DNA of 64,000 bases from Candidatus Poribacteria bacterium. Lineage in GTDB: Bacteria > Poribacteria > WGA-4E > WGA-3G. The notes beneath the pieces are model-generated. The model searched no databases. It saw only the letters and a list, made by a program, of their open reading frames with translations, and was not told where the DNA came from. The DNA lies in assembly GCA_022824835.1 (NCBI GenBank), contig JAJDZB010000073.1:23933-87932 (forward strand), written 5' to 3'. Both the position numbers and the translations under genes were made by a program. The stretch's first letter is position 1. Each line of letters opens with the position of its first letter. Positions 1 through 64,000 of the stretch are shown piece after piece.

Positions 1-126
1 GCCAAATCAACGCGGAATGCATATAAAGCATTCAACTTCCATCTGGCTGGATGCTTCTTGGGTATTTAATTCTAATGCCTCTTGTAATGAATTTTACAGT
101 ATCCATCTGATACGCAACAGATACCT

Positions 127-163
127 CTTATCCTGATAATCCTATAATCTTGAAAATCCTGAT
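127..163. repeat. AATCCT periodic tract directly 3' of a minus-strand stop codon
   Basis: CTTATCCTGATAATCCTATAATCTTGAAAATCCTGATT. Compare 51036-51065, TGCTAATCCTAATAATCCTGTAAATCCTGG, directly 3' of the 51067 stop. Confidence 0.6.
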
Positions 164-1231
164 TTAGAATTTAAGTTGTGCCACTACACCTGCATGGTCA
201 GATGGCCATAATCCAGATGCTAACCTATCCCCAGGTTTATCTCCTACGGTGTGTGTTACAATAGAAGTAGGGTTAAGGTTCCGGACAAAGATTTGATCAA
301 TCCGAACCGTAAGATCACTGATCTCATTTAAGATATTATCATCTTGACAACAGGTATTCCCCGTTCCTTCAGAATCCATCTGCCAGACATCAACATATCC
401 TGCACCGAGTAGAATGTTGTATCCTGTTCCCTCAGTTGCTCTCGTGTTGAAATCTCCTAACAAGATAATTGGTAAGGTTTCATTGGATAGTAAATCCACA
501 AGTTCCTGAGTCTGTGATACCCTAACTGGCTCTATAAATGCTTCTAAGTGTGTATTGAGAATATGGTATGTAGTCCCCGCTATTGTTGCGTCAACAGCAG
601 CATATCCTCTTTTGATTTCAAGACTGAGTTTATCAATGTTTAATTTACTGTCATAATTCGCAGTAACCTGTCGGGTAATTTCAACATCGCTACGAGCAAG
701 TATGACATCATAGTCTGTCAATCTTATATCATCAAGACCTATATCAGTTACCAATGGCATTTCAATGTCTAAATTTTCGACCTGTGCTGCGACTTTGTAG
801 TCTAAACCTTCAGCTTGAAGCGCATCCATCAGGAGTTGGAGATAATCCAAAACTACCTCTTCTGCGAGTATTGGCTTATCTGCCAGAAAGTCACCTGGAC
901 TTTGACGCCGGATTAGAGAGATCTCTTGCAAACCTATGACATGTGGATTGTGTTCTTTTACGGACTTTGCAATCCCGATAGCACGGCTTGGGAAATCGGA
1001 TGCCATTACGTTGGCATACATCTTTGCAACTTCAGTAGGAACTTGTAAGAGTTCTTGCACATTCAGTAGGGGTTCAGCACTGCTACCAACATAGACATTG
1101 TAGGTCATTACAGTGAGGGGTTGATCCTCTGGTTGTTTGGGCGGTGTTATTACGGTATCAGTAATTCTTTCACAACCTGACACAGTAATGAGTAATACGA
1201 GAATCAATAGAGCAATTTTTAGTTTTAACAA
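164..1231 (-). CDS. Endonuclease/exonuclease/phosphatase (EEP) family lipoprotein
   Basis: Lipobox LLITVSGC near the N-terminus. EEP-like motifs (VMTYNV, GLQEI, LLGDFN, C-terminal PSDHAGVVAQL). TTG start preceded by GGAGGA. Confidence 0.8.
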   Translation of the reverse strand: MLKLKIALLILVLLITVSGCERITDTVITPPKQPEDQPLTVMTYNVYVGSSAEPLLNVQELLQVPTEVAKMYANVMASDFPSRAIGIAKSVKEHNPHVIGLQEISLIRRQSPGDFLADKPILAEEVVLDYLQLLMDALQAEGLDYKVAAQVENLDIEMPLVTDIGLDDIRLTDYDVILARSDVEITRQVTANYDSKLNIDKLSLEIKRGYAAVDATIAGTTYHILNTHLEAFIEPVRVSQTQELVDLLSNETLPIILLGDFNTRATEGTGYNILLGAGYVDVWQMDSEGTGNTCCQDDNILNEISDLTVRIDQIFVRNLNPTSIVTHTVGDKPGDRLASGLWPSDHAGVVAQLKF

Positions 1232-1309
1232 ATTGTATCCTCCAAAATAGGGTGATGATTAGGTGAGAATAGATAGACCGAAATCTCTATATATAGAAAT
1301 AGAAACTTC

Positions 1310-2635
1310 TTAGCATTTTCCGTAGATGAAATTGTTATCATAAGATGTTAATTCTACCTGTAGAATGTGATTTATTGCCGTATCTGGCACATCAACGAGC
1401 ACTCTTAGGTAATTATCTGTATATCCAGAAAGTGGGTTTCTGCCATGTTTTATATTTGATGGCTCTCTGCTTTCTTCTATGAGGACTTTCTTCTTTTTTC
1501 CGATCATTTTCTTCTTGAACGTTTTGCTTAGTTTTTCCCCTAATGCGATCATTGCCCGACTTCTTTGTGCGGAAATGTGAGGGGGTACTTGGTTTGGATA
1601 AGTTGCCGCCGGGGTTCCCTTGCGAGGAGAATAACGAAAGACATGAAGCTGATTGAATCCGATTGCTTCAACGAATTTCAAAGATTCTTTAAAGTCGTCA
1701 TCCGTTTCACCCGGAAACCCAACCATAATATCTGTCGTGATACCGATATCTTCTGTGAAACGATCACGGAGTGTTTCTACGAGCGTAGCAAACTGTGCCG
1801 TCGTGTAACGTCTTCGCATTTTACGTAGGACATTATCTGCCCCTGATTGTATCGGTAAGTGGAAATGTGGCATGCACTTTGGTAGAACCGACATTCTTTC
1901 TGATAGAATATCTGGAAAATACATCGGTTCTATAGAACTAAACCGAATCCGTTCAATACCATCAATGTTGTGTATCTGTTCTAATATATCAGCGATATCC
2001 TTGTCTCTACCTGTATCTTGACCGTAAGCACCCAGATGTACACCTGTAATGACGATCTCTTTGATACCGCTATTTGCGATGCGATGTGCTTCATCAACAA
2101 TATCTGGTAGAGGTCGGCTTGTCATTCTTCCTCGAACATAGGGTATGATACAGTATGTGCAGAATGCACTACATCCGTCTTGAACTTTGATGAGTGCGCG
2201 TGTGCGTTTGCCTGCATCGCTTACGCCGCTGCTAAAACGTGCATGTTCACGAATGGCGTCGTGCTGGAGAGGTTTAATCTGTAGCGGTGTTTCGTCCGCC
2301 AGTTTATCAAGATAGGTCTGAAATTCTGCTTTTTCTCTGTTGCCAAATACGAATTTTACGCCTGGAATCTGTTCTATTGCTTTACGATCACTTTCAGCAT
2401 AACAACCTGTAACCAAGACATCTGCATCAGGGTTCTGTTTAATTGCACGACGGACCACTTGTCTTGCTTTTTGATCAGCTGTGTTTGTAACTGTGCACGT
2501 GTTTACGAGATATAGGTCTGCAGGTTGTGCTTCATCAACGATCTCAAATCCGTTATGGATTAGAACTTCCCGCATCGACTGTGAATCGTATTGATTAACT
2601 TTACATCCCATTGTGATAAGTTTTGCTGTTTTCAT
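1310..2635 (-). CDS. mtaB: tRNA threonylcarbamoyladenosine methylthiotransferase MtaB (radical SAM, MiaB-like)
   Basis: N-terminal LITMGCKVNQYDS, LYLVNTCTVTNTADQKARQ, radical SAM CSAFCTYCIIP. Start trimmed to the ATG at 2635 (MKTAKLITMGCK), which removes the overlap with rsmE. rsmE-mtaB synteny as in Bacillus yqeU-yqeV. Confidence 0.9.
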   Translation of the reverse strand: MKTAKLITMGCKVNQYDSQSMREVLIHNGFEIVDEAQPADLYLVNTCTVTNTADQKARQVVRRAIKQNPDADVLVTGCYAESDRKAIEQIPGVKFVFGNREKAEFQTYLDKLADETPLQIKPLQHDAIREHARFSSGVSDAGKRTRALIKVQDGCSAFCTYCIIPYVRGRMTSRPLPDIVDEAHRIANSGIKEIVITGVHLGAYGQDTGRDKDIADILEQIHNIDGIERIRFSSIEPMYFPDILSERMSVLPKCMPHFHLPIQSGADNVLRKMRRRYTTAQFATLVETLRDRFTEDIGITTDIMVGFPGETDDDFKESLKFVEAIGFNQLHVFRYSPRKGTPAATYPNQVPPHISAQRSRAMIALGEKLSKTFKKKMIGKKKKVLIEESREPSNIKHGRNPLSGYTDNYLRVLVDVPDTAINHILQVELTSYDNNFIYGKC

Positions 2636-2649
2636 GATTTTGTGTTTAA

Positions 2650-3381
2650 TTAGAGTTGGTATTGATATGCTACGATGGCAATAACTGCAATTGCAGCGGT
2701 TTCTGTTCTTAACGTGTTTGATCCGATTGTTACAGGGATACATCCTTTATTTACAGCATCATTTACTTCATTCTCTGTAAAACCGCCTTCAGGACCAACG
2801 AAAAGTGCTAAAGATTCTGGGTTTGCATTAGATTTTAACACATTACTGATATGATGTTTCTTCTCCTTTTCCCATAGAATTAGAGATAATGTTTCAGTAG
2901 CAATTGTGCTGATACAAGCATCAAAATCTCTAACGTGTTGTAGTTCAGGCAACCAGAGTCTTTTACACTGTTTTGTCGCTGAAATAACGATACGGTTCCA
3001 TCGTTTAAACCGATTCTCACTCGGTTTTTGCAAGGTTCTTTCTGTGATGACAGGAACAATCTGTGATACGCCGAGTTCAGTTGTTTTTTGAAGGATCAAC
3101 TCCATTTTATCGTTTTTTGGTATTCCTTGAAAGAGCATGAGGGTTGGTGTCTTTTGTTCGCTAGTCCTCATTGCTGATGTTTGTTCTGTTATCTGTGCTG
3201 TAGTTGATTCTACACTAATTCTGTCAACTTTTGCACTATAAACGCCACCTTTCCCATCAATAATTTGGATGACATCGTTTTTTTTCAAACGTAGGACATT
3301 TCTGATATGGTGATGTTCAAGGTCGCTTATTTCTACTGTATCTGCGTTAGGTTCTATTGAAGGAACATAAAACGTGTGCAT
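2650..3381 (-). CDS. rsmE: 16S rRNA (uracil1498-N3)-methyltransferase RsmE
   Basis: MHTFYVP...HHIRNVLRLKKND..IIDGKGG N-terminal PUA-like motif and LFVGPEGGFTENEV SPOUT motif. ATG at 3381; an alternative TTG lies at 3384. Confidence 0.9.
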   Translation of the reverse strand: MHTFYVPSIEPNADTVEISDLEHHHIRNVLRLKKNDVIQIIDGKGGVYSAKVDRISVESTTAQITEQTSAMRTSEQKTPTLMLFQGIPKNDKMELILQKTTELGVSQIVPVITERTLQKPSENRFKRWNRIVISATKQCKRLWLPELQHVRDFDACISTIATETLSLILWEKEKKHHISNVLKSNANPESLALFVGPEGGFTENEVNDAVNKGCIPVTIGSNTLRTETAAIAVIAIVAYQYQL

Positions 3382-3415
3382 CAATTTGAATGTGACAATT
3401 ACGTAGACTTATGAA

Positions 3416-4081
3416 CTATGCATTTCGTAAGTTTTCAATAACGGTTTCTGGTTGTTGACTTTTGAATATTGCTGTCCCTGCTACAAGTATTGTTACGCCG
3501 AGACGTACTGCTGCAGGTGCGGTTTCAATTGTAACGCCGCCATCAACAGAAATATCTAACTGGTATTTGTGTTGATGCCTGAGATAATGTTTTTCCTCAG
3601 ATAATGTTTCGATTTTCGCCAGCGTATTTTCTATGAACTTCTGTCCCCCTAAACCTGGTTCAACACTCATGGGTAATACAAGGTCAATATCTGATAGGTA
3701 TGGTATCACTGTATCTGTTGGTGTATTGGGTGAAAATGCTATTCCTGCCTTTATGTTGTGTGCTTTAATAGCTGAAATTACAGCGTAAGGTTCATCATAA
3801 CTTTCAATATGAAATGTAATCATATCCGCACCTGCTTCGACTAAGGGGTCAATATACCTGAGTGGGTGCGCAACCATAATATGCACATCAAAAGGAAGAT
3901 CGGTTTTATCTCGGACAGCAGCGATCATTAATGGACTAATACCGAAGTTTGGGACGAATTCACTATCCATTATATCAAAATGGAGTAGGTCTGCTCCAGC
4001 ATTAACAACGCGTTGTACTTCGTCTCCGATGCGACTGAAGTCTGCTGCTAATAAAGAGGGTGCGATTTTCGGTTTGGGCAT
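3416..4081 (-). CDS. rpe: Ribulose-phosphate 3-epimerase
   Basis: IAPSLLAADFSRIGDEV, GADLLHFDIMDSEFVPN, HIMV, SVEPGLGGQKF. ATG at 4081; the ORF-track TTG start is at 4090. Confidence 0.9.
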   Translation of the reverse strand: MPKPKIAPSLLAADFSRIGDEVQRVVNAGADLLHFDIMDSEFVPNFGISPLMIAAVRDKTDLPFDVHIMVAHPLRYIDPLVEAGADMITFHIESYDEPYAVISAIKAHNIKAGIAFSPNTPTDTVIPYLSDIDLVLPMSVEPGLGGQKFIENTLAKIETLSEEKHYLRHQHKYQLDISVDGGVTIETAPAAVRLGVTILVAGTAIFKSQQPETVIENLRNA

Positions 4082-4127
4082 TTTTTCCAATGTTTTGATA
4101 ACGCTTTTGTTTGCTATATCTTGTTGA

Positions 4128-4250
4128 TAATGTGAGTTTGATAAATCAGATTTTCATATTCGGTGCGGTTAGGAAACCGCACCTACCGGGTCTATGCAAG
4201 TGTTGTTTTGGGCAAATGAAGTCCATATACTTATTATCAAACTCACGTTA
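4128..4250. mobile_element. MITE-like element, copy 1 (17-nt terminal inverted repeats TAA[T/C]GTGAGTTTGATAA, internal REP hairpin)
   Basis: The left end TAATGTGAGTTTGATAA and right end TTATCAAACTCACGTTA are reverse complements. The internal sequence is nearly collinear with the copy at 37164-37290. Identical TTGA on both flanks. Confidence 0.7.
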
Positions 4251-5213
4251 TTGATAATGACGTTCATACACTTTTTTTCCATTTTCGAATACAATTACAA
4301 GTACCCGACCGAACACTTTCACTCTGCGTTTCTCCAGATCAATTGAAGTGCCAGGAGCATAAGAACCTTTTACGATTTCCCGTTCACCGTAGTCATCAAC
4401 AATGACAATTCTAATTTCAAGAGATTTTTCGCCTTCATCAGTAACGTTGTGTTTGTGTTTCAACCATCTACCGCTGTTTCCTGAATCTTGACGTTTACCG
4501 CTAACTTTTAGTCTTATGAAGTCTCCACTTTGGACGAGTCTTGGATGTGAAATGATTCTATCCTGTTTGATTGTAGGGTGTGGACTTTTTACGATTTCAA
4601 CATTCAGTCCGTAAGCTTTGAGTAATGGATATACCTTAGTGACAGGTTGGTCTTGAAAATCATCTAATTGTATATATTGTGGTTTTCTTCCGAGGCTTAC
4701 CAGCAGATTGACAGGGGTGTGACGGCTCTTTTGACTTCCTTCAGTTGGACTTTGCGCGATGACGGTATCAGGTAAATAGTTTGACGAGTGTACTCTTGCG
4801 ATTGTGTCTGTTCGGAAACCAGCAGCATCAAGCGTTTCTCGTGCTGTGTCCCATGCTTTTCCAATGACAGACGGTACAACAATTAGGTCCTCTCCGATAC
4901 TTACTGTTAGTTTTACATTCTGGTGTATTTTGATGCTGGAATTTGCGGGTGGGTCCTGTTCAATGACGTTCCCTTGCGGTTCAGTGCTGCTTTTTTGTTC
5001 GACTATATCACTTGCTTTAAGACCTGCGTTTTTGAGTGTTGAGACTGCATTATAAAAAGATTTGCCTACAAGGTTGGGAACTAATAGTTCTGGTGCCTTT
5101 ACCCATTGTGGAATAATAACTAATAGGACCAAAGCTCCTATAATTCCGATTACGATTGAACAGTAGATGGCAACCTTGATCATGCCCCATAATGCTTGGT
5201 TTAGTTTGTTCAT
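4248..5213 (-). CDS. Membrane-anchored PASTA-domain protein without a kinase or transpeptidase domain
   Basis: One N-terminal TM helix, then three PASTA-like repeats (VPNLVGKSFYNAVSTLKNAGL.., VPSVIGKAWDTARETLDAAGF.., LDDFQDQPVTKVYPLLKAYGL..) and an unassigned C-terminal domain. Confidence 0.8.
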   Translation of the reverse strand: MNKLNQALWGMIKVAIYCSIVIGIIGALVLLVIIPQWVKAPELLVPNLVGKSFYNAVSTLKNAGLKASDIVEQKSSTEPQGNVIEQDPPANSSIKIHQNVKLTVSIGEDLIVVPSVIGKAWDTARETLDAAGFRTDTIARVHSSNYLPDTVIAQSPTEGSQKSRHTPVNLLVSLGRKPQYIQLDDFQDQPVTKVYPLLKAYGLNVEIVKSPHPTIKQDRIISHPRLVQSGDFIRLKVSGKRQDSGNSGRWLKHKHNVTDEGEKSLEIRIVIVDDYGEREIVKGSYAPGTSIDLEKRRVKVFGRVLVIVFENGKKVYERHYQ

Positions 5214-5280
5214 GGTATCTCTGAATCCATTGATTGTAGCACAATTTAACAGATTACGCTACAAAAGTTGCAATTTGGGT

Positions 5281-5350
5281 ACGGCACTCGGAGAGTGCCT
5301 ACTACTATCATAAGAGACGGCACTCGGAGAGTGCCTACTACTATTAAGAG
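5281..5350. repeat. Tandem hairpin repeat (GGCACTCGGAGAGTGCC-TACTACTAT), two units
   Basis: ACGGCACTCGGAGAGTGCCTACTACTAT occurs twice in tandem between fmt and the PASTA gene. 7-bp stem GGCACTC/GAGTGCC. Confidence 0.85.
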
Positions 5351-5372
5351 CTTATGAAATCCCAAAATTGAA

Positions 5373-6347
5373 TCACTTGCTTAGGAAACAATCACCTATT
5401 TTTATCTGATAGCCGTTTACGAAATCCTTAGCATTCATAATTCTTTTTGTTGCTGGTTGTACTTGGATTATCTGAAGTACACCATCACCCGTTATGACAA
5501 ACATTTCGCTATTTGCGTTTATTATAATAGTTCCTGGTTGTCCAGACACTGATGCGTTGTTACTTATCTTATCGCTTTCATGTGGTAGAGATTCAGTGAT
5601 TTTGAGTCTTATATCATTACGAAAATAGGTATATGCCCCGGGCCAACCGGCTGTGCCTCTAATTAGGTTAAAGATGGTGATAGCATCTTCGTGCCAATTA
5701 ATGTGTCCAATATCTTTTGTTAGACGTGGTGCATACGTTGCTTTAACGCGTCCTTCTATCAAAATCTGTGGTTCTGCTTTAGGTGGTTTGCCTTTAGGTA
5801 ATTCACTTAGTGTTTCTATGAGCAGTTTTGCACCAATGTTAGCTAAAGCATCGTGTAATGTTTCAGCGGTATCATCTGAGTTGATGGGTATGCGTTCCTT
5901 ACAGATTATATCACCCGTGTCTTCACCTGCATCCAATAGCATGAGCGAGATACCGGTTTCTTTTTCTCCATTGATGAGTGCCCACTGAATAGGGGCTGCC
6001 CCTCTGTATTTTGGTAGAAGGGACGGATGCAAGTTTATGACGCCGCACGGTGGAATGTCTAATACCGATTGCGGTAAAAGTTGTCCAAACGCTGCAACAA
6101 CGATCACATCTAAAATTAACTCGTTTAGTATTTTTACAAATGCTGGATCTCTAACTTTTTCTGGTTGATATATCTTTAAGTTGTTTGCTGATGCAATTTT
6201 CTTTATTGGAGATGGACTTAATCTTTTACCTCTTCCACTGGGGCGATCAGGTTGTGTCACGACGCCGATGATATCGTAATTGTGAGTCACAAGTTGTTCC
6301 AATGCTGGAATGGCAAATTCACTTGTACCCATAAAGAGAATACGCAT
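5373..6347 (-). CDS. fmt: Methionyl-tRNA formyltransferase
   Basis: MRILFMGTSEFA, VVTQPDRPSGRGK, INLHPSLLPKYRGAAPIQWA. Confidence 0.95.
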   Translation of the reverse strand: MRILFMGTSEFAIPALEQLVTHNYDIIGVVTQPDRPSGRGKRLSPSPIKKIASANNLKIYQPEKVRDPAFVKILNELILDVIVVAAFGQLLPQSVLDIPPCGVINLHPSLLPKYRGAAPIQWALINGEKETGISLMLLDAGEDTGDIICKERIPINSDDTAETLHDALANIGAKLLIETLSELPKGKPPKAEPQILIEGRVKATYAPRLTKDIGHINWHEDAITIFNLIRGTAGWPGAYTYFRNDIRLKITESLPHESDKISNNASVSGQPGTIIINANSEMFVITGDGVLQIIQVQPATKRIMNAKDFVNGYQIKIGDCFLSK

Positions 6348-6395
6348 ATATTATTTTACCCGTGTGCCAATTTGTGTAACTACACAGCAGAACTA

Positions 6396-7010
6396 TTAGA
6401 ACCGAATTTGTAATAATGGTATAACAAGACCTTCTGACGGACCTGTTCCTCCAATATTCAATTGATGGTTTTGCTGCATAAGATAAGGTTGTCCGATAAA
6501 TGTTGAGCCGATAAAATTTGAGGTATTATTCATCATTACATGTTGTGCGTTACTCGGTATGATCGCCAGAGGTCCTTCCGTTGGACTTCCTTCTTCAGTT
6601 GGCGGTGTCGGTTGTTTCCATTCAGGTATACTTGGTTCTGATGTATCTACATTTCGTGTATGCCACCAATCCCATATTCCGATAAAAAGCGATAATGATA
6701 CTGCACTTATTCCCATAGCTCTATAGTTTTTCTGTGTCAACACGGGTGCGATTTTATTGTCTTGTATCATCCTAACTGCCCGAACACCTAAATAGCTGTG
6801 AATTGCAGTGAATGGTAGTGAACTCAGGGTTATTATTTCAAATCGTCGTAAAGCACTTTCGTGATAATGCTCTTCCTGCTCATCGTGTGAATGTTCGGAT
6901 GGAGGTGAACTTGGTTGTTGTGCTTCAGCATGTGGAACGAACAAAATAATGGTTGATAGTACCATTACAACGAAATAACGCGCAAGTAGAGTTGAGTTAA
7001 TATTAAACAT
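6396..7010 (-). CDS. Hypothetical secreted/membrane protein
   Basis: Signal-like N-terminus, His/Glu-rich stretch, one internal hydrophobic helix, C-terminal aromatic residue (..LLQIRF). No recognisable family. Confidence 0.45.
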   Translation of the reverse strand: MFNINSTLLARYFVVMVLSTIILFVPHAEAQQPSSPPSEHSHDEQEEHYHESALRRFEIITLSSLPFTAIHSYLGVRAVRMIQDNKIAPVLTQKNYRAMGISAVSLSLFIGIWDWWHTRNVDTSEPSIPEWKQPTPPTEEGSPTEGPLAIIPSNAQHVMMNNTSNFIGSTFIGQPYLMQQNHQLNIGGTGPSEGLVIPLLQIRF

Positions 7011-7033
7011 TGAATTTTTCCCTTAAATTAAGC

Positions 7034-7522
7034 TTATGTTTTGTTTTGCACTTTAAAAAGAAATACAATAAGCATGCCAGCACCGATACATACAGAGACG
7101 TCTGCGACGTTAAAAGTAGGCCAAAACAGTCTTTTACTTTCAATACCAAACTGCAAGAAATCCACAACTTCCCCTAAGAATATACGGTCAATGAAGTTTC
7201 CAATTGCACCGCCTAATAGAAAACCGAGTGCATATTGCATCCATCTACTGTTCTGGAATCTGAACGAATACCAGAAGATGAAGATTAGAGCTGCGACTGT
7301 GATGAGAATTAGAAATGTTCTCTGATCAGAGAGGATACCGAAAGCAGCACCAGGATTCCTATCGTGTCGTATATTGAAAAATCCGGGTATAACTGCAAAT
7401 CCATCTCCTCGATTGATGTTTTCCCGAATAATCCATTTAGAAACTACGTCAAGTAATAGCATCGGTATTGAAATGATGACTAAAGGTAGCATCTTTTTTG
7501 CATACTGAGACAGAGAAATCAC
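7034..7522 (-). CDS. lspA: Lipoprotein signal peptidase (signal peptidase II)
   Basis: DVVSKWII, NPGAAFGIL, FNVADVSVCIGAGMLI. GTG start at 7522; an alternative ATG at 7492 gives MLPLVII. Confidence 0.85.
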   Translation of the reverse strand: MISLSQYAKKMLPLVIISIPMLLLDVVSKWIIRENINRGDGFAVIPGFFNIRHDRNPGAAFGILSDQRTFLILITVAALIFIFWYSFRFQNSRWMQYALGFLLGGAIGNFIDRIFLGEVVDFLQFGIESKRLFWPTFNVADVSVCIGAGMLIVFLFKVQNKT

Positions 7523-7538
7523 TTTAAAAAATACCTAC

Positions 7539-10124
7539 TTATTTGTGTTTGGTCTGATGCGTTTTCTTCAAGGATTCCCATCTGCTTTTCGTGTCTCCTT
7601 GAGTGTTTATGTGTGAAAAATCAAACAACCTATTTTTGAATATACTACTCGTTGAATGTGTCTCTCCATGTATCTCTTCGGCTAAGAAAGGTTGTATTGG
7701 CGCAAGTCTCTGTAGAATAGCAGTTAACATACTTGATACAGTGATATATTTAGAGTCTACATTTTCATCAGTTATCTCGGTTTTAGATAGGTCAATATAA
7801 AAGAGGAGCTCAGATTGGCAAAAATCAAAGAGTAATTGCCATATCTTTGCGTAATCACTTACTTCGTAGTATGCTTCGATCTGTTGAATGTGTTCTCTGG
7901 TTACTGAGATTGCAAGCTTATCCTGTTCAAGTAAGATACTGGTTCTGTCGTCTTCATTTTCATCAGCGAGTGTTCTATGCTTATCTGATCCTGTTCTTTT
8001 TTTCAAATCTTTTAGGAAATTAGCAGCTTGATACAATGCATCTTTAAGTTGTCCATATTTGTTGTAATACTCTTTAATTAACGCTTCTAATTGTTGTTTT
8101 CCATTTCCTTTAATCGGCACTTCATGAATATCAGGTAGTATTGAGACATGTCGTATTACATCTGCTGGATATTCTTGTATGTGTTCTTCAAGCACCTCAG
8201 TTTCCCAAACATGTTCCGCAATATGATGTAACATAATATGCTTGAAGGGTTGGCTTTCTTTAGAGGGACGACTTAATTGCATTGCAGCAGAGAGGATACT
8301 CAATTCTCCTAACCATTTTAGAAATGTTGTTTTTGGTAAGAATATAACATTTCTTGAAGAATCAAGTATCGGTGTTTTAAAGTCAGAACTGTCAAGTGTT
8401 TGAAGTAGGTTTGAGAAATCGCTTTCAATATATGTTGATTCTTTTCTAAAGTCTTTTGAATGACAGTTGACACAGACTGTATCTGTAGGCAATAATTCTT
8501 CTACACTTAATCTGAACCAGTGTTCAGAGCCGCGACGAATTGAACTACGGACTGCTCTAAGGATCTTCTTATCTGTAATTAGATCGTTGCAGTTATCGCA
8601 TCGGAGTACAGGAAGCGGTACTCCCCATTGGCGTTGTGAGGATATGGGCATATCATTGATATTACGTATCTCATTTTGAATAGGGGTTTGTATGTCTTCA
8701 GGATAATGATCCCAATAATCTTGTGAAGTTGAGACTTCCCGAAGAACATTAGGTGACGGATTTGAGAAGAACCAATGGCGATAGGGCCGTGAGACTGATG
8801 TATTGTTGCAATGTTGACAGTGAAGCTGCTGTTTTTTTTCGTTTCTGGCATTAATCAAACATTCCCGTGTTTCTAACTCATCGCTGATAAATTGAATTGC
8901 ATTGAACAAATTTAAACCACATAGTATATCTGTTTCCTCTGTGAACCTGCCAGTTTCATCAAAGATTGGAATTATGGAAGAGGATGAAACAAATTGTTCG
9001 TTTATGAAATTTCCGATCTCTGGCATAGTTTTACATATAGTATAACTTAGCGAATGGTGTGCTGGATTCAACGGGATGATGCCTGATAACATTTCATTTT
9101 TTTCAGATTTCTCTTCAAGAGAAGCATTGACCGCCTCAGGTATAATGACGAATCTTAGGTCTGTTAAAGAAAAAAGCGGGTGTGTTAGACTGCAATCTCT
9201 TAGTTTTGAAGGATTTAATTTTGCGATGGGTTCAGGGAGTTCTGTGCGTTTCGAGTTAGGATGTGCGAATTTTTTTAGTTGTGGTTCAGAGAAAATGATG
9301 TACTGTTTTTCATACTTTGTCAACCAGAAAGGGACTTTTTCATAGATACCGATTGCTATCGTACCCGCGATTTTCCATAATTGCGATATGGGTAGATGCA
9401 CAGCAAAATAGACATCAGTGCCGAACTCCTCAAAACCGCTACTGAATGGAAACTTCACATAAGTAAATGCAATACTTTTCGTTAAGGGGATTGCTGTTTT
9501 TCCTGTTTCTAATGGTGAAAAACAGTTTGGACACCAATGGCTTAAACGTAGTTCGTCCTTCAGGTATTTTGAGTCTCGTAGTCTATCAAAGAAACTAAAT
9601 AGTTTCGTTTCGTGACGTGAGTCCATCGTTCTGTCAGAAGATGACCAATCAGCAAAGATGCCGAGATTTTTGAGTTTTTGCTGCTGCTTTTTGAGACGTT
9701 TCCCGTAAATCTGTCTACACTGCCTTCTAAAATTGATGATGTTGGCAGCTGATGAGATGTTCTCTTTGATGATGTGTGCTTCCACGCTAAATGGAAATGT
9801 TTCCCAAAGAGGCGTATAAGCCACTGTGTGTCCCCGCATCATTTCAGTCTTTAAGAATATGTCCTGATATATTTTCCGTCTGAGCGTATCAACGTTTAAG
9901 GTATCAACAGGTGTCGGCATTTCTCGTATGACATAAGTTGTTCTCTCAGAAGTTTTCTCATTAAAAGCGTAAACGTTCTGCGTTTTCCACAGTTTGAGTA
10001 TTTTCGATGCGATTGAACTCTCTTGTTTGTCTTGAAGTGATTCTACTGTGGATGTTGCTTTTTTAGGACTGTCTTTGGTTCTTTTTGAAGATGTCTTCTT
10101 TGCTTTACTCTTTACCTTATTCAT
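7539..10124 (-). CDS. Isoleucyl-tRNA synthetase-like protein lacking the HIGH and KMSKS motifs (putative pseudo-synthetase)
   Basis: Collinear with IleRS by eye: HWCPNCFSPLE vs HWCxxCxSALAEAE; CQHC..RPYRHWF vs CWRCxTPIxxRATPQWF; SSQRQWGVPLP vs SRQRxWGVPxP; anticodon-domain helix YEVSDYAKIWQLLFDFCQSELLFYIDLSK. The HIGH position reads TLNVDT, and no KMSKS-like loop is present. Sits directly upstream of lspA. Confidence 0.75.
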   Translation of the reverse strand: MNKVKSKAKKTSSKRTKDSPKKATSTVESLQDKQESSIASKILKLWKTQNVYAFNEKTSERTTYVIREMPTPVDTLNVDTLRRKIYQDIFLKTEMMRGHTVAYTPLWETFPFSVEAHIIKENISSAANIINFRRQCRQIYGKRLKKQQQKLKNLGIFADWSSSDRTMDSRHETKLFSFFDRLRDSKYLKDELRLSHWCPNCFSPLETGKTAIPLTKSIAFTYVKFPFSSGFEEFGTDVYFAVHLPISQLWKIAGTIAIGIYEKVPFWLTKYEKQYIIFSEPQLKKFAHPNSKRTELPEPIAKLNPSKLRDCSLTHPLFSLTDLRFVIIPEAVNASLEEKSEKNEMLSGIIPLNPAHHSLSYTICKTMPEIGNFINEQFVSSSSIIPIFDETGRFTEETDILCGLNLFNAIQFISDELETRECLINARNEKKQQLHCQHCNNTSVSRPYRHWFFSNPSPNVLREVSTSQDYWDHYPEDIQTPIQNEIRNINDMPISSQRQWGVPLPVLRCDNCNDLITDKKILRAVRSSIRRGSEHWFRLSVEELLPTDTVCVNCHSKDFRKESTYIESDFSNLLQTLDSSDFKTPILDSSRNVIFLPKTTFLKWLGELSILSAAMQLSRPSKESQPFKHIMLHHIAEHVWETEVLEEHIQEYPADVIRHVSILPDIHEVPIKGNGKQQLEALIKEYYNKYGQLKDALYQAANFLKDLKKRTGSDKHRTLADENEDDRTSILLEQDKLAISVTREHIQQIEAYYEVSDYAKIWQLLFDFCQSELLFYIDLSKTEITDENVDSKYITVSSMLTAILQRLAPIQPFLAEEIHGETHSTSSIFKNRLFDFSHINTQGDTKSRWESLKKTHQTKHK

Positions 10125-10202
10125 ATAGCACTATCTATTGGATTATTGAAATGAACGGGTTTTATTCAAGATAATTTGTAAGAACGGCATAATACATAAT
10201 GT

Positions 10203-10469
10203 TCACACGATCAGTAATCTATTTAATACTATCAGGAGAAAGATTAATACCATTGGTGAAAAATCGATTCCAAGATTCCCAGTTAAAGGTCTGATTATAT
10301 TTCTAATAGGTTGTAGTAGCGGATCAACCAATTGACTGGTTATCGTATAGATTTTATGGATGGTTGAATTCCTTGTGGCAAACACTATCCAAGATAGAAA
10401 CACATTTGCAATTACAATAAAAACATAAATTTCAATCACCCAACTAAGAAAAGTCGCAATTATAGGCAT
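10203..10469 (-). CDS. yggT: YggT family membrane protein
   Basis: 88 aa with two TM segments, NVFLSWI..LVDPLLQPIRNIIRP..IDFSPMV pattern. Adjacent to proC and yggS. Confidence 0.75.
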   Translation of the reverse strand: MPIIATFLSWVIEIYVFIVIANVFLSWIVFATRNSTIHKIYTITSQLVDPLLQPIRNIIRPLTGNLGIDFSPMVLIFLLIVLNRLLIV

Positions 10470-10487
10470 TATGGTTTCATACCTTTC

Positions 10488-11306
10488 TCATTCATCGGAA
10501 TCGAGTTGTTTTGCTCGTTCTGTTGCAGCGATTATTGCTCTTGCAAGTGTTGCGCGTAAACCACCGTTTTCGAGTTCATGAAGACCTGCGGCGGTTGTGC
10601 CTCCAGGTGTTGTCACGCGATTTTTCAAAATTGCTGGATGTTCCAGCGATTCTGAAAGCATTGTCGCTGCACCTAATACTGTATGGATTGCCAACGTCTG
10701 TGCCTCCTGGCGAGGTAAGCCGACATGCACACCTGCATCTGCTAACGCCTCTATGAAAAGCGCAACATAAGCCGGTCCGCTACCACTGAGACCTGTGACA
10801 GCATTTAGATGCCGTTCCTCCATGACTAACGTAGTACCACAACTCCTAAATAACTCCTGAGCAATGTTGATATGTTCCGTATTTGCAGCAGAACCTGCAG
10901 TTAAAACTGAGATCGCTTCTCCAACAGATGCTGCGATATTTGGCATGACACGCACAATAGGAGGTACATTCACACAATACGATTCTAATGTCTTAGTCGT
11001 TACACCCGCAGCAATACTAACAATCCATTGTGTAGGTGTAAGACTCTTGGCGACTTGTGGGAGGATTCTTGGAACAGCTACAGGCGGAACTGCACAAAGG
11101 ACTACTTCTGTGTTATCTAAGAGTTCTTCTATATTGGATGCAGCGTTAACTTTTAGATCATCACAGAGTTGCTTTACCAGGGCAGTGTCTATATCAGTAA
11201 TCCATATCTGTTGAGGTGTTAAGGTAGAATCTACGATACTGTTAACGATGATTCCACCCATTTTCCCAACGCCAATTACTCCTAATTTTAGGTTGTCTAA
11301 CACCAT
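10488..11306 (-). CDS. proC: Pyrroline-5-carboxylate reductase
   Basis: LGVIGVGKMGG Rossmann motif, VRVMPNIAASVGE, VTTPGGTTAAGL. Confidence 0.9.
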   Translation of the reverse strand: MVLDNLKLGVIGVGKMGGIIVNSIVDSTLTPQQIWITDIDTALVKQLCDDLKVNAASNIEELLDNTEVVLCAVPPVAVPRILPQVAKSLTPTQWIVSIAAGVTTKTLESYCVNVPPIVRVMPNIAASVGEAISVLTAGSAANTEHINIAQELFRSCGTTLVMEERHLNAVTGLSGSGPAYVALFIEALADAGVHVGLPRQEAQTLAIHTVLGAATMLSESLEHPAILKNRVTTPGGTTAAGLHELENGGLRATLARAIIAATERAKQLDSDE

Positions 11307-11401
11307 CTATCTCCTATAAAACTTGGGCCTATAAAACTTGGGCTGCCAAACCTTAATCCACAGTGCTCAGTATTATACAGTTTGGTCATTTTTTATTTTA
11401 T

Positions 11402-12121
11402 TTATGCAAAAATTGCGCGACCTATCCTAACAAGGTTTGCCCCTTCTTCGATTGCAACTTCAAAATCACCTGTCATACCCATAGATAGGTAACGCATATC
11501 TACATTGGGAGAATCTTCAATTTTTAGATTGTCAGCAAGATTTCTTAATGCTTCAAAAGCGGGTCGGTTTTCCTCTGGATCTGTAGTGAATTTACCCATA
11601 GTCATTAACCCACACACCCGCACATTGGCGTAATTGATAGATTTTTCAATTATATTTGGCACTTCCTTAGAATCTAATCCGTATTTACTTTTTTCTCCAG
11701 TTGTATTTACTTGTAGTAAAATATCTGTCACGTTTTCCTGTTCTATGGAACGTTTGGAAATCTCTTCTACTAACCGCAAACTATCGACCGAATGAATCAA
11801 TGAAAACATGCTCAGAGCGGGTTTTACTTTGTTTCTTTGTAGATGTCCAATTAGATGCCACGCAAAGGTTCTATTAGATTCAGGTGCATTCAATAGATTC
11901 CAAGGTAGAGAATTGACAGGTTCAAATTTCTGCTGTGCTTCCTGAATACGATTTTCGGCTATGATAGTCGCGCCTGCATTAAGTACAGTCTCTATATCTG
12001 TTACTGATACCCCTTTGGTTACAACGACAAGTTGAATTGATTCGGGTGAACGTCCGCTTTTTTGTGCAGCTTCTGCTATCCGTTGCTTTACATGTGCAAA
12101 GTTTTCGGCAATCCGATTCAA
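11402..12121 (-). CDS. yggS: YggS family pyridoxal-phosphate homeostasis protein
   Basis: LVVVTKGVS, WHLIGHLQRNKVK, LSMGMTGDFEVAIEEGANLVRIGRAIF. TTG start. Confidence 0.85.
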   Translation of the reverse strand: MNRIAENFAHVKQRIAEAAQKSGRSPESIQLVVVTKGVSVTDIETVLNAGATIIAENRIQEAQQKFEPVNSLPWNLLNAPESNRTFAWHLIGHLQRNKVKPALSMFSLIHSVDSLRLVEEISKRSIEQENVTDILLQVNTTGEKSKYGLDSKEVPNIIEKSINYANVRVCGLMTMGKFTTDPEENRPAFEALRNLADNLKIEDSPNVDMRYLSMGMTGDFEVAIEEGANLVRIGRAIFA

Positions 12122-12453
12122 CTGTCCTGTTCCTCCTTTGTGAGATTGTGAACGGTGTTGTTTGCCTCATCTGTTTTTTCAGATTTACGGAATATGCTCA
12201 AGAACCGATCGGGCATATTGTCCCAATTAAACATCATGCCAATAACAGCAATCAGAATGCCGAAACTGATAGTTCCGATTCCGATGACCACAAAATGTGT
12301 AGCTTCAGTGTATACTTGTGTTACTCTGACAGCTGTCGGTGTTTCCTTAGATAATTCCTCTTTATATTTACTTGGATGGACGTACCCCCGCACAATAAAT
12401 ATTAGACCGATTATACTTATCAGGATAGACGCAACTGCAAAAATGGAACGCAT
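12118..12453 (-). CDS. Hypothetical small membrane protein
   Basis: Two hydrophobic helices. 4-nt overlap with the yggS start suggests translational coupling. No family recognised. Confidence 0.45.
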   Translation of the reverse strand: MRSIFAVASILISIIGLIFIVRGYVHPSKYKEELSKETPTAVRVTQVYTEATHFVVIGIGTISFGILIAVIGMMFNWDNMPDRFLSIFRKSEKTDEANNTVHNLTKEEQDS

Positions 12454-12587
12454 TTTAAAACCCTACAGCAACTGTAAAATGTGTTCAGAGATAGAGCAGA
12501 TGTCAATCTCTTATATGATACCATTTATTGATTGGTATTGCAAATTTGATTACGGTAAAGGTGTGTAAGTATTTTGTTACTTTTTTA

Positions 12588-12695
12588 TAAGAGACGGCAC
12601 TCGGCGATTGCCTACTACTATTAAGAGACGGCACTCGGAGCGTGCCTACTACTATTAAGAGACGGCACTCGGAGCGTGCCTACTACTATTAAGAG
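12588..12695. repeat. Tandem hairpin repeat, three 34-bp units of the same family
   Basis: TAAGAGACGGCACTCGG(A/C)G(C/A)(G/T)TGCCTACTACTAT with a 34-bp period (units start at 12588, 12622, 12656). No unique spacers. Confidence 0.9.
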
Positions 12696-12703
12696 CAGTG
12701 GCA

Positions 12704-14161
12704 TTAATTCCATCTTTCTACGACTACCTTTTTCTGTGTAAAGAAATCGACAGCATCCCAACTCTGTCCGTGCAGGTCGCCAAAGAAGCTGTCCTTCCAC
12801 CCACTGAATGGGAAGAACGCCATCGGTGCTGCAACGCCTATGTTGATACCGATGTTTCCGATGTGTGCTTCGTAGCGAAATTTGCGTGCTGATCTACCAT
12901 TATTTGTAAAAAGGCATGCCATGTTCCCATAGTTACCGCTGTTGATGAGCGAAATTGCTGCATCAATGTTGTCTACATGTATGAGACCTAAGACGGGCCC
13001 GAATATCTCAGTTTTGGCGATTTCTCCTTGTGGTTCAAGCTCGCTGAGCACAGTAGGCCGTATAAAGTTCCCGTTGTCACCATCTTGTATTTCAGGAAAA
13101 CGTCCATCGACTAACACGCGTGCCCCTGCATCAATTCCATTCTGTATCAACCCTTCGATTCGTTTTCTGCTTTCGGGCGTAATAACGGGTCCCATCTGTA
13201 CATTTTCATCTAAACCATTGCCTACTATTCTATCTGTTGCGATATCACTGATTGCTCTTGGAAACCAGTTTCGCGCGCCGCCTACCGCTATTGCCAGTGA
13301 GGCAGCGAGGCACCGCTGACCTGCACAACCGAAAGCACTATCCGCGGTTGCATTTACAGTAAACTGCGGATCAGCATCTGGTAAGATGATCAATGGATTC
13401 TTGGCACCACCTTGGCACTGAACCCGTTTTCCGTGTGCTGCGGCTTTTGCATAGACCGCTTTTGCTGTTGGTGTTGATCCGACGAAGCTGATGGCTTGTA
13501 TGTCTGGATGTTCTAATATAGTATTTACGGTTTCTTGTCCGCCATTCACCAGATTGACGACACCTTGGGGAAGTCCAGTCTGCTCAAGGAGTCGGAATAT
13601 CTTTTGCATCGTCAATGGGACCTTTTCTGACGGTTTGACAATGTAGGTATTGCCGCAAGCGATAGCATAGGGAAGAAACCAGAAGGTGATCATACCGGGA
13701 AAATTGAAAGGTGCGATAACAGCGCAAACGCCAATCGGTTGCCGGATCATGAACTCATCAATTCCGGTAGCGATGTCCTCCAAGTTTGTTCCTTGCATGA
13801 GTGTCGGAATTCCACATGCGACCTCAACGTTTTCAATTGCGCGTCGCATTTCACCTTTTGCTTCACTCAGCGTTTTTCCGCACTCCAAAGTGATGGTTTT
13901 GGCGATATCATCAATGTTCTCCTCAAGTAGATTCTTGAGTTTAAATAGGTATTGTATCCGTTCGAGAGGTGGTGTGCGTCGCCACTCTTCAAATGCCGTT
14001 GTTGCTGCGGAAGCTGCCGCATTTACCTCTTCGGATGGAGATAACGGCACTCTTGAAAGCACTTCACCTGTTGCAGGATTGGTAACATCAAGGAGATTTG
14101 AGGTTACAGATTCTTGCCACACATTGTCAATATAGTTTAGAATAGTGGATTGATTAATCAT
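12704..14161 (-). CDS. mmsA: CoA-acylating methylmalonate-semialdehyde dehydrogenase (aldehyde dehydrogenase family)
   Basis: [44 protein letters not shown], catalytic GQRCLA. Confidence 0.8.
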
Positions 14162-15597
14162 TACTGGTTTCGCTTTGTAAATAGTTCAAGTACTTTAAGC
14201 TGCTCTATAGCAGCGACAATTTGAGGGTCATGCATGATTTCATCTTTAATATTTTCAGTTTCTAAAGCGATGGCATACTTAATACCGATATCACTAAGGA
14301 TAATCTGTTCGTCCGTGAGTGAATCTGACAGGCGGCTGTAAGCGCGCAAGAGTCTTGCAGCTTGTCGGTCATCTCTTGATGCATGTTCAGCGTCAAATAA
14401 TTTTTGTAATACGTCGTCGCCATGCTCTTCAACAAATGTTTTTAGTTTATCGTGGTTACGCAATTTCAACTGCATCTGACGTTCTGAACGACTGAAGTAT
14501 GCGGTCTCAACATCAGGTATGATGCCAATTTTGTCAATATCAACACCTTTTGGTGTATAGTAATGTGCGACAGTCAATTTAATTGCAGCCTTAGAATCAC
14601 TGAGTGAAAAGACTTTCTGTACGGAAGCTTTACCGAAGGTCTTACTTCCCATCACTAAACCTCTGCTATGGTCTTTTATTGCCCCTGCAACGATTTCTGA
14701 TGCACTTGCACTACCGCCATCAACTAAAACGATTAAGGGGAGTTTTTCTCTCGCTTCTCCCTTTGCCTGGAAGTCTTCACGGTCTTCAAGTCCTTGGCTG
14801 TAAACAACAAGCTGCCCGGGTTCCAAGAAATCGCTTGCAATCTCAACAGCAGAACCGAGCAGGCCCCCCGGATTCAATCGTAGATCGAGGATAATACCTC
14901 GGATACCGTGCTGCGTGAATTCCGCAAATGCGTTATCTACATCATTTGCTGTTGTCTGCAGGAATTGATTGATTTTGATATATCCTATATTATCACCGAT
15001 AATCTCTGTTTCTACGCTTGGGATACGTATGACTTCACGGACGATAGTAACCTCTATTGGACGACTCACTTTAGGTCGTATGATCGTGATTGTTACAGAG
15101 GTACCGGGTTCTCCTCGTAACAGGTCAACCGCTTCGTCTAATGTCATGACAGCGGTTGATTCTCCATCGATCTGGCTGATGATATCTCCGTTTTGCACTC
15201 CTGAGAGTGCTGCAGGATTTCCCTTGAAAGGTGTTATCACTGTGATCATATCTTTTTGCATACCGACTGTCATGCCAAGTCCACCGTAGTTGCCTTGGTT
15301 CTGGGTTCGGAATGAGAGATGATCGGGTATGAATTGGCTATAAGGGTCGAGCGTACGGAGCATACCCTTTATCGCTCCTTCCATCAACTCCTCATCATCA
15401 GGATTGTCATAGTGTTCCTGTTTCACATAAGCTAATATTTCAGCAAAAAGTGCAATGTTTTTTAATAGTGTTTCATCACCCGATGTTTCAACACCCTCTT
15501 CTTCCTGTGCGAAAAGCCAAGAAATTGGAACTAAAACAGAAAAGAGGATAACTACAGGAATAACTAAAGGCAGGATAGACATTTTGTACTTGTTCAT
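14161..15597 (-). CDS. ctp: S41 family carboxyl-terminal processing peptidase
   Basis: Signal/TM, PDZ region ([26 protein letters not shown]), [38 protein letters not shown]. Confidence 0.85.
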
Positions 15598-15699
15598 TTT
15601 ATTTTATACTCCATTTTTTTTGTCTTCATATTTCAATTTACTTGTTCTTATCAGGACTTACGCAAAATGCCCAAATTTCACCATTTTTCACAGGATTCG

Positions 15700-15752
15700 G
15701 CAGAATACGCGTTTGGTATTCTGCATTAGTTAGAAACAGCACCTACCGGGGG
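15700..15752. repeat. Hairpin GCAGAATACGCGTTTGGTATTCTGC followed by a degenerate REP core
   Basis: A related hairpin GCAGAATGCGCGTTTGGCATTCCGC occurs at 24511-24535. Confidence 0.7.
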
Positions 15753-15768
15753 AGTGCGTAAGTTCTGC

Positions 15769-16257
15769 TTATGACTTTGATATTACTTTGCGTATCCAAC
15801 GGTTTAATGTAATATACACACTGACGACGACGGCTATTGCAACAAATACGAGATCGAACCATTCCATTCTGTCAATCATGTGTTCCCATTTTGTGTTTCC
15901 AGAATAAACTGTTTTGGCAGAAGGCATGGCTTGTTCAAGTGTCAGCGTTGGGTTCTTTTCAATCATTTGATGAGCGATCTGTGTAACTGCATTCAATTGA
16001 ACGTCAAGATATTTCCCAACTAAAATGCCGAGAATTGAGAAAAACGCGGCACCTATAGCTAAAAGGATCCAATTTTTCTGATTGTCTGTATCAAGGGACT
16101 GACTTCCTGTAAATACAATACCGATACCGCACAGTGCGCCGATAGCCACTGCCACAAACCCGGCATTACTACCAGTCCATTTAATATAATTCGCCCATAG
16201 TACACCTCCTATAATTGCGCCGATGAGTCCACCTAAGGGAGCCGTTATTGCCTTCAT
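15769..16257 (-). CDS. Hypothetical integral membrane protein
   Basis: Four predicted hydrophobic helices. Overlaps the gatA stop by 4 nt. Confidence 0.45.
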
Positions 16258-17735
16258 ATTTTATCCTCTGTTTCTGCTATTATCGGTCTCTTTAAATGGT
16301 GGTCTGTATTCTGTTGATATGTATATGCTGTCCGTAAAAGAGTTTCTTCGTCGAATGGTGGCGTAAGTAGCTGCAAGCCTACAGGTAAACCGCTTTTTAC
16401 GTAACCGCATGGGACAGAAATCCCTGGTAATCCTGCATGACTCGCTGGTGTCGTCATGACATCACAAAGGTACATCTGAAGTGGATCTGCAGTCCGCTCA
16501 CCGATTTTGAATGCGGGTGTTGGTGAAGTTGGTGTAGCGATGACATCCACTTTCTCAAAAGCCGCATCAAAGTCAGATTTTATCAGTGTTCGTACCTTTT
16601 GCGCTTTACGATAGTATGCGTCTTGGTAGCCTGCACTGAGTGCAAAAGTTCCGAGCATGATCCGTCTTTTAACTTCCTGTCCAAAACCTTCTGTTCGGGT
16701 TTTTTTATACATATCTATCAAGTCTACAGGTTCTTCAGTCCGGTATCCGTAGCGTACGCCATCATACCTTGCCAGGTTTGCGCTTGCTTCTGCGGGTGCA
16801 ATAATATAGTATGTTGCGATTGCAAAGTCGGTATGTGGAAGTGAGATTTCCTCTAAGGATGCCCCCAATTGCTCTAACTTTTGGATAGCTGAATGAACTA
16901 GTTCTGCTACCTCAGCATCTAAACCTTCAGCGAAATACTCTTTCGGTACACCGATTCGTAATCCTTGAACATCGTTAATAAGGCTCTCTGTGAAATCTGG
17001 CACGGGAACATCAACAGATGTAGAGTCTAACGGGTCCTTACCACAGATGGCATTGAGTACTAACGCGCAATCTGTTACGTCTTTTGTAAAGGGACCTATC
17101 TGGTCAAGTGATGAAGCGAAGGCGATGAGTCCGTAACGTGAAATGCGTCCATAAGTCGGTTTCATACCGACGACCCCACACAGTGCAGCGGGTTGGCGAA
17201 TGGAACCACCAGTATCTGAACCTAAAGAGCAGATGGCTGAGTCCGCAGCTACAACAGCAGCTGAACCGCCACTTGACCCTCCTGGTATTGTTTCTAAATC
17301 CCAGGGATTGTGTGTTATCTGATAAGCAGAATTCTCGGTAGATGACCCCATTGCGAATTCGTCCATGTTCGTTTTACCTATCATGACTGCGTTCTGTTTT
17401 TGTAGTTTTGCCATGACAGTTGCATTGTAAGGCGGTTTAAAGTTACTGAGTATTTTTGATGCACACGTCGTCCGGACATCTTTGGTGCATATCACATCTT
17501 TTATTGCTATCGGTATGCCGGCAAGTGGTGGCATCTCATTTCCATTCTGAAATCCAACGTCTGCATTACTCGCTTGTTCTAAAGCTAACGCCTTTGTTAA
17601 TGTCAAGTAACCCTTCACACTCGGTTCAACCTCATCTATACGTGCATATATTGATTCAGTCAATTCGACAGCAGTGATTTCACGTTCCTTGAGTTTTTCG
17701 TGTAGTTCGTGTACTGTTAATTGATTTAGGGACAT
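16254..17735 (-). CDS. gatA: Asp-tRNA(Asn)/Glu-tRNA(Gln) amidotransferase subunit A
   Basis: Amidase signature [26 protein letters not shown]. Follows gatC. Confidence 0.95.
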
Positions 17736-17746
17736 TCAACAACTCC

Positions 17747-18043
17747 TTACGTCACATCAATTACTCTCGGGACGGCAAAATATCCTTCGGCTGTTTCAGG
17801 TGCGTTTTCAAGGACTGCATCAATAGGTAACGACTTTTTTACGACATCAGGTTTTGTAATATTTTGAAGCGGATGTATATGTGATGTAGGTGGGACATCT
17901 TCCGTATCCAATTCATTCAATTTTCCAATATAATCTAAGATTCTGCCGAGTTGTTCGGTGAAATGTTGTGTCTCTTCTGCATCAAATTCAAGCCTCGCTA
18001 AGTTTGCGACGTGGCTTACATCTTTAGGGGTGATGGTTGCCAT
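17747..18043 (-). CDS. gatC: Asp-tRNA(Asn)/Glu-tRNA(Gln) amidotransferase subunit C
   Basis: 98 aa, VSHVANLARLEF..EE, LNELDTEDVPPTSH. Confidence 0.9.
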   Translation of the reverse strand: MATITPKDVSHVANLARLEFDAEETQHFTEQLGRILDYIGKLNELDTEDVPPTSHIHPLQNITKPDVVKKSLPIDAVLENAPETAEGYFAVPRVIDVT

Positions 18044-18092
18044 ATCAATAAAACCTTCCTATACTTTTATACTTTTTGCCTGACAGCGTTAT

Positions 18093-20252
18093 TTATACCG
18101 CATGCAAAGGTGCTAATTCAACATCAAATTGTTTTGAGCCCGCTCTATCAAATCTAACGACTACATAGGTATTTTGACCGTATTCTTTGAGTTTAACTAC
18201 CTTTCCCCTGCCAAAACTGGGGTGGAATACAATTTGATCAACAGTGTATAAGTTTTCTTCTTCTTCAATATATCTAATTTCTTGTTGTGAAAACGCTGAG
18301 TTGTAACGGTCAACGTGTTTGATAAGATGTTGCGGTATTTCTTCAATGAAACGTGAAGGGGTTCTATAGTCTGTTCCTCCCCAACTTCTACGTGAATCTG
18401 CATGGACAAGATAAAGTTGTTCCATTGCTCGTGTAATGCCAACATAACATAGTCTGCGTTCTTCCTCTAAACCCGCTTCCACATTCTCATCGATAGACCG
18501 TTTATGTGGCAAATATCCTTCCTCCATACCGACGATAAAAACAAATGGAAATTCTAACCCTTTTGCACTATGTAATGTCATCAAGGTTACCACATTAGTT
18601 TCATCGGTGTTATCGTCATCTTCCATCGTATCAATATCAGCGATAAGAGCGACATTTTCCAGATAATCGGCAAGTGTTGGTTCTTCAGCAATCATTTCAT
18701 ATTCACAGATTGCGTTCATCAGTTCATCAATATTCTCAACTCTATTTTGTGCTTCTATGGTGCGCTGTTCTTTGAAGTTATCGCGATACCCGGTTGTATT
18801 TAGGATATGTTCAAGCACTTCTGCAGGTAAGTCATCTGCCTCGTACGGGTCGAACAATTTTGCGAATTTGCGTATTTTTTCTTTTATGCCGGCGTTTATT
18901 TTTGGAATTTCGTCAACGCGGTCTATCGCCTCAATGAGGGGTATTTCTTCGTTATCAGCAAAGGTCATCAGCCTTTCAAGTGATGTTGCCCCGATACCGC
19001 GTGTTGGAACATTGATTATCCGTCTGAGACTAATTGAGTCAAAAGGATTACACATGACGCGGAGATATGCCAGTAGGTCTTTAATCTCCATGCGGTCATA
19101 GAAACCGAGTCCGCCGACGATCTGATAAGGTATGTTTGCTGTGCGCAATGCTTCTTCAAAAACTCTTGATTGTGCATTTGTCCGATAAAAGATAGCGAAA
19201 TCTCTATAATCAACCCCTTCCGCATTCCAATCCTCAATTTTTGTTCCGACAAAACCGGCTTCATCGTTCTCATCCATAGCTTCATAGCAGGTAATAAGTT
19301 CACCTTCTTCATTTTTTGTCCAGAGTTTTTTGGCTTTCCTTGCTTTGTTGTTCTGAACGACGCTCCATGCTGCATTTAATATATTCTGCGTTGATCGGTA
19401 ATTCTGTTCCAGTCGTAATACATGTGTGTTGGGATAATGGTTCTCGAAATTGAGTATGTTGTGTATGTTTGCGCCTCGGAAACCGTATATGGATTGGTCA
19501 TCATCACCGACGACACAGACATTCTTTCTTTCCCCTGCCAGTAGACGCACTAACTCATATTGGGTTTGATTTGTGTCTTGATATTCATCAACAAGCACAT
19601 GTAGGAGTTTCTGATTGTAGTATTTTAGTACTTCGGGAAATTTTTTGAATAACGTTACAGTAAAGTTGAGCAGATCATCAAAATCTAATGCGTTGTTCTT
19701 ACGAAGTGTTTCCTGATATAGAGGGTAGACCTTTGCTACGATCTTTTCATAGTATCCATCGGCGTTATTCTCATAGTTTATTGGAGAAATGTTGTTATTT
19801 TTTGCCTTGCTGATCAGATCATGAATGGTTCGTGGGTTATACTGTTTGTCATCTAATCCAGCAGATCTGATTATATCCTTAACGACTGTAACTTGTTCAC
19901 TTTTATCGTAGATGGTAAAATTTTTAGTAAAACCGTCGAGTTTTTCGATATCTCTGCGTAAGATACGTGCACACGTCGAGTGGAAAGTAGAGACCCATAA
20001 GTTTTTACCGATCCCTTCTTCAACGAGTACATCTAATCTTTCTTTCATTTCGTTTGCAGCCTTATTGGTAAAGGTAACAGCAAGTATTCGGAATGGAGAG
20101 ATGCGGTGGTGTTTTATTAGATATGCCACTCGGTGTGTGATAACGCGCGTTTTTCCGCTCCCCGCACCGGAAAGTATCAGAAGGGGACCATCAGTGTGCA
20201 GCACAGCTTCACGTTGCACATTATTTAAGGAACTCAAGAGTTTATCGGACAA
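18093..20252 (-). CDS. pcrA: ATP-dependent DNA helicase PcrA/UvrD (SF1)
   Basis: LNNVQREAV, Walker A SGAGSGKTRV, VDEYQDTN, QNYRST, VTLMTLHSAKGLEFP, LCYVGITRA. TTG start. Confidence 0.9.
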   Translation of the reverse strand: MSDKLLSSLNNVQREAVLHTDGPLLILSGAGSGKTRVITHRVAYLIKHHRISPFRILAVTFTNKAANEMKERLDVLVEEGIGKNLWVSTFHSTCARILRRDIEKLDGFTKNFTIYDKSEQVTVVKDIIRSAGLDDKQYNPRTIHDLISKAKNNNISPINYENNADGYYEKIVAKVYPLYQETLRKNNALDFDDLLNFTVTLFKKFPEVLKYYNQKLLHVLVDEYQDTNQTQYELVRLLAGERKNVCVVGDDDQSIYGFRGANIHNILNFENHYPNTHVLRLEQNYRSTQNILNAAWSVVQNNKARKAKKLWTKNEEGELITCYEAMDENDEAGFVGTKIEDWNAEGVDYRDFAIFYRTNAQSRVFEEALRTANIPYQIVGGLGFYDRMEIKDLLAYLRVMCNPFDSISLRRIINVPTRGIGATSLERLMTFADNEEIPLIEAIDRVDEIPKINAGIKEKIRKFAKLFDPYEADDLPAEVLEHILNTTGYRDNFKEQRTIEAQNRVENIDELMNAICEYEMIAEEPTLADYLENVALIADIDTMEDDDNTDETNVVTLMTLHSAKGLEFPFVFIVGMEEGYLPHKRSIDENVEAGLEEERRLCYVGITRAMEQLYLVHADSRRSWGGTDYRTPSRFIEEIPQHLIKHVDRYNSAFSQQEIRYIEEEENLYTVDQIVFHPSFGRGKVVKLKEYGQNTYVVVRFDRAGSKQFDVELAPLHAV

Positions 20253-20485
20253 AAAACGCCTCCGCGAAATGGGATAGGTAGCAACCTATAAAAGTATACG
20301 CAATTTGGATTTTCTTTGCAAGTGAATTTGTTTGATATTCTCAAAAGTTGTTGAGATTCTTTTGGGTTTAGTTTGTGAAAATGCGACATGATTTCTTTTA
20401 GCATCTGTCTTTAATATCGCCAATCTTGATCGTAATCGCTAACACATTGAAACTATTCGAACGCTGTTACTCGCTATGAGTTCAT

Positions 20486-20524
20486 ACAAAAAACAGGTAG
20501 ATACCCTAAAAGTTTATCTACCTG
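20486..20524 (-). terminator. Rho-independent terminator after PD40 paralog 1
   Basis: Stem CAGGTAGATA/TATCTACCTG (10 bp) followed on the minus strand by a T6 run, 46 nt past the stop. Confidence 0.7.
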
Positions 20525-20569
20525 TCTAAACGTTGACTTCGTTTTCTGAATATTGATTTCGTTAAGGTG

Positions 20570-21670
20570 TCATTTTTTTAACTTTCCCCACTGGGTCTTT
20601 TTTTTCCCAGCAGGCGTAACCGACAGCACATCATCGCTAATCCAGTCTACCGTCTCGTAATTTAATGCATCATGTGTGAGTTGTGTGAGTTCGTCTGTCT
20701 CAAGATCATATTTGTAAATATGAAAATTCTGTATTGGTGTTCCAACGGGACGTATTACGTCGAGTAAGACGGGGCGGGCGGTAAAAATGACCGATTTACC
20801 ATCTTCACCCATCCAGTCTAAACTACCACCATTCAAGTTGGGGGGTATATTCAACTCTTTGATGGTGCTGCCATTTTTGTCGCAAATAATATAGCGATAT
20901 GCCTTATGGATAAGGTGGATAAATGTCACATCCTCCTGTTTCTCCAATTCCCAAGTATATTCGTGTTGTATATAAACAACCCTTTGGCTATCGGGCGACC
21001 ATTTGGGATACGATCTATCAATAACCAATACTCCAGTGCCGCCTATTTGCTGAGGCATAGGGATAAACGGTCTAATCTGTGTGCCATTAGGCTTCATCAC
21101 CCAAATAGTCGTTCCCTGTCCACCTATATCTTTTGATGTAGCATACACAATATACCTGCCATCCGGAGACCAATCCTTTGCATTCATACTGACATCATTG
21201 GCTATCGTTGTAACCTGTCCACTTTTAAAGTTGTATTGTCTGACACTACCGTGAGGAGCACTTCCGTGTGCATGCGGCTTTTGGTAAAAGTGATTAAAAA
21301 CAAAAGACCTGCCATCAGATGAAAAAGCACCTCCTCCCTCATATTCACGTTTCTCTCCCCTATCTGTTTTTTTCGTGATCTGTTGTTGATTTGTGCCATC
21401 CGTATCCATGATAAAAAAGGCATACCCGTAAGACTGCGGGCGAACGCCTTCTTCCCTCACCTGCTTCCGAAACAGGATTTTTTTACCGTCCGGGAACCAT
21501 CTGGCATATCCCGCTCTGTCCCCTTCAGTCAACAATGTGATGTTACTGCCATCATCATCCATCACATAGATACCGGACTGTCCATCGGGACTCGCGTCAA
21601 AAAGGATTTTAGCATTCGCTATCACTCCGAAGCATAGCAGCATGACCAGACTGGTTGTTAATAAACGCAT
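20570..21670 (-). CDS. Secreted PD40/TolB-like beta-propeller protein, paralog 1, with basic C-terminal tag
   Basis: Signal peptide. Repeated WxPDG / SPDG blade motifs (WFPDGKKILF, FSSDGRSFVF, WSPDGRYIVY, WSPDSQRVVY). C-terminus DWISDDVLSVTPAGKKKTQWGKLKK. Confidence 0.7.
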   Translation of the reverse strand: MRLLTTSLVMLLCFGVIANAKILFDASPDGQSGIYVMDDDGSNITLLTEGDRAGYARWFPDGKKILFRKQVREEGVRPQSYGYAFFIMDTDGTNQQQITKKTDRGEKREYEGGGAFSSDGRSFVFNHFYQKPHAHGSAPHGSVRQYNFKSGQVTTIANDVSMNAKDWSPDGRYIVYATSKDIGGQGTTIWVMKPNGTQIRPFIPMPQQIGGTGVLVIDRSYPKWSPDSQRVVYIQHEYTWELEKQEDVTFIHLIHKAYRYIICDKNGSTIKELNIPPNLNGGSLDWMGEDGKSVIFTARPVLLDVIRPVGTPIQNFHIYKYDLETDELTQLTHDALNYETVDWISDDVLSVTPAGKKKTQWGKLKK

Positions 21671-21694
21671 CGTTTTTCTCCCTAAATGTAATGT

Positions 21695-21720
21695 AATGGA
21701 GGGGAACGATCCCCTCCATT
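21695..21720 (-). promoter_or_regulatory. 10-bp-stem hairpin in the 5' leader of PD40 paralog 1
   Basis: AATGGAGGGG-AACGAT-CCCCTCCATT, 24 nt before the ATG. No T-run follows. Confidence 0.5.
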
Positions 21721-21760
21721 TCTTACTCCTTTGAAGTAGTATAATCGCCTTATTTATAGT

Positions 21761-21866
21761 TAAAGGATATTAGCTAAATGTATTTAATTAATATATGCGT
21801 TTCATCTAAAATTCTTTAGCTTTTTTTACATAGAGATCCACGATGTGGTACTATCCGACTTTCGGA
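21761..21866. repeat. Exact 106-bp direct repeat, copy A (upstream of PD40 paralog 1)
   Basis: TAAAGGATATTAGCTAAATG...CCGACTTTCGGA is identical base for base to 25275-25380. Confidence 0.95.
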
Positions 21867-22381
21867 GGGCAGTCAGTGATACCCTGCCCAACAGATCTTT
21901 CTTCAATCGTTCATTCATCTTCCTGAATTTCAAACACAACAGTATCCCTCTTCTTTTCATAAAAGATCATTTTTATATCAATGGTTTGAAGTATATGATG
22001 GAAACATTAAAAATACTTCCGCAAAAACCTGAAGATATTGTTATTGAACAAATTATTGGACACCTAAGTTCTATTGGTGCTATTCATAACACACAAGCTA
22101 ATCTAAATCCAGGATAATTGGCGAAGGTATTGTTATTTGAAAAAAATACCATATTGACGATAGTAATATATAGAATAAATTTGAGGGTATTAACTAAATA
22201 ATGATGCTTTGTTGCATTTCTCCGATATTTAAGATGTCGTAGACATTTCCATTTACTCTGAATTTTGCAAATAAGGCAATCGTCAGATTCGAGTTAACAA
22301 ACAGGATCGTAAATCTATAGGAATAACTCTTTTTGAATACTCTTTACTTGCACAGAAAACCGAAATCAGTCCACGGAGTTT

Positions 22382-23455
22382 TCAATTGTCACGGGACCTT
22401 GATATCCTTACAATCTTTTTTATCGTTCCCCACCGGGTCTTTTTTTTTCCAGCAGGTGTAACAGAAAGTACATCATCACTTATCCAATCTAAACCAGTAA
22501 CCCGTCCAGAAGGACTTGCCAACTGTGTGACATTTCTACTTTTTATATCATACTTATAGATATTGGAAGGTTGTCCACTATCACGAAACCGAACTTTTAG
22601 TTCCACCTCAAATGCATTGAAAACGACAGATTCACCGTTATCCATCCAATCAAGACCGTATGCATGTAAGTTTTTTGGTATCTGCAACTTCCGGGTTGTC
22701 TCGTCCTGTCTATTGTAAATAAAATAGTAATACCCTTGAGGAATATAAAATATCACGCCCTTCTCGTCTTTCCCGAGTGTTTGGAAAGTCTGTTTATACA
22801 GTATCTGTTTACTATCGGGATGCCATCTTGGTGAAAAGTAACTAATGAGCTGACCGTTGTCAGGAGGTCTTGGCAATAGTTCACGCGGATGGCCACCATC
22901 CGATTTCATAATCATGATAGTATTACCACTTACACCCGCAGTTTGAGATGTCGTAAATACGATGTGGTGACCATCAGGAGACCATTTTGGGAAGTCTGCA
23001 AGTGAATCGTAAATCTTTTTGATTTTTCCACTTTTTAGATTCATCATGCAGACACTTTTTTTCTTGTTCCTATTGTTAATTACTTCATATCGACTAAAGA
23101 TGACAGATTCACTGTCTGGTGAAAACGCTGGATAGCTATCTCTTCCAAAAGGTTTTACGGGTGGTGTAAGTTGCCGGATATTCGTACCGTCTGCTGCCAT
23201 TATAAATAGATGCCTTTGTTGAGAATCACGACCTGGTGCTGCACGTCTCGAAAACACTATCTGTTTACCGTTGGGCGACCAGCAAGGGTCGGTTGGACTG
23301 AACAGATCTGTTAGCAACATCTCATTACTACCATCGTCATCCATAACATATATACTATAAATGCCATCGCGTTTAGAACTATAAATTATCTTAGCGTCAA
23401 GCAGTTTTGCAAACAGCAGTAGAATTACGCAGAAGGTGTAAAAGTATAAACGCAC
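22382..23455 (-). CDS. Secreted PD40/TolB-like beta-propeller protein, paralog 2, with basic C-terminal tag
   Basis: Signal peptide. WSPNGKQIVF, FSPDSESVIF, WSPDGHHIVF, WHPDSKQILY. C-terminal DWISDDVLSVTPAGKKKTRWGTIKK plus 10 extra residues. GTG start with GGAG upstream. Confidence 0.7.
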   Translation of the reverse strand: MRLYFYTFCVILLLFAKLLDAKIIYSSKRDGIYSIYVMDDDGSNEMLLTDLFSPTDPCWSPNGKQIVFSRRAAPGRDSQQRHLFIMAADGTNIRQLTPPVKPFGRDSYPAFSPDSESVIFSRYEVINNRNKKKSVCMMNLKSGKIKKIYDSLADFPKWSPDGHHIVFTTSQTAGVSGNTIMIMKSDGGHPRELLPRPPDNGQLISYFSPRWHPDSKQILYKQTFQTLGKDEKGVIFYIPQGYYYFIYNRQDETTRKLQIPKNLHAYGLDWMDNGESVVFNAFEVELKVRFRDSGQPSNIYKYDIKSRNVTQLASPSGRVTGLDWISDDVLSVTPAGKKKTRWGTIKKIVRISRSRDN

Positions 23456-23471
23456 TGTATTTCTCCTTTAG

Positions 23472-23501
23472 ATAAGGAAGGAGACGATGCCCCTTCCTTA
23501 T
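23472..23501 (-). promoter_or_regulatory. 10-bp-stem hairpin in the 5' leader of PD40 paralog 2
   Basis: ATAAGGAAGG-AGACGATGCC-CCTTCCTTAT, 16 nt before the GTG start. The ACGAT loop element is shared with 21695-21720. Confidence 0.5.
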
Positions 23502-23522
23502 GGATAAATGTTATTGGGTATT

Positions 23523-24314
23523 CTACTTCCATTCAAAATCATGATCAGTCATAATATCCCAATTGTCTTTCTTAAAATCACCGCCAACGTTTCCTTTAAC
23601 ATAGTGTCGAATATATACATCAGAGTTGTAACTACCCAGATCTCCGCCGCTAATATCTATCTGCATAGATTCCTCATAACTCTCATTATAAGGACCGTAG
23701 GTACCGCCGTTTGCGGTTATTCCCTGCGTCGGTGGATTAGATTCTTTCGTATCTGTAAAACCATTTGGACCGGTGACTGTATGTCTGAATCTGGAGGTGC
23801 TAGTCCACTCAAATTCAGTATCGTTCTGAGCATAAACGGATGCCTCAAATGTTATATAAGGATGTTCATAGGAGTGGCGACTGAGTTCCGTCTCTCCATA
23901 AACACCGGTGTCTGATCCATACCCACTATTTACATCAGGTTTATACACTTTAAAAGTCTTTGTGACGACAATGTCGTCGCCTACAGACTGCATAACATTT
24001 AATTTAAGTGTATGTTCTGTCCCTTGTAGACTGCCGCCAAAATTACTCTCATCATACCAGAGAAAGTCATAGGTTCGCTTACCGTCACCATAAGCTCTAT
24101 CTATCCAGGTATCATCCAGGTAATAGTCTATGCCATGATACGGTTCACTCGTTTGCACATCAACCATCATTATAAAATAATCGTTCGAACTTAAAGAAGA
24201 ATAAACATATAATGACTCAATCTCAATATCGGCATTACTTGTGTTGATAAACCCAAGCAGAATTATAGTGCAGAACAGGATTATTGATATTAATCCTTTG
24301 CTAAATCTTAACAT
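23523..24314 (-). CDS. Hypothetical secreted protein
   Basis: Signal peptide/TM at the N-terminus, Tyr/Asp/Gly-rich mature part, no family recognised. Lies between the sigma gene and PD40 paralog 2. Confidence 0.5.
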   Translation of the reverse strand: MLRFSKGLISIILFCTIILLGFINTSNADIEIESLYVYSSLSSNDYFIMMVDVQTSEPYHGIDYYLDDTWIDRAYGDGKRTYDFLWYDESNFGGSLQGTEHTLKLNVMQSVGDDIVVTKTFKVYKPDVNSGYGSDTGVYGETELSRHSYEHPYITFEASVYAQNDTEFEWTSTSRFRHTVTGPNGFTDTKESNPPTQGITANGGTYGPYNESYEESMQIDISGGDLGSYNSDVYIRHYVKGNVGGDFKKDNWDIMTDHDFEWK

Positions 24315-24419
24315 TTTCTTACTCCTTTTCAGAATAAAAAAGGTACATTATTTCAATACCTTCGTTAAAAATCTACAGTTCTTCATACTACGTTGGAAAT
24401 CACCCTTATACTTTTAAAC

Positions 24420-24452
24420 ATGCGTTTCATCAGAAAAAGTTTAGCTTTTTTT
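24420..24452 (-). promoter_or_regulatory. Third copy of the 33-bp core ATGCGTTTCATC-N8-TTTAGCTTTTTTT shared with the 106-bp repeats
   Basis: The same two blocks with the same 8-nt spacing occur at 21795-21827 and 25309-25341. Here they lie about 106 nt upstream of the secreted hypothetical gene start at 24314. Confidence 0.55.
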
Positions 24453-24581
24453 CGCAAATTCTTTAGTAAGTGAGAAAACATAATAAAAAGTACATTCAAA
24501 AACGGGTTTTGCAGAATGCGCGTTTGGCATTCCGCAGGAAGGCGAAACAACGCTTCTGTAAAAATACAAACATTCGTTAGA

Positions 24582-25242
24582 TTATTGTTCAGTATCACGA
24601 TACGGATTACCTCTTACTCTTTCAAGTGCGGCTAAGTATGCTTTGCCAAGTTTCTCCAGTGCAGATTTGGTGAGCTGACTCACCCGTCCTTTTGACACTT
24701 CCAAGATTTCGGCTATCTCTGCTCCATTAAACTCTTGGAAAAACTTCATTTCAATCACGGCGCGTTCCTTTTGTGTCAGTCTATTCATTAATTTCGGCAA
24801 GTGCTTTCTTAAGGTTTCAATTTCTATCTGGTGTGTCACGGTTTCTGCTACATCCTCTATTGCACCCGCTTGTGCGGTTAAGTTATCAACCAACGGATTA
24901 TGTTTACAGTTAGCGTCATCATCCATATCTTCTTGATGCGTAAAAGGACTCTGAAGCAATACTTTTTTACGTTCTGACCAGAGCCGAGTGCAGACACGCG
25001 CCTTAATGAAACGTAGTATAACTCGCGCCACTGGGGTGATCTGGGTCATACTTCGGTGTTTCTTCCAACACTGTCAAAAATGCAAGTTGACGCAAATCCT
25101 CTTTAAAACTTCTCAACTGTGCATTGTTGCCTACGGCACAATCGGCACAGTGGTGTATTGACGATTCTGCAGAAAGCGGATTTTGTGGAACAACATAGAA
25201 TGGACATTTGCCTCTGTTATGCGGACCTCTTTGTTCTGTCAT
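24582..25242 (-). pseudogene. Group-3 (FliA/WhiG-like) sigma-70 family factor, reading frame split by a single-nucleotide frameshift near 25003-25010
   Basis: ORF 25003..25242 ends ..LRQLAFLTVLEETPKYDPDHPSGASYTTFH* (region 2.1/2.2-like). ORF 24582..25049 continues in another frame with IKARVCTRLW (region 2.3-like) and the region 4 HTH LTQKERAVIEMKFF..EIAEILEVSKGRVSQLTKSALEKL. The two frames overlap at ACG TTT CAT TAA GGC. Confidence 0.6.
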
Positions 25243-25274
25243 CGGTTTTACCTCCTAACAATAAAGTGAACCGA

Positions 25275-25380
25275 TAAAGGATATTAGCTAAATGTATTTA
25301 ATTAATATATGCGTTTCATCTAAAATTCTTTAGCTTTTTTTACATAGAGATCCACGATGTGGTACTATCCGACTTTCGGA
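25275..25380. repeat. Exact 106-bp direct repeat, copy B (upstream of the sigma gene)
   Basis: Identical to 21761-21866, offset 3514 bp. Confidence 0.95.
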
Positions 25381-25903
25381 ATGCTACAAAGTCATGAACT
25401 CTTTCCACAACACTTAGAAACGATCCAGACAGGAACACATATCCTGGCAACAACAGCTGTCGCTATCTGTCTTCTTCGCGGCGTGCCGGTGCTAATGGAG
25501 GTATAACATACATCCAAACCGCATGCACATACAACACACCAACCGCAAAACACCATTCAAGCATTGAAGAGACGTAGACTCTCTTTTTTAGGGATCTCTT
25601 TGTTTAACGAATGGGTGTTGCTAAAACTTTACACACCTATAGGTGTCATTTTAGTGAAAAACGTTAGTGGGTTTGATACACCTTTCGCCCCTCTGGGGCT
25701 TGCTGTTGGTTGGATCACTGTGGACTATACACCTTTCGCCTCTCTGAGGCTTTGGAAAATCACAAATCAGCACCCGCTGAATGCCATACGCGCATTCATA
25801 GCGTTGATTTCGGTGCGGAAGGTATGGGGTAAAATCGAATTTATATAGCCTGTCAACAAGAGGGAATATCCTTAAATTGACGCCTATGGTGGTTGTATAA
25901 AGA

Positions 25904-26090
25904 AGCACAATCAAGGATGAATGTGCTACAGCACAATCAGGATGTATGTTGTGTGGAGAGGGGTAATGGAGGATGAATGTTGTAGAAAGAGGCACAATCT
26001 AACAGAATGTGCTACAGTTCAAATACTGGGGCACAATCAAGGATGAATGTGCTACAGTTCAAATACTGGGCACAATCTAACAGAATGTCT
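25904..26090. repeat. Array of GCACAATC-N-AATGTGCTACA(GTTCAAATACTGG) units
   Basis: Five units, two of them about 40 bp and almost identical (25991-26030 and 26031-26070). Confidence 0.85.
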
Positions 26091-26230
26091 ATTATTGTGG
26101 CGAAGGTATTGTCTTGCAGACAATATATAAACAGTGATATAATTTTCAAATCTCTTACAATCGTCCAAGACTATTTAAGGTCGGCAGTGAAGTAAAAACT
26201 GTGGCATCGTATCAGGATCGGAGTAGCATA

Positions 26231-27028
26231 ATGGAACAGATATTGACAATCGCTGGGTCGGACTCTGGAGGAGGGGCTGGAATTCAGGCGGATATCAAGG
26301 CGATCTCTGCAAATGGTGGGTTCGCGATGTCGGTCATTACATCGGTTACGGCACAAAACACTGTGGCTGTTACCGATGCTTATGATCTGCCGATACCTTT
26401 AATTGAAGCCCAGTTAGATGCTGTCTTTTCAGACTTTGACGTTGCAGGTGTAAAGACAGGTATGCTCTCATCGTCTTCAATTGTGGAAACGGTTGCGCGT
26501 AAACTGAAGACGTATAACCCAGAAGTGATTGTTGTTGATCCCGTGATGATTTCAAAGAGCAAGTTCCCGTTGTTGAAAGCGGAAGCCATTGATAGTCTGA
26601 AAAAATCCATTATTCCATTGGCAACACTACTAACGCCTAATATTTACGAGGCAGAACTGTTGGCAGATAAAGAGATACAGACAATTGATGATGCTAAGTC
26701 TGCAGCAAAAACAATATCGGAATTAGGGTGTGAGGCAGTTCTTGTTAAAGGTGGACATCTTGGCATTGAGAACGCGATAGATGTTCTATTCTGGAAAGGT
26801 GAATGGACATATTTTGAAGCGGAAAGGATTGAGACAAAAAATACACACGGGACAGGCTGTACTTATGCCTCAGCAATAGCAACACATCTTGCAGGTGGTA
26901 AGAGTTTAGATGAAGCGATTGATGCATCAAAAAGATATATAACGGATGCAATTAAACATGCGATAGATATAGGAAATGGCAATGGTCCGACTCACCATTT
27001 CTATTTTTTGAAACCGCCGATAGTATGA
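26231..27028 (+). CDS. thiD: Hydroxymethylpyrimidine/phosphomethylpyrimidine kinase
   Basis: ILTIAGSDSGGGAGIQADIK, VKTGML, VVDPVM, LLTPNIYEA, VKGGHL, THGTGCTYASAIA. ATG at 26231 preferred over the GTG at 26201. Confidence 0.9.
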   Translation: MEQILTIAGSDSGGGAGIQADIKAISANGGFAMSVITSVTAQNTVAVTDAYDLPIPLIEAQLDAVFSDFDVAGVKTGMLSSSSIVETVARKLKTYNPEVIVVDPVMISKSKFPLLKAEAIDSLKKSIIPLATLLTPNIYEAELLADKEIQTIDDAKSAAKTISELGCEAVLVKGGHLGIENAIDVLFWKGEWTYFEAERIETKNTHGTGCTYASAIATHLAGGKSLDEAIDASKRYITDAIKHAIDIGNGNGPTHHFYFLKPPIV

Positions 27029-27052
27029 TACATGTTCTAATGTCTATTATGA

Positions 27053-27448
27053 TTATAGTTTTTCAAGTGGTTGTCGTCCATCATATCCGCTATCAATTTC
27101 GTGCCAATAACCTATCTCCTTTTCACCATATCGCCAACATAGATATACTTCTCTTCCATCGCGCATGTGTGGAAAGTCGATTAAAGGGGGTTCAAGTCCT
27201 TTGATAAGACATCCCCGTTCCTCTATACGATCAATTATTCTTCTTATTTCCACTCCAACTTGTAGATGCGAAAAGGCGTTTTTGTCACCGCCATTAGAAG
27301 GTATAGCCTCAAAGAATGCGTCAAGTTCTGCGCGAAGGTTTTCCAACCCATCTTTTAGTTGGAGCAAGGCTCTCACGTGTCCTGTCAATTCGGGGATATA
27401 TTCATTTGCTTCTTCTACGGTGAAGTACTTTTTTTCCTGCATTGTCAT
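27053..27448 (-). CDS. DUF2203 family protein
   Basis: 131 aa, KYFTVEEANEYIPEL.., GCLIKGLEPPLIDFP...REVYLCWRYGE..IGYWHE, recalled from memory as the DUF2203 pattern. Confidence 0.6.
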   Translation of the reverse strand: MTMQEKKYFTVEEANEYIPELTGHVRALLQLKDGLENLRAELDAFFEAIPSNGGDKNAFSHLQVGVEIRRIIDRIEERGCLIKGLEPPLIDFPHMRDGREVYLCWRYGEKEIGYWHEIDSGYDGRQPLEKL

Positions 27449-27506
27449 CTCCTCACTGTTTTACATTAAAAATATATGAATTGGGAATTGTTGTCAAGCA
27501 TCAAAT

Positions 27507-27631
27507 TGGAAATGGAAGGGTGGAAGAGGGCAGGATGGGAAGGGTGGAAGGATGGAAGGGTGGAAGATTGGAAGATGGACGAGTGGAAGATTGGAAGGTT
27601 GGAAGAGTGGAAGATGGAAGGTTGGAAGAAG
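27507..27631 (+). repeat. Purine-rich TGGAAG(N2) tract, locus A
   Basis: TGGAAGAT/TGGAAGGT/TGGAAGAG units with a roughly 8-nt period. About 17 GGA triplets by my count. Lies upstream of murJ. Confidence 0.9.
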
Positions 27632-27665
27632 TTTTGATGTCTTATAATCTGTCTCTTATATCATA

Positions 27666-29312
27666 ATGGAAGAAAATGACCAGATTACCTCCACGGAACA
27701 GAACCAGAATGTTGCTCGTGCTGCGGCGATTGTTAGTTTAGCAGTGATGGGTTCACGTTTGCTTGGTCTTGCGCGTGAAATGGCGATCTTTTACTATTTT
27801 AAGACGAAACTTGCCGCGCCAGCCTTTCATCTTGCTTTTCGTATCCCTAATTTCCTGCGTGATATGTTCGGTGAGGGTATTCTAAGCAAAGCGTTTATCA
27901 CAACCTTCATCGCTACTGAAACAGAGGAGGGGGAGGCAGCCGCTTGGGACCTCGCAAATCGTATTTTTAATCTGGTCGTTATTGTTCTGACCGGCATTGT
28001 TATTTTGGGTATCGTGTTTTCCCCCGCTATAGTTGATGTTTTAGCACGTGAAGACTTTGATGAGGTATTAGATTCGGGAAAACACTATGGGTTTGATACT
28101 AAAGTTGAGTTGACGATCTATCTAACGCAATTAATGTTCCCTTACCTTCTGTTTGTATCCCTTGCTGCTATTGCGATGGGACTGCTTAACAGTAAAGGTA
28201 GATTTGGTATACCTGCTTGTGCTTCCTCGTTTTTCAACCTGAGTTCACTTGTTATAGGTATTAGCGGATATTATCTATTTCAACGTATAGATATGCACCC
28301 GACAACGGGGATGGCAGTTGGTGTGCTTGTTGGGGGTATACTTCAATTGCTTATACAAGTTCCGTCAATGTACCGGGTCGGATATCGGTATAGACCGCTG
28401 CTTAGTTTTACAGAACCGCGGGTTGTTGAAGTGCTAAAATTAGTTGGTCCGGCTATTTTGGGGGTTGCTGCAGTTCCGATTAATCAGCTGACAAATACGT
28501 GGTTTATCACATCTGGTGATGAATGGTTAGCTTGGATTCAAGGTGCGTATCGAATAATGCACTTTCCACTCGGTATGTTTGGTGTGGCGATATCAACGGT
28601 TGTTTTACCGCAACTTGCAAAATATGCGAATTCAGATAGTTTGCCTGAGTTTCGCGATTCGTTATCTTATGCATTACGTTTGATGCTGACAGTGATTTTA
28701 CCTGCGTCAATTGGTCTGATGATATTGGCAGAACCGATCTGTAGATTACTTTATGAACGCGGGGCATTTACGGGTACAGATACAGTTGCAACAGCAAATG
28801 TTCTGTTCGTTTATGCATTTGGTTTGTGTGGTTTTTCTGCGCTGAAGATTGTTACGGATGGTTTTTATGCTTTCAAAGATATCCGTGCACCCGTAATTGT
28901 TAGTCTATGCGGTGTTGTTCTTAATATCTGTATGAACTACATGTTTATATTTCAAGGGTTTTGGTTGAATGAACGTGCAATAGTGTTTTCAACTGTGGTA
29001 ACTGTGACACTGAACAGTTCCGTTTTGTTGTTCCTACTGAGACGTAGAATAAATAAAATAGGGTTTAATTCGGTGCTAAAGGTCGCATTGAAAGTACTAT
29101 GTGCATCTGTGGTGATGGGGGTGGTATGTTGGGTATCCAATGGGTTTATAGAGAAGGATTGGCTTGGAACAGAGGGTATAGTGTCGCGTATGCTGAATGT
29201 ATTCCTCCCGATTGGGTTGAGTGTTCTGACGCTTGCGGGGATGTATAAGGCACTAAAAGTATCGGAGTTTGATGACATATTGCACATTGTTAAACAGAGA
29301 CTGAAACATTAG
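27666..29312 (+). CDS. murJ: Lipid II flippase MurJ
   Basis: Polytopic membrane protein, N-terminal [27 protein letters not shown].. and [14 protein letters not shown] motifs typical of MurJ/MviN. Confidence 0.9.
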
Positions 29313-29344
29313 AGACTAAAATAGGCAGATTAGACGAGGAGAAG

Positions 29345-30124
29345 ATGTTAACAAAACGAATAATTCCATGTTTAGATGTCCGTGCTGGCAAGGTTACCAA
29401 AGGAATTGCTTTCAAAGGAAATGTAGATGTTGGTGATCCTGTTGAGATGGCACGGTTTTACTATGAGAGTGGTGCAGATGAGCTTGTCTTTTACGACATC
29501 ACTGCCAGTAACGAAGGTCGAGACATTATGATTGATGTTGTCTCCTCTGTTGCAGCAGAGATATTCATACCGTTTTCTGTCGGTGGAGGCTTGCGGACGC
29601 TTGAAGACATGCGTCGAGTTTTACTGGCGGGAGCAGAGAAGGTCAGCATAGATTCAGGGGCAGTACGGAATCCTCAGATAATCGCTGAAGGTGCACATGC
29701 CTTTGGAAGTCAATGTGTTGTTTTGAGTATGCAAGTAAAAAAAGTTCCAAAACATGAAAAGATACCGAGTGGATATGAAATCTTTATTGATGGTGGACGA
29801 ACACCGGTCGGTTGGGATGCGTTGGAGTGGTCGGTACGTGGTGTTGAATTAGGGGCAGGTGAAATCGTGGTAAATAGCATTGATGCTGATGGCACAAAAG
29901 CTGGATATGAATTGGGGTTAACAGGTGCGATTGCTGATCTTGTGCCGGTCCCAGTTATTGCATCTGGAGGAGCCGGGAATCCTCAGCATCTTCGTGATGT
30001 ATTTGTGGACAGTAATGCGGATGCGGCAATTGTTGCCTCAATTACACATTATGGAGAATTCACCATTGCGGGAATTAAAGACTACCTAAAGTCTCACAAC
30101 GTCAGTATACGGGATACTTGGTAA
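29345..30124 (+). CDS. hisF: Imidazole glycerol phosphate synthase cyclase subunit
   Basis: [51 protein letters not shown]. Confidence 0.95.
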
Positions 30125-30157
30125 TCCATAAAATGGAACGACATTTAAAGAAATAGG

Positions 30158-30187
30158 TTGTAAAACCAGGTAGAGATTAGGTATAAT
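30158..30187 (+). promoter_or_regulatory. Candidate sigma-70 promoter for gmhA
   Basis: TTGTAA-18 nt-TATAAT. Confidence 0.4.
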
Positions 30188-30298
30188 TTTTTAGATAAAC
30201 AGTAAAGAACAATACAAAGCCAGGTGTCGGATATAGTTGGATTTTCCCTCCAACATTACAACAAGTTACTTACTTCAGTTCTATAGACGAGTACTAAA

Positions 30299-30886
30299 AT
30301 GGATATACAATACAGCATACGGAATTCACTCATAGATGCCCAAAACACACTCAACGATTTTATTAATAACACAGACAATATAACGGTCATATCGGAGATT
30401 GCGTCTTTATTACAAGAGGTGTTTACACAGAACCGTAAAGTATTCACTTGTGGTAATGGGGGTAGTATGTGTGATGCAATGCACTTTGCTGAAGAATGTA
30501 CTGGAAGATTTCGCCATAATAGACGACCCCTTCCTGTTATTGCTCTCAGTGATGTTGCACATATCACTTGCACAGCGAATGACTATGACTTTGCGGATAT
30601 TTTTGTTCGTTCCATTTTAGCACTTGGTAACCCAGGTGATCTGTTGATTGCAATTTCTACAAGTGGAAACTCGGAGAATGTCGTCCGAGCAGCAGAGGCA
30701 GCAAGGTCACGGCAGATGTATGTTTTCGGTTTGATTGGACAAGACGGTGGTCAGCTGAGGGGGCATTGTGATAAATATATAATTGCCCCTGGGGATACTG
30801 CGGATCGCACACAAGAAATCCATATTAAGGTTTTGCATATACTCATTGAACAGGTGGAAAGACTTATGTTTCCAGAGAATTATTGA
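30299..30886 (+). CDS. gmhA: D-sedoheptulose 7-phosphate isomerase (SIS domain)
   Basis: CGNGGSMCDAMHFAEECTGRF, PVIALSD..HITCTANDYDF, ISTSGNSENV, QEIHIKVLHIL. Confidence 0.85.
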   Translation: MDIQYSIRNSLIDAQNTLNDFINNTDNITVISEIASLLQEVFTQNRKVFTCGNGGSMCDAMHFAEECTGRFRHNRRPLPVIALSDVAHITCTANDYDFADIFVRSILALGNPGDLLIAISTSGNSENVVRAAEAARSRQMYVFGLIGQDGGQLRGHCDKYIIAPGDTADRTQEIHIKVLHILIEQVERLMFPENY

Positions 30887-30963
30887 CAGGATTGTGTGAG
30901 TCTGTTAGAATCTCGTCATACCATTTATGGTAAATTTTTGAATTAATTATACAGTCTGTACCA

Positions 30964-31035
30964 GTGCGGTTGGGAAACCGCACCTACCGTGGTCCGAAAG
31001 ACATTATGTTCGGTTAGGAAACCGAACCTACCGGG
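30964..31035. repeat. Two REP-like hairpin cores (GCGGTTGGGAAACCGCACCTACCG; TTCGGTTAGGAAACCGAACCTACCGGG)
   Basis: Same core as inside the MITE copies and at 15729-15752, 53841-53958, 63749-63808 and 39853-39867 (partial). Confidence 0.85.
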
Positions 31036-31096
31036 GGTGCTGTAGCACAAAAGTGCCTCACTAATTGTATGTTTTACTATAAAAGACAATTGTAAA

Positions 31097-32803
31097 ATGC
31101 GGACAGAATTTTCAAATAGCACACGTTGTCAAAATATAAAGACACTCAAAACGGAACCGTTAGATGTATTGGTTATCGGTGGCGGTATTGTAGGTGCTGG
31201 TTTGATCCGAGACATGGCATTAAACGGTGATATCAAAGTAGGATTGATTGAGCAGGGTGATTTTGCCTGCGGTACAAGTGGTGCCAGTTCTCAATTAATT
31301 CATGGTGGGTTCCGTTATATTGCCAAACGCGATATTGCGCTTGTTAAGCAGTCTCGTAAGGAGCGAGAGACCTTAACACATATCGCGCCTAATCTTGTAA
31401 AACCTATCCCGTTAGCCATTCTTCGCTATAAAGGTGACCCGTATCCGCTTGCAGGTATCCGTCTTGCAGCACAATACTATAATCATCTATCAAAATCGGA
31501 TGCATCCGAGAAAGCAAAGTTACATATTGATACTGATAAAATTCAGTCTAAAGTTGGTCCTATTTCAACTGATGGCTTAAAAGGTTGCGTTGTGCTATGG
31601 GATAGCATTGTTGACGATGCCAGATTGACTCTTGCAACGATAAAAGATGCACATTTACATGGCGGTGTAATTGCAAATTACGTAGCGTTTGTTGAGTATG
31701 TTTCTATCCCAAATCCGCCAGAGACTATGTATCGTGTCTTAGCAAAAGATTGTATAACGGATGAGTGTTTTGAGATTTGTGCCAGGAAGATAGTTTCAAC
31801 AACTGGGCCGTGGACAGACATGTTGTGGCAGAAAGACCCAAGCTATAATGGTAAACTACGATTGGAGAAAAAGAACGCTAAAGGAATTCATCTGTTATTG
31901 CCGCGTTGTACTAAAGTTGACCCTACTGATAATTATGGGATTGTTGCCTTAACACAATCTGAAAAGCAGCAAAATGCAAAGCAACGCGCAATCTTTGTTC
32001 TACCAGGCGATGATAATACATCTATAGTTGGAACAACAGAAACAACGCCTGAAGGTGATCCGAAGGATGTTCGTCCATCCGCTGATGAAGTCGCATATTT
32101 GCTTGCTGAGGCAAAAAGACTTTTCCCAAGTATGTCATTAAATCAGAATTCAATTATCGGTACTTATGCCGGTATACGTCCCCTGATTGCTAATAATCAG
32201 ACAAAACTGATAGGTGATAGCAAGAATTTTGTTTCAAGAGAACATTTGATAACTGAAAGTCCAAGTGGTATTCTGTATGTATATGGTGGAAAACTCACTA
32301 CACACCGGCTTATAGCGGAAGAGACAGTAGATTATATTGCAGATTTTTTGAGTGTGCCTCGTACTTGTAAGACTGCACACTGTCCATTACCGAGTGCGAA
32401 TTCAGATGTAATCGTTCCTGATGCTCCCAACCGAGTGGACAACAGACGTAGGCAATCTATAGCGGTAGATCGAGAACGGCTTATTCAGAGATACGGCTAC
32501 ATCGGTTATCTAAGTATTCAGGAATTAGTTAACCGTGATGCTAGTCTGGCAGAACGTATGACAGACGATCATCCTTTTTTGAAAGCGGAAATCCTCTATG
32601 CTTTCACTGGAGAAATGGCAATAACGCTTGATGACGTGTTGTGGAGAAGGACACGTATTGGATGGACTCAAGGACAAGGTTTAGATAGTGCAGAGCAGAT
32701 AGTAGACTTTATCAGTAAGAACAACAATTGGAGTGATACGAGGAAACTTGAGGAAATAGAGAGATATAAACAGCACATTGAATGGTTGAATCAACATTTA
32801 TAG
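31097..32803 (+). CDS. glpD: FAD-dependent glycerol-3-phosphate dehydrogenase
   Basis: DVLVIGGGIVGAG dinucleotide fold, SSQLIHGGFRY, GGKLTTHRLIAEE, C-terminal helical domain. Confidence 0.8.
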   Translation: MRTEFSNSTRCQNIKTLKTEPLDVLVIGGGIVGAGLIRDMALNGDIKVGLIEQGDFACGTSGASSQLIHGGFRYIAKRDIALVKQSRKERETLTHIAPNLVKPIPLAILRYKGDPYPLAGIRLAAQYYNHLSKSDASEKAKLHIDTDKIQSKVGPISTDGLKGCVVLWDSIVDDARLTLATIKDAHLHGGVIANYVAFVEYVSIPNPPETMYRVLAKDCITDECFEICARKIVSTTGPWTDMLWQKDPSYNGKLRLEKKNAKGIHLLLPRCTKVDPTDNYGIVALTQSEKQQNAKQRAIFVLPGDDNTSIVGTTETTPEGDPKDVRPSADEVAYLLAEAKRLFPSMSLNQNSIIGTYAGIRPLIANNQTKLIGDSKNFVSREHLITESPSGILYVYGGKLTTHRLIAEETVDYIADFLSVPRTCKTAHCPLPSANSDVIVPDAPNRVDNRRRQSIAVDRERLIQRYGYIGYLSIQELVNRDASLAERMTDDHPFLKAEILYAFTGEMAITLDDVLWRRTRIGWTQGQGLDSAEQIVDFISKNNNWSDTRKLEEIERYKQHIEWLNQHL

Positions 32804-32819
32804 TTAACACAGTAGAAGC

Positions 32820-33839
32820 ATGAATTGGTTCCGTTTCGGTAATCCGGATTTTCTGACTTACATTTTATTCGGGTTGCCTATTTTTTTAATTCTGTTACGA
32901 TTCGGTTGGCAAAGAAAACAGAAAGCCATATTGCTTTACCAAAGCAGTATCCGTGCTGCTGACATAAAACGACAGAAGGCGCAAATCGTATTGTTGATCT
33001 TGATATGCCTTGTTCTATTTCTTTCACTTACATTTCCACAGTGGGGGAAAAAACCTGAAACTGTCGCTGAAAAACTGGATGTGATGTTGGCACTGGACAC
33101 CTCTACGAGTATGCTTGCTACGGATGGTGATTCTGTGCGTAGGCTTACGCATGCAAAAGAGGTGATTTTTGAACTGCTGGATCAATTACACGGTGACCGT
33201 GTCGGACTCCTCTATTTCGCTGAAGCAGGCGTTGTCGTATGTCCACTGACAGACGATGTTAGCACTATCAAAGAGTTTTTGGCTGCGTTGACACCCGATT
33301 CACTGGTTCATCGTGGGACTCGTATAGGCAATGCAATAGAGGTTGCAAAGGAACGCTTCATTCGTGAAGGTAACGATTCTGTTCCTACCATGACAAATTC
33401 AAGTGGACATAAGGTTCTTATTCTATTTACCGATGGTGAGGACCACGGTGAGGATGTATCTGATTCAGTGGCAGCAGCGAAGATGGAGGGAATATCTATC
33501 TTCTGTATCGGTTTTGGTGATTCTGGCAAGTCTGTACCTATTCCGCTGCCTGATGAAAGCATGGGATACAAACGGGATACAAGAGGTCAACTGGTTTTAA
33601 CGACATTAAATGAAGAGGGGTTGTTTGAATTAGCGAAGTCTGGTAATGGGAACTACTATCACGCAGATATAGGTATTTCTCAGTTGATCTCAGATTTATC
33701 AAGGATTGAGAAGCAGAGATATAAGATTACTTCAGATGGTGAATTGCAAGATAGATTTCAATGGTTTATCTTCATTGCAATAGTGCTATTAGTGGGAGAA
33801 TTACTTATGCAGCATTGGAGAATGCGTGCTGATAATTGA
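32820..33839 (+). CDS. Membrane-anchored von Willebrand factor A protein (BatA-like)
   Basis: Two N-terminal TM helices, MIDAS LDTSTSM, ILFTDGEDH, C-terminal TM helix. Confidence 0.7.
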   Translation: MNWFRFGNPDFLTYILFGLPIFLILLRFGWQRKQKAILLYQSSIRAADIKRQKAQIVLLILICLVLFLSLTFPQWGKKPETVAEKLDVMLALDTSTSMLATDGDSVRRLTHAKEVIFELLDQLHGDRVGLLYFAEAGVVVCPLTDDVSTIKEFLAALTPDSLVHRGTRIGNAIEVAKERFIREGNDSVPTMTNSSGHKVLILFTDGEDHGEDVSDSVAAAKMEGISIFCIGFGDSGKSVPIPLPDESMGYKRDTRGQLVLTTLNEEGLFELAKSGNGNYYHADIGISQLISDLSRIEKQRYKITSDGELQDRFQWFIFIAIVLLVGELLMQHWRMRADN

Positions 33840-33867
33840 TATTTTCAGAGAACGCGTAATGTACTGC

Positions 33868-34878
33868 TTATGATTTTTTGTACATCAAACCAGAAGGACG
33901 GAAACGCATTAATAGAACTAAGATTATTCCAAAGATGAGCATACGGGATCCGGCGATTTCAGGATGATTTTTTAGAGCCACACGTAGTATTTCACCTAAC
34001 GAACCAAGAACGGCAGCACCTAACATTGCCCCCCTGATGCTTCCCATGCCACCCAAGACGACCATGCAGAGTATGAAGATGGATTCCCAGAACTCAAAAA
34101 ATGGTGCGCTGAAACTGACTTGAAATTGTGCTAAGAATGCCCCGCCAATGCCACCTATTGCAGCACTTACTGCAAAAGCCAAGGACTTATAACGACCAAC
34201 ATTTATCCCCATGCTTTCTGCAGCTTGCTCATCTTCTCGAATTGCAACCCATGCCCTACCAACTCTTGAGTCTTGTAGCCTATAGGTAACGAAAATGACT
34301 AAAGCCAATAGAATTAATATGTGGTAGTAGTCGTGCCAGTTTTGGGAGAAAGAAATAGATGTGAATGGTATTGTCGGTGTTGGAATACCACGCAATTGAC
34401 CGTTAGGAACGCCACCTGTCAACCACGTCTCATTTCTAACGATACGGAAGAATAGCTCAGCAAAACCGAAAGTAACGATGGCGAAGTAGTCCCCGGTGAG
34501 GCGTAAGGTAGGGATTCCTCGTAATAGACCCCATGCAGTTGCATGCACCACTGCCAATGGTAACGCAATCCAGTAATGAACACCATGAAGTGACATAAGT
34601 ATGCCTGCCGTATACCCGCCGATGAGATAAAAAGCAACATATCCCAGATCAAGCAGACCCGTAAAACCGCAAACAATGTTGAGTCCAATAGCAAGCAGCA
34701 TATAGAGACATGCGCGGACGACAATCCGCAGAATATAATCAGCACCGAGCCAACCGAAACTGATCCTGTATTGATCTATTAATAGACTACTAATTTCATC
34801 AATGCCGAACAGGAACCAGGGTAGTGAACAGATGGCAACACAGAGAATGATGTTCCTTGGGGTAAGTTTATCCTTCAT
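33868..34878 (-). CDS. livM: Branched-chain amino acid ABC transporter permease (LivM type)
   Basis: Polytopic. GLLDLGYVAFYLIGGY, LRLTGDYFAIVTFGFAE, MGSIRGAMLGA. Confidence 0.85.
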   Translation of the reverse strand: MKDKLTPRNIILCVAICSLPWFLFGIDEISSLLIDQYRISFGWLGADYILRIVVRACLYMLLAIGLNIVCGFTGLLDLGYVAFYLIGGYTAGILMSLHGVHYWIALPLAVVHATAWGLLRGIPTLRLTGDYFAIVTFGFAELFFRIVRNETWLTGGVPNGQLRGIPTPTIPFTSISFSQNWHDYYHILILLALVIFVTYRLQDSRVGRAWVAIREDEQAAESMGINVGRYKSLAFAVSAAIGGIGGAFLAQFQVSFSAPFFEFWESIFILCMVVLGGMGSIRGAMLGAAVLGSLGEILRVALKNHPEIAGSRMLIFGIILVLLMRFRPSGLMYKKS

Positions 34879-34904
34879 AATTATCCTTTTTATTGGATTT
34901 TTAC

Positions 34905-35825
34905 CTATGCACGTTTGCTTGTTGCTTTTCCAAATAGACCTGTTGGACGAATCAATATTACGAGTATCATGATGATGTACGCAAATGCGATCCTATAACC
35001 TGAGTGAAGATCAGCACCAAATGCCTCTGCAATACCTATGAGTAACCCTCCGACTATTGCCCCTGTGACGCTGCCGATACCCCCCAGCACTGCTGCTGCG
35101 AACGCTGCAACCCCTTTATAGTACCCCATTTGAGGATTAACATTCTCACTCAGTCCAACCATCACGCCGGCAACTGCCCCTAATGCAGAGCCGATTGCAA
35201 AAGTTGCTAAAATCACTCTATTTGCATTAATACCCATAAGATTGGCTGCGGTGGCATTCTGTGCACATGCTCGCATAGCCTTTCCTATTCTTGTATAGTA
35301 TATCAAAAAGTTGAGAATGATCATCAGCACTACAGCAATCAGCAGAATAAAAACATCCCGATAAGGCAGTGTACCGCCCCCTGGTAGAGGAATTGCGTTA
35401 ATCACCTCACCGGTCATGCTTATTCCACTGACAAAGAATGATGGGAGATCATCTGATGGATAGGTTTTAGGGGTTGCAGACCAGATTATCCGTGCAAGGT
35501 TCTGAAGTGTAATCGAAATTCCAATTGCAGTTATCAATGCAGACAAACGGGGGGCAGTACGAAGGGGACGATAGGCTACATAATCAATCAACATGCCTAA
35601 CAGTGCACATAGCAACATGGCTAACGGCAATGCAAACCAAAACGGAATGTGAAATACGGTGATAAGGATCAGTCCGAAGTAGGCACCGAACATGTAGATT
35701 TCGCCGTGTGCGAAGTTTATAAGTTGGATGATGCCGTAAACCATGGTGTAACCAACGGCTATAAGCGCGTAGATGCCACCCTGAACCAAACCGTTGATTA
35801 ATTGTTCAAATAACTGTGCCCACAT
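34905..35825 (-). CDS. livH: Branched-chain amino acid ABC transporter permease (LivH type)
   Basis: LINGLVQGGIYALIAVGYTMVYG..INFAHGE, GGIGSVTGAIVGG. Confidence 0.85.
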   Translation of the reverse strand: MWAQLFEQLINGLVQGGIYALIAVGYTMVYGIIQLINFAHGEIYMFGAYFGLILITVFHIPFWFALPLAMLLCALLGMLIDYVAYRPLRTAPRLSALITAIGISITLQNLARIIWSATPKTYPSDDLPSFFVSGISMTGEVINAIPLPGGGTLPYRDVFILLIAVVLMIILNFLIYYTRIGKAMRACAQNATAANLMGINANRVILATFAIGSALGAVAGVMVGLSENVNPQMGYYKGVAAFAAAVLGGIGSVTGAIVGGLLIGIAEAFGADLHSGYRIAFAYIIMILVILIRPTGLFGKATSKRA

Positions 35826-35902
35826 ATACTTGACTTTCTATGTATCGGAAATAGAGATTTAGATAAGGGTCAATTCAAAAAACGTGTCATTCTATAGTTC
35901 GT

Positions 35903-37132
35903 TTATTTTAGTTCAAGAAGTTGTTTCTCTGCGGGGACAAACTTCCCATCCTTAACAACTTTAACGTAAGCGGGTTTATTGACTGTGTCACCATTGTGAT
36001 CAAAGTATGTGAGTCCCGTTACACCCATATATCCTTCTTCAGGTGTATCAATGACTGCCAGATGTTCGCGAATAGCACTACGGTTTTCAGCGAGTTCTGC
36101 TTCAGGGTTGTAAGTTTTTTCCAATGCTTCAGCAACCATTCCGATAGCATCGTAAGTTAATGCTGCCCAGGTATCTGGCAAAACATTGTGAAGTTTTTCA
36201 AAATTGGTAGCCATTTCTTGTGCTTTTGGGTCGTCTTCTCCAAAGAGGAAAGGAGTCGTAATATATGTGCCTTCAGCAGCGAGTGAACCTGCCGTTGACA
36301 AAAATACTGCATTGTCAATCCCATCAGCACCGAAGAACTGTGAAGTAACACCTGCTTCCCGACCTTGTTTGACAATTAAACCGGCTTCTGTATAGAGACC
36401 TGAGATGAAAATTGCATCCGGTTTCTTTGCCTTTATACTGGTGAGTTGTGCTTTGAAGTTTGTTGTATCTCTCTCGTAAGACTCTGATGCCACGAGCGTG
36501 AGACCAGTTTTTTCTACTTCATTGACAAATGCGTTTCGGAGTCCGCGTCCATAGTCATCGTTATCAAAGAAGACTGCGACGGTTTCAAGCTCAGTCAAGA
36601 CATTATCTATGTATTGTGCGATAAACTTTCCTTGAAAATCATCACGGTATAAGTTGCGAAATGTCCATTTGCTGCCTTCACAGACAGTTACATTTGTTGA
36701 ACCTGGTGACAACTCAACAATTCCAGCAGCATCATAGATCGGTTGACCTGCTAATGTACATGCGCTGTTAAAATGACCAACAACCGCTAATATTTCTCTG
36801 TCGTTGGCAATTCCTTCAGCAACAAGGCTTGCTTCAGCATCCTTACCAGCATCATCTCTAAAAAGGACTTTTAACATTCTACCGTTTATGCCTCCCGCTT
36901 CGTTAATCTCTTTCTGTTTGAGTTCTGCGCCTTTCTTTATCATTTCTCCAAAGGCAGCAGCATTTCCTGTAAGCGGAGCAGCAACTGCTATTTTCAGATC
37001 TTGTTGTGCTTTCTGTGTATCATCTGCTTCCTGCGTATCATCTGTAGCATTATCTGTTGTTTTATCGGAAGGTTGACAACCAGAAAAGGCAATTAATCCT
37101 ATTATCAACAGTCCTACACACCACATTCTCAT
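35903..37132 (-). CDS. Leu/Ile/Val-type ABC transporter substrate-binding lipoprotein
   Basis: Lipobox AFSGC, IAVAAPLTGNAAAFGE, INGRMLKV..DDAG, type I periplasmic binding fold pattern. ATG at 37132 (TTG at 37135 in the track). Confidence 0.8.
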   Translation of the reverse strand: MRMWCVGLLIIGLIAFSGCQPSDKTTDNATDDTQEADDTQKAQQDLKIAVAAPLTGNAAAFGEMIKKGAELKQKEINEAGGINGRMLKVLFRDDAGKDAEASLVAEGIANDREILAVVGHFNSACTLAGQPIYDAAGIVELSPGSTNVTVCEGSKWTFRNLYRDDFQGKFIAQYIDNVLTELETVAVFFDNDDYGRGLRNAFVNEVEKTGLTLVASESYERDTTNFKAQLTSIKAKKPDAIFISGLYTEAGLIVKQGREAGVTSQFFGADGIDNAVFLSTAGSLAAEGTYITTPFLFGEDDPKAQEMATNFEKLHNVLPDTWAALTYDAIGMVAEALEKTYNPEAELAENRSAIREHLAVIDTPEEGYMGVTGLTYFDHNGDTVNKPAYVKVVKDGKFVPAEKQLLELK

Positions 37133-37163
37133 CAATCTACTCTCCCTTCAATAAGTTGGTAAT

Positions 37164-37290
37164 CTAACGTGATTTTGATAAATCAAATGTTCGTATTAGG
37201 TGCGGTTAGGAAACCGCACCTACCGGGCCTATGTGAGTAATATTTTGGCCAAAATGAAGTCCATATACGTATCTTATCAAACTCACGTTA
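37164..37290. mobile_element. MITE-like element, copy 2
   Basis: TAACGTGATTTTGATAA ... TTATCAAACTCACGTTA. Internal GGTGCGGTTAGGAAACCGCACCTACCGGG and AATGAAGTCCATATAC are shared with copy 1. ATC on both flanks. Confidence 0.7.
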
Positions 37291-37317
37291 ATCTAAGTTA
37301 TACTGATGCAAAGTTAA

Positions 37318-38076
37318 TCAATTCTCTGCGATCACTTGTTTAAAATCGAAATTAAATTTTAGTTTTTCATGTTTTTCTTCAGAATGAATTATACTGATTT
37401 CGGGTACGATAATTCTCATATCAACAGTGTCACGATCTAATCTATCAAAAACAATGAGGCCAGTTCGTTTCGCACCCTTAAACAGCTTACCACTCTCAAA
37501 TAGACTTTCAGCTGCGAATTCTTGTCCTGCTTCCAATGCCGCAATATCCAGGTATGAACGGTAATAAGGATAATATGGATGGTAATGTGGAATAGTTCGG
37601 GATTGTTGAATATTCTGATCTGTTTTCGTTACACTACCGTATAGGTCTTCAAAGTAATCGAAAGGTAGATTTGCGTATTGTGCACCGTTTCGATCTATGA
37701 GCTGCGCCGATTCTTCAACGACAACCCTCGGGGTAGTCAAATTGTGAACAGTCATAAGAAAGACAGTATAGATAGGTTCAACGTTCCCGTTATTCTCTAC
37801 GACGAGATAAGGATTGATATGCGGGTCTTCCGTCAGGGAATACATTTCTATTTCATCTAACGGTTCTAATGTTACTGCTACCCCGTTCTTTTGCATTGTA
37901 ACAGCACCCGTCTGTGGATCAATCTTTGTGTCAGTTTGTCCTTCAACCGGTTCAATAAAAACATCAATCTCAGGATTGGGTGCTATGGCACAACCTGTTA
38001 ACAGCGTTCCTATTAGGATATACATGACAAAGGATTGCTTAGAGGAAGTTATTTTGTGCAGTATTTGTCGTGTCAT
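37318..38076 (-). CDS. Hypothetical lipoprotein
   Basis: Lipobox LLTGCAI. No recognisable family. Confidence 0.45.
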   Translation of the reverse strand: MTRQILHKITSSKQSFVMYILIGTLLTGCAIAPNPEIDVFIEPVEGQTDTKIDPQTGAVTMQKNGVAVTLEPLDEIEMYSLTEDPHINPYLVVENNGNVEPIYTVFLMTVHNLTTPRVVVEESAQLIDRNGAQYANLPFDYFEDLYGSVTKTDQNIQQSRTIPHYHPYYPYYRSYLDIAALEAGQEFAAESLFESGKLFKGAKRTGLIVFDRLDRDTVDMRIIVPEISIIHSEEKHEKLKFNFDFKQVIAEN

Positions 38077-38183
38077 GACTTCTATTCTCCAATTGTCCCA
38101 ATTGTTATTCTATGACTTTTCTATCTATATTTTACACAAAGGTTTTTTTATTGTCAAGGATTTTATTACGAAAAACGGACTTA

Positions 38184-38212
38184 TTGACATTTTAACAGAG
38201 AGATTGTATAAT
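38184..38212 (+). promoter_or_regulatory. Consensus sigma-70 promoter upstream of the AAA/PD-(D/E)XK gene
   Basis: TTGACA-17 nt-TATAAT, perfect hexamers, 39 nt before the ATG at 38251. Confidence 0.6.
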
Positions 38213-38250
38213 ATTACTATCCATGTCCTGCCAATTACTGGAGTTGATTT

Positions 38251-39849
38251 ATGAAATCTTTTGGAACATTTGGACCTGTATTTCCGGATAAGAATTATGT
38301 TGTTTCTCGCCATGATGAACGCATAGATTTCATTCATCGGGTGAAGCAAGGCAGATATATTGTGCTGTTTGCACCTCGACAGACTGGTAAAACGACCTTC
38401 TTTAGAAATGCTATTGCTGCACTCCAAAAAGAGAATACGGATTATCTGCCTATACAACTTAATTTTGAAGGATATGCAGATATAGAAACAGACACATTTT
38501 ATCACTCACTCGGCAAAGAACTATGTAAACAAATTAAGCATATCATTCAGAAACGTATAGATATGCCGATTAATGAAATAACTGAATTGTTAAATAGTGT
38601 TAACATTACTAACCAAGTTTCTATGAGAGAGTTTCTTGAGGAACTTGGAGAAATAACAGAGAACTTTCATTTTGTTATAGTAATTGACGAATTTGATGGA
38701 ATTCCTCCTGATGCGCTTCGCGGGTTTCTACATTCATTACGTCATATTTACCTATCGCACTTAGAACATAGATGTCCGTATAGCGTAGGTATAGTTGGTG
38801 TCAAAAATATCACACAACTGAATTATGATCGTTCTATATCACCCTTCAATATCCAAGATGAGTTTAAACTATCAAACTTTACACTTGAACAGGTTCAAGA
38901 ACTTTTTGCCCAATATACTGATGAAGTTGGACAAGAAATTGACACGAGTGTCATTGAAGCAATACATAAACATACTGCTGGACAACCCTTTCTGGTCAAT
39001 AGATTTGGACAAATTCTTACTGAGGAGATTAACATACCGAATTCTGAGATCGTTCAGATGAATCATTTTAATGTAGCTTACAAGCAACTACTTAAGGAAA
39101 GCAATACAAACATATCACATCTTGCAGGAAATTTACGGAAAAATCCGCGTCTTGAAAGATTCTTGATGAGGATCGCATTAAATGGTGAAAACCGACGATT
39201 CAACCTTGACAATGAGATCATTAGTGAACTCGCAACTTATGGAATAATCACTGAAGATGGAAATGGATTGTGTGCAGTTCACAATTCTATCTATCTCCAA
39301 CGTGTGATACAATTGTTTCAACCCTTAATCAATGGACTTGAAGATCAATACTTCAGTAAAGATGGCCCCCAAGATTTTAGAGAATTTGTCACTGCTGGAG
39401 GACATCTGCAAATGGATACTTTAATTGATAACTTTAGTAACTTCATATCCCGAGCAGGCTATAGAATCCTCCAAGTACCAGAAACCCCTCAAGAATTCGT
39501 TGGTCAATATCTCTTATTTGGATATCTTGATGAATATGTTAACCTTATGGGGGCAACTATGTTTCTTGAGGTGCCAACAGGTAGAGGTAGAGCAGATCTC
39601 ATTATTGTACACAAACGTAGGAAGTATATCATTGAAACCAAAATATGGAGAAGTGAAAAATCGTATCAATCAGGAAAGAAACAACTTGCAGCTTATATGA
39701 AGAATGAGAATGCAAAAGAAGGCTATTACATAGTGTTTGATTATACAGAAAAGCCAAGCTCTAAAGTAGAGACAGATACTGTTGATGGTGTAGTGATTCA
39801 CTGCTATGTCATACCTGTGTTACAAGAAAGACCATCTCAAAGGTTATAA
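38251..39849 (+). CDS. AAA-ATPase-like protein fused to a C-terminal PD-(D/E)XK nuclease-like domain
   Basis: Walker A APRQTGKTT, Walker B FVIVIDEFD, C-terminal GRGRADLII..KYIIETKIW (D..E-x-K). This architecture matches the AAA-ATPase_like plus PDDEXK_9 proteins I recall. Confidence 0.65.
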   Translation: MKSFGTFGPVFPDKNYVVSRHDERIDFIHRVKQGRYIVLFAPRQTGKTTFFRNAIAALQKENTDYLPIQLNFEGYADIETDTFYHSLGKELCKQIKHIIQKRIDMPINEITELLNSVNITNQVSMREFLEELGEITENFHFVIVIDEFDGIPPDALRGFLHSLRHIYLSHLEHRCPYSVGIVGVKNITQLNYDRSISPFNIQDEFKLSNFTLEQVQELFAQYTDEVGQEIDTSVIEAIHKHTAGQPFLVNRFGQILTEEINIPNSEIVQMNHFNVAYKQLLKESNTNISHLAGNLRKNPRLERFLMRIALNGENRRFNLDNEIISELATYGIITEDGNGLCAVHNSIYLQRVIQLFQPLINGLEDQYFSKDGPQDFREFVTAGGHLQMDTLIDNFSNFISRAGYRILQVPETPQEFVGQYLLFGYLDEYVNLMGATMFLEVPTGRGRADLIIVHKRRKYIIETKIWRSEKSYQSGKKQLAAYMKNENAKEGYYIVFDYTEKPSSKVETDTVDGVVIHCYVIPVLQERPSQRL

Positions 39850-39985
39850 CGTCTACCGGCCTGGGAACATCCTCAAAATTCGCACATAAGTAACCAAAAA
39901 CCTTACACACCTCACCAACAAAACACTTTACTTTGTTAACACTTTAATATACAATTGATTCAAAAACTTGGAGAAACGTAAATAT

Positions 39986-41401
39986 ATGCAACTTTATGAA
40001 GCTGTCAGTCCTTTAGATTTTAGATACTATGGCGGCGATGAAACTTTTATGAAACGTCTGCTACCCTACGTCTCTGAAGCAGGATATGTAACCTGTCAAG
40101 CGAAGGTAGAGGCAGCATTAGTTCGGACGCTTGCGAAATATGGTGTCTGTACAACCGAAATCGCAGATGAAGTCGAACAAGCAGTGGAACACGTAACAGC
40201 AGAAGAGGTCTACGAAGAACAGAGACGTATCAGACACAACATCCGTTCACTCGTAAATGTAATTCGTAACAAGATTAGTCCTGAAGCACGTCCCTACGTC
40301 CACCTGTTCGCCACGTCAGCAGACATTTTGGATACGGCTACAGCAATAAGATTCAAAACACTGATTGCGGATGTAATTGTTCCGGATATGATTGCATTAG
40401 AAAAGCAATTGATCGTATTAGCACGAGAACATGCGGATACACCCCAAATAGGAAGAACACACGGACAACATGCAGAACCGATTACATTCGGTTACGCGTT
40501 GTCACTCTATGTCAGTAGACTTGGGACCCGGATTGAAAAAGTACACGAAGCAGGACAAAACTTACGCGGACAATTTTCGGGTGCGGTTGGCGCATTCAAC
40601 GGATTGGCATTGATACATGACAATCCTGAAAAAATGGAGGCTGATTTTCTTGAATTGCTCAACCTGAAACCGTCAGATACGCATACGTCAACACAGTGTG
40701 TAGAACCAGAGTTCATTTCAGATTTAGCATATCAAATCACAGCTGCCTATACAATACTTGCAAACTTCGCAGATGATATGCGACATCTCTATCGCACTGA
40801 AATTGCAGAGGTCGGAAGGAAATATAACCCACAACTTGTTGGCTCGTCCACGATGCCGCACAAGGTTAATCCAGAAGCTTATGAGAACATAAAGAGTCTA
40901 TGGAAAGCTTTTGTGCCACGCATGCAGACGGTATTCCTGGATAGCATTTTAGAACATCAACGCGACTTAACGAATTCGGCATCCAGTCGCTTTCTCACGG
41001 AGTTGGTTACGGCATTCGACTATGCTATCTACAGACTTCGCAAGGCATTAGATGAGATGGATGTTAAGTCGAAAAATATGATGCATAACCTCGAAATGAG
41101 TGCAGAGGATACAATCGCTGAACCTATCTATCTCTTGATGGCGTATTACGGATTTCCAGATGCTTACGATCATACACGTAAACTGATTGCACAAGTTCAT
41201 CAAACAGGCAAGAGCCTGTCAACACTACTCTGGGAGGATGAGACATTTCAACCGTTCCTTGATAAGTTAACGGAACCGCAACGCGAAGCATTACGTTCAC
41301 CAACGAACTATATCGGTGCTTCGGTGAAGAGAACGCATGCAACATGTGATGAATGGGAAAAACGGATAGACAATTTGATGGATGGTCTTAAGCCTACATA
41401 G
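39986..41401 (+). CDS. purB: Adenylosuccinate lyase
   Basis: SPLDFRY, fumarate-lyase signature GSSTMPHKVNP, TSADILDTA. ATG at 39986 preferred; the track TTG start is at 39968. Confidence 0.85.
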   Translation: MQLYEAVSPLDFRYYGGDETFMKRLLPYVSEAGYVTCQAKVEAALVRTLAKYGVCTTEIADEVEQAVEHVTAEEVYEEQRRIRHNIRSLVNVIRNKISPEARPYVHLFATSADILDTATAIRFKTLIADVIVPDMIALEKQLIVLAREHADTPQIGRTHGQHAEPITFGYALSLYVSRLGTRIEKVHEAGQNLRGQFSGAVGAFNGLALIHDNPEKMEADFLELLNLKPSDTHTSTQCVEPEFISDLAYQITAAYTILANFADDMRHLYRTEIAEVGRKYNPQLVGSSTMPHKVNPEAYENIKSLWKAFVPRMQTVFLDSILEHQRDLTNSASSRFLTELVTAFDYAIYRLRKALDEMDVKSKNMMHNLEMSAEDTIAEPIYLLMAYYGFPDAYDHTRKLIAQVHQTGKSLSTLLWEDETFQPFLDKLTEPQREALRSPTNYIGASVKRTHATCDEWEKRIDNLMDGLKPT

Positions 41402-41407
41402 GTGAAT

Positions 41408-41516
41408 AGGGGTTGGTTGGAAGGTTGGAAGATTGGAAGATGGAAGGTTGGAAGATGGGAGATGGAAGATTGGAAGGGTGGAAGATAAGATGGAAGGATG
41501 AAAGGGTGAAAGGTTA
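41408..41516 (+). repeat. Purine-rich TGGAAG(N2) tract, locus B
   Basis: Same unit family, about 11 GGA triplets. Fills the purB to next-gene intercistronic gap. Confidence 0.9.
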
Positions 41517-41527
41517 GGTCAATAGTC

Positions 41528-43096
41528 ATGTTTGATATTGTTTACTTAGGACGAAGATGTGTCGGTTTTATCAGAAGATATCCCCGTACCTGGACTGTCA
41601 TCGGGTTATTGATCACGTTTGGTATCGGTATCTGGGTTGGTCGTGTTGTCAAATTTGAGAGAGTACCTGAATATGTGCAATCTTACACAGATCCGGTGAA
41701 AACGGATGAAACTAAACAGGTTTTTCCGGGTGTCGTCCATCGACAGATATTAGATGATGGTGTTTTGACGAACATCCTATCTGTTTCACCAGATGCAGTT
41801 GACATCCGTCCCTATAGCGCGATGGGTGCTGCAATTGGTACAGAAGATCTGCTATCAATTGCACGTCGAAACAGAGCACCTATTGCAATCAATGGCGGTT
41901 TCTATGAGATGTCCGGTACGTTTAGGGGAGAATCGGTTGGAGCACTTAAGATTAACGGTGAATGGATTAGTGAACCAGAGCAGGGACGCGGTGTTGTCGC
42001 TTTCAAAACCGTTGATGGAAAAATAGAAACTTCTATAGATAGAATCGCACTTCAGCACAGGATCTTGTTACCCAACGACACGCCAATAGAAATTGATGGG
42101 ATTAATCGTGGTAGGCAGCGAAACGAATTGCTGTTATACCGTCCAAACTTCCATTTTGTGACCCTAACAATGCCTGAAGGGGTTGAAGTTATCGTCCGAG
42201 ATAACATCGTTACTGACATTCGTGATGGACAAGGAAGTACCCCTATTCCGAAGGATGGATATATCCTATCAGCAACTGGACGAAAGCGAGGGGTACTATT
42301 AGAACACATACACATCGGTGATGCAGTTAGGATTCAAGAAAAGGTTATACCTGAAAAGGTTGGAGAGAGTAAGTTTTGGGAAGATTTTACGCATATTATC
42401 GGTGGAGGACCTTTACTGTTAAGAAATGGTGTTGTGTCAACGAGAGATGCTTATGAACGTGAAGGATTTGATAGTGCATTTCACAGTTTTTGGCATCCGA
42501 GAACCGCTATCGGTAAAAAAGCGGATGGAACACTCTTTTTTGTAACAATTTCTGCTGCTAAACCCGGTGTCCGACGCGGTGTTATGCTTCACAAACTTGC
42601 AAGGCTTTTTGTTGAATGGGGTGCAACAGACGCTGTCAACTTGGATGGCGGATTATCCACGATGATGGTTATTCGGAATGAGGTTGTCAGTTACAAGCTA
42701 ACACGACCTGACAAATCAGAGGTTGAGGAAAAGCAGAAAATGTCTGCAAAAGAGAAACAGACAGCGGAAAACAGGAAAGCGGATGAACAGCGTAAACAAA
42801 CAGACAAGATTGGGGAAGATGCTACACCTGACGACAAGACAGTGAAAGATGCTACATCTGACGACAAGACAGCAGAAAAGAAAACACCTGAGCTAGTTAA
42901 CATAATAAAGAAAACTAAAGTTGATGCTGCTGACGAAAAACCCGCAGAAAAAGCATCTACTCAGAGAAGTGCAAGAACAGGTCGTGGAAACCGACGTGTC
43001 AGACCTATGCCAAGGTTCCAAGGTCGCGCAATTTCAGATGCTATTCTAATTTTCCCAAAAAGTTCTGCTAAAAAACGTACTGGAAACGCAAAATAA
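41528..43096 (+). CDS. Phosphodiester glycosidase (NAGPA/DUF2233-like) family protein with a Lys/Asp/Glu-rich tail
   Basis: N-terminal TM helix, INGGFY, IIGGGPLLLRNG, AIGKKADGTLFFVTI, NLDGGLSTMMV. Low-complexity tail from about residue 395. Confidence 0.6.
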   Translation: MFDIVYLGRRCVGFIRRYPRTWTVIGLLITFGIGIWVGRVVKFERVPEYVQSYTDPVKTDETKQVFPGVVHRQILDDGVLTNILSVSPDAVDIRPYSAMGAAIGTEDLLSIARRNRAPIAINGGFYEMSGTFRGESVGALKINGEWISEPEQGRGVVAFKTVDGKIETSIDRIALQHRILLPNDTPIEIDGINRGRQRNELLLYRPNFHFVTLTMPEGVEVIVRDNIVTDIRDGQGSTPIPKDGYILSATGRKRGVLLEHIHIGDAVRIQEKVIPEKVGESKFWEDFTHIIGGGPLLLRNGVVSTRDAYEREGFDSAFHSFWHPRTAIGKKADGTLFFVTISAAKPGVRRGVMLHKLARLFVEWGATDAVNLDGGLSTMMVIRNEVVSYKLTRPDKSEVEEKQKMSAKEKQTAENRKADEQRKQTDKIGEDATPDDKTVKDATSDDKTAEKKTPELVNIIKKTKVDAADEKPAEKASTQRSARTGRGNRRVRPMPRFQGRAISDAILIFPKSSAKKRTGNAK

Positions 43097-43165
43097 GGAT
43101 GTGCCAAGAAGATCGCGTCAATAACAACATTTAGTTTTATTTTTCTGGAATTTTAAGGTTTTTTA

Positions 43166-43174
43166 TGGTAAAAT
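43166..43174 (+). promoter_or_regulatory. Candidate extended -10 element (TGGTAAAAT) ahead of the SBP-OmpA/VWA/DUF4159 operon
   Basis: TGnTAAAAT with a weak -35 (TGGAAT) 17 nt upstream. Confidence 0.35.
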
Positions 43175-43225
43175 GCACATAAGACGATAAAAATAATGCA
43201 GAGAATCTCAAAAAAGGATAATCAC

Positions 43226-45151
43226 ATGAAAAGAAATATAGGTTTACTTTCTACCTGGACATCTGCTATCCCATTTAATTGGACAATGCATAAGAAACTG
43301 CCACTTATGTTTACAATAAGCGTATCTTGCTTCGTGCTTCTGTGTCTTGTGTTTTCTGTAGATGCACAACAACGTTTTGCAGATGAAGTTGGGCAAGTTA
43401 CGATTCGTGATGTTACCTCTACATCTCCCTTTGTCATTCCATATATTACGTGGGGCGGCGAATCGGCTCTATTCCACGCGAATGGTGGATTGACAACGCA
43501 GACAGGTACAATCATGGCAAAACAGGGATTGAACCTAAAATTAGTTCCGGGAGATAACTTCCAGCAACAAGTTCGGGACTATCTTGGCGGCAAAACACCG
43601 ATTTTACGGGGAACGTTTAGAATGATCGCACAAGCAAGTGAAGTGATAGGACGCGATCCACGCACAAAACCCGTTATATTTGGACAACTTACATGGTCTG
43701 CTGGGGACCATTTCGTGGGAAGAGCGAATATACGAAAAATTTCTGACCTCAGCGGTAAAAAGATCGCTATTCAGAAAGGTGGACCTCATGTCGGTATGCT
43801 TTACGATATGTTAAAAACCGCACGGCTTTCCAAAACAAATGTGCAAATAGTTTGGGTTGACGAATTGACAGGCGCAAAAGGTCCAGCAGAAAAGTTCAGA
43901 AGTGACAGCTCTATTGCAGGATGTTTCGTCATTACACCTGATATGATCGGATTGACAGGAGGACCAGAAAATACCGGAACGGGGGCGGAAGGAACAGTCA
44001 AAGGGGCACACGTTGTCGTTAGTACTGCAACACTCTCACGTTCTATTGCTGATGTGTACGCATGCCGTAAGGATTTCTATGACCTCTATAAACCGTTGAT
44101 TGAGAAATTCTTTGCGGGTTATCTGAAAGGTGCTGAGGAGGTTGTCGCACTTAAAAAGACATATCAGAGAAGTGGCTCAACGGAATATACAAGACTGCTC
44201 TCCATGATGCAGAATATCTACGGCAAAGATGTGCTGCCAACGCTTGAGGAGGATGCACACGGTCTAATAGCGGATTGCACTTTCGTGGGACAACCCGGTA
44301 ATGTTGCGTTCTTCAACGATCCCAAGAATACCATCACAGGTTTTGAAGGGTTCAATAAGGCGGGTTTGGATATGGCGGTTAATTGGGGATTTGCAAGTCA
44401 ACGTCACGCACTTCTGCCATCTGATTTAAACTTCAACTCCGCTGCGTTTAAGAGTATCCTTGCTACAACTGTTGCTGCACCGACACAGTTAAAACAGACC
44501 CGTTTTAAGAAGGAGGCTGTCCGTGCAGAGATTGAATCATTTAATGAGGACGCTGCCCTTGACGAAAAAACGCTCATCTCCTTTACTATTCAATTTGATG
44601 CGAATGTAGAAACATTTAGTGGGACGCAATACCGCGAAGAATTTGATAGAGTGCTTGAACTCGCTGCGAAGTATGGAAACGCGGCAATTGCGATAAAAGG
44701 ACACAGCGATCCTACGAGAACGCTGCGTGTGTTAGTTAATGTCGGCATTAACAAAGGTGTGTTGAAACGTACAGGTACAACGGGCAACTATAAATACTTT
44801 ATGCAAGGTAAACCGCTTAGTCTTGAAAACACTGCGGAATTAATTCGCCTTATAGAACAAAAAACGTTTGACGATGGAACCGATGTTGACAGTCCTTATC
44901 AAGTGATGCGTGCAGCACTCAAACTTTCTGAACAGCGCGGTGAAGCGGTGAAACAGGCAATCATTGATTATGCGCGTAGTAAGAATGCACGAATTGATAC
45001 GGACCAGATTGTTCCTGTAGGTTTAGGCATTAAAGAACCTATTATCCCTAAACCTTCAAGTCTTGAAGAAGCATCGGTAAACCGGCGTGTAGAATTTGCG
45101 CTGATTAAAGTCTCTGCTGAAGCAGTTGCTGCATCCGACTTTGACTTTTGA
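43226..45151 (+). CDS. Secreted fusion protein: periplasmic substrate-binding-like (NMT1/SsuA-like) N-terminal region plus an OmpA-like peptidoglycan-binding C-terminal domain
   Basis: Signal-like LMFTISVSCFVLLCLVFSVDA. C-terminus IAIKGHSDPT...SEQRGEAVKQAI...NRRVEFALIKV is OmpA_C-like. Start uncertain (43196, 43226 with AAGGA upstream, or 43286). Confidence 0.55.
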   Translation: MKRNIGLLSTWTSAIPFNWTMHKKLPLMFTISVSCFVLLCLVFSVDAQQRFADEVGQVTIRDVTSTSPFVIPYITWGGESALFHANGGLTTQTGTIMAKQGLNLKLVPGDNFQQQVRDYLGGKTPILRGTFRMIAQASEVIGRDPRTKPVIFGQLTWSAGDHFVGRANIRKISDLSGKKIAIQKGGPHVGMLYDMLKTARLSKTNVQIVWVDELTGAKGPAEKFRSDSSIAGCFVITPDMIGLTGGPENTGTGAEGTVKGAHVVVSTATLSRSIADVYACRKDFYDLYKPLIEKFFAGYLKGAEEVVALKKTYQRSGSTEYTRLLSMMQNIYGKDVLPTLEEDAHGLIADCTFVGQPGNVAFFNDPKNTITGFEGFNKAGLDMAVNWGFASQRHALLPSDLNFNSAAFKSILATTVAAPTQLKQTRFKKEAVRAEIESFNEDAALDEKTLISFTIQFDANVETFSGTQYREEFDRVLELAAKYGNAAIAIKGHSDPTRTLRVLVNVGINKGVLKRTGTTGNYKYFMQGKPLSLENTAELIRLIEQKTFDDGTDVDSPYQVMRAALKLSEQRGEAVKQAIIDYARSKNARIDTDQIVPVGLGIKEPIIPKPSSLEEASVNRRVEFALIKVSAEAVAASDFDF

Positions 45152-45173
45152 GTCCTTAAGATAGGAGGGGCTT

Positions 45174-46100
45174 GTGAAACTTTCAATCGTGTCTTATGTT
45201 TTATTCCTAATTACGCTACTCATCATAAACATGTGTATAGCAGACGGGGGTGTTCATACGGATAATATTGTCGTAATCCTTGATGCGTCCGGTTCTATGA
45301 AGAACAAATTCCGAGGGGACGAGACTAAGTCTAAGATGGACGCTGCAAAGGAGGCACTCCAAGAGGTGTTGGCAAAAATTCCTGATGGAACCAATATAGG
45401 TGTGCTCGTATTTAGTGGACGTAATGTGCCAAATGAATGGGTGTATCCACTGGGACCAAAAGACACGAATAGGTTGATCGAAGCTATCAATCGTCCCGAA
45501 CCAGAAGGAGGTACACCGCTTGGGAGATATATCCGTATCGGTGCAAACCGCCTACTTGAACAACGTGAGAAACAGTATAACTACGGGAACTATCGCTTGT
45601 TGATTGTAACGGATGGGGAAGCACAAGATGCTGAAAAAGTCGCACAATACACACCCGAGGTTTTGAATAGGCAGCTTCGGGTTGACGTCATCGGGGTTGA
45701 TATGAAAACGGATCACCAGTTAGCACAGGAGGCGGATAGTTATCGGAGAGCGGATAATCCAGGAGAACTCGTTGCTGCTGTCACACAGATACTCGCTGAA
45801 ACCGGTGGAACTGCTACTGATATCGGTGGTGAAGAAGCATTTGACGATATTGCACCCCTCACACCTGAAATCGCGTTAGACCTTATTCAACGGATTACAA
45901 CACCTGCAAGTAATGCAGCGATAGCGGTTGAAACAACTTCTACAGTACCGAAACAAACGAATACACCGACACAACCGCAGCAACCAACGCAACAACCTTT
46001 ACAAGGGAGTGACAGAGGCGGAAACACACCGTGGATACTTATCGGACTTGTTGTCTTAGTTGCAGGTTATATTATTTTTAGACGCATGGGAAGACATTAG
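45174..46100 (+). CDS. VWA-domain protein with a Pro/Gln/Thr-rich linker and C-terminal TM anchor
   Basis: GTG start 5 nt after AGGAGGGG. MIDAS LDASGSM, GGTPLG, LIVTDGEAQD. C-terminal WILIGLVVLVAGYIIF. Confidence 0.7.
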   Translation: MKLSIVSYVLFLITLLIINMCIADGGVHTDNIVVILDASGSMKNKFRGDETKSKMDAAKEALQEVLAKIPDGTNIGVLVFSGRNVPNEWVYPLGPKDTNRLIEAINRPEPEGGTPLGRYIRIGANRLLEQREKQYNYGNYRLLIVTDGEAQDAEKVAQYTPEVLNRQLRVDVIGVDMKTDHQLAQEADSYRRADNPGELVAAVTQILAETGGTATDIGGEEAFDDIAPLTPEIALDLIQRITTPASNAAIAVETTSTVPKQTNTPTQPQQPTQQPLQGSDRGGNTPWILIGLVVLVAGYIIFRRMGRH

Positions 46101-46101
46101 C

Positions 46102-47709
46102 ATGGAAGCAAAAACAAAAAGTAGAGTCATTATGGTAGCGAGTTGGCTGATTATTATCGGGGTGATCGGTCTTGCCTATAAGTTTCTCGTTGAACCACGG
46201 CTTAGTGGTAGACGTGATAAACTCGTTCAAGATACGAGCACGCGTAATTATGACCACGAAATAAAAATCGCCCACGACTCTTTTCCAGGATATGCTATTT
46301 TACGTTCTGACGCTGTCAAGAACCTACTTGATCGTCAAGCCATTAAACTTACGTTTATTGATGACAAAGCGGACTATGTCAAGAGAGTACGTGATCTCAA
46401 AAGTGGTAAAGTGCAGATGGCGGTTTTTACAATAGATGCATATCTTAAAGCGGGTAATGTTGTTGGTGATTATCCCGGTTCAATTGTTCTGGTCATAGAC
46501 GAATCTAAAGGTGCTGATGCCATGGTAGCACATAAACGTGGTGTTGCGGCTATACCAAATTTGAGCAATCCGGCGGCTAAGATAATACTCACACCGGACT
46601 CACCGAGTGAAACACTTGCACGTATTATGATTAACACGATGAGTCTGCCGAGTCTACCAGCAAATTGGAAATCGGATGCCAATGGGGCAGAAGATGTATA
46701 CAATAAACTAAAATCTGCCGATCCAGACGACCCGTACGCCTATGTTCTTTGGGAACCTTATGTAACAAAAGCACTTGCAATTGATGGCGTCCAATTGCTG
46801 TTGGATAGTTCAAAAATAAAAGGATATATCGTTGATGTCTTAGTGGTTCAACGGGAATTTCTAAACTCTCAACGCGAACTTGTTACCCCTGTTGTGCAAG
46901 CCTATCTCCGGGCAAACTACGATTACACAAACCAACCGGATGGATTGCTGTCATTAATTCAGGAAGATGCAAAGCAGTATGGTGACACATTAAATCAGAA
47001 TGAAGCGAGTAAACTTGTAAAAGGTATTGAATGGCGTAACACCGTTGAGAATTATGCTCATTTCGGTATTATCACGGGTTCAGCGGCGAAAGAAGCGGAG
47101 AAACTTGACACGATGATACAGAAAATAATGCAAGTTCTTGTCAAAACCAAATCCCTGCCATCCGATCCGTTAGCTGGGAATTATGGACAGTTATACTATG
47201 AAGGAATTTTACGTGCATTAAATACAGACGAGTTCCATCCCGGTGTGCTCAGTAGTAGCGCCACTGAGGGTTTAGAAGGTATCCTTGTAGATACTTCAAG
47301 TGTGATAGAGGAGAAAGTGCGTGAAGATAAAGCACTCAATCCACTCTCGGATACGAACTGGAATAATCTTGCGCCTGTTGCAGCGATGAAGATTGAGCCG
47401 ATTCAATTCGGCAGGGGGAATGCTCGTATTCTTCCCGGTAGTAAACGTGCTCTCACCGACATTGCATCCAAGCTCAAGTCGTTCCCTCAATACTATCTTC
47501 GAGTCGTTGGACACACACGTGCGGAAGGGGACGCTACAGCGAATAAGGTTCTGGCAACACAACGCGCAGAAGCCGCAGCGAAGGCACTCAGGGAACTGGG
47601 TATTGCAAATCATAGAATACGCGCTATTGCTGGCACTCGGAATGCATTTAAGAAGCATGGCGGCGAAGCGCAAAGCGTGACTTTTGAATTGTTAGGTCAG
47701 GCGTATTAG
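46102..47709 (+). CDS. Membrane-anchored SBP-like (SsuA/TauA-like) plus OmpA-like fusion protein
   Basis: ATG at 46102, one nt after the upstream stop. N-terminal TM helix. WEPYVTKAL..DVLVVQREFL resembles NMT1/TauA-type binding proteins. C-terminal LRVVGHTRAEGD..NKVLATQRAEAAAKAL is OmpA/MotB-like. Confidence 0.55.
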   Translation: MEAKTKSRVIMVASWLIIIGVIGLAYKFLVEPRLSGRRDKLVQDTSTRNYDHEIKIAHDSFPGYAILRSDAVKNLLDRQAIKLTFIDDKADYVKRVRDLKSGKVQMAVFTIDAYLKAGNVVGDYPGSIVLVIDESKGADAMVAHKRGVAAIPNLSNPAAKIILTPDSPSETLARIMINTMSLPSLPANWKSDANGAEDVYNKLKSADPDDPYAYVLWEPYVTKALAIDGVQLLLDSSKIKGYIVDVLVVQREFLNSQRELVTPVVQAYLRANYDYTNQPDGLLSLIQEDAKQYGDTLNQNEASKLVKGIEWRNTVENYAHFGIITGSAAKEAEKLDTMIQKIMQVLVKTKSLPSDPLAGNYGQLYYEGILRALNTDEFHPGVLSSSATEGLEGILVDTSSVIEEKVREDKALNPLSDTNWNNLAPVAAMKIEPIQFGRGNARILPGSKRALTDIASKLKSFPQYYLRVVGHTRAEGDATANKVLATQRAEAAAKALRELGIANHRIRAIAGTRNAFKKHGGEAQSVTFELLGQAY

Positions 47710-47760
47710 ACTCAGGTAAATGTTTGTGCAGACTATACCATTATATAGGAGGACAGAAGC

Positions 47761-48657
47761 ATGTCAATTAATAGAAACAGAAAACAGAGAAAAATATCCA
47801 ATCGTCCTTTATCACGTCGTGCATTTATAAAAGGTTCTGTAGGACTTGCCACAGCTGCTACGGCTGGCGGTGGTTTAATTCGGTCAGCGAGCGCACAACG
47901 ATCCAGTTTTGGTGAGCATATACCGTATGATTCAACAAAAGATTATCATTGGGACTATAATCCACGCAACGGCAGACGTGAAATAATTGAACACCACCAT
48001 CCTGGCATGGAACCAACAGGTGAAAAATTTACTTTCGTCCGACTCAAATATCCCGGCGGAGATTGGTATACCAATCTTGTCAGAACCTACTTCTGGCAGT
48101 CAGACTTAAAGTTTACGCAACTGCTTGATGCCAATACCGCAATAAATGTTGATCTGCGACAACATCCACAATATGTTGAAATTGACGATCCTTGGTTGTT
48201 TTCTTATCCATTCCTCTTCATGACTGGACACGGTAAGGTTAGGGGTGGTATGCGAATTACGGATCAACAGATCAGAAAGTTAAGAGAGTACTTTGATCGC
48301 GGTGGATTCATGCACGTTGAAGATTGCGATATCCGTGAATATGACTTCCGTCCGCAGATTGTGCAATTGATGAAACGGATCTTCCCAGATAAGAAATTCG
48401 AACGTCTGGATTTGACGCACCCAATTTACCACACACTTTACCCACATAATGAATATATGGGTGGGGACAAACTGTGGCCAACTTATGCTTATGACGAAGT
48501 TATCTTGGATAAGGATGACAAAGTCATGGTCTACTTCTGTCCAAACGATCTCAACTGTGCATGGGAAGGAAGAATATGTGAGCCCGGTGGTGAAGAGCAA
48601 CGTATTTGGGCATTTGAACAAGGGATGAATGTTGTCGCTTATGCCTTAACGAGATGA
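47761..48657 (+). CDS. Tat-signal protein with a DUF4159-like domain
   Basis: Twin-arginine motif SRRAFIKGS followed by a hydrophobic stretch. FVRLKYPGGDWYTN..YPFLFMTGHG..LREYFDRGGFMHVEDC matches my memory of DUF4159. Confidence 0.5.
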   Translation: MSINRNRKQRKISNRPLSRRAFIKGSVGLATAATAGGGLIRSASAQRSSFGEHIPYDSTKDYHWDYNPRNGRREIIEHHHPGMEPTGEKFTFVRLKYPGGDWYTNLVRTYFWQSDLKFTQLLDANTAINVDLRQHPQYVEIDDPWLFSYPFLFMTGHGKVRGGMRITDQQIRKLREYFDRGGFMHVEDCDIREYDFRPQIVQLMKRIFPDKKFERLDLTHPIYHTLYPHNEYMGGDKLWPTYAYDEVILDKDDKVMVYFCPNDLNCAWEGRICEPGGEEQRIWAFEQGMNVVAYALTR

Positions 48658-48663
48658 GGATTT

Positions 48664-48741
48664 AGGGAGTGGAAGATTGGAAGAGGGGAAGATTGGAAGA
48701 AGGGAAGAAGGGAAGAGTGGGAGAGTGGAAAAGTGGAAGAT
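48664..48741 (+). repeat. Purine-rich (T)GGAAG tract, locus C
   Basis: Same family, about 10 GGA triplets. Lies immediately 3' of the DUF4159-like gene. Confidence 0.85.
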
Positions 48742-48771
48742 TCCATCTATCCAGCAATTCTTGATATGAAT

Positions 48772-50046
48772 CTACAGCCCTACCGATCCGTTTGTGTAAT
48801 TCTTTGGCACATTCGCCAAAACCCTATCACGGAAACGCTGATATGCAAGACTTGCACCTGCAATGTTTCCTGATGCAGGACCAATTTGAAGTTGGGCAAC
48901 TGTCCCTGAACCGAACAGATTCTTGACCGGTAGGAATTCTAAGTTCGTATCAAGAATTGGTAAACCACACACAAGCGGAATTGAGTGTTGTTCGATTAAC
49001 GCTTGAAGAAATCCGTAACCCCGTACGTCGAATCTATATCCAGTTGCAAGTATTATTTGAGACACATTCGTAATAACATCACGGGTCGTTTCAACTATTA
49101 GGTGTTTATCCATGTTTATATTGCGGATAAGCGTTTGGGGTAAGATTCTGATGTTTTCACTATTCTCAAGCGATTCCATTACATCTGGTGTTATGCTACC
49201 CTCACCTCTGTTCTCCTGAATAATCTGGTATCGTCGCTGGAAATCTGATTCTCCCGCAAATTCTGTTAGTGCTTTTGGTCCTAACCAGATTGGCGGGAAG
49301 TCAAACTGTTCCGTTTTCAACTGCTTTCTTGCGACCAAAACGACATTGTGTCCACGTTCACTCAAACTCCGGGCAAGTGTTCCGGCAGTTAACCCACCCC
49401 CTACGATTACGATCTTACCGGTTTTTTCCAACCCCTGATATGTATTCACAGAGAACTGGGATGAATGTAGTATCCGATTAGGGTAACGACGTTGCCAATC
49501 TCTATACGCTTCAGGTACATAAGCGCAATCCTCTGAGCCGATAGCAAGTATAACGCAACTACTACGAAAACCTTCGCCCCCGTAATGTTTTTTGTCAGAG
49601 ATTATCCTGAACGGGAACCTTCCTGTTCCTTTGTCCCACCGTAGTTTTGACACATTGAATTGGTGATATATTGGATAAGCTTGTATCTCCTTTACAGCTT
49701 CCAGACAATAATCCCAAAATATCTCAGTAGAGGGTTGGTTGTATGGGGGTGCTAACGCATCAGTACGGTCATGCTGCTGTGCATAGTCAACTATCCCTAA
49801 GGAATCAGGTGTGATATGGTGTACTGCGGGGGAACGGAGAAATGTCATGCCTTGACGTTCGGTTTTGTTTCTCCATTCAGTGAGGGGTTGCGGATGTTTG
49901 TCTAAGATGACAATGTGTCTGGCTACCTGCGGCATGTCGCGCATCAGTCGCAATGCGATAGAGATACCGTGAATACCCCCGCCGATGATTGTAATTGGAA
50001 TATTGCGATGTGCAAGAGATTTCATGACTTCTATCGTATCACTCAA
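48772..50046 (-). CDS. FAD/NAD(P)-binding oxidoreductase (two dinucleotide folds; K_oxygenase-like)
   Basis: ITIIGGGIHGIS and IVIVGGGLTAGTLA GxGxxG motifs, ATGY motif near the C-terminus. Specific function not assignable. Confidence 0.55.
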   Translation of the reverse strand: MSDTIEVMKSLAHRNIPITIIGGGIHGISIALRLMRDMPQVARHIVILDKHPQPLTEWRNKTERQGMTFLRSPAVHHITPDSLGIVDYAQQHDRTDALAPPYNQPSTEIFWDYCLEAVKEIQAYPIYHQFNVSKLRWDKGTGRFPFRIISDKKHYGGEGFRSSCVILAIGSEDCAYVPEAYRDWQRRYPNRILHSSQFSVNTYQGLEKTGKIVIVGGGLTAGTLARSLSERGHNVVLVARKQLKTEQFDFPPIWLGPKALTEFAGESDFQRRYQIIQENRGEGSITPDVMESLENSENIRILPQTLIRNINMDKHLIVETTRDVITNVSQIILATGYRFDVRGYGFLQALIEQHSIPLVCGLPILDTNLEFLPVKNLFGSGTVAQLQIGPASGNIAGASLAYQRFRDRVLANVPKNYTNGSVGL

Positions 50047-50873
50047 TCGGTGAAGGGACCGGGAAGATGGAGCCGTGTTAGTTCGAAAGTCTGCGTCTGA
50101 AAAGTGTCAGTAGCACGGTAACGGCTGAATCTATACTTAACCACACCCACGGATGGCGCAACCCAATAGACTGCGGGTGGACTGATCAACCTTATCGTTG
50201 AATCCTCACTCTCACTGTATACGACCTCTTCGTAGACAACGAATGTATTGAAACTTCCTGCGGGTACGGTAATCTCGAAATCTTTCTCAGCAACAAAACG
50301 TGTGGCAGAGACTGGGATACCGATGTCCTTTTCAAAAACAACCCACTGTTTGCCAACCTCTAATGGAAAATCCCATAACTTGCGAGCCGGAAAATGTTTC
50401 TGATGAAACAACGGGTTGTCAAGTGGGAGAATAACATCAAACGCTGATTCTGTCAACGCTTGCGGTGTTTTTGTGAAATAGGTAGCCAAAATAGGAAACG
50501 GAAATCCATCAAAAAACTCCGTGTCTAACCTGAAGTAATATGCATTGGCAGACAGATGATCAATTGATTCAAAAGGAAATTCATCGGGGGGAGTGGGTGT
50601 CAATTCACTAATCGTCATCTGCCTGTGGGTTGTTCCGCTAATATCGCGTGTGCCTCCTATACGTAGTGTAACCTCTTGCTCAGTATCAACATTTATATAG
50701 GTCCATGACGAACCGGTATCTGTTGGGAAATCAATGGCTTGGAGTGTTCCTGTTGTGATCGGTGGCGGTATTTTCGTTTCACCGTGCGGTTCAATCAGAC
50801 CTTCTTCACCACAACTTACGAAAAGTAGTATTAAAACGAAAGTTAAGAAAGATGATTTTGCTTTTATAAACAT
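50043..50873 (-). CDS. Hypothetical lipoprotein
   Basis: Lipobox LFVSCGE. 4-nt overlap with the downstream oxidoreductase start. Confidence 0.45.
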   Translation of the reverse strand: MFIKAKSSFLTFVLILLFVSCGEEGLIEPHGETKIPPPITTGTLQAIDFPTDTGSSWTYINVDTEQEVTLRIGGTRDISGTTHRQMTISELTPTPPDEFPFESIDHLSANAYYFRLDTEFFDGFPFPILATYFTKTPQALTESAFDVILPLDNPLFHQKHFPARKLWDFPLEVGKQWVVFEKDIGIPVSATRFVAEKDFEITVPAGSFNTFVVYEEVVYSESEDSTIRLISPPAVYWVAPSVGVVKYRFSRYRATDTFQTQTFELTRLHLPGPFTD

Positions 50874-50925
50874 ATTGTTCCTACGGATTCTATTAATTTA
50901 TCTCTCATTATTGACTGTTAGAAAT

Positions 50926-51018
50926 GGACACAAACTGGAAAGTTTGTGCTACATAGGTGCACAATCTAACAGAATGTGCTACACGGGACACAAACTGGAA
51001 AGTTTGTGCTACAATCTG
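50926..51018. repeat. Related ..TGTGCTACA array (GGACACAAACTGGAAAGTTTGTGCTACA x2 flanking GCACAATCTAACAGAATGTGCTACA)
   Basis: CACAATCTAACAGAATGTGCTACA is shared exactly with 25993-26016. It also occurs at 26070-26087 up to CAGAATGT and diverges after that. 8-bp stem CACAAACT/AGTTTGTG. Confidence 0.85.
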
Positions 51019-51035
51019 GGAATCTTGTTTCATTC

Positions 51036-51065
51036 TGCTAATCCTAATAATCCTGTAAATCCTGG
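51036..51065. repeat. AATCCT periodic tract (9-nt period, three units)
   Basis: CTAATCCT AATAATCCT GTAAATCCT. Confidence 0.65.
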
Positions 51066-51066
51066 T

Positions 51067-53685
51067 TCATTTTACAATAGAGAATTTACCTGCGCTTCGG
51101 TATCCGTTTCCATCGCTTGCCATGTAGAAGTATAGTCCGGTACAGACCTTTTCACCATTTTGATTGGTACAATCCCAATTCGACGCATTCTCTATTACCT
51201 TAATTAAGTTACCCGTTACATCATAGATTTCAACTTTTAGACCTTTTGGGTAAAATGAAAGGTGTTGGTTCCCAAGAGTTGGACGAATTGGATTTGGTGC
51301 AACTACTACTTTGCGGTTCGTACTGTTCTGTAGATAACTGAAAGATTGTCCTTGCCAGATTCTGTTACCGGTTTTACCTGATAGGTTCTTTCCAGAAATC
51401 TTATATAAGTAAATCCCGGTAGCAGGGAATCCGTTTGTCTGTAGAGTCCCACGCCATTTTGTAGGAGACACCTGGAATAAGGTGATGTTATAGGTATCCC
51501 TATTTGGTGCTTCTACTGATAACATCGGCGCACTTTGAAGTGCATGCGTGCTTGTCACCTCAACATGCCACTCGCCTGTGCCGTGTTGTTGTGTATTGAT
51601 GAAAAACGATGGTGCTTGGTTTGCTGATTCTATGGCCGGTGAAAAGCTATCTGGAGCGATACTCGGTGTTCCCATAATTCCTATAGCGTCCGCCGGCACA
51701 ACTGCATAGTAATAGTGTACCATGTCTTCAGGGTCAACGTCCTGGAAAACTGTTCTATCTTCAAACTGCCCCTGTTGTGGGATTTGCGTCAATGAGACGC
51801 GTCCGACAACAGTGATGTCGTCTTCAGCAATGCCATCTCCGTTGCGATCAACGGCTGCGAGCACTTCAGCATCGGATTGGAAGGTTTGCGGTTCATCTGT
51901 TTCACTATTTAAGACGTATCGTTTTCTGACGATAGCGACTTCCTGAATACCCGTTGGGTCATCAACAGTCCAATTGAGCAAAGCACCAGAAGTGCCTTGT
52001 GATACTTGGACGTTTGCGAGTTGTCCTTTCGGTGGTGCGCCAGCAACAAAACTGATAGAACCACCAGTAGTACCACCCGGAACTACCACCTGTTCAACAT
52101 CAGCGTGCATATTGATAAGAATAAGTGTAATTTCTTTAATCACGCCACCGAAATCATTGAATGTGATTTGTGCTTCCTGAGACTTATGATATGTGAAGGC
52201 TTCTCTGATTTCAATTTTATTGTTCTGTTTCTTTACAATGAATTTTGCAGCCCACCCACGTAATCCTGTGCCATTGAGTCTGTTAAGTTCGCTCTGGATA
52301 TTGTTTCTGTCTTCAATTGTCAGAGCACTCATATCATAAGGCGCAAGGTCAGCACCATCAATTTTGATTGCGAATTCTGGCATGACGCCTTGTGGTCGGA
52401 ATACGATATAACGACACGAAAAGTGTTCTGGCATCGCCTCAGAATCGAAGTGCGTACCAATCGGATATTGACTGTGAACATCGTTTGGGTGGATTGCGAC
52501 AGTAGGGAACCTTTCAGCGTTTCTATACCCTTGTATATCAACAGTCGTATTCGCGCGTGTATACGTAAAATAATTCCATACAGTAAAAGTCTTGAAAGCT
52601 TCTGCGAGGGTTGTACCGTTGTCTATAAAGACATCATAAAAGTTACCGAATTCGCGATAACTGCCATCTGTCGTATTGGTATAAAACTGGCGTATGATGT
52701 CATAGCCGAATCGTTCTGCCATATAGAGCGACCAGATGACTGACCCGTATTCATGGTCACCGATTCTACTCTCAAGGGAAATATCGGGTATATTAAACCA
52801 TCGGCGTAGTTGATGGATGTAATAGTTATAAGCGTTAGTCTCGGTCGGTTCATCGGGATCAGGGAGTGTGTCTCCATCGTCAACGACACCGCCATCATAA
52901 GTCATCACCTCAATCCACGTAGCAGATGATTCCATGAACCAGGTTGGCATATAGGCGTTATATGCAAACTGTATCCCGTGCAGGAATTCATGTGCGCATG
53001 TGGTTTCAAGATATCGTATCCCCTCTGCTTTTCCGACATAATCGTAGATACGTGAGTTGATCATGAAATAGGGAGCGATTGTCAACGCAGTGGATAGTAC
53101 CCGTCCTTCAAACCAGTCTGCTGTTGTGATACCGAGTGCTGGGAAGGTAAACAGGTATACATCCATTTTATGGTCGCCGCCGTTCTGTGCTGCCCAAAAA
53201 TCCATGTAAGGTTTCTTGAACCCCATGAGATCAATTTGAACGTGATAGGCGCGTTCCATCGCATCAGCACAGAGATCGATATAATCAGGGACTCCGTTAC
53301 GGGGATGAAAGTCTTCAAGCGGCGGTGCGTGGGGTCCTCTGCGTGTATAGTGGAGTTTGAAATGCGGTGTGTTAAAGTGTTCTGTAAGGACAATATCACC
53401 GAAGAAACTTCCCGGAAGTCCTGGACGGAGGAAAACCGGTTTTAATTCTTGCCGTAGTGTTGATGGGATGTTTTGCCAGTTTTTCGCGACCGTTACAAAA
53501 CTATCCGTAGCACATTCCATGACGTCGCCAGGTGAATATCTCGGTTTGAGATTAGTGAACTTTCGTACATTTTGAATGGCACTTTGAAGGTCTGCATCTG
53601 GAGGGAGTGCATAACTGATACACGAAATAGTTACTGTAAATAGGAGGACAGCAGTAAAATATGTATTTTTGGCGATTTTTTTCAT
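51067..53685 (-). CDS. Secreted HEXXH metalloprotease-like protein with a T9SS/FlgD-Ig-like C-terminal domain
   Basis: Signal peptide. TCAHEFLHGIQFAY..WFMESSATWIE (HEXXH plus a downstream Glu). C-terminal LKVEIYDVTGNLIKVI...GLYFYMA..GKFSIVK beta-sandwich sorting-domain pattern. Confidence 0.65.
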   Translation of the reverse strand: MKKIAKNTYFTAVLLFTVTISCISYALPPDADLQSAIQNVRKFTNLKPRYSPGDVMECATDSFVTVAKNWQNIPSTLRQELKPVFLRPGLPGSFFGDIVLTEHFNTPHFKLHYTRRGPHAPPLEDFHPRNGVPDYIDLCADAMERAYHVQIDLMGFKKPYMDFWAAQNGGDHKMDVYLFTFPALGITTADWFEGRVLSTALTIAPYFMINSRIYDYVGKAEGIRYLETTCAHEFLHGIQFAYNAYMPTWFMESSATWIEVMTYDGGVVDDGDTLPDPDEPTETNAYNYYIHQLRRWFNIPDISLESRIGDHEYGSVIWSLYMAERFGYDIIRQFYTNTTDGSYREFGNFYDVFIDNGTTLAEAFKTFTVWNYFTYTRANTTVDIQGYRNAERFPTVAIHPNDVHSQYPIGTHFDSEAMPEHFSCRYIVFRPQGVMPEFAIKIDGADLAPYDMSALTIEDRNNIQSELNRLNGTGLRGWAAKFIVKKQNNKIEIREAFTYHKSQEAQITFNDFGGVIKEITLILINMHADVEQVVVPGGTTGGSISFVAGAPPKGQLANVQVSQGTSGALLNWTVDDPTGIQEVAIVRKRYVLNSETDEPQTFQSDAEVLAAVDRNGDGIAEDDITVVGRVSLTQIPQQGQFEDRTVFQDVDPEDMVHYYYAVVPADAIGIMGTPSIAPDSFSPAIESANQAPSFFINTQQHGTGEWHVEVTSTHALQSAPMLSVEAPNRDTYNITLFQVSPTKWRGTLQTNGFPATGIYLYKISGKNLSGKTGNRIWQGQSFSYLQNSTNRKVVVAPNPIRPTLGNQHLSFYPKGLKVEIYDVTGNLIKVIENASNWDCTNQNGEKVCTGLYFYMASDGNGYRSAGKFSIVK

Positions 53686-53696
53686 TAAAAGGGTCT

Positions 53697-53982
53697 TATG
53701 TGTGAATTTGATGCCTAAGGTTTTGTTGTTAATATCTTCTGTAACGCCTCTTCTATTGTATCACAAAATGTCAGGATATGCAATGTATTATAACATTAGA
53801 GTGTGTAAAGTTTTGGTTGCGATAAGCGTCAATTTAGTGATTTCCCAGGCCGGTAGGTTCGGTTTCCTAACCGAACCGGATCCTTAGCGAAAACCTTTAT
53901 GAACGCAATTGACACAAAGCCGGTTCGGTTAGGAAACCGAACCTACCGGCCTGGGAAAATCTGATTTATCAAACTCACGTTA
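53697..53982. mobile_element. Possible larger or composite member of the same MITE family
   Basis: The right end GATTTATCAAACTCACGTTA matches the other copies. The left end TGTGTGAATTTGATG is only similar. The interior carries a perfect 37-nt inverted repeat of the REP core (53841-53877 / 53922-53958). Confidence 0.4.
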
Positions 53983-54015
53983 GAATAAAGAGTTTCTATG
54001 CATCACAACGTTGGA

Positions 54016-56544
54016 TTATTTCCGCAATAACATTTTCCGGGTTGCAGTAAAATCTCCAGTGGATAACGTGCAAAAATACAAACCGCTTGCAACAGGTTCG
54101 CCAGAATCGTTGCGTCCATCCCAATATGCTGCACGATCCTTGTTGTAATAAGTGCCAGCAGGTTGATTGCCTAATTCTATCGTCCTTATTTTGTGACCGT
54201 TCATATCATATATTGATACGGTTACATCAGTAGTAGACTCTAACTGATAAGGTATCCACGTTTCTGGATTAAAGGGGTTCGGATAGTTTTCAAGCAAACG
54301 TGTTTGGGTTGGGTTCAACACTTTGACAAACTGTTGCAGGATCGCAATTCCTTTTCTTACAGTAACATCCCTATTCGGTAATTGTTCTGCTTTCTTAATC
54401 CAACGGTTTACTGTTTCTGCATCAAGTTGTGCAATCTGATGTGGGTGTAAGGGGGCAGCATCAGAATTAGTATCTAACGCATTGACAACTAACAGCAGGT
54501 CAATAACGTTTACTTCTCCGTCTCTATTGACATCTGGGTTAGGAAATACATCGCCGATGATAGTTTTTCCAAAGTTCACAGCAACAAGCACAAGATCACT
54601 TATATCCACTATGCCATCCCCGTTTATATCAGTGCGATTCTCAACTGATGTGGATGCACCCGCTTTTAGCAAGAAATCATGCAGTGTGATATTGCCATAG
54701 ACGTCAATAATCAGTAAAGTTATAGGATTGTATGGAAAACGTGTCAAAGAAGTAATATCAAAATGTACGGTGCTGCTTATTGCCTCTATTTTCTGACAAC
54801 TCTGTAGTTTAGTACCTGTAGCAGGATCATTGCCGGTAGTTTGAACATGAAGCTGAACTTGATGTATCCCATCCAGATCAGTGATCTGAAATAGAATCGT
54901 ATGGTTTTCTGCATTTGATGGGTACACCTCAGAAGTTAACATTTGAACAGTTGTGGGTTCGTTAAATGCGGTTTGTTCTATATTGAAGAACCGATTTACG
55001 TTAAACCATTCTGTTGCACACATTGAGAACCTGTCAGCGTCAGCACCGTAGGACATGATGTATTTCTCGTCTCTGAAATCATGTGTTAAACCGAATGCGT
55101 GTCCAAGTTCATGTGCGACGACATATTTACCGACATCACCATCAAAGCACTTACCTGAAGCGGGAATAAGAGCATATCCACCGCGTGAGAATACCTGGTG
55201 TTGATTTCCGATCCATAGTGTTCCACCTATACCACAGGCGCTGTTCCTTTCAATTGCTTCAGCACCAGTTTCTACGAAGATAAGATTAATGTGTTTATTT
55301 TCTTCAAATTGGGTTGATAGCTCATTTGTAATCTTCTTGCTTGTATCGGCATAATAGTATGCGTCATTAAACCTTCCGCGAGTTTGATGAACGAGAACGG
55401 ATCCGTTTTCACCTGATTCGAAAGTAAATGTTTTGCGTGCAAATCCGTTTGCTTCCATCTGATCAGCATAGAAAGTTTGCACGTCTTTTAGCAGATGATC
55501 CAGCTTTGTTCTTATATCGGGTTGAGGGGAACGGTCGTTTGGGACGAAGTAGATAATTCTCACCAATTCTTCTATAGACGTCTGATATGCAGTGACATCC
55601 CAGAGCCGAAGTGTTCCATCATCACCACCACTGATTAATGATGTGTTGTCCGGTGAAAATGATGCGGAATTTACCCATCCTTTGTGTCCCAAGAATGTCG
55701 CGATATTAGCACCATCTGTGATGTTCCATAGGTTGATTGCTTCGTAATCTGTCGTTGCAAGTGTCATACCGTCTGTTGAGAAATTGAGGTCTGTCACTGT
55801 TGCTTTGGTAGGCAATGTGCCGATATGTTCCCAATTGGATAGTTTCCACAATTTCACACCACTGTTATATCCAGCACTTGCCAATATTTGATTATCTGGA
55901 GAAAACTGCAAGGCGGAAATCAGATCAGTATCTGCCTGAAATTCTGCTACTTCCAGGCGGTTTCGAACATTTATGATTCTCACTTTACCACGGACATCTC
56001 CCATCGCAAGAGTTCTCCCATCATGAGAGAAGGCTAATGCGATTACCCATTCGTCATGTCTGAAGGTTATCAATTCTCTGTATGTATGTATATCCCATAG
56101 TTTTACATGATACCCTGCTGTAGCAAACATCTGTCCGTTTGGAGAGAATGAAATTTCCTTTATCTGCGATTGTGCGAAATCTGTCGTATGTCTGAGAGTT
56201 ACAATTTGGCTCTGTTTCTCAATATCCCACAATTTGATCGTATAGTCATCGCTGCCACTGACAAGTTTTTTGCCATCAGGAGAAAATGCGATTGCGTTGA
56301 TAGTTTTAGTGTGATTTCCAAGTATGGTAACTGTATCTTCCTCAAGGTCCCATAGCTTTATTGCATGTCCTCCACCTGCGCTTGCTATTAACTTAGAATT
56401 TACGGGTGAATATGCAACGGCTTGTACAACCCCGCCGTGCGTAATGGATGTGTGGTCTTGCGCAGCAGTGATATAGGGAGCAGATGTCAAAATGAAGAGA
56501 ATGAGAAAACACTGTATTCTTTGCATGCCTGTATTCTTTAACAT
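54016..56544 (-). CDS. Mosaic secreted protein: WD40 beta-propeller, metzincin protease, dockerin-like repeats and a T9SS type A C-terminal sorting domain
   Basis: Seven WD-like blades (IKLWD, VKLWD, VKLWK, LRLWD). VAHELGHAFGLTHDF..YIMSY (HExxHxxGxxHD plus Met-turn). DINGDGIVDISDLVLV and DVNRDGEVNVIDLLLV. C-terminal NYPNPFNPETWIPYQL..VSIYDMNG..GLYFCTL. Confidence 0.75.
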   Translation of the reverse strand: MLKNTGMQRIQCFLILFILTSAPYITAAQDHTSITHGGVVQAVAYSPVNSKLIASAGGGHAIKLWDLEEDTVTILGNHTKTINAIAFSPDGKKLVSGSDDYTIKLWDIEKQSQIVTLRHTTDFAQSQIKEISFSPNGQMFATAGYHVKLWDIHTYRELITFRHDEWVIALAFSHDGRTLAMGDVRGKVRIINVRNRLEVAEFQADTDLISALQFSPDNQILASAGYNSGVKLWKLSNWEHIGTLPTKATVTDLNFSTDGMTLATTDYEAINLWNITDGANIATFLGHKGWVNSASFSPDNTSLISGGDDGTLRLWDVTAYQTSIEELVRIIYFVPNDRSPQPDIRTKLDHLLKDVQTFYADQMEANGFARKTFTFESGENGSVLVHQTRGRFNDAYYYADTSKKITNELSTQFEENKHINLIFVETGAEAIERNSACGIGGTLWIGNQHQVFSRGGYALIPASGKCFDGDVGKYVVAHELGHAFGLTHDFRDEKYIMSYGADADRFSMCATEWFNVNRFFNIEQTAFNEPTTVQMLTSEVYPSNAENHTILFQITDLDGIHQVQLHVQTTGNDPATGTKLQSCQKIEAISSTVHFDITSLTRFPYNPITLLIIDVYGNITLHDFLLKAGASTSVENRTDINGDGIVDISDLVLVAVNFGKTIIGDVFPNPDVNRDGEVNVIDLLLVVNALDTNSDAAPLHPHQIAQLDAETVNRWIKKAEQLPNRDVTVRKGIAILQQFVKVLNPTQTRLLENYPNPFNPETWIPYQLESTTDVTVSIYDMNGHKIRTIELGNQPAGTYYNKDRAAYWDGRNDSGEPVASGLYFCTLSTGDFTATRKMLLRK

Positions 56545-56547
56545 GAT

Positions 56548-57624
56548 TCAGGTGATTTTGTAATGCCGCTTATCTTCAGCCTTTATAATATCATCACCGA
56601 TGGATATATTGCGTTTTTCTGCACATGCCAGCAGTTGTTTGTAGATTGTATCCGGAATTTCTATGCCATTCTTGAGTCGTTCATCCCGGTTGCGTGCTTC
56701 AAAATCGCCAGGTGATAGTACTTCATTAAAACCTTGTGCTGGCGGTGTAGATTTGATGACACCTAAGAAGGCTCGAACCCCCTTCTGGTATTCGTTGATG
56801 GGTGTGAATGCGTTGATATCTATCGTCTGCATGTAAATACCCCCCATGTCGCCGGTTTCAAGGTTGGCTGTCCCTGCTAAACCCCCCAGTAAACATGTGA
56901 ACATTGCGAGAGCGTATCCTTTATGTCTGCCGAATGTTAAGAGAGTTCCACCATCATAAAAGTCTGCCGGTTTAACGCTCGGTACACCGTTTTTATCTAA
57001 TATACATCCTTCTGGTAAATCAGCATTTTTACTTCTTGCGACCTGTATTTTTCCTTCCGCGATGACACTTGTGGCATAGTCAACGATGAAGGGTGCCGCA
57101 TCACCTGTGGGAACACCGATCGCGATAGGGTTTGTGCTGAATGTGCCTTGTGATCCACCATAGGGAACCATTGGACCTGCTCCTTTTCCACCTGTACCGA
57201 CTGTGATGAGTCCGATACATCCTGATGCTGCTGCGAGTTCCGCATATTCTCCTAAACGTCCGATATGACCGGTGTTGAAAATACTCACACAACACATGCC
57301 TGACTGTTTTGATTTTTCTATGGACTTTCGCATTGTCCAACGGGAAACATAATGTCCGAAGCACTGATTGCCATTGACTTTTAATGTGTTATCCGTTTCA
57401 GCAGCTACCTCTGGTTCCGCTGTTGGTTTAATGCCTCCCGACTCAATTGCTCTTAGGTATGCGGGTATTCTTAGAACGCCGTGGGAGTCATGTCCTGTTA
57501 GATGTGCCTTGACTAATATTTCGGCGACATCATCGGCAATATGGTCTGATGTTCCTGCTGCGACAAAGAGAGTGCGAGCAATTGCATGAAGGTGTGGGGC
57601 ATGAAATAGATGTGTTTTTGTCAT
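56548..57624 (-). CDS. Ldh_2 family (malate/L-lactate/sulfolactate-type) oxidoreductase
   Basis: GHDSHGVLRIPAY, NTGHIGRLGEYA, ATSVIAEGKI. ATG at 57624 preferred over the track start at 57663. Confidence 0.75.
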   Translation of the reverse strand: MTKTHLFHAPHLHAIARTLFVAAGTSDHIADDVAEILVKAHLTGHDSHGVLRIPAYLRAIESGGIKPTAEPEVAAETDNTLKVNGNQCFGHYVSRWTMRKSIEKSKQSGMCCVSIFNTGHIGRLGEYAELAAASGCIGLITVGTGGKGAGPMVPYGGSQGTFSTNPIAIGVPTGDAAPFIVDYATSVIAEGKIQVARSKNADLPEGCILDKNGVPSVKPADFYDGGTLLTFGRHKGYALAMFTCLLGGLAGTANLETGDMGGIYMQTIDINAFTPINEYQKGVRAFLGVIKSTPPAQGFNEVLSPGDFEARNRDERLKNGIEIPDTIYKQLLACAEKRNISIGDDIIKAEDKRHYKIT

Positions 57625-57737
57625 ACGTTCTATCCTTTGTATAAGAGAAATGAATGATAGCATATCAGTTATTTTAACTTAAACTACGCATTTTCTCAAG
57701 AGAAAGTGGAATTGGTTCTCGTGAGTCATAAATTAAC

Positions 57738-57766
57738 TTGACATCTATGCAAAAATCTGGAATACT
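57738..57766 (+). promoter_or_regulatory. Candidate sigma-70 promoter for the Gfo/Idh/MocA gene
   Basis: TTGACA-17 nt-AATACT in the divergent intergenic region. Confidence 0.4.
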
Positions 57767-57808
57767 TACGCTTAACATTAAATAAATATATATCGAATTG
57801 GAGATTTT

Positions 57809-58867
57809 ATGGAACCTGTAAAAATAGGTGTTATTGGTTGCGGTGTCATCGGAAGTAGACATCTCAGTATCGCATCTGACTCTGAGAGCGTTGAACTGGT
57901 TGCAGCGGCTGACTTAGTGGAATCCTACAGAGAACGCGCTGCAGAACGTTTCAATCCACCGAATGTATATAGCAACGATGTAGACCTGTTGGACGATCCA
58001 GAAGTAGAAGCAGTCGTATTAGCATTTCCCACACAATACAGAACTGAAGTAGCATTACGTGCCTTTGAACGCGGCAAACATGTCCTCTTAGAAAAACCGA
58101 TTGCTATGAACGTTGATGAAGTGAAGCAACTGATAGATGCACGAGGGGATTTAGTTTCTGGATGCTGTTCGTCACGCAATCGCTTTAACAAAGCTGCCCG
58201 ATTGGTAACGGAACTTATTACATCGGGTGGGTTAGGAGAATTACGGACTGTGCATTGTCGCGCTTTAAGAGGATGTGGAAAACAACCCGATTCACCAAGG
58301 CCTGCATGGCGACTGACAAAAGCACTCAATGGTGGCGGAATCTTGGTAAACTGGGGATGTTATGATATTGATTATCTACTCGGCATCACCGGATGGCAAC
58401 TCAAACCTAAAACTGTGTTTGCACAGACATGGACTGTTCCACCCGTATTTGAGTCACATATTGCGCCAGGTTCTGATGCAGAGACACACTATACTGCACA
58501 TGTTCGTTGTGAAGACGGCACCGTGATTAATCTTGAACGCGGTGAATTTTTGGCATCTCACTCACATTCAGATTGGGAGATAATCGGATCAGAAGGTGCG
58601 CTGAAATTAAGAATGGGAGACGGTAATCCGAATAATATTGTGCATAGCCAAACAACGACAGTTGACGGTGTCAACTCAAATCCACTTGAAGATGGTGAAG
58701 ATACTGAAGGTCCACACTACAATGATCCACTAATAGATTTTGCTGCGGCGATACGCGGAAACAGACAACCCATTACAGGTTTGGAGCAAGCACTTGTCGT
58801 TCAGCAGATTACAGATGCAATCTATGCTTCAGCAGATAGTGGATCAGCAGTTGATATAGCAGATTGA
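57809..58867 (+). CDS. Gfo/Idh/MocA family oxidoreductase
   Basis: VKIGVIGCGVIG Rossmann N-terminus, HVLLEKPIA motif. Confidence 0.85.
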   Translation: MEPVKIGVIGCGVIGSRHLSIASDSESVELVAAADLVESYRERAAERFNPPNVYSNDVDLLDDPEVEAVVLAFPTQYRTEVALRAFERGKHVLLEKPIAMNVDEVKQLIDARGDLVSGCCSSRNRFNKAARLVTELITSGGLGELRTVHCRALRGCGKQPDSPRPAWRLTKALNGGGILVNWGCYDIDYLLGITGWQLKPKTVFAQTWTVPPVFESHIAPGSDAETHYTAHVRCEDGTVINLERGEFLASHSHSDWEIIGSEGALKLRMGDGNPNNIVHSQTTTVDGVNSNPLEDGEDTEGPHYNDPLIDFAAAIRGNRQPITGLEQALVVQQITDAIYASADSGSAVDIAD

Positions 58868-58888
58868 ATTATAGTGATTAAAAAAAAC

Positions 58889-58917
58889 TTGACAATAAAA
58901 CTGCAATCGTTTAAAAT
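58889..58917 (+). promoter_or_regulatory. Near-consensus sigma-70 promoter P1 upstream of the 59170 gene
   Basis: TTGACA-17 nt-TAAAAT. Confidence 0.55.
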
Positions 58918-58942
58918 ACATATTATCCCTGATTTTTTTTCA

Positions 58943-58971
58943 TTGCATTTTGTATTGAAAAGTGCTATAAT
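58943..58971 (+). promoter_or_regulatory. Near-consensus extended -10 promoter P2 upstream of the 59170 gene
   Basis: TTGCAT-17 nt (ending TGC)-TATAAT, i.e. TGnTATAAT. Confidence 0.55.
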
Positions 58972-59169
58972 TTGATTTAAGACTTATGTTACCTTTGACG
59001 GTTTCATTATTATTTATTGATAACAAACAGAATTTCGGCACAGCTAGCAAGCCGGAATAAGATAAATTAGTATGTGTTGCTCAATTTGAATGTTTTGAGA
59101 GGCGCGCGTCTTATGCATAAACTCAAATATGAGCATACTGTAACTAAGGAATAAGGAGATTTCATAGCT

Positions 59170-59889
59170 ATGAAGAAATTAGCAATTTTATTCACAATTG
59201 CTTGTTTAACCATTGCACCAACCGCATTCGCTCAAGATTGGCAGCCGGCAGGTGATCAATGGATTGAAAGATGGTGGGCACTCGATTTAGTCACGAATAC
59301 TGGCGGGTTCAACAACTCTGCCGCTCAAGACTATCTTGACGCCGGCACCAGTGGCGATTATAATAATTATTCAGTATCCACACGGTACGGTGCTGGACTG
59401 ACTGGAAAAGGGGCAGTTTACTTGCCAGATAACGGCGGTACGCTCGTCTGGTCTGTCGTTGATCTTGACACAGAGGCGGGAAATAACATGTCCCTGGCTT
59501 TCGGTCCTAATCCTTTGGACGAATTTACTTGGCACGGTATCCTGCTTATCTTGTCTCCAGATGAACGCACAACCACAATGTATCCATCACATGATGATTA
59601 TGCAGAAATATGGTTGAACGGAAGTAAGGTGTATGACAATCCTGCCTGGACAGGTGGTGTTAGAAACGTAACGCGGCCAACAGAGGTAGACCTAATCCAA
59701 GGTGAAAACTTCCTCCACTATAAGTGCGGCGAAGGCGGTGGTGGTGATTATATTAATTTGCGTTTTGATGAAGCTGATACCGACCTGCAGATCGCACCAA
59801 CACTGGATGGACAATTCTTGAATGTGCTTACACCAGTTGAACCCCGCAATAAAGTTACTACAACTTGGGCAGATATTAAACGAAAATAA
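59170..59889 (+). CDS. Secreted hypothetical beta-sandwich-like protein with a basic C-terminal tag
   Basis: Signal peptide ending AFAQD. AEIWLNGSKVYDN..GENFLHYKCGEGGGGDYINLRF resembles PA14/lectin-like folds (weak). C-terminus LTPVEPRNKVTTTWADIKRK. Confidence 0.5.
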   Translation: MKKLAILFTIACLTIAPTAFAQDWQPAGDQWIERWWALDLVTNTGGFNNSAAQDYLDAGTSGDYNNYSVSTRYGAGLTGKGAVYLPDNGGTLVWSVVDLDTEAGNNMSLAFGPNPLDEFTWHGILLILSPDERTTTMYPSHDDYAEIWLNGSKVYDNPAWTGGVRNVTRPTEVDLIQGENFLHYKCGEGGGGDYINLRFDEADTDLQIAPTLDGQFLNVLTPVEPRNKVTTTWADIKRK

Positions 59890-59911
59890 TGTCCCTGCTG
59901 ACCCTACAAAC

Positions 59912-59946
59912 AAAAAACCCGTTTCCTGAGTGGATACGGGTTTTTT
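59912..59946. terminator. Bidirectional rho-independent terminator between convergent genes
   Basis: AAAAAACCCGT-loop-ACGGGTTTTTT. A-run and T-run flank the stem, so it can serve both strands. Confidence 0.75.
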
Positions 59947-59968
59947 GTTTTGTCAAGTTTGCAGAACA

Positions 59969-61651
59969 CTATTCAGGTTCTGTTATTATCAGCATTTGAT
60001 TAACATCAGTATTTTCTAACTTTTGAACGATGCCGTTTTGCCATAGTACCTCAATTCTATCAACTTTTTCTGCTTTGTCTAAACCGAATAACAATCGTAT
60101 ATCACTTCCTGAAGCATAACTTGATCCGCTTTTCACTTCTGCAATCTGTGTAACTTCGTCCGATACGATTTTGACCTTTGTCCCGATCCCGTCCCGGTTG
60201 GTCCGTGTGCCTACGAGTTTTACACTCAGCCAGTTCTTCTTGTTTCCACCCTCATTTTTCAGTAAGACTGCCCGCTGATTGGAATTTAGGATAACAATAT
60301 CAATATCCCCATCGTTATCATAGTCGGCGGAAGCAGCAGCTCTACCAACAAGTTCTTTGGAGAAATACGCTCCCGATGTCTGTGATACTTCAAAATATGA
60401 ACCATTACCATCGTTATGAAAAAGTTGATCGCGTTGCGGATATGTTTCGTGTTGAAGTGTCAATGTTTCGATTATATCTTGTGGGTGTCCGTTTGTGCAG
60501 AAAATATCAAGGTTGCCATCATTGTCGTAATCTAAGAAAAGCGGACTGAAACCGACATAAGGTAACGTAGGTTGCAGTAATCCACTCTCCGCAGATGCCT
60601 CTGTAAACAGAAAACCCGTTTCACCCAATTTCTGTGATTTATAGAGTGTTGCTTTTTCTGAATTTGCGATGATGATGTCAAACAATCCATCACCGTTATA
60701 GTCTCCGTAGTCTACACCCATAGACCCTTCAGCAACACCGTTTTCATCATAACCGACGCCAAGGAATAGACTTACATCTGTAAATGTTCCATCTCCGTTG
60801 TTATGATACAGAAAGTTTCGATTTGTATCGTTAGCGACATAGATATCGGGATATAGATCGTTATTGTAGTCAAATGCAACAGCAGCCATTCCTCGACCTT
60901 CTATCTGCCCCTCTATTTTACTGGCAAGTCCAGCTATTTCAGCAACATCTGTAAAAGTGCCGTCTCCGTTATTCCTATAAAGCACATCCACTGTTCCTTC
61001 ATAACTCCGTGGAGGACCGTAACCTATAATTCCTTTGAATCTCGTTACTGGCATGGAGATATTGTATAGGAGGTAGTTGACAACAAAGATGTCTAAGTCA
61101 CCGTCCAAATCAAAATCCAGAAAAATGGAGCCGATACTCCAAAGTGAATTGTTGATCCCAGCAGTATCCGTAATATCTGTGAATGTTCCATCGCCGTTAT
61201 TTTGATATAGACTATCTCGTTCAAAGTTGCATACATATAGATCCGCATCCCCGTCGTTATCAATGTCCCCAGCGGATGCGGCCATACCGTATCCGATATC
61301 TCCAACTCCCGTTGCCTCAGTGACATCTATAAAGTGCCCGTTTCCTTGATTGCGATAAAGCACGTTTGAACCGTTCTCACTTTTAATTTTATCTGAGATT
61401 CCCTCAATAGGCACAGGTCCGCTGTTAACGAAATATAGGTCAATGTTTCCATCTGCATCGTAATCAAAAAAGACTACGCCGGATCCCATTGTCTCAATAA
61501 CGTGTTTATACTCTGTCTTACCGTTGTTATGTTTAAAGTCTATCCCTGCTTCTTCCGTAACATCTACAAAAACAGGTAACGTATCCGCTGATGTAAACAT
61601 GACTACAAATATAAACAGAAATGAAAAAAGAAGATACGTGAACTTTAGCAT
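59969..61651 (-). CDS. FG-GAP/VCBS repeat protein with an ASPIC/UnbV C-terminal domain (CRTAC1 family)
   Basis: Repeated D.D.DGD.D calcium-binding FG-GAP motifs (DYDADGNIDLY, DIDNDGDADLY, DFDLDGDLDIF..). C-terminal NRDGIGTKVKI..GSSYASGSD..FGL. Confidence 0.8.
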   Translation of the reverse strand: MLKFTYLLFSFLFIFVVMFTSADTLPVFVDVTEEAGIDFKHNNGKTEYKHVIETMGSGVVFFDYDADGNIDLYFVNSGPVPIEGISDKIKSENGSNVLYRNQGNGHFIDVTEATGVGDIGYGMAASAGDIDNDGDADLYVCNFERDSLYQNNGDGTFTDITDTAGINNSLWSIGSIFLDFDLDGDLDIFVVNYLLYNISMPVTRFKGIIGYGPPRSYEGTVDVLYRNNGDGTFTDVAEIAGLASKIEGQIEGRGMAAVAFDYNNDLYPDIYVANDTNRNFLYHNNGDGTFTDVSLFLGVGYDENGVAEGSMGVDYGDYNGDGLFDIIIANSEKATLYKSQKLGETGFLFTEASAESGLLQPTLPYVGFSPLFLDYDNDGNLDIFCTNGHPQDIIETLTLQHETYPQRDQLFHNDGNGSYFEVSQTSGAYFSKELVGRAAASADYDNDGDIDIVILNSNQRAVLLKNEGGNKKNWLSVKLVGTRTNRDGIGTKVKIVSDEVTQIAEVKSGSSYASGSDIRLLFGLDKAEKVDRIEVLWQNGIVQKLENTDVNQMLIITEPE

Positions 61652-61675
61652 ATATGGTATTTGTTAGGTAGGACT

Positions 61676-62494
61676 CTATTTATTATTTGGTTCGGCAGTT
61701 TTTGCTATACGGAAACCTACGAAGGAAGTTTTTAAGGTTGGATAAAGATAAAAGCGGAATGTTGTGGTGCAGCGAGCAAGTTTGTCAATCCAAGACCCGC
61801 CTCTAACGACACGCCAACTACCCACGTCGGGTCCCTCTGGATTCTGTTTCGGTGTGTGATAATAGTAGACGTCACTATACCAATCTGCGGTCCATTCCCA
61901 CACATTACCTGCCATATCCATTATCCCGAAAAAGCTTTTTCCTTTCGGATAACTTCCAATAGGTGCAATCCGGTTTTCGTAACCATCATTTCCGTCGGCA
62001 GTATTTGCGAACAGTTCGAAAGCGTTTCCCCATGGAAATGTCCTATCTGTGTAACCCCTTGCAGCTTTTTCCCATTCAGCTTCAGTCGGAAGTCGCATCC
62101 CTTTCCATTCGGCATAAGCTTTAGCATCATGCCAAGAGACGCCAACGACAGGATGATTCGGGTATTTTTTTGCCCGCTCGGGCCATTGACCTATATGAGG
62201 GTGATGCGAAAAGTCTTCAGGTGTGTGTAGTGTTGCCTTGGCTTTATTATTTTGCAGACTCATCCAAAACTCATGGTATTCTGCGTTCGTAACTTCATAC
62301 TTGCCTATATAATATGCCGTTAAGTAGACCTTATGCGAAGGTTTTTCATCATCTGCCCGCCTGTCGCTACCCATTGTAAATGTGCCAGCAGGAATTAGAA
62401 TCATCTGATTTTCTGTCTTCTGAGCAAACACATTACAAAGGATTGCGTTTGAGAGGATAAATAGAATAGTAGAGAAAAGTAGTCTTATTTTCAT
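61676..62494 (-). CDS. Formylglycine-generating enzyme (SUMF1/FGE-sulfatase domain) family protein
   Basis: MILIPAGTFTMGSD, HPVVGVSWHDAKAYAEW, RLPTEAEWEKAARG, GNVWEWTADWY, RVVRGGSW. Confidence 0.85.
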   Translation of the reverse strand: MKIRLLFSTILFILSNAILCNVFAQKTENQMILIPAGTFTMGSDRRADDEKPSHKVYLTAYYIGKYEVTNAEYHEFWMSLQNNKAKATLHTPEDFSHHPHIGQWPERAKKYPNHPVVGVSWHDAKAYAEWKGMRLPTEAEWEKAARGYTDRTFPWGNAFELFANTADGNDGYENRIAPIGSYPKGKSFFGIMDMAGNVWEWTADWYSDVYYYHTPKQNPEGPDVGSWRVVRGGSWIDKLARCTTTFRFYLYPTLKTSFVGFRIAKTAEPNNK

Positions 62495-63696
62495 TGGGTT
62501 CTGTTTTTCTGTTTTGATAGGTAAAACTCGTAAGCTTGATAATGTTCTTGAGCGAGTTTTCTATTGCCAATACTCTGATACAGTTTAGAGATATTCAGAT
62601 GATAATAGGGTTGTTCACTGTCCAGGGTTATCGCTTGTTGATAGGCTGGAATTGCTTTTTGGATCATGCCCAAGCGTGCGTAGGTACTGCCGAGTGTATT
62701 ATAGAATATTGATTGTTTTGGTGAAAGTAGAATTGCCTTACCGACAGATTCCAGCGCGTGTCTGGAATAATTCAGATTGAGAAATGCTTGACTGAGGCCG
62801 TGATGGAATCCGGCAATAGTGTCGGGAGAGGCATTTTGAGAATTACTTAACGCAATGCATTTTTGTAATGCGGGGATTGCCTCATTGTAGATTTTCTGTT
62901 GCATCAGTATTTTGGCTAAACCTGTCCACCCTTCAAGGTTATTAGGTTCAATCCTTGTCTGACGCGTAAACCGTTCATATTCAACGTTCAGTCTCTGTAA
63001 CTGTTGATACAGTAGCATCTCGCTTCTACTTTTTTCTCGTTCTCCTGTGTGCATATATGCGGTGCCGAGACCGTAATGCGGTTCTGCAAAGTTGGAAGGA
63101 CCATATTTGATTGCATTTTTAAAGTTAGTAATCGCTTCAGCGTATGACTTAATTTTGAGGTAGGCATTCCCGAGTTCGTTATAATTCCCTGGAGAGTTTG
63201 GTTTTAGTTCAAGAGCTTTCGTTAGGATTTTTACAGCATCCGGATATTGCCGAAGCTTGATATACACTTTACCCAATAATTCATGACCTCGTGCATGATG
63301 AGGTGAAAGTGTTATGACCTGTTTCAACTGTGCTGCGGCATCTGACCATTGATCGAGTTTGAAATAAACCAACCCTAATGAATAAAGCACTTCAATACTA
63401 TCTGATTTCAGTTCCAGAGCACGTTTGTAGACATTTACCGCTTTCTTCCAATATTCATCTTGTGTATACGACATACCTAAATAATGTAATATCTCATATT
63501 GATCAGGTTCAATAGCGAGTGCTGCCTCAAAAGAATCTATTGCCTGTTCGTTATTGCCTTGAAATAGGGACTTAAACGCCTGCTCCACATGCTGCACATA
63601 CAAGTCGTGTGTATCTGCTTCTGCATTTAGACCGAAAATTAGTGCAAAGTACAAAAAAATTAATGTAAATAATAATAAATTACGCATACATTTCAC
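62491..63696 (-). CDS. Tetratricopeptide repeat protein
   Basis: Signal/TM N-terminus followed by about ten TPR-like 34-residue units (A..AL.L.P....Y.LG..Y). 4-nt overlap with the FGE gene. Confidence 0.8.
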   Translation of the reverse strand: MKCMRNLLLFTLIFLYFALIFGLNAEADTHDLYVQHVEQAFKSLFQGNNEQAIDSFEAALAIEPDQYEILHYLGMSYTQDEYWKKAVNVYKRALELKSDSIEVLYSLGLVYFKLDQWSDAAAQLKQVITLSPHHARGHELLGKVYIKLRQYPDAVKILTKALELKPNSPGNYNELGNAYLKIKSYAEAITNFKNAIKYGPSNFAEPHYGLGTAYMHTGEREKSRSEMLLYQQLQRLNVEYERFTRQTRIEPNNLEGWTGLAKILMQQKIYNEAIPALQKCIALSNSQNASPDTIAGFHHGLSQAFLNLNYSRHALESVGKAILLSPKQSIFYNTLGSTYARLGMIQKAIPAYQQAITLDSEQPYYHLNISKLYQSIGNRKLAQEHYQAYEFYLSKQKNRTQ

Positions 63697-63748
63697 CTCT
63701 TCTGCAAGACTTATACTGAAATCTAAAATTACTCTTACATCCCTGGCA

Positions 63749-63808
63749 GGTTCGGTTAGGAAACCGAACCTACCGGCCTGGGAAAATCACTAAACCGAAC
63801 CTACCGGG
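63749..63808. repeat. REP-like core GGTTCGGTTAGGAAACCGAACCTACCGGCCTGGGAAAA plus a partial second copy
   Basis: Identical over the 38 nt 63749-63786 to 53922-53959 (the right arm plus one further base). Confidence 0.85.
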
Positions 63809-63823
63809 AGTGTTCACATATTT

Positions 63824-64000
63824 TTAGATTCTACTATTTATCATTTGGGACATCGCCTTTGGTGCTGACAGGAGGACATCTCCGGCTATAAGACCGTGCA
63901 TTCCTGTCTTATCTGCTGCGATGTCGCCTGCTAATCCATGTATGTAAACACCGAGTATCGCAGCTATATCAACGGGTAGGTTTTGTGCTATCAGTCCAGC
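63824..64000 (-). CDS. NAD(P)H-hydrate dehydratase (YjeF C-terminal domain), 3' fragment truncated by the window edge
   Basis: My own translation of the minus strand gives AGLIAQNLPVDIAAILGVYIHGLAGDIAADKTGMHGLIAGDVLLSAPKAMSQMINSRI*, matching the conserved C-terminus of carbohydrate-kinase-type Nnr proteins. Not in the ORF track because it is under 60 aa. Confidence 0.6.
   Translation of the reverse strand, partial: AGLIAQNLPVDIAAILGVYIHGLAGDIAADKTGMHGLIAGDVLLSAPKAMSQMINSRI

Follow-up and report, generated by a model that had tools for sequence, protein, structure and literature searches.

Three adjacent plus-strand genes of a Candidatus Poribacteria genome, designated A, B and C, form a conserved unit, and on balance we favour the view that, in a larger system for envelope maintenance, they encode the half that lies outside the cytoplasm, and that in this lineage the system is split over two chromosomal loci. 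The genes lie within a 64 kb stretch of DNA, the whole of which is referred to as the window, and they are followed there by a fourth gene, D. Among 86 related loci from two phyla, including Verrucomicrobia, the order A-B-C was found in all of those in which the contig was long enough, with B between A and C in every such case. Because this order recurs in every long-enough locus and in two phyla, the arrangement represents more than chance. The Verrucomicrobia proteins are 47-57% identical to those of the window overall (A, 55-57%; B, 47-49%; C, 47-50%).

The four ORFs of the locus (43196-48657) span positions 43196-45151, 45174-46100, 46102-47709 and 47761-48657, and their coordinates bear out the tight packing that had been described, with gaps of 22, 1 and 51 nt between A and B, B and C, and C and D, respectively. 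No intrinsic terminators were found between the four genes, and the few terminator-like matches fall within coding sequence; this absence is consistent with co-transcription of A-D but is not proof of it. The original prediction also placed a candidate extended -10 element ahead of A. A candidate string of this type, TGgTAAAAT, can be read directly from the plus strand upstream of A (43166..43174), but a consensus promoter scan found nothing promoter-like at 43166-43174 and no matching -35. On the minus strand, a perfect 12/12 match to the sigma-70 consensus (47767-47740) lies over the start codon of D. We treat this apparent antisense promoter as a chance match, because its -35 coincides with the conserved ATGTCAA at the start of D, and because its exact -10 hexamer, TATAAT, was found in none of the 20 related loci examined (a looser TAnnnT was present in four).

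Gene A (43226..45151, plus strand) encodes a secreted protein of 641 aa with a binding-protein-like domain and an OmpA-like domain. The longest ORF opens at 43196; however, the ATG at 43226 is more likely to be the start, because AAGGA lies upstream of it, the orthologues begin with MKRN, and the gene caller picked it at locus L001. The signal peptide, as read from the sequence, ends in VDA and is followed by QQRF. In Pfam, NMT1 reached 22.9 bits (cut-off 20.5) and OmpA was weak at 15.3 bits, and further matches were obtained to SsuA_fam (6.5e-7) and to the NCBIfam model YiaD-OmpA (E 1.5e-5). Moreover, the motifs GH[ST]DP, LSxxR and N[RM]RVEF are kept throughout the aligned A proteins, in which a C-terminal DFDF is invariant. 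A PDB sequence search with A returned one marginal OmpA match. The profile matches and conserved motifs uphold the proposal that A is a secreted NMT1/SsuA/TauA-like module fused to an OmpA-type domain.

The product of gene B (45174..46100, plus strand) is a VWA protein, predicted to be periplasmic, that has a Pro/Gln/Thr linker and is anchored by a TM segment at its C-terminus. Its residues 31-185 match the Pfam families VWA_2 (55.3 bits) and VWA (49.6 bits). A signal-like hydrophobic segment at the N-terminus, the MIDAS residues DASGS..T..D and a C-terminal TM segment, ILIGLVVLVAGYIIF, followed by RRMGRH, are all readable in the sequence, in agreement with the earlier description of B as a MIDAS-complete, membrane-anchored VWA protein.

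Gene C (46102..47709, plus strand) starts at an in-frame ATG within the ORF 46060-47709 and encodes an N-terminal TM anchor, a TauA/SsuA-like domain, a short low-confidence segment and an OmpA-like domain. The last of these scored 47.4 bits in Pfam, and the family profile of C matched YiaD at 1.2e-12. The match of the binding domain to Pfam NMT1 alone was weak (E 0.048), and TIGR03427 matched at 2.3e-8. The AlphaFold model of C (pLDDT 88) has a long N-terminal helix (residues 2-45), and a Foldseek search with this model gave TauA (6ssy) as the best match (E 2.5e-14, TM 0.79), followed by SsuA, ThiY and NrtA/CmpA, with sequence identity to the solved binding proteins of just 9-16%. These results support the claim that C is a TM-anchored fusion of a solute-binding-like module and an OmpA domain, and the fold proposed for that module was obtained by structure prediction.

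The type II periplasmic binding-protein fold of the NMT1/SsuA/TauA class is thus found in both proteins, in C by Foldseek and in A by the NMT1 cut-off; the HMMs agree for A and C. This is the fold of the TauA, SsuA and NrtA binding proteins of NitT/TauT importers. In contrast to these binding proteins, A and C each carry an OmpA-like domain in addition, C is anchored by a TM segment, and a permease or ATPase adjoins the genes at a minority of loci; in the window, no cognate pair was found. The OmpA-like domains of A (weakly in Pfam) and C have profile matches to the C-terminal domains of YiaD, Pal and OmpA. In overall topology, C also resembles MotB, with a TM helix at the N-terminus and an OmpA-like domain at the C-terminus; however, MotB has a conserved Asp in its TM segment, whereas the TM segment read from the sequence of C has no acidic residue. 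In OmpA-like domains, a conserved Asp (GxTD) and a conserved Arg (LSxxRA) contact diaminopimelate, as seen in the structures of Pal and AbOmpA. Protein A keeps this pair (GH[ST]DP and LSxxR), with an insertion of ~60 residues between the two, whereas in C the Asp of the canonical GHTD/GYTD is replaced by an invariant Arg473 (GHTR) and the QRA arginine is retained. Peptidoglycan binding by the OmpA-like domain of C, which lacks the canonical Asp, is uncertain.

Gene D (47761..48657, plus strand) encodes a twin-arginine signal (SRRAFIKGS) and a DUF4159 domain (126 bits in Pfam). The region of the signal reads SRRAFIKGSVGLATAATAGG and fits the pattern S/T-R-R-x-F-L-K followed by a hydrophobic stretch; the Tat HMM scores are below their cut-offs (16.3 vs. 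22.7 bits and 15.4 vs. 16.7 bits). The RR is kept in nearly all aligned orthologues, a set of Cys/His-rich motifs is conserved in the orthologues too, and the identification of D as a twin-arginine DUF4159 protein stands. An AGGAGG ribosome-binding site ahead of D is also conserved in related loci. The AlphaFold model of D (pLDDT 84) has only one real match in the PDB, 4i66 (Hoch_4089), which is another DUF4159 protein of unknown function. Because the next matches reach TM values of 0.38 at most, no enzymatic analogy is justified for D.

The four genes had been regarded as one unit, and the gene neighbourhoods overturn this part of the original prediction: A-B-C co-occurs across the 86 loci, but D stands beside it solely in sponge-type Poribacteria, downstream in 35 loci and upstream in 32, and is missing from all A-B-C loci outside two sponge-type clades. 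In a further poribacterial genome (OZ244587.1), ~0.8 Mb separates A-B-C from the D orthologue, which adjoins a 2-hydroxyacid dehydrogenase gene, as does the D orthologue in one other genome. The conserved unit is A-B-C, and, judged from the sequences compared, D is a later, sponge-clade-specific addition outside the conserved core. If D is functional at this locus, the VWA protein B is its most likely partner, since a distant DUF4159 homologue is located in a DUF58/BatA/VWA cluster.

In loci without D, A-B-C is followed by a helical protein with two TM segments (E), a PspA/IM30 protein (F) and a two-lobed classical AAA+ ATPase, and either a NitT/TauT-type ABC importer or a protein of 590-615 aa of unknown fold (p587) is usually inserted before the ATPase. 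Contiguous arrangements of the type A-B-C-E-F-(binding protein-permease-ATPase)-AAA were found at L002, L003, L006 and L070-L073, and those of the type A-B-C-E-F-(p587)-AAA at L076, L077 and L079-L081; together, 12 of the 86 loci have E, F and the AAA+ ATPase in one stretch with A-B-C. A PspA/IM30 gene is present at the orthologous loci L002-L004, L006, L070-L073, L076, L077, L079-L081 and L085, and E follows A-B-C in every long-enough locus outside the clade of the window. This PspA/AAA+ connection, the strongest of those seen next to A-B-C in relatives, was missing from the original prediction.

Protein F belongs to PspA_IM30 (PF04012; 36.7 and 38.5 bits, cut-off 33.9). Protein E has no detectable similarity to PspA (hhalign probability 0.7%), no Pfam match and no PDB match better than E 0.07. 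An hhalign probability of 98.9% between E and F, which would have made E PspA- or Snf7-like, came from short PspA paralogues of L087 and L088, and we rejected this assignment in favour of the clean alignment. A PDB sequence search with p587 gave no match. In the AAA+ ATPase of the relatives, PF00004 and a Cdc48/VAT-like domain cover residues 360-555 only and one Walker A motif is present; the N-terminal half weakly resembles the C-terminal half (hhalign probability 51%, E 1.5e-4).

None of the cytoplasmic partners, such as the PspA/IM30 gene, E and the AAA+ ATPase, is present in the 64 kb window. In the clade of the window, the partner genes stand together at a second locus, and AAA+ orthologues with 63-67% identity to the query occur on chromosomes that carry a window-type A-B-C-D. 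In OY763324.1, where both positions were compared, E-PspA paralogues-F-p587-AAA lies at 4.04 Mb and A-B-C-D at 2.31-2.34 Mb, which places the two loci 1.7 Mb apart; A-B-C-D and the partner genes are split likewise in OZ242381.1. For the window, the split arrangement is read from these chromosomes of relatives, the C proteins of which are 81-83% identical to that of the window.

A similar class of operon has been described computationally, in which genes for PspA, TM-Snf7 and an inactive-AAA+AAA protein are accompanied by an ABC ATPase, a permease and a SIG+PBPB+OmpA protein, with OGG56892.1 of Candidatus Handelsmanbacteria as an example (Ravi et al., 2024, mSystems; PMC11237479). The extended loci of the relatives correspond to it in their set of domain families, with PspA, a TM-anchored helical protein (E) as the putative counterpart of TM-Snf7, a two-lobed classical AAA+ ATPase, and an ABC permease and ATPase, a likeness drawn from the published description rather than from the sequence of OGG56892.1. 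The signal-binding protein-OmpA architecture is that of A and C, the PspA gene occurs at the orthologous loci and at the second locus of the clade rather than in the window, and an adjacent ABC permease and ATPase occur in 7 of the 86 related loci and not in the window. However, the published class has one PBPB-OmpA protein and no VWA protein, whereas in the loci compared here a VWA protein always stands between two binding-OmpA paralogues; furthermore, in the lineage of the window, the periplasmic genes no longer adjoin the PspA/AAA+ genes and have gained a Tat-DUF4159 gene as a neighbour. The operon can therefore no longer be called uncharacterised without qualification, although the VWA protein and the paired binding-OmpA proteins appear to be new with respect to that description.

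Several other explanations of A-B-C deserve consideration. Because the periplasmic domain of C is closest in structure to TauA, SsuA, ThiY and NrtA/CmpA, and because the NMT1, SsuA and TIGR03427 matches belong to the same fold family, A and C could be tethered substrate-binding proteins that catch a solute near the wall for a NitT/TauT-type ABC importer encoded elsewhere in the genome, with B and D as accessories. The original prediction stated that no ABC permease or ATPase accompanies these genes. This holds for the window, in which tblastn found no homologue of BPD_transp_1 permeases, ABC ATPases or AAA proteins, but only partly for the orthologous loci of Verrucomicrobia and non-sponge-type Poribacteria, since at the seven loci mentioned above A-B-C is followed, after a few genes, by those for a BPD_transp_1 permease and an ABC ATPase. 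These importer-type loci, however, have a further gene immediately ahead of the one for the permease. Its product of 355-359 aa is separate from A and C, carries a signal peptide but no tether, has no Pfam match and shows only a faint similarity to the binding domain of C; the position of the gene suggests that it encodes the transporter's own binding protein. Moreover, loci of other architectures keep A-B-C without a permease or ATPase within 10 kb, and E, rather than a permease, is the constant downstream gene outside the clade of the window. We consider an importer function unlikely. The sole transporter genes of the window are Liv-type and belong to another family than NitT/TauT.

An explanation close to the original hypothesis, and one to which we assign a still lower probability, is that A-B-C-D is a self-contained periplasmic VWA system without any tie to PspA or AAA+ proteins, Bat-like but lacking MoxR and DUF58, in which DUF4159 and VWA proteins cooperate and the binding-OmpA proteins serve as wall anchors. 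The four genes are tightly packed with no terminator-like site between them, D adjoins A-B-C in 67 loci although the sides change, export is predicted for all four products, and a membrane-anchored VWA gene adjoining a DUF4159 gene is a feature shared with Bat/MoxR clusters (MoxR, DUF58, BatA/BatB VWA and DUF4159), as is also illustrated by the distant DUF4159 homologue. However, no MoxR, DUF58 or BatA N-terminal domain was found by a Pfam scan of 17 neighbouring proteins of the window (about 33.9-58.9 kb), as had been predicted for MoxR and DUF58, and the BatA/BatB matches of B are marginal (E 0.05). In addition, D is unlinked in OZ244587.1 and is not conserved with A-B-C outside the two poribacterial clades. 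Most D-containing loci are syntenic throughout the neighbourhood, with NAGPA upstream and an FAD oxidoreductase, p276 and p872 downstream, so the adjacency of D and A-B-C may reflect shared ancestry instead of selection. Finally, A-B-C might be a stand-alone cell-wall tether or adhesion module, co-regulated with envelope-stress genes and not physically coupled to their products. The two modules are separable in evolution, as the distance in OY763324.1 demonstrates, and at L004, where A-B-C is followed by E and F, no gene for an AAA+ ATPase lies within 10 kb. Co-regulation nevertheless does not usually keep genes contiguous in two phyla and across several gene orders, as is the case for A-B-C with E and F, and we regard this explanation as improbable. 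A role in anti-phage defence was also rejected: when proteins A to F, p587 and the AAA+ ATPase were compared with the PADLOC models, there were no meaningful matches, only marginal ones (TerY, IetA, ZorA and LmuB) in coiled-coil or P-loop regions.

According to the envelope-maintenance model that we favour, A, B and C would form a module in the periplasm that is tethered to peptidoglycan and anchored in the inner membrane, with C as a membrane-anchored paralogue of A in architecture. Export or anchor signals can be read from the sequences of all four products, which are predicted to face the periplasm as first proposed, and the sequences together with the model of C suggest the membrane topology. 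The earlier notion of a periplasmic complex tethered to peptidoglycan still describes A-B-C reasonably well. The cytoplasmic half would consist of E, at least one PspA/IM30 protein (F), p587 and the two-lobed AAA+ ATPase. A and C would link the inner membrane to the cell wall, and the clefts of their binding domains may report a small ligand or the state of the envelope. The MIDAS site of B may hold the complex together, possibly via an acidic ligand, for which the invariant DFDF at the C-terminus of A is a candidate. Together with E, the TM helices of B and C would then couple the envelope state to assembly of the PspA polymer on the cytoplasmic face, and the AAA+ ATPase would remodel or recycle the polymer. 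Gene linkage alone does not prove such physical or functional coupling.

A more specific proposal, which we offer tentatively and regard as possible rather than probable, is that A-B-C acts as the extracytoplasmic sensor or stator of a membrane-remodelling machine composed of PspA, a member of the ESCRT-III superfamily, and the AAA+ ATPase. The wall-tethered pair of binding domains and the MIDAS adaptor would sense a ligand in the periplasm or how far the membrane is from the wall, and the TM segments of B, C and E would set the sites of PspA polymer assembly and AAA+ disassembly. If this is true, bacteria would have a counterpart of ESCRT-III/Vps4 that is controlled from the outside in. PspA, Vipp1 and ESCRT-III are currently grouped in a single, ancient superfamily of membrane-remodelling proteins, and because a Vps4-like ATPase appears to be absent in bacteria according to a 2025 review (PMC7619361), how bacterial PspA polymers are positioned and recycled is an open question. 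In the system described here, PspA is accompanied by a dedicated AAA+ ATPase of the classical type and by an invariant, wall-anchored periplasmic module of three proteins, and this combination is a concrete candidate for outside-in control of PspA. Verrucomicrobia, in which all of the genes are contiguous, offer a defined gene set for testing it. The locus of the sponge symbiont, which seemed to be an orphan operon, would accordingly be half of a split system, with the DUF4159 gene as just a lineage-specific neighbour. The system occupies a niche rather than being widespread, with the A family comprising 270 clusters at E ≤1e-30 among 1.84 billion representatives.

Four plus-strand ORFs occupy positions 43196-48657 and are separated by gaps of 22, 1 and 51 nt, exactly the spacing given in the original prediction of a four-gene envelope operon. 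These ORFs are gene A (43196-45151, 651 aa, or 641 aa from ATG 43226), gene B (45174-46100, 308 aa, GTG start), gene C (46102-47709, 535 aa) and gene D (47761-48657, 298 aa). ATG 43226 is more likely to be the true start of A because an AAGGA lies upstream of it, the orthologues start with MKRN, and the gene caller selected this codon in the identical contig L001. The proposed extended -10 element exists as a string (TGgTAAAAT, 43166-43174), but a consensus scan shows no promoter-like site at this position; therefore, no matching -35 was found. The scan also revealed no terminator-like site between the four genes, and the AGGAGG ribosome-binding site of D is conserved. On the minus strand, positions 47740-47767 match the sigma-70 consensus at 12/12 positions (TTGACA, 16 nt spacer, TATAAT), reading antisense into C and overlapping the start codon of D, with the conserved ATGTCAA of the D start serving as the -35. 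We consider this match to be probably a chance occurrence and not a real promoter because the exact -10 hexamer was found in 0 of the 20 related loci examined.

Protein A combines a secreted TauA/SsuA-like binding domain with an OmpA-like domain. The former is supported by Pfam NMT1 (22.9 bits, above the cut-off of 20.5) and NCBIfam SsuA_fam (6.5e-7), and the latter by a weak Pfam OmpA match (15.3 bits) and by YiaD-OmpA of NCBIfam (1.5e-5). In an alignment of 13 proteins from Poribacteria and Verrucomicrobia, the cleavable signal peptide ends ..A↓Q(Q/E)RF in most Poribacteria, and the OmpA-like part conserves GH[ST]DP, LSxxR and N[RM]RVEF and holds an insertion of approximately 60 residues. 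The protein terminates in (A/S)DFDF (45140-45151), and DFDF is retained without change in Poribacteria and Verrucomicrobia alike; this acidic-aromatic C terminus might act as a docking peptide that is recognised, for instance, by the MIDAS site of the VWA protein B. With 270 clusters at E 1e-30 or better out of 1.84 billion representatives, the A family is small.

Protein B matches VWA_2 (55 bits) and VWA (49.6 bits). Its sequence shows a signal-like segment at the N terminus, the MIDAS residues DASGS..T..D, a Pro/Gln/Thr linker and, ahead of RRMGRH, a C-terminal TM helix. The signal-like segment and the C-terminal TM helix indicate that the VWA domain faces the periplasm. Protein C matches Pfam OmpA (47.4 bits) and NCBIfam TIGR03427 (2.3e-8), and its AlphaFold model (mean pLDDT 88, built from 42 homologues) consists of a helix at residues 2-45, an alpha/beta binding-protein body, a low-confidence stretch at approximately 380-400 and an OmpA-like domain. 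The best Foldseek match of this model in the PDB is TauA (6ssy, E 2.5e-14, target TM 0.79), followed by SsuA, ThiY and NrtA/CmpA, which confirms for C the binding-protein assignment made originally. An invariant Arg replaces the Asp of the canonical GxTD motif (GHTRAEGD), and the contact of C with peptidoglycan may therefore be atypical. In the binding domain, many residues are invariant down to 46% identity, such as DSFxGY, TxD, DExxGxD, SPSE and WEP. Many of these residues are acidic, and a cationic ligand might be guessed at, although this is only a guess.

A profile of C searched against the GTDB species representatives gave 235 matching stretches, from which 80 loci were recovered; exact-protein look-ups added six, and all 86 were mapped with the window proteins and the neighbors of distant loci. 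A, B and C occur in that order wherever the contig reaches. The C protein of locus L007, on a 5.9 Mb contig (CBDBFT010000001.1), is 99% identical to that of the window, and identities to the Verrucomicrobia orthologues are 55-57% for A, 47-49% for B and 47-50% for C. The arrangement A-B-C-D is found in 35 loci, which form the clade of the window, and D-A-B-C-E-p587 is found in 32, with the same downstream genes in four further truncated loci. Seven loci from Verrucomicrobia and some Poribacteria read A-B-C-E-F-(355-359 aa protein)-permease-ABC ATPase-AAA, and five read A-B-C-E-F-(p587)-AAA, in one of which (L077) p587 is not detectable. Two loci (L004 and L085) carry A-B-C-E-F, beyond which the locus diverges or ends, and in L005 the contig ends directly after C. 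The original expectation of a conserved four-gene arrangement thus holds for A-B-C and fails for D. Protein E has approximately 260 aa and two TM helices, and the rest of it is helical. F is PspA/IM30 (PF04012; 36.7 and 38.5 bits, above the cut-off of 33.9), and p587, a protein of 590-615 aa, has no match in Pfam or the PDB. A Cdc48/VAT-like domain of the classical AAA group occupies residues 360-555 of the AAA+ ATPase. The N-terminal half of this protein bears only a weak resemblance to the C-terminal half (hhalign probability 51%, E 1.5e-4), with IIIEAAD at the Walker B position of the active half and no Walker A. A 296 aa ORF (L071 15062-15952) is inserted between the 359 aa signal-peptide protein and the permease of the linked ABC transporter in two loci of Poribacteria, L071 and L072; we would guess from its sequence that it may be an outer-membrane beta-barrel.

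E, PspA/F, p587 and the AAA+ ATPase are all absent from the 64 kb window. However, AAA+ ATPase orthologues that are 63-67% identical to a non-sponge poribacterial query share chromosomes with A-B-C-D of the window type, the chromosomes having been paired on equal length (e.g., 4,780,840, 5,426,982, 5,444,765, 5,206,209 and 5,507,996 bp). OY763324.1 carries A-B-C-D at 2.31-2.34 Mb and, at 4.04-4.06 Mb, a second group made up of E, three PspA paralogues of short length, F, p587 and the AAA+ ATPase; OZ242381.1 shows the same split. In OY282374.1, which has D upstream, an F-AAA pair is apart from D-A-B-C-E-p587. Therefore, the window locus probably represents half of a split system. Between E and the p587-AAA genes, the second loci of two window-clade genomes (L087 5170-8057 and L088 4269-8057) carry two to three tandem, short paralogues resembling PspA (169-260 aa), followed by the full-length PspA/IM30 gene; no such expansion was observed in the Verrucomicrobia loci.

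Ravi et al. (2024; PMC11237479) described PspA with a membrane-anchored divergent Snf7 and an inactive/active classical AAA ATPase, which may occur in longer operons together with genes for an ABC ATPase, a permease and a SIG+PBPB+OmpA protein, as in OGG56892.1 of Candidatus Handelsmanbacteria. The authors suggested that membrane remodelling and solute transport are connected. According to a review from 2025 (PMC7619361), bacteria appear to lack a Vps4-like ATPase. The domain set of the published operons corresponds to that of our extended loci, whereas Ravi et al. make no mention of the VWA protein, the paired binding-OmpA paralogues, p587, the split arrangement or DUF4159. Accordingly, the system belongs to a computationally described kind, of which a variant is found here. 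No experimental work on the A-B-C/PspA/AAA+ system was found in the literature.

Beyond the observed domain identities, conserved linkage and topology suggested by sequence and model, we incline, with somewhat better than even confidence, to the view that A-B-C is the periplasmic module of the PspA/AAA+ system. How it would act is a more tentative matter, and the specific outside-in control outlined here is doubtful. A would be soluble in the periplasm and bind the wall, C would be anchored in the inner membrane with its atypical OmpA-like domain, and the two would bridge membrane and peptidoglycan. The TauA-like clefts of A and C are likely to accommodate a small ligand or a partner, and a probable role of the MIDAS site of B is to clamp an acidic residue in a partner. 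The assembly state would reach PspA polymers on the cytoplasmic face through E and the TM segments of B and C, and the AAA+ ATPase would remodel these polymers.

An unlikely alternative is that A and C are tethered binding proteins of a NitT/TauT importer. Their fold and the seven transporter-containing loci fit this reading, but in those same loci a separate untethered protein directly precedes the permease, and most loci contain no transporter at all. That A-B-C-D forms a self-contained VWA/DUF4159 system, which is close to the peptidoglycan-tethered ligand-sensing or adhesion complex originally envisaged, appears quite improbable because D is not conserved with A-B-C. The original interpretation is supported in part, and the four-gene locus on which it was built is real. 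We give very little credence to A-B-C being a wall tether that acts alone and shares only its regulation with stress genes.

D matches DUF4159 (126 bits) and retains its twin-arginine motif in nearly all aligned orthologues, together with a conserved Cys/His-rich motif set (MTGH, EDCD, SHP, NCAWE and RxCxPGGEEQR). The sole match of its AlphaFold model (pLDDT 84) is 4i66, a DUF4159 protein of unknown function, and the searched literature mentions DUF4159 only in a Pfam database paper. D adjoins A-B-C only in two sponge-type poribacterial clades, on opposite sides between them. In OZ244587.1, which has the transporter-containing A-B-C type, a D orthologue (56% identity) lies approximately 0.8 Mb from A-B-C, and there and in one other genome D is beside a 2-hydroxyacid dehydrogenase gene. 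Most D-containing loci are syntenic, with NAGPA upstream and an FAD oxidoreductase, p276 and p872 downstream; because this synteny is wide, the adjacency of D and A-B-C alone is weak evidence of function. A DUF4159 homologue of the Tat type, distant at 30% identity, is part of a DUF58/BatA/VWA cluster, and a DUF4159-VWA partnership of D and B would, by analogy, be reasonable but is unproven.

The plus-strand gene at 41528-43096 encodes a TM-anchored NAGPA (phosphodiester glycosidase) domain protein with a long Lys/Glu/Asp-rich C-terminal tail, which is found shortly upstream of A-B-C, or of an upstream D, in most sponge-type poribacterial loci and may be a further envelope-facing neighbor. On the minus strand, an 872 aa protein with a type IX secretion C-terminal sorting domain (CHU_C / Por_Secre_tail; 51067-53685), whose synteny with the locus extends to most of the sponge-type Poribacteria examined, adjoins an 842 aa WD40-repeat protein (54016-56544). 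The 2 kb bin with the highest AT content in the window (38000-40000; GC 0.353 vs. approximately 0.38-0.45 elsewhere) may be an inserted element, and it contains a plus-strand ORF (38251-39849) with AAA_35 and PD-(D/E)XK (PDDEXK_9/NERD) domains.
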